Origin: a virus
Strand: one strand, 5' to 3'
DNA length: 21,066 bases
UHGV virus genome: UHGV-0139471
In this document: positions 1 through 21,066 of the stretch, piece by piece
Position numbering within the stretch: the first letter of the stretch is position 1
How the letters are laid out: each line of letters begins with the position of its first letter
Program-made: the position numbers and the translations under genes
Notes under the pieces: model-generated
The model's input: only the letters and a program-made list of their open reading frames with translations
What the model was told of the DNA's origin: nothing
The model's database searches: none

Positions 1-215
1 GCAAACCCAACAGCTTTCCCGCCTGTCGCAGCCAAGGGGTCAACATCAAAAACGTTTTCACAATAATGAAGCGTCTCAGGATGGTTAGTTCGGTGCATGG
101 CCACTGCGTTTTCGTCATGGTTTATCGCAATATCAACGCTACGACCGATCGCCATTTCTATCCCAGTTGATGCACCGCCACCGCCCGCAAAGTTGTCTAC
201 GATGAGCTCACGCAT
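1..215 (-). CDS. DNA (cytosine-5)-methyltransferase, N-terminal part (gene runs off the window start)
   Basis: Reverse-strand translation from ATG at 215..213 gives MRELIVDNFAGGGGASTGIEMAIGRSVDIAINHDENAVAMHRTNHPETLHYCENVFDV...; FxGxGG AdoMet-binding motif I and a following N-HP segment are typical of C5-MTases. Not in the ORF track because it is truncated. Start lies 2 nt past the upstream gene stop (210..208). Confidence 0.6.
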   Translation of the reverse strand, partial: MRELIVDNFAGGGGASTGIEMAIGRSVDIAINHDENAVAMHRTNHPETLHYCENVFDVDPLAATGGKAVGF

Positions 216-1161
216 GAGCGGTCCCCCTCATGCTGCCGACAAGACCACCAGCAACGGTAATGATTTCGCTGGTGGGCACCCGCTCCAGCCACAACTGGTT
301 AATGTGGGCCTTCAGCTTGTTCTGCTGTGAGAATTCCAGATCCTCTGCGCCTTGTAACTGTTCAAAGACGAGACCAACTTCCAGTGGCCAGATCCGGGAT
401 TCAGCCTCAGCTAGTGATGCAACAGCATCGGGGATGATCACTTCAGGAGACTGAACTGGCGAAGCTGGTGACAGGAATTTTCCCGCAGCAAACTCAGCCA
501 AAGCCATACTTGCGCGCCCTTTCGCCTCAAGCTCTATACGATCGATATAGCTAAAGCGCTCCCCACACCATGTCTTATCAAATATCACGATAGCGCCAGC
601 AAAGAAGGCGCTGGTGGGCTTCTGCTTTTCGTCGGCCGGCACAAACCACGTTGGGAGATCGAATCCAATACGACCACGAATAAACATGATGTGATCGGCA
701 TATTCCGGCCACCATGTTTCACTTGTTGCTGACTTCACGAGGTAAATGTAACGACCACCCTTTTCACGCTGCTCGGCGGTATAGTTCATAATATGAGTCA
801 TGCCAGTGATGGCTTGTTTTTCATGGTACTGCGAGCGGCTGTACGGCGGATTAGCAAAGGCCGCTCCTCCGAGTTCTACCAGACGACCAGACCAGTCCTG
901 CGTCAGCGCATTATCTTCAGCGGTATACCATGCCGGGCATTTTGTATTGCTGTCGTCTGCAAACAGGTCCAGCACCAGCGGGCCAAACAAAGCGTTAACG
1001 CCCCAGAACAGCAGATCAGGGGTACGCCATTGATCCCCGACTTCTTTCAAATAATGCGAACTTCGCTGGCGCTGTTCCTCAAGTGCCAGGCAATAAGGGC
1101 TGACGCTTTTTGTTAAATTTTGCTCTTCTGCGGTCATAGCTTCTTGTACTTCCTGACTCAT
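208..1161 (-). CDS. DNA N6-adenine methyltransferase (phage Dam-like) with about 100 aa C-terminal extension
   Basis: 317 aa ORF; catalytic NPPY motif (FANPPYS); N-terminal WRTPDLLFWGVNALFGPLVLDLFADDSNTKCPAWYTAEDNALTQDWSG matches my recollection of phage Dam-family MTases; GGGGAAA Shine-Dalgarno 5 nt upstream of ATG. Confidence 0.8.
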   Translation of the reverse strand: MSQEVQEAMTAEEQNLTKSVSPYCLALEEQRQRSSHYLKEVGDQWRTPDLLFWGVNALFGPLVLDLFADDSNTKCPAWYTAEDNALTQDWSGRLVELGGAAFANPPYSRSQYHEKQAITGMTHIMNYTAEQREKGGRYIYLVKSATSETWWPEYADHIMFIRGRIGFDLPTWFVPADEKQKPTSAFFAGAIVIFDKTWCGERFSYIDRIELEAKGRASMALAEFAAGKFLSPASPVQSPEVIIPDAVASLAEAESRIWPLEVGLVFEQLQGAEDLEFSQQNKLKAHINQLWLERVPTSEIITVAGGLVGSMRGTAHA

Positions 1162-1352
1162 AGTTTTCCCCTGCGCTGATCAGCATTAACAAGTGCTCTC
1201 AGTAACCAGTAACGGCGATCAAAGCTGAAAAGGTCATTTCTGAGGAGTGCATATTTTCTGCGAAAAATAACGTCGTGCTGCCACCAGTAACGCCAGTGAT
1301 GCAAACGCACAAGGCGCCGGAGACTTATCAAAATCCTCTTCAATCGGAGCAC
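1158..1352 (-). CDS. hypothetical small basic protein (64 aa, Arg/Trp-rich)
   Basis: GTG start at 1352 preceded by GGAGG at 6 nt spacing; stop TGA overlaps the ATG of the Dam-like gene (ATGA coupling). Composition is unusual, so coding status is uncertain. Confidence 0.3.
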   Translation of the reverse strand: MLRLKRILISLRRLVRLHHWRYWWQHDVIFRRKYALLRNDLFSFDRRYWLLRALVNADQRRGKL

Positions 1353-1798
1353 AAGTCACCTCCGCAGTAATTTCCGGCCAGATAGCATGACCCGGCGGAA
1401 TCATTCATGTTTCTGGCGTTTCGAACAGAAGCATTCTTAAGACGCAGGTATCGCTCTCTTGCTTTAGCCGTACAGTTGCTGTCACAAAGTTGCTGCCATA
1501 CCGTCGCCGCACGGCGGTAATAGCGTTTCTCTTCCAGCTTTTTGGCTGTCGCTTCAAGGGCAAGAATCTCCCCCGAAAGCCCACCAGGCAGGTACTCTTC
1601 AATATCGATGGATCCCGCTACGAAGTAGATAAACCCACCAGTAACTTCAACGCTGGCAAGTTCCCCGTCGTAGTAAAGGCGATGAACAGCGCTCTTCACT
1701 GTTACCGGTTTGGTTCCAGGAAATGCCGCAGTGATATCGCGCAGCATTTTGCCGGGATTCTTCTCAATAAATTCAAAGATCGACTTGGCTATGTTCAT
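1340..1798 (-). CDS. putative DNA-binding regulator (winged-helix-like N-terminus, PerC/ANR-like C-terminal segment)
   Basis: 152 aa ORF; ATG overlaps the stop of the upstream replication gene (ATGA); C-terminal KRYYRRAATVWQQL resembles the RRAA..W signature I associate with PerC-like prophage regulators. Functional call is tentative. Confidence 0.5.
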   Translation of the reverse strand: MNIAKSIFEFIEKNPGKMLRDITAAFPGTKPVTVKSAVHRLYYDGELASVEVTGGFIYFVAGSIDIEEYLPGGLSGEILALEATAKKLEEKRYYRRAATVWQQLCDSNCTAKARERYLRLKNASVRNARNMNDSAGSCYLAGNYCGGDLCSD

Positions 1799-2706
1799 CC
1801 CCGGAACCCCCGTGGAATCGTGGTTTGTACTGGACTAATTGAATTAACATCCCGCGGTCTGGTTTTGTCCCACGACTCCCTTGGCGGGCGGCCTTTAGCA
1901 TCCCAACGGATAGCGCTTTGCAGATATCCCTCGAATTTTTTAGGGCCGAAAAGTGTCTCGGGTCGCATGTACTGGTATTGCTCGTCGTTGCCATGCCAGT
2001 GCTCATGCTTGACGTCAATTACCAGTTTCAAGTCGCTAACGGTATGACCTTCGCGGAGGCGGGCGCGAATGTTCTCCAGCGAGGTCTTAGATTTCTGGTA
2101 ACGGGAACCGCTGACCAGATTCAGGTGTGCCAGAACTTCGATCGCGTTATCGGTAATAACAACTTCAGGATCCGGCTTATCGTCGGGTTCCGCAGGAGCC
2201 CGACAAGAAGGTTTTTTAGATGACGGATCTAATGACGGATCTAATGACGGATCGCCTTCAACCATTGAGGGGTCCTCCCGCAATATTTGAGGGGGTACAG
2301 ACCCATTATTTGAGGCATCAGAATTTGACCCCTCAAATTTTGAACCCTCAAATTCTGAGGCATCAAATTTTGATTGTTCACGTGGCGTTGCGTAGAAAAT
2401 TTTTGCTTCAGCTGCTGCACGTTCCAGCATGTCAACATTGAGTTTATAAACGTTCGAATTATTCTTTCCGCCCACGCGCCGTTCCTGCTTCTTCAGCCAG
2501 CCTTTAGCCTGAAGCTTTTTGATAGCGCTGCGGACAGTATTCTCGCTCTTGGCGCCGATCTGTCGCTGAATAGTGGTTACCGCTGGCCATGACACACCTT
2601 CGTCATTACTGAAATCTGCCAGGCGAGCCATGACCGCTATTTCTGAGATTATCAGCCCTTTGAAAGCGCATGCTTCCCATACGAGGCCGTGTAATTTACT
2701 GCTCAT
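1795..2706 (-). CDS. replication initiation protein (N-terminal HTH domain, conserved phage C-terminal domain, repeat-rich linker)
   Basis: 303 aa; GAGGG Shine-Dalgarno 6 nt upstream; N-terminal HTH-like segment (VSWPAVTTIQRQIGAKSENTVRSAIKKLQAKGWL); position downstream of cro/cII as in lambdoid O genes; iteron-like repeats lie inside its linker-coding region. Confidence 0.7.
   Translation of the reverse strand: MSSKLHGLVWEACAFKGLIISEIAVMARLADFSNDEGVSWPAVTTIQRQIGAKSENTVRSAIKKLQAKGWLKKQERRVGGKNNSNVYKLNVDMLERAAAEAKIFYATPREQSKFDASEFEGSKFEGSNSDASNNGSVPPQILREDPSMVEGDPSLDPSLDPSSKKPSCRAPAEPDDKPDPEVVITDNAIEVLAHLNLVSGSRYQKSKTSLENIRARLREGHTVSDLKLVIDVKHEHWHGNDEQYQYMRPETLFGPKKFEGYLQSAIRWDAKGRPPRESWDKTRPRDVNSISPVQTTIPRGFRG
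2221..2254. repeat. 12-bp in-frame tandem repeat (tgacggatctaa, 2 full copies plus a partial) inside the replication gene
   Basis: Direct reading: tgacggatctaa tgacggatctaa tgacggatcg; encodes DPSLDPSLDPSS in the initiator linker. Confidence 0.7.
2284..2371. repeat. iteron-like direct and inverted repeats; candidate replication origin embedded in the initiator gene
   Basis: Core TTTGAGG(G) / CCCTCAAA occurs in both orientations (tatttgaggggg 2284-2295; tttgaggcatca 2309-2320; cccctcaaatt 2329-2339; ccctcaaatt about 2345-2354; gaggcatcaaatttt 2357-2371). Arrangement is analogous to lambda ori inside gene O. Confidence 0.5.
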
Positions 2707-2875
2707 GGCTGCCCTCTACTTCCCTGAACTTGCGTTGAAACTGATCGAGTGGGCTAAAGCACTCGTGGGAATAGCCTTCCCGCAGGTAGATGACGCGACG
2801 TGTCTCAGGCTCCCAGCGGATAACTCTGGCTGGATTGCCATAGTGGTCTTTGAACTTCCGGTTAACTTCTCGCAT
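2696..2875 (-). CDS. hypothetical small protein (59 aa)
   Basis: Below the ORF-track size cutoff. ATG at 2875..2873 with GGAGG about 11 nt upstream; translation MREVNRKFKDHYGNPARVIRWEPETRRVIYLREGYSHECFSPLDQFQRKFREVEGSHEQ looks like a real small charged protein; stop overlaps the replication gene start. Competes with the overlapping 2716..3063 ORF. Confidence 0.35.
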   Translation of the reverse strand: MREVNRKFKDHYGNPARVIRWEPETRRVIYLREGYSHECFSPLDQFQRKFREVEGSHEQ

Positions 2876-3047
2876 AACGCTTTTGCCCTCCGGTTAAAGA
2901 CCCCCACAACTCCGCGTGCCCGACTGTGGTTACACTTGACCCATTTACCGCATACCATGCGCTCATACCGAAACGACGAAACGCCCGGGATCGGGTACAT
3001 CCGTAGTTGCGGTAATTGAAGATTTACGATTAAATTGCTCATGCGGA

Positions 3048-3599
3048 TTATTTCTCCATACACAAAGATTTATTCGCCACGACGCCCGGAGCTGCACACT
3101 CGCGGGCGTCACTATTTTCTGGCAGGCAATAAACACGAGAAATCAGGTTGAGAAACGTCATCAGCGTGACCCTGAACTGGTAGGCGATATCATTCAGACT
3201 TTGCCACTCCCCGTGTGTAACCACCCCATCATCGATATATTCCCGATAGGCGCTGACCAGCTCGCCGAGTTGTCCCACCAGCTCCGCCAGCTTCAAACCA
3301 ATCTCTTCGTTCTCGTCTTCATGAGCTGCGCCAGATACATGGATCCCGTTGTCGGTTTCACGTGAAAAAACATCGGCGATGTAGCTAACACCTGCTGCCT
3401 TCTGCAGGACCATTGCCCAGCCCATAGGGAATATCTGATCTCCACCAGCACGCAGCCGGTTAAAGATCGCGTCCTGGGTGGTATCCAGAATCTCAGCTGC
3501 TTCGATATAGCCACCAGGTAACGCGGCTATTGTTTTACGGATTGCTGCCACCAGCCACGCGGGCTGTTTTTCTACTTTCCAGGTTGGTTCATTACCCAC
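3048..3599 (-). CDS. CII-like lysogeny regulatory protein (phage 186 CII / CP76-type)
   Basis: Track ORF 3048..3686 overlaps cro; a GTG at 3599 preceded by AAGGGG Shine-Dalgarno lies just downstream of the cro stop and gives 183 aa. Segment AAEILDTTQDAIFNRLRAGGDQIFPMGWAMVL resembles the HTH region of 186-type CII as I recall it. Confidence 0.5.
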   Translation of the reverse strand: MGNEPTWKVEKQPAWLVAAIRKTIAALPGGYIEAAEILDTTQDAIFNRLRAGGDQIFPMGWAMVLQKAAGVSYIADVFSRETDNGIHVSGAAHEDENEEIGLKLAELVGQLGELVSAYREYIDDGVVTHGEWQSLNDIAYQFRVTLMTFLNLISRVYCLPENSDARECAAPGVVANKSLCMEK

Positions 3600-3627
3600 G
3601 GTGTACCCCTTATCTCTGTGGTTCCTA

Positions 3628-3837
3628 TCAAACTTTTTGTTCTTTAAGCTTGCTATACAGCTCCGGTTGGAAAACAAGTTTCCCATCGGTGCGGTACGCG
3701 GCTTCAGCAGCCCTCCCTTTTGGGATCAAGCGACCGGGTCTGTTCCGCCACTGATAAACAGCTTCGCTGGATATGCCAAAGAACTCGGCTACCTTCTCAG
3801 CGTTTCCAAAGTACTTTTCAACATCATCGGTGGTCAT
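3628..3837 (-). CDS. Cro-like HTH repressor
   Basis: 69 aa; HTH-like segment VAEFFGISSEAVYQWRN; GGAG Shine-Dalgarno 6 nt upstream; divergent from the cI-like gene across a 100-bp operator region. Confidence 0.7.
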   Translation of the reverse strand: MTTDDVEKYFGNAEKVAEFFGISSEAVYQWRNRPGRLIPKGRAAEAAYRTDGKLVFQPELYSKLKEQKV

Positions 3838-3851
3838 AATGGCTCCTTTAA

Positions 3852-3865
3852 CTAAGTTTGATTAG
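3852..3865. promoter_or_regulatory. operator-like palindrome CTAAGTTTGATTAG (OR-type site overlapping pR)
   Basis: 14-bp CTAAG-N5-TTAG inverted repeat just downstream of the predicted pR -10 element. Confidence 0.5.
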
Positions 3866-3894
3866 ATAATAATTACCAATCTATCTTTGGTCAA
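3866..3894 (-). promoter_or_regulatory. pR-like promoter for cro and the leftward early operon
   Basis: On the minus strand: -35 TTGACC (3894..3889), 17-bp spacer, -10 TATTAT (3871..3866). Confidence 0.5.
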
Positions 3895-3900
3895 TAAAAA

Positions 3901-3914
3901 CTAAGATTGCTTAG
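3901..3914. promoter_or_regulatory. operator-like palindrome CTAAGATTGCTTAG
   Basis: Near-perfect 14-bp inverted repeat (CTAAG-ATTG-CTTAG) 24 bp upstream of the cI-like start. Confidence 0.5.
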
Positions 3915-3937
3915 CTTGATTGACTACTGGTGTGTAA

Positions 3938-4564
3938 ATGGAAACTGTCGGACAACGAATAAAATCGCTTAGGCGAATCACCAGAACCTCACAAAAAGAG
4001 CTTGGGAAGTTTTGTGGGGTCAGTGATGTCGCAGTTGGGTATTGGGAAAAGGACGTAAACGTCCCAGGAGGGGAATCTCTTTCCAAACTAGCAAAATTCT
4101 TCAATACATCAATTGATTACATACTTTTTGGCACTGAGTTTGAGGGAAACTTAATAACTAAGATGCGAAAAGTTCCCGTGATATCGTGGGTGCAAGCAGG
4201 ATTATTCACTGAATCAAAGCCTGAAGATGTCTTGCATGATGCCGAAAAATGGGTGGAAACGTCTCTCCGCATCAGCGATAACTCGTTTGCCCTTGAAGTA
4301 AAGGGAGACTCAATGACAAATCCTAATGGACTGCCCACGATTCCTGAAGGCGCAACGGTCATCGTTGATCCAGACATTGAGCCAATTCATGGAAAGATTG
4401 TAGTTGCACGAATAGATGGGACCAACGAGGCCACGGTCAAAAAACTGGTTGTAGACGGTCCGCAAAAATTTCTTGTCCCGCTAAATCCCCGTTATCCTAA
4501 CATCGCCATCAATGGTAACTGCGTCATTATTGGTGTGGTTAAAGGCGTTCAATACGAGCTCTGA
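3938..4564 (+). CDS. cI-like prophage repressor (HTH plus S24 LexA-like autopeptidase domain)
   Basis: 208 aa; N-terminal HTH (QKELGKFCGVSDVAVGYWE); C-terminal Ser/Lys dyad context (GDSM ... TVKKL) typical of LexA/cI self-cleaving repressors; divergent from cro. Confidence 0.9.
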   Translation: METVGQRIKSLRRITRTSQKELGKFCGVSDVAVGYWEKDVNVPGGESLSKLAKFFNTSIDYILFGTEFEGNLITKMRKVPVISWVQAGLFTESKPEDVLHDAEKWVETSLRISDNSFALEVKGDSMTNPNGLPTIPEGATVIVDPDIEPIHGKIVVARIDGTNEATVKKLVVDGPQKFLVPLNPRYPNIAINGNCVIIGVVKGVQYEL

Positions 4565-4583
4565 TCTAAGCTAATCTCCCTTC

Positions 4584-4616
4584 GACACCAAGCTAAGAAA
4601 AGTTTGGTGTTTTTTC
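4584..4616 (+). terminator. rho-independent terminator-like hairpin after the cI-like gene
   Basis: Stem acaccaa (4585-4591) / ttggtgt (4604-4610), 12-nt loop, followed by TTTTT. Confidence 0.5.
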
Positions 4617-4645
4617 TTGACGACAAAACTAAGTTAAGTTAGATT
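4617..4645 (+). promoter_or_regulatory. pL-like promoter with overlapping operator (CTAAGTTAAGTTAG at 4629-4642)
   Basis: -35 TTGACG (4617-4622), 17-bp spacer, -10 TAGATT (4640-4645); the third CTAAG-N5-TTAG palindrome overlaps spacer and -10. Confidence 0.5.
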
Positions 4646-4749
4646 TTCATCTATCAACAGCGAAGAGGCAGGACGCCCACGAAGTAGCCGCCCGGGGCAT
4701 ATGAAGTCCGGGATGATTCGCTGACAGATAAACCAAATAGGAACAGATC

Positions 4750-4983
4750 ATGGCAAGCAAAGGCATTGAAAACCTTATCAAGGACGCATTAGCAAACGGC
4801 TGTCATGTAGTCCGTAAAGCGCATCGCTTCGAGGTAAGCAAGAAAGGCCAAAAATCAATCACTCTTATTATTTGTGAAGATGGCACAGCTTACCGGGGAG
4901 ATATTGACCTAACGATCGCCATAGCCATTCGCACTCAAAAAGAAATGCGCAGCATCCTCGGCCTGCCGGCCAAGGCAAGTTAA
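4750..4983 (+). CDS. hypothetical protein (77 aa); weak HicA-toxin-like resemblance
   Basis: AGGAAC Shine-Dalgarno 7 nt upstream; occupies the first position of the pL-side operon. Segment NGCHVVRKAHRFEV and C-terminal RSILGLP loosely resemble HicA (G-W-x-x-R-x-x-GSH ... ILKQAGL), but the GSH motif is not conserved. Confidence 0.5.
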   Translation: MASKGIENLIKDALANGCHVVRKAHRFEVSKKGQKSITLIICEDGTAYRGDIDLTIAIAIRTQKEMRSILGLPAKAS

Positions 4984-6100
4984 TTACCACAGGTATCTTC
5001 GGGAGGGGTTGCGAAGCTGGATTGACCACCAGCAACAGAAACTCACCCGACATACAGCAGCCGTTTAACCCACGGCGTCGGGGGTCCAGTAGACCTGGAT
5101 TAATACTGTAGGGGTTGTGCCGGTTGGTCGCCGGCGCCCCGCCCGAAGATACCTGAACGAACATGGCGAAGCCGACAGCGTTGAAGGCGATTTTCTCGGT
5201 TTGCGCGCTAAACAATAGCGGGGGTGAAATCGGGGCGGAGAAGCAGAATCCGCGATGTCGGGACTTGATACTTCCGGCCATACCAACAAGCCGAATGATC
5301 GCGTAACGATCCTTTGCATCTGCCCCGGCGAGGTGGCGCCGCCGGACCGGGGTAGATGAATCGTACACAACATGAAAGCGCATTCCATCTTCATCCGTCG
5401 TGGGGACTGGTTTGTAACTGAAGGAGTGCGCTTCCAGTTGTGAACGGCAATATTCACGACCGTTGTATGGCACATGCAGCGTTAGCAGCCCGGATGGTTC
5501 CCTTGAAGTTCCATGCGCTATCCGGACAACTGGAATGTGCAAGCTAAGTGTTTCAGGCACGACGTGCGCCCCACCAGCGCGGCGAAAAGGTGTGACGCCC
5601 GGGAAGAGTCCGGGACACAACGATGAGGGCATTGACGAGCAAGGCACAGAGTCTGGTTCGATTCCAGACGCCAGGATAGTTCTATATCTGGTGATGGGCA
5701 GGGAAAAGGTCCGTTCGATTCGGACACCGGCAGTGCTCTCTTCGTTGTGGTAATTGCGGCTATGCGCACGTGACGAGCCAAACCCGTTCAATGAATGCGT
5801 TTCCGGGCAGTGTACGTCGCCGGTTATGGCTTAACCCGGCAGGTGGAGGCACCACCGCCACAACCTAGTTAACTGTGCTGTGTGTAGTCTTGGCGGTTAT
5901 CCAGTTTTCCACTATCCAAAGGAGGAAGAGGATAACGTTCTGATGGATAACCGCCCTTTTTACACAATACACAAGAGCATCACCGGGCGACGGGCTCATA
6001 ACCCAATCCACCCGGGCGGCGTCCTAACCGCAGGTGCTCTTCTGTGTTGTGTACGGAGAAATTCCCGGCGGTGGCAGCCGCCTTTCGAGAGGGTAAAACC

Positions 6101-6472
6101 ATGAGTAATGATCGCATGACAGTCGTGCCCGATTTCCTGGGCGAACTGGACGCCGGCGTATTCATGAACAAGATTGCGGCGGCTCTGAATACCACCGCGC
6201 TCGGCGTTCTGAACAACGGCAACAAAGGCAAAGTAGTCCTGACCTTTGATTTTGAGCGTATGGGCAACTCTGTTGAAGAGAAGCGCGTCAAGATTAAGCA
6301 CAAGCTGAACTACAGCACCCCAACTCCCCGCGGCAAAGCGTCGGAAGAGGACACCACCGAAACACCAATGTGGGTCAATAAAGGCGGCAAGCTCACCATC
6401 CTGCAGGAGGATCAAGGGCAACTCTTCGGTATCACCGGCACGGTGGACGGAAAGCTTAAAGCGGCTCAGTGA
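6101..6472 (+). CDS. hypothetical prophage protein (YfdP-like by size and position)
   Basis: ATG at 6101 with GAGAGGG Shine-Dalgarno; 123 aa; first gene of a rightward operon whose next two genes match the YfdQ/YfdR pattern of E. coli CPS-53. Confidence 0.65.
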   Translation: MSNDRMTVVPDFLGELDAGVFMNKIAAALNTTALGVLNNGNKGKVVLTFDFERMGNSVEEKRVKIKHKLNYSTPTPRGKASEEDTTETPMWVNKGGKLTILQEDQGQLFGITGTVDGKLKAAQ

Positions 6473-6528
6473 TCCGCACGCACAAATTCACTGATACCAC
6501 TTCGCTAATCAGTTAATAAGGAATTTTT

Positions 6529-7356
6529 ATGTCTCAGTTAGACAGCGGTACTTTTCAGCAGGTTAAAGACCTGGTGCTTTCCGGTTATCACCTGAACGAT
6601 ATCCACGGTCTGGCCTGCCCGACCGCCCTGTTACCACAAAATACAAGCGTTGAAAGCCTGGAGCGTTTTTCTTATGAGCGCTTCCGTTTCCGTGGAGCCA
6701 TGGACACAACCAGTATTGATGATTTCGTTCGCTATTCTGTTGGTTATGCCCAGGAAGAAGAAAAAGCCCGCTGCTTTATCGATGCGAACAACATGCTGGC
6801 CCGTTCTATCTTCAATATCGGCACGCTGGATAACCCAGGTCATGCTGACAACGTCGCCTCGATCAAGCTAAAAAAGACAGCGCCCTTCCGCGCGTTACTG
6901 GCGATCAACGGCGATCACCTTAATCAGAAGCAAATCGCCGAATGGCTCGAAGACTGGAGCGACTATCTCACTGCGTTCGATGCTGACGGACAGACAATGA
7001 AAATTGCACAGGCAGCGCAGGCGGTTCGCCGTGTCACTATCCAGCAAACTAATGCCGCCGATCATGAAGACGGTGATTTCAGCGGCAAAAAATCACTGAT
7101 GCAAAGTATCGAAGCCAGCAGTAAAGATGTTATGCCGGTCGCTTTTGAATTTATGTGTGTACCGTATGAGGGCTTGGGCGAGCGTCGTTTCAGTCTGCGC
7201 AACAGTCTGCTGAAAAGTAGCGACCCGGTTTTCGTTCTGCGTATTGTCCAACTGGAGGCCCAGGAAGAAGCGATCGCCAATGAGTTCCGCGATCTGCTGG
7301 TTGGCAAGTTCGACGGCAAGCCGGTAGAAACCTTTATCGGCAACTTCAAAGCCTGA
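6529..7356 (+). CDS. DUF2303-type prophage protein (YfdQ-like)
   Basis: 275 aa, AAGGAA Shine-Dalgarno; size and neighbourhood (followed by an HD-domain gene) match YfdQ of CPS-53 from memory. Confidence 0.7.
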   Translation: MSQLDSGTFQQVKDLVLSGYHLNDIHGLACPTALLPQNTSVESLERFSYERFRFRGAMDTTSIDDFVRYSVGYAQEEEKARCFIDANNMLARSIFNIGTLDNPGHADNVASIKLKKTAPFRALLAINGDHLNQKQIAEWLEDWSDYLTAFDADGQTMKIAQAAQAVRRVTIQQTNAADHEDGDFSGKKSLMQSIEASSKDVMPVAFEFMCVPYEGLGERRFSLRNSLLKSSDPVFVLRIVQLEAQEEAIANEFRDLLVGKFDGKPVETFIGNFKA

Positions 7357-7368
7357 TTGCTCTCCATT

Positions 7369-7392
7369 AAATCCCCGTCGTTGCGGGGATTT
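7369..7392 (+). terminator. perfect 9-bp hairpin (aaatccccg / cggggattt), possible partial terminator or attenuator
   Basis: Inverted repeat with 6-nt loop immediately after the stop of the YfdQ-like gene; the downstream tract is only weakly U-rich. Confidence 0.3.
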
Positions 7393-7488
7393 ATTAAAGC
7401 GTAATCCTGCAATTAATCGCCACCTGGCGAGGGATTCCTACACACAAAAATCAGCGCTGTGCAGAGCGCAATTAAATGGAGAAATACG

Positions 7489-8016
7489 ATGAGCTTTATT
7501 CAAACCTTCACAGGCAAGCACTTTAACTATCTGGATATCCAGCTGGATGCCATTGAGATCGAAGATATCGCTAACGCGCTCTCGAATATTTGCCGCTTTG
7601 CTGGCCATCTTCCGGAGTTCTACAGCGTTGGTCAGCACAGCGTGTTAACCAGCCACCTGGTACCACAGGAGTTTGCGCTTGAAGCACTTCTGCACGATGC
7701 CGCAGAGGCTTATTTGCAGGATATTCCAGCACCGCTTAAACGCCTGCTCCCGGACTACCGCGCCATTGAGGATCGGGTTGATGCTGCAATACGTCAGAAA
7801 TTCGGCCTACCTGCTGAGCAGCACCCGACCGTTAAATATGCCGACCTGGTGATGTTGGCCAGCGAACGTCGTGACTTTGAGATCGACGACGGTACTGTCT
7901 GGCCCATGCTCGAAGGCATTATTCCAACGGATCAATTCGTTATTAATCCGGTTCGCCCAGGTCAGGCCTATGGGATGTTCATGAACCGATTCCACCAGCT
8001 GATGGAGCGGCGCTAA
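7489..8016 (+). CDS. HD-domain phosphohydrolase (YfdR-like 5'-deoxynucleotidase family)
   Basis: ATG at 7489 with GGAGA Shine-Dalgarno (track ORF starts at an upstream GTG); His ... HD motif context (SVGQHSVL ... LLHDAAEAY) typical of HD phosphohydrolases; 175 aa. Confidence 0.75.
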   Translation: MSFIQTFTGKHFNYLDIQLDAIEIEDIANALSNICRFAGHLPEFYSVGQHSVLTSHLVPQEFALEALLHDAAEAYLQDIPAPLKRLLPDYRAIEDRVDAAIRQKFGLPAEQHPTVKYADLVMLASERRDFEIDDGTVWPMLEGIIPTDQFVINPVRPGQAYGMFMNRFHQLMERR

Positions 8017-8216
8017 TGCCACATATGAAAGTTAAAGAACTGGTCGCTGCAGCTTACGCTGCGGCACCAGATCTACCACCGGAAGCGGCAGAGTTAATGC
8101 GCAATATTGCTTCACGACTGGATGTAACGTTCATCGCCCTTACCGAAGCAATGGACCAAAACACAGCGCAGGCTGCCGTGTTGGCAGTCCTGAATGGGGT
8201 TAAAAACAATGGCTAA
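8016..8216 (+). CDS. hypothetical protein (66 aa)
   Basis: ATG overlaps the stop of the HD gene (TAATG); Ala-rich helical-looking peptide. Confidence 0.45.
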   Translation: MPHMKVKELVAAAYAAAPDLPPEAAELMRNIASRLDVTFIALTEAMDQNTAQAAVLAVLNGVKNNG

Positions 8217-8994
8217 AAACTCGATCGACGTGTACGGCGCCAGCGGCAAAACCAACGCCCTGTCGTTCGAACCGGAAAAGCTGCATTTAGTCACCGATCA
8301 GACCCACCCTCTCTACGATGAGCGGGTCCACCTGCCGATCGACGAAGGGATGGTTCTGAACATCAAGGAGCTGGGTGTACTGGAGCCGATTATCGTCTGG
8401 AAAGACCCTGAAACAGGGCTCACCTGCGTGGTTGTAGGCCGTCAGCGCGTTAAACATACCCTGGAGGCAAATAAACTCCTTCTGAAAGAAGGCAAAGACC
8501 CACTGCTTGTTCCTGGGGTCGTTAAGCGCGGCTCAGCAAATCAGATGGCTAAATACATGGTCAGCGAAAATGAAATTCGCCGACCTGATACACCGCTCGG
8601 CCGGGCTAAAAAAATGTCAGACGCGCTCGACCGCGGTCTCGATGAGGACGATATTGCGGTGTTATTTGGCTGCAGCGTTCAGACCGTTCGTGCAACGCTG
8701 TCCCTTCTCGATGCCACCCAGGCCGTCCGGGAAGCGGTGGAGTCTGGCACTGTTACCGTTACCCAGGCACGTCAGCTTGGCACGCTTCCCCCGGAAGAGC
8801 AGCGGGAAAAAGTGAAAGAGATTGAATCTGCGACCGCTGGGACTACCGGCCATGAAAAAGCCAGGCGTCAGCGCGCCGTGCTTGGCGAAACTAAGTCACG
8901 TCTCAAATCACGCAAAGAAATCACAAAAGCCCTTGAAGCTGCCAGTGGTGAATATGCTGATGCACTGCGCTGGGTGCTCGGGGAGGTTGTATGA
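8194..8994 (+). CDS. ParB-like nuclease-domain protein
   Basis: 266 aa; N-terminal LEPIIVWKDPETGLTCVVVGRQRVKHTLEA resembles the ParB/Sulfiredoxin arginine-rich box; an alternative ATG at 8209 has a better-placed GGGG Shine-Dalgarno. Confidence 0.55.
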   Translation: MGLKTMAKNSIDVYGASGKTNALSFEPEKLHLVTDQTHPLYDERVHLPIDEGMVLNIKELGVLEPIIVWKDPETGLTCVVVGRQRVKHTLEANKLLLKEGKDPLLVPGVVKRGSANQMAKYMVSENEIRRPDTPLGRAKKMSDALDRGLDEDDIAVLFGCSVQTVRATLSLLDATQAVREAVESGTVTVTQARQLGTLPPEEQREKVKEIESATAGTTGHEKARRQRAVLGETKSRLKSRKEITKALEAASGEYADALRWVLGEVV

Positions 8995-9560
8995 ACATCT
9001 CAACAGTAAACGAGCTCATTCAGTCGCTGGAGAGTGCGGGCGAGCTGTCAATCAAAGAGCGTAAGTATCTGGAGTTGGCGAAAGCTTATCAGCAGCTGGC
9101 TGCGGAGAATGTGGCGCTGGCAGCAGAAAACAAAATGGCTGTTGATGCGGTAACGGTTTTCTCAAACGTCACCCACGATATCACCGACATCATCTGTGAT
9201 GAACTTGGGCATGACCGTGTGGCTGAAATTGTCGCGGCCTATAACGACCTCGGCAACATGCCCGCCACTGATCGCATCGTAGCCGGGATTAAGGCCAGAG
9301 TCATTCCTGAAGGCTTTAAGCTGGTACCTGAGCAGATGTATCTGTCAGACGAAGATATTCAGGCAATCTGCAGGCAGTGTGGCAATGGCGATAAAAAAGG
9401 CTATGGCGATTACGAAGATGGCATTCTGTGGGTTGGTGAACTGAGCAATGACGGCGAGATGAAATACGGCCTGAATATTGCGAATGCTAATTACCCTGAA
9501 GAGGGTTCAATCACTGTGTTTGAGTTTGATGAACCGCTGCGCGAGGGGGCCGACAAATGA
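8991..9560 (+). CDS. hypothetical protein (189 aa)
   Basis: ATGA overlap with the upstream gene; no family recognised. Confidence 0.6.
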   Translation: MNISTVNELIQSLESAGELSIKERKYLELAKAYQQLAAENVALAAENKMAVDAVTVFSNVTHDITDIICDELGHDRVAEIVAAYNDLGNMPATDRIVAGIKARVIPEGFKLVPEQMYLSDEDIQAICRQCGNGDKKGYGDYEDGILWVGELSNDGEMKYGLNIANANYPEEGSITVFEFDEPLREGADK

Positions 9561-10048
9561 GCAGCGGAATCGAACTTATGCAGCATGCTCTGGGTGTCAA
9601 TGAGCGCAATAGAACGCCGTACCGAAATTATTTCCTCGCCGGAGATGGTCATACGGACAACGAGGAGTGGGAAAAACTGGTTTCTGATGGTTTCGCTACC
9701 TCCCGGCCAGCGCCTGACTTTGCGGTTAGCGGAACGCTCTATCACGTCACAAATAAAGGCGAAGAATTAGCTATTGCTGCGCTACCTGAACCGAAGAAAA
9801 AGACGCGATACGAAGAATACCTCGACGCTGATAGTTGCCTGTCATTCGGTGAATGGCTGTTGGGTTACCAGCTTCCTGAGGTCGAATATGACCGTCATGG
9901 AAAATGCAGAATGTTCCGGTGCCAATACGATGAATCTTATGGCTACCCGCGTCGTGATATTCAGGGCGAGTGGTGCCCGACAAAGAAAGCAGCCAAAGCC
10001 AGCTACAAAGAAGCGCTGCGCAAGTCTAAACAGGAGCGTGCAGCATGA
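9557..10048 (+). CDS. hypothetical protein (163 aa)
   Basis: ATGA overlap with the upstream gene; no family recognised. Confidence 0.6.
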   Translation: MSSGIELMQHALGVNERNRTPYRNYFLAGDGHTDNEEWEKLVSDGFATSRPAPDFAVSGTLYHVTNKGEELAIAALPEPKKKTRYEEYLDADSCLSFGEWLLGYQLPEVEYDRHGKCRMFRCQYDESYGYPRRDIQGEWCPTKKAAKASYKEALRKSKQERAA

Positions 10049-10353
10049 CAACTGATATCACCGAACTGGCGCAAAGAGAGAAATTCGAAGCGTGGTGGGA
10101 GCGCGAGTATAAACATCTCGAATCCTCGAAATATACCGATGCTGTGCCGCATATCAAATACGGCTTCTGGATGGCATATCAGGCCGGTGGTGCTGAGCTG
10201 GTAGAGGCGCTGGAGAAGGCGCAGCGTGCCAATAACTCAGCACCAGCCATATTGCGCCAGCTTGCCGAAGAGAAACAGAAACGCGGAGAGGTGGCGGCAG
10301 CGACCGCCTTCAACTACGCAGCGTCAGCACTGCAAAAGGAGCTGTCGAAATGA
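10045..10353 (+). CDS. hypothetical protein (102 aa)
   Basis: ATGA overlap with the upstream gene; no family recognised. Confidence 0.55.
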   Translation: MTTDITELAQREKFEAWWEREYKHLESSKYTDAVPHIKYGFWMAYQAGGAELVEALEKAQRANNSAPAILRQLAEEKQKRGEVAAATAFNYAASALQKELSK

Positions 10354-10580
10354 CCAGACCAACTACTGCGCAACTAAACGCTGCCTATGACCAATTTAAT
10401 TTTTGGTACGACAAAGCCAAAAAGTTGGATGAAGAATTAGCGAAAGCAGAAGAGCGCATCGCCGAGCTGGAGTCCCGCACCGTGAAGCTGCCGCAAGCTG
10501 TTAGCGCAGGCGGTCAGGGTTATCAGGAACAAGTCGAGCGGATACTAACTGCCGCTGGCATCAAGTGGGAGGTTGAGTGA
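10350..10580 (+). CDS. hypothetical protein (76 aa, coiled-coil-like)
   Basis: ATGA overlap with the upstream gene. Confidence 0.5.
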   Translation: MTRPTTAQLNAAYDQFNFWYDKAKKLDEELAKAEERIAELESRTVKLPQAVSAGGQGYQEQVERILTAAGIKWEVE

Positions 10581-10876
10581 TGGCGACCAAAGCGCAATTG
10601 CAAGGCCAATGCACGCGGTTGGAAAACGAAAACCGGGAACTTAGTCGCCTTTTGGCAAGGGCTGAGCGTGAGCTTAACAACAGACTGCTGGATGAAGAGT
10701 TACCGCCCGAGGAAATCCCGTACCGCGTTACCTGCTTAATGAAGTATCACAGCATGCCGTGGGAAGTGTTCTGGTGTTCTGAGCACAAGCGATGGATGGA
10801 TGAGATGGATAGTAGTTTTCCGTACTCAATGAGCGATAACACTTGCCCTGTATGCCGAGATGAGGAGGGCCAATGA
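10577..10876 (+). CDS. hypothetical protein with putative zinc-ribbon (99 aa)
   Basis: Overlapping start; Cys/His pairs (CSEH ... CPVC) suggest a small zinc-binding element. Confidence 0.55.
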
Positions 10877-11304
10877 CCAGCAAATTAACCAGAGAGCCAA
10901 TCACTCACGAATTGAAAATTTACCCTGAATTCTTCTCTGCTGTTTGTACTGGCGTTAAACGCGCAGAGCTACGCAAAAATGACCGTGATTATCGGGTAGG
11001 CGACACTCTCCACCTGCTGGAGACACCGCGCGGTAGCTGTAACCCGACAGGTGAATACATCAATGTGATAATCACCCATATCGCTGACGTTGGTGAATGG
11101 ATGACGGGTTATGTCCTGCTGAGTGTTAAGCGGGAAACGGTGGGCAGCGAGCCGATAGTGATGGACGGACTCGTTAAAGCCGTAGAGTTCTATGAGCAGG
11201 TTAAACGCGAAAATCCGCCAGTCGAAACAGGCGCATGGAAAGATGCTGTTGATTGGGTGCTGAAGGAAGCCTGCCGCGCCGCCATGCTCCAGTTGAGAGG
11301 ATGA
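10873..11304 (+). CDS. DUF3850-like (ASCH/PUA-fold) protein
   Basis: 143 aa; N-terminal [33 protein letters not shown] matches the DUF3850 signature as I recall it (K-x-F-E-I-R-K-N-D-R-D-Y-x-V-G-D). Confidence 0.55.
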
Positions 11305-11308
11305 AGAG

Positions 11309-11512
11309 ATGACTATCAGGCGTAAAAGTGGACTTAAGACTGTTTTATTTTTCTTTATTTTGTTGGTTTTAGTGATTCCAGTTTCACCAATACTTCTTAT
11401 TTGTTTTATAGGTCAAAAGGCTGATATTTTTCTAGGATTGTACGATAGTATGCTTCTTAGCCAAATCAGTCGCCTACATGACAAGATAAATCCTTATGAG
11501 GCGCGTGACTGA
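11309..11512 (+). CDS. small membrane protein (67 aa)
   Basis: GAGAGGA Shine-Dalgarno; one long hydrophobic segment (VLFFFILLVLVIPVSPILLICFI); first gene of an A+T-rich module. Confidence 0.45.
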   Translation: MTIRRKSGLKTVLFFFILLVLVIPVSPILLICFIGQKADIFLGLYDSMLLSQISRLHDKINPYEARD

Positions 11513-11655
11513 TGAAAACCGTAAAAGAAAATCCAGACGCCACTAATTATCGTGGTTTTTGGCGTGTAACCGTGTGGGCTTGTTTATTCTGTGTAATATT
11601 TTTCTGGTTGCCCGCTATTTCAGTAACCATTTATTACTTTTCCTCGGGGAGTTAA
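11512..11655 (+). CDS. very small membrane protein (47 aa)
   Basis: Below the track cutoff. ATG overlaps the upstream stop (TGATG) and its TAA overlaps the next ATG (TAATG); translation MKTVKENPDATNYRGFWRVTVWACLFCVIFFWLPAISVTIYYFSSGS has one hydrophobic helix. The competing frame is the 11559 TTG-start track ORF. Confidence 0.3.
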   Translation: MKTVKENPDATNYRGFWRVTVWACLFCVIFFWLPAISVTIYYFSSGS

Positions 11656-11912
11656 TGCGCCGTTACATCATTACCGATAAAGACATTATCGATGCTTTCC
11701 AGAGATGGTCTAGCCCTGAATTAAAAAACCAGAAAATGCATACCAGCTTCATACGTGAAGCTGTATGCCGCGCACATCCTGACAAGGTGATTCTTCAGTA
11801 TGACGTTCGCCAAAAGCTAAAGAATATGGCCTCGCGTGGTTTAGTTACTGAGGTGCGTTTAAGTCCTAACGCAACAGCCTGGATGATAATAAAAGGTGAT
11901 TCAAATGGATAA
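11655..11912 (+). CDS. hypothetical protein (85 aa)
   Basis: ATG at 11655 preceded by GGGGAG; the track ORF starts further upstream at a TTG. Confidence 0.45.
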   Translation: MRRYIITDKDIIDAFQRWSSPELKNQKMHTSFIREAVCRAHPDKVILQYDVRQKLKNMASRGLVTEVRLSPNATAWMIIKGDSNG

Positions 11913-12276
11913 AATTAAGACCAAAAGAAGCGAGCGCCGTTTGTCGCGTGACCTGATAGAGGAAGGGTTAAGGCTGGTGGCAGAACGTAGCGAGCGGGAA
12001 GGAGTGAACAAAGATACCGCTAAACGTCATGCTTCAGCCATCAGAGGAGTGATTCCGGCGCTGGGTGTAGTAAAGAGTAAGGTTGTGAAGCCGGGGGTTT
12101 GGGTTTCGCTTTATACCCGCAGCGATGCTACATCGACCGTCATCAGCAATATGAAGTTTACCGCCGTCATATTTGAGTGGGCCGGACAGCAGGAGTATGA
12201 AGATTCGGCATTTTACGCCGCTATCGCTTGTGCTATCAGAACTGCACTGTCTGTGCGTGGTGAAGTGAGGGGTTAG
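11905..12276 (+). CDS. hypothetical protein (123 aa)
   Basis: ATG at 11905 with AAGGTGA Shine-Dalgarno; overlaps the upstream stop by 8 nt. Confidence 0.5.
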   Translation: MDKIKTKRSERRLSRDLIEEGLRLVAERSEREGVNKDTAKRHASAIRGVIPALGVVKSKVVKPGVWVSLYTRSDATSTVISNMKFTAVIFEWAGQQEYEDSAFYAAIACAIRTALSVRGEVRG

Positions 12277-12277
12277 A

Positions 12278-12445
12278 ATGAACTTGGTTTTCTCTCTCAT
12301 TTTTTTAACGGGCTGCATACTGCTTGGCAGTATTTCTGTTTTTTTGTGGGGTGATGGTCGCAGGAAACTTAGCGTTGCATTTGCACTATTGGTTTTGATG
12401 TATGCATTTGCAGCCTGTATAAATTTATTTTCGGGGAGGTTGTGA
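12278..12445 (+). CDS. very small membrane protein (55 aa, two hydrophobic segments)
   Basis: Below the track cutoff. ATG 2 nt after the upstream stop, GAGGGG upstream; MNLVFSLIFLTGCILLGSISVFLWGDGRRKLSVAFALLVLMYAFAACINLFSGRL; TGA overlaps the recombinase ATG (TGATG). Confidence 0.35.
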   Translation: MNLVFSLIFLTGCILLGSISVFLWGDGRRKLSVAFALLVLMYAFAACINLFSGRL

Positions 12446-13323
12446 TGTTAAGCGATCTTCTTATCATGGTTGACCGCCGTGCTCAGGCGGTCAGTTTGCG
12501 CGAAAAAACAATTATTAACGAACGTCACGCCGTCCGTATGCTGGAGCCTGTTTTATCTCTTGGGGTACGCGCTGCGAGCGTACCTGATACATGGGTAAGA
12601 TACGCCGACCGTTGCATTGATAATGGGCTGGCGGCGTCTACGGTTCGCCAGCGCATCGATTGCGTTGCGGCGGTTGTAGCCTGGGTAATTCATGCTGATA
12701 TTAAATTCAAACCAGCCGCGCCGGGCTCTCTGAGCAGGATGCTTGATGCCATGCGTACAGCGGCAAGAGCTATAGGCAAGCGGATAAAGCGTCACAGGGC
12801 ATTGAGCAGGCCAGCCCGTGTAAGTGTTGACGAGTATTCTACGGTAGTGCGGGATATTGAGTCTTTACGGGATCCATACAGGGCCGCAGCCCGTATGATG
12901 CTGTGTTTTGGAATGAGGGCAACAGAAACGCTTTCACTGTCTCCATCATCAATTCTTTCAGGTGGGAAGTTGTTTGTTCCTGACCGGGAGACTAAAAATC
13001 ACTCCGATTTGCTTTTACCTTTGCCAATTAAATACATTCCTTTAATCGAGGAGTGGCTAAGCGTGATAGGTGAGTCAGAAATAAAGTACAACACGCTTGT
13101 AACGACGATTTCCCGCGCCGGGATTAAATGGCGCTGCCATGATTTAAGAAAATTATTCAGAACTTCCGCCGCCGTGCGTGGTGAGGATTATCTTGCAACA
13201 GAATTGATATTAAATCACGCAGTGAAGGACGTTCCGAGCGTTTACTTACAATCTCCACCGTTTGCGGCAATGAGGCGAGTTTTAAACAATTCGATTGAAG
13301 AATATTTACAGGTTAAAGGGTAG
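12445..13323 (+). CDS. divergent tyrosine recombinase (integrase/invertase family)
   Basis: About 292 aa; GGGGAGG Shine-Dalgarno 5 nt upstream of ATG 12445; catalytic-residue pattern readable: Arg (GMRATETL), H-x-x-R (CHDLRKLF), downstream His and Tyr (ILNH ... SVYLQ). Short for a phage integrase; no obvious arm-binding N-domain. Confidence 0.65.
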   Translation: MLSDLLIMVDRRAQAVSLREKTIINERHAVRMLEPVLSLGVRAASVPDTWVRYADRCIDNGLAASTVRQRIDCVAAVVAWVIHADIKFKPAAPGSLSRMLDAMRTAARAIGKRIKRHRALSRPARVSVDEYSTVVRDIESLRDPYRAAARMMLCFGMRATETLSLSPSSILSGGKLFVPDRETKNHSDLLLPLPIKYIPLIEEWLSVIGESEIKYNTLVTTISRAGIKWRCHDLRKLFRTSAAVRGEDYLATELILNHAVKDVPSVYLQSPPFAAMRRVLNNSIEEYLQVKG

Positions 13324-13326
13324 GGA

Positions 13327-13584
13327 ATGGAAAAATCAGCGATTAAAGATAATGATATTATGTATCAAAAGAAGTATCCGAGAGATTGTTTGTTTAAATT
13401 GCTTCAACTACGCACTAATTTAAAAGCGAAGCCAGATATTTACCGGATAGAAATGATTAACCGCAGCGGTGATAAGATTTTGATGGGAGGGCGGCAAACA
13501 ACACAGGAGGCGATTTCTCTTTATCAGGATATTGCGACACTTAGCCCGTCAGAAGTGGAGGCGGCATTCAGTAGCATGGTCTAA
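13327..13584 (+). CDS. hypothetical protein (85 aa)
   Basis: Immediately follows the recombinase; followed by a strong terminator. Confidence 0.5.
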   Translation: MEKSAIKDNDIMYQKKYPRDCLFKLLQLRTNLKAKPDIYRIEMINRSGDKILMGGRQTTQEAISLYQDIATLSPSEVEAAFSSMV

Positions 13585-13603
13585 GAGCAGACCACAAAAA
13601 CGA

Positions 13604-13628
13604 GCCCGGCATCTGCCGGGTTTTTTTA
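13604..13628 (+). terminator. rho-independent terminator
   Basis: GC stem cccgg / ccggg (13605-13620) followed by TTTTTTT (13621-13627). Confidence 0.65.
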
Positions 13629-14662
13629 TGCCTGAACATTGCATCACAAATAATGTAAGTAAAAAGTTAAATATCGATTAACACAAAAGCAACATAATAC
13701 ACGTTAAATCATGTGACGGGATTGTTAAATGTATGTTGTGTGGATAATTTTATAAGCATCATGAAATGATGGTTAAGTAAATGATTGAAGTCTCGTTTTA
13801 TGCAAAATAACCAAAAATAAATTTAACCTATAAAATTCAGTGAATTATGTAATTTTGATTGTTTTTCATTCAAAAGTGACTCGATTTTTGGCGTCAATAC
13901 CTTGCATTTTTGCGCTGAGGAAAAATAAAAATAATTAAGTGAAATATTCATTAATTTAATCAATAGGTTATAGTTGTGAGGCAAACGGATGTATAAGGTT
14001 TGACATTCAGTGTCAGCACGAGTAAAAGACCAAAAAGAGGGCAATTAAAGCCATTTTATTTAAAAATGTTTCCACTTGAAATAAAGCCGGACATTTACCA
14101 CCTTACCTATAGCTATACGAATCAATAAGCTATGTTATTTTTCGTGGTGTTTACTGTTTTATTCGCCGGAAATGTTTCTGTAATCTCATCTGACCAGTGC
14201 GTTTAGCATCTTGACATGAGTTTGTTATGAGTTAGCAGAAAGGGGGAAAGCATAAGCATGTGGGGTGGCGGAAAAGATAAAATCGCGCTCAGGCTTGTTT
14301 CCACCAGCGATTGCAGGAATCTATCACTTTTCACTGATGTTTGATAACGGTTAAATATTTGACCGTTCAATTATGTTTGCTCTGTTACATATTCATTGCG
14401 TTAAAAATGAGCATAACAAAAGCAACAAATATCAAACATTCATGTTGGCACGTTAAATGTTATCCATATTGAAAGTGAGTAGTGATGCGTGGTTGGGGCG
14501 ATATTGACCACTAACTTAAATCGTGCAGGTGGGTAGTTTCATGCTGCTTATCCACAGATTTAGCCTTGTGCGTAATATTGACACGTATTACCGCTGGAGC
14601 CGTTTCTGTAATTAGTCAGGCCATTGCCTTTAAATCACCTCTATATAAAGGAGGTGAACTTC

Positions 14663-15616
14663 ATGGCTTACGGGCGTCAGTTCGAAATAACCGTTAACTG
14701 CACAGATGGAGAGACGATCCACATTACTGATGTGGACGTTGATTTCTCGTCTGTTCGCGACGATGAGAAAGAGCCAAACGAGGCCGATTTAACGTTGTGG
14801 GGTTTAACACCACAGACTCAGAACGCCATCGCTCAGGCAGGGTCAACCGTCAGTGTTGCCGCTGGCTATATAGATGAAGGGATGTTCACCCTGTTTCAGG
14901 GCGAACTTATCAGTGCCGTGACCATCAAGCCTAATGAGGTATACGGCCTGAAAATGAAAATCTACGAAGCGCTGATTCCGTTCCGGGCCAGCGTAACATC
15001 GCGCACGTTTCGCAAAGGTCAGAGCCTTAAAGATGCTGTTTTACAGGTAGCGTCCGATATGGGGATGGGTTGTCAGTTCTCTAAATCAGCTTCCTCTCTC
15101 ACCCTGGCTAAAAGCGTCAGCGCTGCGGCATTGTCCCGCGATGTGCTTACCAGCCTCTGCAAGCCAGTTAATGCCAACTGGTCGCTTCAGTATCAGTCAA
15201 TCATTGTCACTGCCGGTGATTCAATTCTTACCGGTGCCGCTGTTTTCTCCCCTAAAACAGGCTTGCTTGGTGCGCCGCTTCTGAAAATTCACTCCCCGAA
15301 ACGCACGAAGAAAAAGAACCCTTCCGAAAAAGAGCAGATCCAGAAGAAGCACGACAAAAGCATAACTACCTATGTCTGGCCCCCTAAGGGCTCGCAGGTT
15401 GACTACTCAAAAGGTGCTCGCCGCCAGATGGGGGTTATTGAGGCTGTTACATGGGAATCGTTGCTTTATGGCGGGGTTGAGATTGGCGAACAGGTAGAGC
15501 TTTCTTCTCCATCAATGGGCGAAGGCTGGATGGTTATTGTGAAGAAGATTTCCCATCGCTTTAGTACCCGCGACCGTCAGGCGTGGTCATCGTCATGGGA
15601 GGGCATCATTGCATGA
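14663..15616 (+). CDS. phage structural protein, first gene of baseplate-like operon (possible hub component)
   Basis: ATG at 14663 with strong AGGAGGT Shine-Dalgarno (track ORF starts at an upstream TTG); 317 aa; stop overlaps the spike gene ATG. Hub assignment rests on position only. Confidence 0.55.
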   Translation: MAYGRQFEITVNCTDGETIHITDVDVDFSSVRDDEKEPNEADLTLWGLTPQTQNAIAQAGSTVSVAAGYIDEGMFTLFQGELISAVTIKPNEVYGLKMKIYEALIPFRASVTSRTFRKGQSLKDAVLQVASDMGMGCQFSKSASSLTLAKSVSAAALSRDVLTSLCKPVNANWSLQYQSIIVTAGDSILTGAAVFSPKTGLLGAPLLKIHSPKRTKKKNPSEKEQIQKKHDKSITTYVWPPKGSQVDYSKGARRQMGVIEAVTWESLLYGGVEIGEQVELSSPSMGEGWMVIVKKISHRFSTRDRQAWSSSWEGIIA

Positions 15617-16323
15617 GAGCCGGTAGCCAGATTCAGGCCATTGTTGAGCAGGCGCTTAATTCAGCGCTTTTTTCGCTTGAGGCAACGATTGTTTCCGTCA
15701 GCGGCGGGCGGGCAACTGTCCAGCCATCCCCAAAACGCATATTCGGTGACAACTCGGAGCCGATTGCTTATCCGGCTGTTGAAAACGTTCGTTTAGTTTC
15801 GCTCGTCTGGGATAGCGGTAAGTCAGGCGTTAGCGGGCGAGTTTCTCCGGGGGATGAATGTCTCCTTATCGCACTTTCTCACGGAGACGGCGACGAGCCA
15901 GACCATAAGACCATTTCAAACGCTATCGCTATATGTGGATTTTCAGACGTTGCCAGCCACCAGATGCCGGATGAGGCAGGATTAAGAGTGTTCAGCGGTA
16001 GCGCCTTTATTGAATGGGATGACGGAAGCATTAAGGGCGATACCGGGCAAGGCGCAACTTTCGAGTTTACGGGCAACAAAATGACCGTTAACGCGCCGGG
16101 CGGTATCGATATGACAGCGCCAATGACAACCATAAACGGGAATTTGACGATTTCAGGATCCATCAGTCAGGGCGCAGAAGGTGGCGGCAATGCTGACTTT
16201 GGCGGCAACGTCACCATAACCGGCGATAGCAAAGCCGCTGACCACATCAGCGGCGGTAAGTCCTTCAATTCTCACACGCATAAAGAAAACGGTGAGGGCG
16301 GTCAGACCGACGCCCCGACATAA
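15613..16323 (+). CDS. baseplate spike protein (gpV / Mu gp45-like)
   Basis: ATG 15613 in ATGA overlap with the upstream stop; N-terminal OB-fold-like segment with GRVSPGDECLLIALSHGDGDEP (P-x-GD-x-V-L-V-x-F-x-GD pattern of V-type spikes); Gly-rich beta-helix-like C-terminus ending in an H-x-H apex motif (NSHTHKENGEGG). Confidence 0.65.
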   Translation: MRAGSQIQAIVEQALNSALFSLEATIVSVSGGRATVQPSPKRIFGDNSEPIAYPAVENVRLVSLVWDSGKSGVSGRVSPGDECLLIALSHGDGDEPDHKTISNAIAICGFSDVASHQMPDEAGLRVFSGSAFIEWDDGSIKGDTGQGATFEFTGNKMTVNAPGGIDMTAPMTTINGNLTISGSISQGAEGGGNADFGGNVTITGDSKAADHISGGKSFNSHTHKENGEGGQTDAPT

Positions 16324-16332
16324 GGAAAAACC

Positions 16333-16710
16333 ATGAAATTAAATGACCATGCGGCACAAATCGCACTTTCTAACGGTGGCTTTCTGATGGCGGGTGACTA
16401 CAGCACAACCGTTAGCAAAGGCGAGATTATCAACATCACTGAGCGAACCGGGCTTGTAGTTGAGCGTGTCGAGTGCATCACCCTGATTAACGCGCCGTTG
16501 TATATGGTCATGGCGACGTGCAGGGAGAACAAAGACCAGTACATGCCATTTTACAGCGATTTGCCGTTTGAATTACCGCATCAAGCGGCGATGGCGCAAA
16601 TGTTAAATGATGCAGGCGAAGGCTTTGACCTTGATGACCTGCTGGATATTGAGTCGCTGGATTCTGCTGTGACGGTCGTCCACGTTGAAAAATGGATGCA
16701 CACCGAATGA
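16333..16710 (+). CDS. hypothetical protein (125 aa) within baseplate operon
   Basis: AAGGAAA Shine-Dalgarno; acidic C-terminus; no family recognised. Confidence 0.55.
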   Translation: MKLNDHAAQIALSNGGFLMAGDYSTTVSKGEIINITERTGLVVERVECITLINAPLYMVMATCRENKDQYMPFYSDLPFELPHQAAMAQMLNDAGEGFDLDDLLDIESLDSAVTVVHVEKWMHTE

Positions 16711-16925
16711 ACATCACAACAACTCAGTATCGACAGGGTTTAAAGGGCTGTTTCATTTCCGCAGAGAGGCCGCAGGCTGGCGACTCTCTGACGCTGGTAA
16801 TGCCAACATGCAGAGGGCGGCGCATTATCCCTGTTGGCGAGGTTCAGCGGGTCGAGGCTGTAGGTACTAGCCGTTGCCTCGTATGGGTTTCAAAGCTGGC
16901 ATTCGTTGAGGGGATGAATTACTGA
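16707..16925 (+). CDS. hypothetical small Cys-containing protein (72 aa)
   Basis: ATG at 16707 in ATGA overlap with the upstream stop (track shows a longer form from 16692); its stop overlaps the next ATG. Confidence 0.45.
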   Translation: MNITTTQYRQGLKGCFISAERPQAGDSLTLVMPTCRGRRIIPVGEVQRVEAVGTSRCLVWVSKLAFVEGMNY

Positions 16926-17272
16926 TGCTGGACATTATGCAGGATGAAAGCGGAGTCATTCTCCAAAATGGCGATTTGGTGTTGGATGGTGGCATTGATG
17001 GCATTGCACAGCAGGCAGAAATCCGCGTAGGTACTAATCGCGGCGAGTGGTGGCTTGATGAAACTCAGGGGTTGCCGTGGTTGCCTGGCATTATGGCGTC
17101 ACGTCTGCCGGTTTCGATTGTATCGAACATGATTAACGCAGAGGCTCGGCGAACTTCTGGTGTGACTGATGCAAGAACCACAACCATCAATGATGTTAAG
17201 GGGGATTACACGATCCGCTTTGCGGTTTATGTCGGTGCCGATAGTACGGAGGTAACGAGTGGAATTAATTAA
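16925..17272 (+). CDS. baseplate wedge protein (gp25/GpW-like or related small baseplate protein)
   Basis: 115 aa; segment RVGTNRGEWWLDETQGLPWLPG fits the T-x-x-GE ... P-x-x-G pattern of gp25-type proteins; lies directly before the large wedge-like gene. Confidence 0.5.
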   Translation: MLDIMQDESGVILQNGDLVLDGGIDGIAQQAEIRVGTNRGEWWLDETQGLPWLPGIMASRLPVSIVSNMINAEARRTSGVTDARTTTINDVKGDYTIRFAVYVGADSTEVTSGIN

Positions 17273-18668
17273 TGATGGCGGCTGGCACGGTGCCAGACTG
17301 CCAGAGCTGCGCGGCGACATTTACCAGAAATTGCGCGACCTTCTAGGGAATATAAGCCCGGACGGTGATTCCCTGATTGGTCAGGTTATGGCGGTTGTCG
17401 CTGAAAATGACCTGAATATAGTGGAGGCCATCGGCTGGACGTTTGCTGGTTTCTTCATTTCATCAGGTGAAGGCATCCAGCTTGACGGTATAGGCGAGGG
17501 GTTCACGCTTCCTCGCTATGGCTTAACCCGTTCATCTGCCGATGTGGTTTACCTGCTGGCTTCAGGGCAGGTAATCGCGTCTGGTGAGACTTTCACTATC
17601 TCCGGTATTTCTGGTGACTGGTCGCCGTCAGGCAGTATTCAGGCCAACGGTAAAAGTGCTACCGGGTTTGTGCTGGAGATTAAGTCTGATGCTATCACCA
17701 CGGGAAATACCTTCACCATATCCATCAACGGTAAGCCATATTCAACGCAGTACCAGACAGGCGATACGTCTGATTCGATTTTATCCAGGCTGTATCCCAT
17801 CATTGCCGCCGCTGATACGTCAGTAACCACATACTCAACAGAATACGGGTTATTGCTTTATGCAGCGGATGGTAAATCGCTCATCCAGTTTTCATTTTCT
17901 GATGATGTTTTTTCCATCGTCCGTACTGGAATGCCCGCAACAACATGGTATGACAGCGATACTGAGTTTCCTGATGTTCGATTCGGCTATGTGGCAACAG
18001 ATGACATTCTGATTCTAGCCAACGGTAGTAAAGGCTTTGAAATAGAAGATGACGAGCAATACAGAGAGCGTCTTTTCGAAGCAGCGGAGGCAGGGAGAAA
18101 GAATGTCAGCGCATCAAGACCGGGCATAAAAAACGCCGTTCTAGCTGTTGCTGGCGTGAGTTACGTCACTGTTAACACCAACAGAGGCATTGAGACAGAT
18201 GCTGATGGTCTGCCGGGGAAATCAGTTCAGGTGTTTGTTGCTGGGGGGGATAGCGATGCTATAGCGCAGGCCATATATGACGCGGCAGCGGCTGAGTGCG
18301 GTTTCTACGGCAACACATCGGGTACAGCAACTGACGGTACAACTACCGAAACAGTGTATTTCACTCGCCAGAGCTTCCAGCTTGTCTATGTTTCCGTTTC
18401 CGGTGATACATGGGATGCAGAGACAACAGGCAAGCCAGACGATTACGAGAGCGTAGCTAAAAGCGTTATCACTGGCTATTTCTCACAGCTTGAAATGGGG
18501 CGTGACGTTTTCGCAGGTCAAATATCTGCCCGTTTGGTTACGGCTTTTCCGACGATGACGGATGTAACAGTAACGGTAGGTACTTCTGAATCACCAACCG
18601 GAAAAACCGTTCCCATAAGTAGCGGTGTTGTCGCAGTTACAGATTCTACTTCTGTGGTGGTGTCGTAA
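17259..18668 (+). CDS. large baseplate wedge protein (J-like by position)
   Basis: 469 aa; GTG start with GGAGG at 6 nt spacing; synteny (after the W-like gene, before an I-like-sized gene); no motif confirmed by eye. Confidence 0.5.
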   Translation: MELINDGGWHGARLPELRGDIYQKLRDLLGNISPDGDSLIGQVMAVVAENDLNIVEAIGWTFAGFFISSGEGIQLDGIGEGFTLPRYGLTRSSADVVYLLASGQVIASGETFTISGISGDWSPSGSIQANGKSATGFVLEIKSDAITTGNTFTISINGKPYSTQYQTGDTSDSILSRLYPIIAAADTSVTTYSTEYGLLLYAADGKSLIQFSFSDDVFSIVRTGMPATTWYDSDTEFPDVRFGYVATDDILILANGSKGFEIEDDEQYRERLFEAAEAGRKNVSASRPGIKNAVLAVAGVSYVTVNTNRGIETDADGLPGKSVQVFVAGGDSDAIAQAIYDAAAAECGFYGNTSGTATDGTTTETVYFTRQSFQLVYVSVSGDTWDAETTGKPDDYESVAKSVITGYFSQLEMGRDVFAGQISARLVTAFPTMTDVTVTVGTSESPTGKTVPISSGVVAVTDSTSVVVS

Positions 18669-19423
18669 TGGAACCATCAATTAAAAAACCGGGTCAACTG
18701 GCAACTGAACGACTTACCTCAAAGGTCAGATTACAGAAAAATATCGACCTCGTTTCCGGTATCAAGGCCAACCAGCAGGGCATGGTTGATGCACTGGACT
18801 ATCTGAAAAAGGGTTTCTCAATTACTGATTCTTCGGGTCTTTTACTTGATGCATGGGGGGAGAGGTTCGCTATACCGCGAGAGGGCCGCGACGATGATAG
18901 TTACAGGATAGCTCTCTTGCAGGGTGCAGGGACGCAATCTGTTTCGCTTCAGTCACGCCGCGCTGTCGGTGGATTCATCCAGTTAGCCTACGGAATTGCA
19001 TGGCTGCGACTGAACAGGGTAGGGCTGACCACTGGCGCGGTGGGTGCGGCTTTCAACCGCGTACCGTTACGTGCTGTTTTCGTCCATTGTGGCGCGATGG
19101 CTCCAGATATCGAACTGCCGGAAACGCTGGTTGCGGCAACTTTTGCCGGGGATATATACAGCGCTGCAATACCTCCTAACGTCAAACTAACCCACCTCGC
19201 GCCAATGTTCCCCGGTAATGCGTTTCCGGCTGTGTGGGGTGGTATCAAGTACGAGAAGACGCAAAAAACCGTGATGGCTACAGCAACCAAAGGGATCCGT
19301 GTCACGGCGACAAAGTCACTTTTGACCCGGATAGCAGCTACACAAACCATTAATGAAAATGAGCTTGTGGAGCCATTCAACACGCTTGTAACAGTCAAAA
19401 AGATGAAGGTGACAAATGGATAG
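18668..19423 (+). CDS. baseplate/tail protein (gpI-like by position)
   Basis: 251 aa; TAATG overlap with the upstream gene; assignment by synteny only. Confidence 0.45.
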   Translation: MEPSIKKPGQLATERLTSKVRLQKNIDLVSGIKANQQGMVDALDYLKKGFSITDSSGLLLDAWGERFAIPREGRDDDSYRIALLQGAGTQSVSLQSRRAVGGFIQLAYGIAWLRLNRVGLTTGAVGAAFNRVPLRAVFVHCGAMAPDIELPETLVAATFAGDIYSAAIPPNVKLTHLAPMFPGNAFPAVWGGIKYEKTQKTVMATATKGIRVTATKSLLTRIAATQTINENELVEPFNTLVTVKKMKVTNG

Positions 19424-19649
19424 CTGGGCCAATACTGACAAAACTTACGCTGGTCAAGGTGGTGCTGATATTCCAAACAAGCAAGAGCCATCAGAGGAAA
19501 TGCAGGCTACCGGGTTCGCGCCGACCTACTTTGATGTAAATGGCAATCTGGTGTTTGGGGATGGGATAAGCGCTCAGGTAATGAATTACATCCTCAACGA
19601 CCTGTACAAAAAATATCAGGAGCTTTTAGCCAGGGTAGAAACACCATGA
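19416..19649 (+). CDS. small tail-associated protein, paralog A (77 aa)
   Basis: Shares GFAPTY ... G-x-L-x-x-GD ... N-x-I-x-NDLY with the next gene; overlaps the upstream stop. Confidence 0.5.
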   Translation: MDSWANTDKTYAGQGGADIPNKQEPSEEMQATGFAPTYFDVNGNLVFGDGISAQVMNYILNDLYKKYQELLARVETP

Positions 19650-19882
19650 ATACATTTTCGACCGTTGCTCGTAATTATCCTGTAAGTGGCGGAATTTATC
19701 CGAGCAAGAAACAACCATCGGCAGCGAAACAGGCCGATGGCTTTGCGCCAACTTACATTAATGCAGGCGGAAAATTGATTGAAGGGGATCCGGTTGACGT
19801 GGCGGAGCTTAACTTCATTTTTAACGACCTGTACGCGCAGGCGGCACACATTGACCAGCTTCTTACGGCTAAGGGGAAATAA
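19646..19882 (+). CDS. small tail-associated protein, paralog B (78 aa)
   Basis: ATGA overlap with paralog A; same conserved motifs (DGFAPTY, GD, NDLY). Confidence 0.5.
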   Translation: MNTFSTVARNYPVSGGIYPSKKQPSAAKQADGFAPTYINAGGKLIEGDPVDVAELNFIFNDLYAQAAHIDQLLTAKGK

Positions 19883-20514
19883 TGGCATTAACACCAGATG
19901 AGCTGATTGCGATATCAGACCTTGAGAAAGCACAGATTACAGACTCTGCTGTAGTGCCTGATTGGGTTCTTCCTGCTGAAGTCAGGGGCAGTAGCGCGCC
20001 AATAAACGGTATTCCGTACCCTCAGCACACCATTGACGTGTTTGGCGGGCTTCTCACTGGCGAATGGTCGCTTAAATTTCAGAACCCGTTACAGCGCGTT
20101 GTGTGCGATTTGGAGATATTCCATGGAGAGAATGCGCCAGATTCGACGCCACCAGACTTATCAGCGTTACAATTGACGGCGACCGGCTTTGATAAAGCTG
20201 TGATTTTTTGCCCCGCAAAGACGGTTACAGATGCAGTGCCGGTAAACTTTATGGGGCTGGCTGTTTCCGGCGTTACACCAGTGTACAGGCTGGGAGGAAA
20301 ACGCAGATTTCTGGAGCAGTCTGGAATGGTTGTTATCCCGCTTACCGTGATTCTACTGTCAACACAGCCGCTGACCAGTCAGGAAACAAGCAGGGCATTA
20401 TCCGTCACGCTGAAGCGCAGGAATGAGAATCAGATGACTGTAGCGCCAATTATCAGCGGAATGGTCTACAGTAACCCGCTACCTTCAGCCCGAGATATTG
20501 CGCAGGCGTCGTGA
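19882..20514 (+). CDS. hypothetical tail-associated protein (210 aa), last gene of the coupled operon
   Basis: TAATG overlap with paralog B; no family recognised. Too small for a canonical long tail fibre. Confidence 0.5.
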   Translation: MALTPDELIAISDLEKAQITDSAVVPDWVLPAEVRGSSAPINGIPYPQHTIDVFGGLLTGEWSLKFQNPLQRVVCDLEIFHGENAPDSTPPDLSALQLTATGFDKAVIFCPAKTVTDAVPVNFMGLAVSGVTPVYRLGGKRRFLEQSGMVVIPLTVILLSTQPLTSQETSRALSVTLKRRNENQMTVAPIISGMVYSNPLPSARDIAQAS

Positions 20515-20598
20515 CCGCTGAGAAATAAAAAACTCAATCTCTGATTTTGTGTCAACATTTCCCCGGTTTGTTATCAACAATTCGGGGATTTGTCTTTT

Positions 20599-20862
20599 AT
20601 GAAAGCAACAGCGCGTAAAAAACCAGCCTTCAAAGACTTCTACGAAAATGGCATGTTTTCAAGAGTCATTGCTACTCGCACCAATAATGGCAGGTGGCAA
20701 CTGTGCGGAATGCACAGAAATGGAGAAGCCGTGATATTTATTGAGGCAGCAAGAGGGGGGATAAGAGAGTGGTCTAGCCTGGAGTATTTATCCGAATTTT
20801 GTGATTCGATTGGGGTGGTTTTGTGGGAAGTTCACAGGGGGAAAAACAAAGTACAGGGGTAA
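20599..20862 (+). CDS. hypothetical protein (87 aa)
   Basis: ATG at 20599 (track ORF starts at TTG 20590); preceded by an inverted repeat tcccc ... gggga and followed by a terminator. Confidence 0.45.
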   Translation: MKATARKKPAFKDFYENGMFSRVIATRTNNGRWQLCGMHRNGEAVIFIEAARGGIREWSSLEYLSEFCDSIGVVLWEVHRGKNKVQG

Positions 20863-20876
20863 GAATTTTAAAATCA

Positions 20877-20904
20877 CCTCACTACGTTTTTGTAGTGAGG
20901 TTTT
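20877..20904. terminator. bidirectional terminator-like hairpin between convergent genes
   Basis: Stem cctcactac / gtagtgagg with loop gttttt; T-run downstream on the plus strand and A-run upstream, so a U-tract exists in both orientations. Confidence 0.55.
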
Positions 20905-20926
20905 GATAAATTATAAACTTGATTAA

Positions 20927-21066
20927 TTATTCAGAAGGAGGTTCATTCATCGCTATTTGAATCTGATTTTCCGCCTGTTCCAGCATACCAATACCGGACG
21001 TGTAATCAGGTGAAAACTCATACGAGCCGTAAAACTGCCAGGACACCCCATCAAAACTGCTGAACA
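20927..21066 (-). CDS. C-terminal end of a convergent minus-strand gene (partial, unknown function)
   Basis: Reverse-strand frame open from the window edge to TAA at 20929..20927 (... FSSFDGVSWQFYGSYEFSPDYTSGIGMLEQAENQIQIAMNEPPSE*); not in the ORF track because it is truncated. Confidence 0.35.
   Translation of the reverse strand, partial: FSSFDGVSWQFYGSYEFSPDYTSGIGMLEQAENQIQIAMNEPPSE

Follow-up and report, generated by a model that had tools for sequence, protein, structure and literature searches.

A baseplate operon in a 21-kb metagenome contig is probably the hub–spike–wedge half of a contractile phage tail whose remaining genes lie in a second operon of a ~34.5-kb prophage

The window, the whole stretch of DNA analysed (21,066 bp), carries at 14663–20514 ten plus-strand open reading frames in one chain. 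Of its nine junctions, eight are overlaps and one is a 9-nt gap: stop and start codons meet as ATGA at 15613, 16707 and 19646 and as TGATG or TAATG at 16925, 18668 and 19882, with longer overlaps of 8 nt at 19416 and of 14 nt at the GTG start of the wedge gene J (17259). Translation of the ten genes would be coupled through these overlapping codons. An earlier sequence-only reading had described this chain correctly, with two details since revised: the spike starts at the ATG at 15613 instead of 15583, and the second small gene encodes 72 aa at 16707–16925. Its count of ten coupled genes holds, although it had missed an eleventh conserved gene (87 aa, 20599–20862, plus strand), which follows after an 84-nt gap, is present in all relatives and gave no family match. 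A hairpin 3' of this gene (20877–20904) was read by eye and fails the criteria of the terminator scanner.

The hub, spike and W-, J- and I-like identities first read from the sequence were upheld by family, phrog, PDB and Dibbivirus matches. The chain opens with a 317-aa baseplate hub of the gp27/Pam3 gp19/E217 gp41 type (14663–15616; phrog_196, 1e-37; PF22759, 1e-5; in the PDB, phi92 gp137, 5e-14, and the Pam3 hub gp19). A 236-aa central spike of the P2 gpV type follows (15613–16323), 30% identical to the 'baseplate spike' of Dibbivirus AAM37 (2e-22) and with a C-terminal match to TIGR01644, the P2 gpV C-terminus, that at 5e-6 is below the cut-off; its C-terminal HxH motif (SHTH) is retained in four diverged homologues, those of ECONIH4, L053 and AAM37 among them. 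After two small genes come a 115-aa sheath initiator of the gpW/T4 gp25/Pam3 gp21 type (16925–17272; Pam3 gp21 in the PDB, 3.5e-7; PF10934, precomputed; phrog_120, 4e-12) and the 469-aa wedge protein J of the gp6 or 'wedge 2' type (17259–18668; Pfam Baseplate_J, 8e-9; phrog_6, 1e-17), whose best 'wedge 2' match in the PDB is 9ndy wedge protein 2 (3e-20), with Pam3 gp22 at 1e-9. A 251-aa peripheral wedge protein occupies the gpI, 'wedge 1' or Pam3 gp23 position (18668–19423); its 'wedge 1' matches are weak, with a profile match to phi92 gp146 at 1.2e-7 and an hhalign probability of 92% to Dibbivirus AAM37 gp26, and its AF2 model (pLDDT 41) is unusable.

The remaining genes of the chain are less familiar. 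The two small genes between spike and sheath initiator, noted as unexplained in the sequence-only reading, are both real, conserved genes: an acidic, lineage-specific protein of 125 aa (16333–16710) and a lineage-specific protein of 72 aa (16707–16925), which gave no match in family searches, has equal length in ECONIH4 and L053 (dN/dS 0.07) and is intact, though unannotated, in CX12 and L003. Two paralogues of 77 and 78 aa (19416–19882; phrog_24124), 37% identical to each other (2e-17), are each equivalent to the N-terminus of Dibbivirus gp27, its first ~66 aa (residues 1–66 of the AAM37 protein, 2e-12), and are probably fibre-attachment adaptors, to judge from that match. The chain closes with a lineage-specific protein of 210 aa (19882–20514; dN/dS 0.04), which occurs in 83 clusters, every named one from Enterobacterales, and for which we found no relation in the PDB, Pfam or Dibbivirus; its position suggests that it is probably a distal baseplate or receptor-binding-protein adaptor. 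Compared with ECONIH4, a relative with saturated synonymous sites, all ten genes are under purifying selection, as are the 87-aa gene and the recombinase and 85-aa genes upstream. Where computable, in seven operon genes, dN/dS was 0.04–0.10; pN was 0.10–0.17 in the other three.

Upstream, on the same strand, the last large gene of an early-left operon encodes a 292-aa tyrosine recombinase (12445–13323; phrog_1 integrase, 8e-18; Pfam Phage_integrase, 3e-6, at the cut-off), with a pN of 0.14 against a pS of 0.78 in comparison with ECONIH4. It is followed by an 85-aa gene found in all relatives (13327–13584; dN/dS 0.15; no family match) and by an intrinsic terminator (13602–13630, plus strand), a 9-bp G+C-rich stem and T run conserved in five of five aligned relatives, at which early-left transcription would end. 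The A+T-rich region of about 1 kb already recognized ahead of the baseplate genes is a non-coding spacer of ~1.08 kb (13585–14662; 33–38% G+C), equal in length in all relatives. It contains no open reading frame above 73 aa, no Rfam match and, by blastn against plasmid and phage collections, no match; against ECONIH4 it retains islands of 70–88% identity despite the saturated synonymous sites. Three DnaA boxes lie within it. The distal box, with the consensus TTATCCACA in reverse orientation (13739–13747, minus strand), is at −849 from a promoter-like element in 17 relatives; a plus-strand box at 14460–14468, conserved at −128, reads TTATCCATA in the window and TTATCCACA in most relatives; and the proximal plus-strand consensus box (14548–14556) shows no variation across the aligned relatives, even in L053, the most distant of them. 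Exact TTATCCACA boxes number two in the window against 0.12 expected.

The promoter-like element, a putative late promoter of the baseplate operon (14588–14635, plus strand), comprises TTACCGCT (14588–14595), seven unspecified bases, TTTCTGTAAT (14603–14612) and the −10-like hexamer TTAAAT (14630–14635), 18 nt past CTGTAA. Its position is kept among relatives, and it is the most conserved portion of the spacer, 80–88% identical to ECONIH4; a simple sigma-70 scan of the spacer returned no plus-strand promoter. The bipartite pattern TTACCGCT-N7-TTTCTGTA occurs at 24 loci, solely upstream of a hub or receptor-binding gene, and TTACCGCTGG is also found 62–75 nt upstream of terS and of the Dit-like (tube-initiator) gene, inverted relative to the hub copy. 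We suggest that transcription of the baseplate operon starts at a late promoter of its own that depends on an activator, TTACCGCT-N7-TTTCTGTAAT-N18-TTAAAT. Because the element also precedes the receptor-binding gene and inverted TTACCGCTGG precedes terS and the tube-initiator gene, the separated virion operons may be switched on together. A promoter alone does not account for the ~900 bp of spacer that include the DnaA boxes.

As first noted, the window contains no sheath, tube, tape-measure or long tail-fibre gene. It is, however, one complete metagenome contig (NODE_117_length_21066; metaSPAdes-style, 6.4x coverage), so genes absent from it say nothing about the genome. Positions 1–11123 are 99.84% identical to a lambdoid prophage contig (k141_1297) and positions 10885–21066 are 99.92% identical to ERZ1743372 NODE_9; the crossover falls in the 239-bp segment common to both parental types (10885–11123), inside a DUF3850 gene. 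The 143-aa protein at this junction is on record solely in the window's own contig, whereas the proteins flanking it occur in 51–61 blocks of the collection. Since the junction is found in no other contig, the joining of the lambdoid left half to the right half is, on these alignments, either an assembly chimera or a rare recombinant. At the other end, positions 20515–21066 are identical to contigs L004 and L005, which run on into a receptor-binding gene, Ref, ERF, terminase, portal and MuF. The missing tail genes are thus explained by a 21-kb contig that ends where a variable receptor-binding cassette begins.

The right half belongs to a family of ~34.5-kb prophages whose hosts include Klebsiella, Raoultella, Citrobacter and Enterobacter, others related to these and, rarely, E. 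coli. The element is flanked on both sides by a direct repeat of 19 bp (ATTTAACATAATATACATT), seen in E. coli and Raoultella as well as in viral contigs. Between these att repeats, annotation, precomputed Pfam matches and scanned genes of relatives gave no second recombinase; the 292-aa recombinase is probably the integrase of this prophage. The gene order begins with early genes, integrase, the ~1.08-kb spacer and the baseplate operon, continues on the opposite strand with the receptor-binding gene, Ref and ERF, and ends with terminase, head, sheath, tube, tape measure, tube initiator, plug and lysis genes. That the other tail genes might lie outside the window, one of the options raised earlier, proved right: contigs 97–99.9% identical to the operon also carry terminase, portal, capsid, tail terminator, DUF3383 sheath, tube, chaperone, tape measure, a Dit-like tube initiator and a Pam3-gp18-like plug. 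J (97–99%) and the sheath (98–99%) occur together on at least ten IMG/VR contigs, one of which, of 37.6 kb, was mapped in full. E. coli CX12 (91–94% identical) and ECONIH4 (75%) have a complete gene set, closing with tape measure, DUF4282, Dit-like, plug, holin, lysozyme and DUF2514 genes. Completeness is read from these sequences, 99.9% to 75% identical, and not from the window's own molecule, which ends at base 21066.

An ordinary myovirus late region had been pictured as a complete head and tail set immediately downstream in canonical order. The full set does lie downstream, though neither immediately nor in that order. The second operon (terminase, head, tail, lysis) begins ~6 kb downstream, past the oppositely oriented receptor-binding-protein/Ref/ERF block, and in near-identical prophages the sheath, tube and tape-measure genes are ~15–20 kb beyond the baseplate operon, past the head genes. 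The baseplate genes come ahead of terminase, and the break in the tail cluster falls between plug and hub; the two clusters are complementary, with no part duplicated. We therefore consider it very probable, from gene content and conservation, that a temperate phage with a contractile tail encodes in this operon the distal (hub–spike–wedge) half of its tail set. With similar assurance we would regard it as a genuine part of an ordinary contractile tail, its baseplate half, and not as a reduced or defective module. The sheath initiator itself, useful only with a sheath, points to a companion sheath. The ~34.5-kb element would then actually make particles. On the circular phage genome the order is plug, lysis, attP, small early genes, integrase, A+T-rich spacer and hub; given that plug adjoins hub in Dibbivirus and Pam3, an ancestrally contiguous tail cluster has probably been cut in two at this point by the lysis–integration–early block, and integration places the two halves at opposite prophage ends.

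A defective prophage, whose sheath, tube and tape-measure genes were lost or pushed aside by an accessory or lambdoid module, was another of the options raised earlier. The window does join a lambdoid early region directly to the operon and has no other tail gene, and the E. coli copies sit among IS elements, with IS1 at the left border in CX12. We regard this as very improbable: that junction is unique to one low-coverage contig, against the many blocks that hold its flanking proteins; every relative examined keeps the operon and a full head, tail and lysis set within the same 19-bp repeats; and the operon genes are under the purifying selection described above. No repressor or replication gene was recognized inside the att-bounded element, which leaves room for some copies being dependent or defective. 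These functions would be supplied if the window were a genuine natural hybrid, formed by recombination in the shared DUF3850 segment between the myovirus late region and a lambdoid region for immunity, replication and Q. A crossover in a 239-bp stretch common to both parents is typical of phage mosaic formation, and the DUF3850 reading frame is intact across the junction, but a repeat of this length is also just the kind that causes misjoins in short-read assembly. A single contig of 6.4x coverage shows the junction, and a hybrid would be without attL and the element's own early genes; we think it unlikely.

The operon is self-contained and tightly coupled, has its own promoter-like element and adjoins a swappable receptor-binding cassette, as might a reduced tail-derived machine without sheath or tube of its own, whether a satellite baseplate redirecting a helper tail or a tailocin- or eCIS-like fragment. 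We give this idea, also raised in the sequence-only reading, hardly any credence. The operon encodes a sheath initiator, and the genes for tube initiator and plug, the proteins that in Pam3 dock on the hub (PMC9942802), occur in the element's other operon alone, together with capsid, portal and terminase genes, unlike in tailocins or eCIS. Apart from short contigs, the operon was not found without the rest of the set. Complementary, non-duplicated clusters and purifying selection on the operon and on the recombinase, 85-aa and 87-aa genes also speak against a reduced module.

Division of a contractile tail between operons may have a parallel in P2, a temperate myovirus whose late operons V-W-J-I-H-G and FI-FII-E-T-U-D keep the spike and wedge transcription unit apart from the sheath, tube and tape-measure genes, as in the element, each late unit having an activator-dependent late promoter. 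In P2 the hub (gpD) lies in the sheath cluster and the two clusters adjoin; in the element the hub heads the wedge operon, and head genes or the att/integrase block separate the clusters. Sequence similarity to P2 is confined to the gpV C-terminus (TIGR01644, below cut-off), and the promoter element is unlike the Ogr-type dyad of P2.

We found no cultured relative closer than ~25–35% protein identity. In Dibbivirus (Pantoea phage vB_PagM_AAM37 and Xanthomonas phage DIBBI), the module set and the order within modules match those of the element: terS, terL, portal, MuF, capsid, DUF4054 adaptor and terminator; DUF3383-type sheath, tube, chaperone, tape measure, Dit-like protein and plug; hub, spike, W, J, gp26 (I-like) and gp27; and an SGNH-type fibre followed by an oppositely oriented ERF block. 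Protein identity is just 21–39%, far below genus level, and the part of the Dibbivirus genomes compared has no integrase. In AAM37 the genes from tape measure, Dit and plug through hub, spike, W, J, gp26 and gp27 are contiguous, followed by fibre and ERF, whereas in the element lysis, att, early genes, integrase and the 1-kb spacer intervene between plug and hub. The element also has two extra small genes between spike and W, its fibre-anchor domain as two stand-alone paralogues, and an inverted receptor-binding gene.

Pam3 gp17–gp24 have the order and roles of the AAM37 tail cluster (PMC9942802), and the minimal myophage baseplates known from cryo-EM (cyanophage Pam3 gp17–gp24, phi92 and Pseudomonas phage E217) correspond part for part to the gene products of the element (PMC9942802). 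The element shares with Pam3-type baseplates a tube initiator, plug, hub, spike, sheath initiator, two-protein wedge and fibre; the baseplate operon supplies the equivalents of Pam3 gp19–gp23 (hub, HxH spike, sheath initiator, wedge J and wedge I), followed by the small putative fibre-attachment proteins. Direct sequence matches link the element to Pam3 gp18, gp19, gp21 and gp22 and to phi92 gp137, gp139 and gp146. Pam3, phi92 and E217 are lytic and encode these parts in consecutive genes, whereas the element adds lineage-specific proteins of 125, 72, 210 and 87 aa and splits the set into two operons, one at either end of a prophage.

The ten plus-strand genes at 14663-20514 form the chain that the sequence-only reading had described: stop and start codons overlap at eight of its nine junctions (ATGA, TGATG/TAATG, -8, -14), and a 9-nt gap separates the genes at the remaining one. 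Its assignments of the main structural proteins were likewise supported by profile searches. The hub, of the gp27/Pam3 gp19 type that forms trimers in simple Mu/Pam3-type baseplates, matched phrog_196 (1e-37) and several hub proteins in the PDB, among them phi92 gp137 (5e-14) and Pam3 gp19 (4e-3; Pam3 is a cyanophage with a baseplate solved by cryo-EM); its match to PF22759 (1e-5) lies just under the cut-off. The putative spike (gpV/gp138 type, in which a beta-helix carries a metal-binding HxH apex), for which we correct the start to the ATG at 15613 (+), matched the annotated spike of Pantoea phage vB_PagM_AAM37 (Dibbivirus; 2e-22), and its C terminus matched the P2 gpV family TIGR01644 at 5e-6, under that family's cut-off; a PDB sequence search with the spike returned no match. 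The HxH motif proposed for its apex is kept as SHTH, GHKH, QHQH and AHRH in four diverged homologues. A sheath initiator of the gp25/gpW type follows from PDB matches to Pam3 gp21 (3.5e-7) and gp87 (2e-6), from phrog_120 (4e-12) and from a precomputed PF10934 assignment. Both wedge components, J/gp6-like and I/gp7-like, are present. The J-like protein scored over the cut-off for Pfam Baseplate_J (8e-9) and matched PDB 'wedge 2' proteins (3e-20). The I-like protein matched a phi92 gp146 profile (1.2e-7) and AAM37 gp26 (hhalign, 92% probability), both through its N-terminal core motif; the rest of its support is gene position, and its AF2 model (pLDDT 41) was unusable.

Two further revisions concern small genes: the second small gene within the chain (72 aa) is placed at 16707-16925 (+), and a conserved 87-aa gene is added after the chain at 20599-20862 (+). 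Compared with the homologous prophage of E. coli ECONIH4, the ten operon genes, the recombinase and the 85- and 87-aa genes flanking the operon region keep their lengths, with pN of 0.08-0.24 against a saturated pS of 0.58-0.80, and with dN/dS of 0.04-0.15 for those genes where it could be computed. The stretch 14663-20514 is a genuine and ordinary Mu/Pam3-type baseplate operon of an uncultured temperate myovirus lineage.

Sheath, tube, tape-measure and fibre genes were indeed not found elsewhere in the window, as had been noted. They lie beyond its end. The window corresponds from end to end to one metagenome contig (ENA ERZ1743192, NODE_117_length_21066_cov_6.43), so that genes missing from it are uninformative. 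Its final 552 bases are identical to two fetched relative loci, L004 and L005, which continue on the opposite strand with a 95-aa gene, a 582-aa SGNH-type receptor-binding protein, a Ref nuclease and ERF, followed by the terminase small and large subunits, portal and MuF. The whole prophage with the same region is present in two complete E. coli chromosomes, CX12 (91-94% identity) and ECONIH4 (75%). Past the head genes, these encode a tail terminator, a DUF3383/phrog_205 sheath, tube, chaperone, tape measure and a DUF4282 protein, then a Dit-like tube initiator (PF21821), a Pam3-gp18-like plug (PF22479), holin, lysozyme and DUF2514. In a 37.6-kb IMG/VR contig the hub (5.5 kb) is followed by the terminase small subunit gene, terS (17.4 kb), and then by sheath (27.1 kb), tape measure (29.5 kb) and plug (32.3 kb), and J (97-99% identity) and sheath (98-99%) occur together on at least 10 IMG/VR viral contigs. 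The suggestion that the other tail genes sit outside the window was therefore correct: sheath, tube, tape measure, tube initiator and plug were found in every relative that was long enough. This full tail set is read from relatives of 75-99.9% identity, the window's own molecule stopping at 21066. The portal of the E. coli prophages (L001, from CX12, 36842-38215; PF06381 Phage_portal_3) is named 'anti-CBASS protein Acb1 family protein' by RefSeq in both genomes, which is probably a naming error.

Two other explanations had been offered for the missing genes. Displacement of the tail genes by an accessory module would place the cause in the left half of the window, a lambdoid region carrying cI, cro, replication genes, Dam, YfdP/YfdQ and ParB-HTH. 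One parent, matching bases 1-11123 at 99.84% identity, is a lambdoid prophage contig in which Q and the lysis genes lie beyond the extent of the window and the left operon terminates with a normal Arm-type integrase. The other, matching bases 10885-21066 at 99.92%, is a 132-kb contig of another sample. The two parents share 239 bp (10885-11123) within a DUF3850 gene. The 143-aa protein spanning the junction is on record solely in the window's contig, whereas its neighbours each occur in 51-61 blocks of the collection, which suggests that the left half is probably an assembly chimera or a rare recombinant; it is not to be taken for a module that displaced tail genes. A reduced tail-derived module, the other explanation, is at odds with the terminase, portal, MuF and major capsid protein encoded in the same element. 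The apparent absence of sheath, tube and tape measure is instead an artefact, arising because the contig is short and the tail-gene layout of the lineage is bisected.

A 19-bp direct repeat, ATTTAACATAATATACATT, marks the two ends of the element that carries the operon, both in E. coli and Raoultella scottii and in viral contigs (L001 17253-17271 with L002 21875-21893; L011, from ECONIH4, 17953-17971 with L016 10896-10914; L052 1698-1716; L047 17072-17090). One copy lies 65 nt 5' of the first early gene and the other ~190 nt past DUF2514, positions that give a genome of ~34.5 kb. The sole recombinase found between the repeats is a 292-aa tyrosine recombinase (12445-13323, +; phrog_1, 8e-18), the presumed integrase, which sits ~3.5 kb inside attL and does not adjoin it. 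An attP in the spacer beside the integrase was ruled out, the 19-bp ends lying ~3.5 kb 5' of the integrase and past the lysis genes. In both E. coli strains the DNA just outside attL encodes a pair of large tyrosine recombinases, of 516 and 466 aa, along with a 788-aa protein that matched no family (ECONIH4, L011 12510-17807; CX12, L001 11063-16037). This trio was rejected as the integration module of the element, being outside attL and absent from L053, L055 and L052; it resembles a Tn554-like or three-gene integration module of a separate island, and the CX12 and ECONIH4 prophages sit in one same island near hipBA. No excised circular form was found, the two ~34-35 kb contigs checked being integrated or too short. 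Among the representative genome contigs scanned, the single carrier was Raoultella scottii, and a literature search found no description of this prophage lineage.

The circular gene order of the lineage runs plug, lysis, attP, small early genes, integrase, 85-aa gene, terminator, AT-rich spacer and hub, so that the tail cluster is cut exactly at the plug|hub boundary. In the integrated prophage the halves lie at either end. Neither cluster repeats a part of the other; they complement each other, so one tail needs both.

A candidate for coordinating these separated operons lies at the hub end of the spacer, where the final ~100 bp are better conserved than the remainder (80-88% identity to ECONIH4). 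The element before the hub (14588-14635, +) reads TTACCGCT-N7-TTTCTGTAAT, followed after 18 nt by TTAAAT, and ends ~27 nt 5' of the ATG. When 24 fetched loci were searched for the bipartite pattern with up to two mismatches, it occurred in two places only, 5' of the hub and 5' of the receptor-binding gene; at the latter, which is inverted, it lies in the sense orientation with TCTAAT or TTTAAT 18 nt later. The form shared by the two sites is TTACCGCT(GG)-N7-TTTCTGTA. A core, TTACCGCTGG, is found inverted 62-75 nt 5' of terS and of the Dit-like gene, invariant in six diverged relatives; outside the window, copies of the element or of its inverted core lie at L017 13872-13894 (-) and at L047/UViG 17296-17305 and 31648-31657. 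The 8-mer occurs seven times in the 37.6-kb contig against ~1.15 expected. We infer that these copies are putative activator-dependent late promoters that would switch on the separated virion operons together, and the element is a candidate for a late-activator site of a kind not described before. A simple sigma-70 consensus scan gave no plus-strand site in the spacer.

The promoter-like element leaves ~900 bp of the conserved, AT-rich spacer (13585-14662, ~1.08 kb; 33-38% G+C) unaccounted for, a stretch with no credible ORF or Rfam match; across the whole window Rfam returned nothing relevant. In 17 relatives, matches to the DnaA-box consensus TTATCCACA keep the same distances from the promoter element, at -849 (reverse), -128 and -40; their counterparts in the window are 13739-13747 (-), 14460-14468 and 14548-14556. 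These are almost the sole exact boxes in each ~20-kb locus, and the window holds two exact boxes against 0.12 expected. Since neither replication genes (initiator, helicase or primase) nor a repressor gene (cI-type) could be recognised within the att-bounded element, the spacer might conceivably serve as a replication origin or a DnaA-sensing control region, a reading that we consider unlikely. If it were true, the phage would replicate from the spacer, or gate late tail-gene expression, via host DnaA, and the odd place of the baseplate operon would follow from an origin/integrase block inside the tail cluster. By eye, a sigma-54 -24-like TGGCACG (14447-14453), invariant in five diverged relatives, lies just 5' of the middle box; the -12 GC is missing. 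A 15-nt inverted repeat (13752/14537) raised the possibility of a promoter switch inverted by the recombinase. This was rejected: all five aligned relatives are collinear, the three DnaA boxes keep position and orientation in 17 relatives, and the repeat arms past the DnaA-box core are not conserved in ECONIH4.

At the distal end of the operon, the 77- and 78-aa proteins are paralogues (37% identity, 2e-17), each corresponding to the N-terminal ~66 residues of Dibbivirus gp27, which comes after the I-like wedge protein; they may be stand-alone fibre-attachment domains. Homologues of the 210-aa product of the last gene fall into 83 clusters, and every named cluster comes from Enterobacterales; comparison with the PDB, Pfam and Dibbivirus gp28 revealed no relation, and no relative with a known function was detectable. 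Beyond it, the receptor-binding cassette lies on the opposite strand to the baseplate operon, is highly variable and is swapped freely between relatives, with types that include a beta-helix spike, an SGNH esterase, a pyocin-knob fibre with chaperone, Gp53-like and Collar (L004 11351-13099, L001 29375-31171, L011 30394-31683, L053 15211-15933, L054 11504-12700 and L055 15125-16111, all on the minus strand). A 15-residue N terminus, MSENNYGALMMKSAL, is kept throughout. The window contig stops where this variable cassette starts, a typical assembly break. The ERF protein is unusually long at 515-546 aa (L011 32329-33957 (-), L001 31817-33415 (-)), with the ERF domain at residues ~68-204 and ~330 C-terminal residues without assignment, and is paired with a P1-type Ref nuclease. 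The slot between ERF and terS holds variable toxin-antitoxin cargo (L001 34448-34582, L055 18995-19587, L054 15339-15936): Hok/Gef in some relatives, HicAB in another and HTH with Gp49 (HigB-like) in another.

Our results describe a widespread, uncultured Enterobacterales prophage lineage of ~34.5 kb with Dibbivirus/PB1-like virion genes, in which the tail gene cluster is bisected by a lysis-att-integrase block and a promoter-like element, TTACCGCT-N7-TTTCTGTA, ties the scattered virion operons to one another. The baseplate module itself is ordinary; its partner genes sit past the contig end. Free swapping of cassettes behind a kept N terminus may interest host-range engineers. Genome scans should take this as a warning: simply through assembly breaks at variable cassettes and misjoins across short stretches in common, a short metagenome contig can mimic a 'tail module without a sheath' or a lambdoid hybrid.

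Among cultured phages, the closest are Dibbivirus, PB1/E217-like and Felixounavirus phages, at 21-39% protein identity. Neither megablast with the operon nor blastn with the spacer found a match in collections of 50,697 phage records and 72,556 plasmids; by these comparisons the lineage has no close cultured relative and no similarity to a known origin or plasmid. Dibbivirus AAM37 has a contiguous cluster of tape measure, Dit-like gp20, plug gp21, hub gp22, spike gp23, W gp24, J gp25, gp26, gp27, gp28 and fibre gp29, and after these an ERF block in the opposite orientation; this is the ancestral layout. The genes of Pam3 are likewise consecutive, from the gp17 tube initiator to the gp24 fibre, and its cryo-EM structure shows that the sheath initiator and wedge are added once tube initiator and plug have docked on the hub-spike complex (PMC9942802). 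Members of the genus Dibbivirus share ~70% nucleotide similarity genome-wide and are collinear, whereas the present lineage has no nucleotide match among phage records and a tail cluster that is not collinear. R-type tailocins, eCIS and T6SS lack capsid, portal and terminase and have sheath and tube beside the baseplate; here the element has terminase, portal, MuF and major capsid protein, and the sheath and tube genes do not adjoin the operon. Homology to the V-W-J-I-H-G and FI-FII-E-T-U-D genes of P2-like phages (Peduoviridae) amounted to just the sub-threshold gpV C-terminal match, and in contrast to those phages the sheath is of the DUF3383/PB1-Dibbivirus type and the hub leads the wedge operon. 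In P2 the wedge and sheath genes occupy separate operons, and in P1 and T4 the tail genes are scattered; since such arrangements are familiar, the split described here appears, by analogy, to be a variant and not a new principle.
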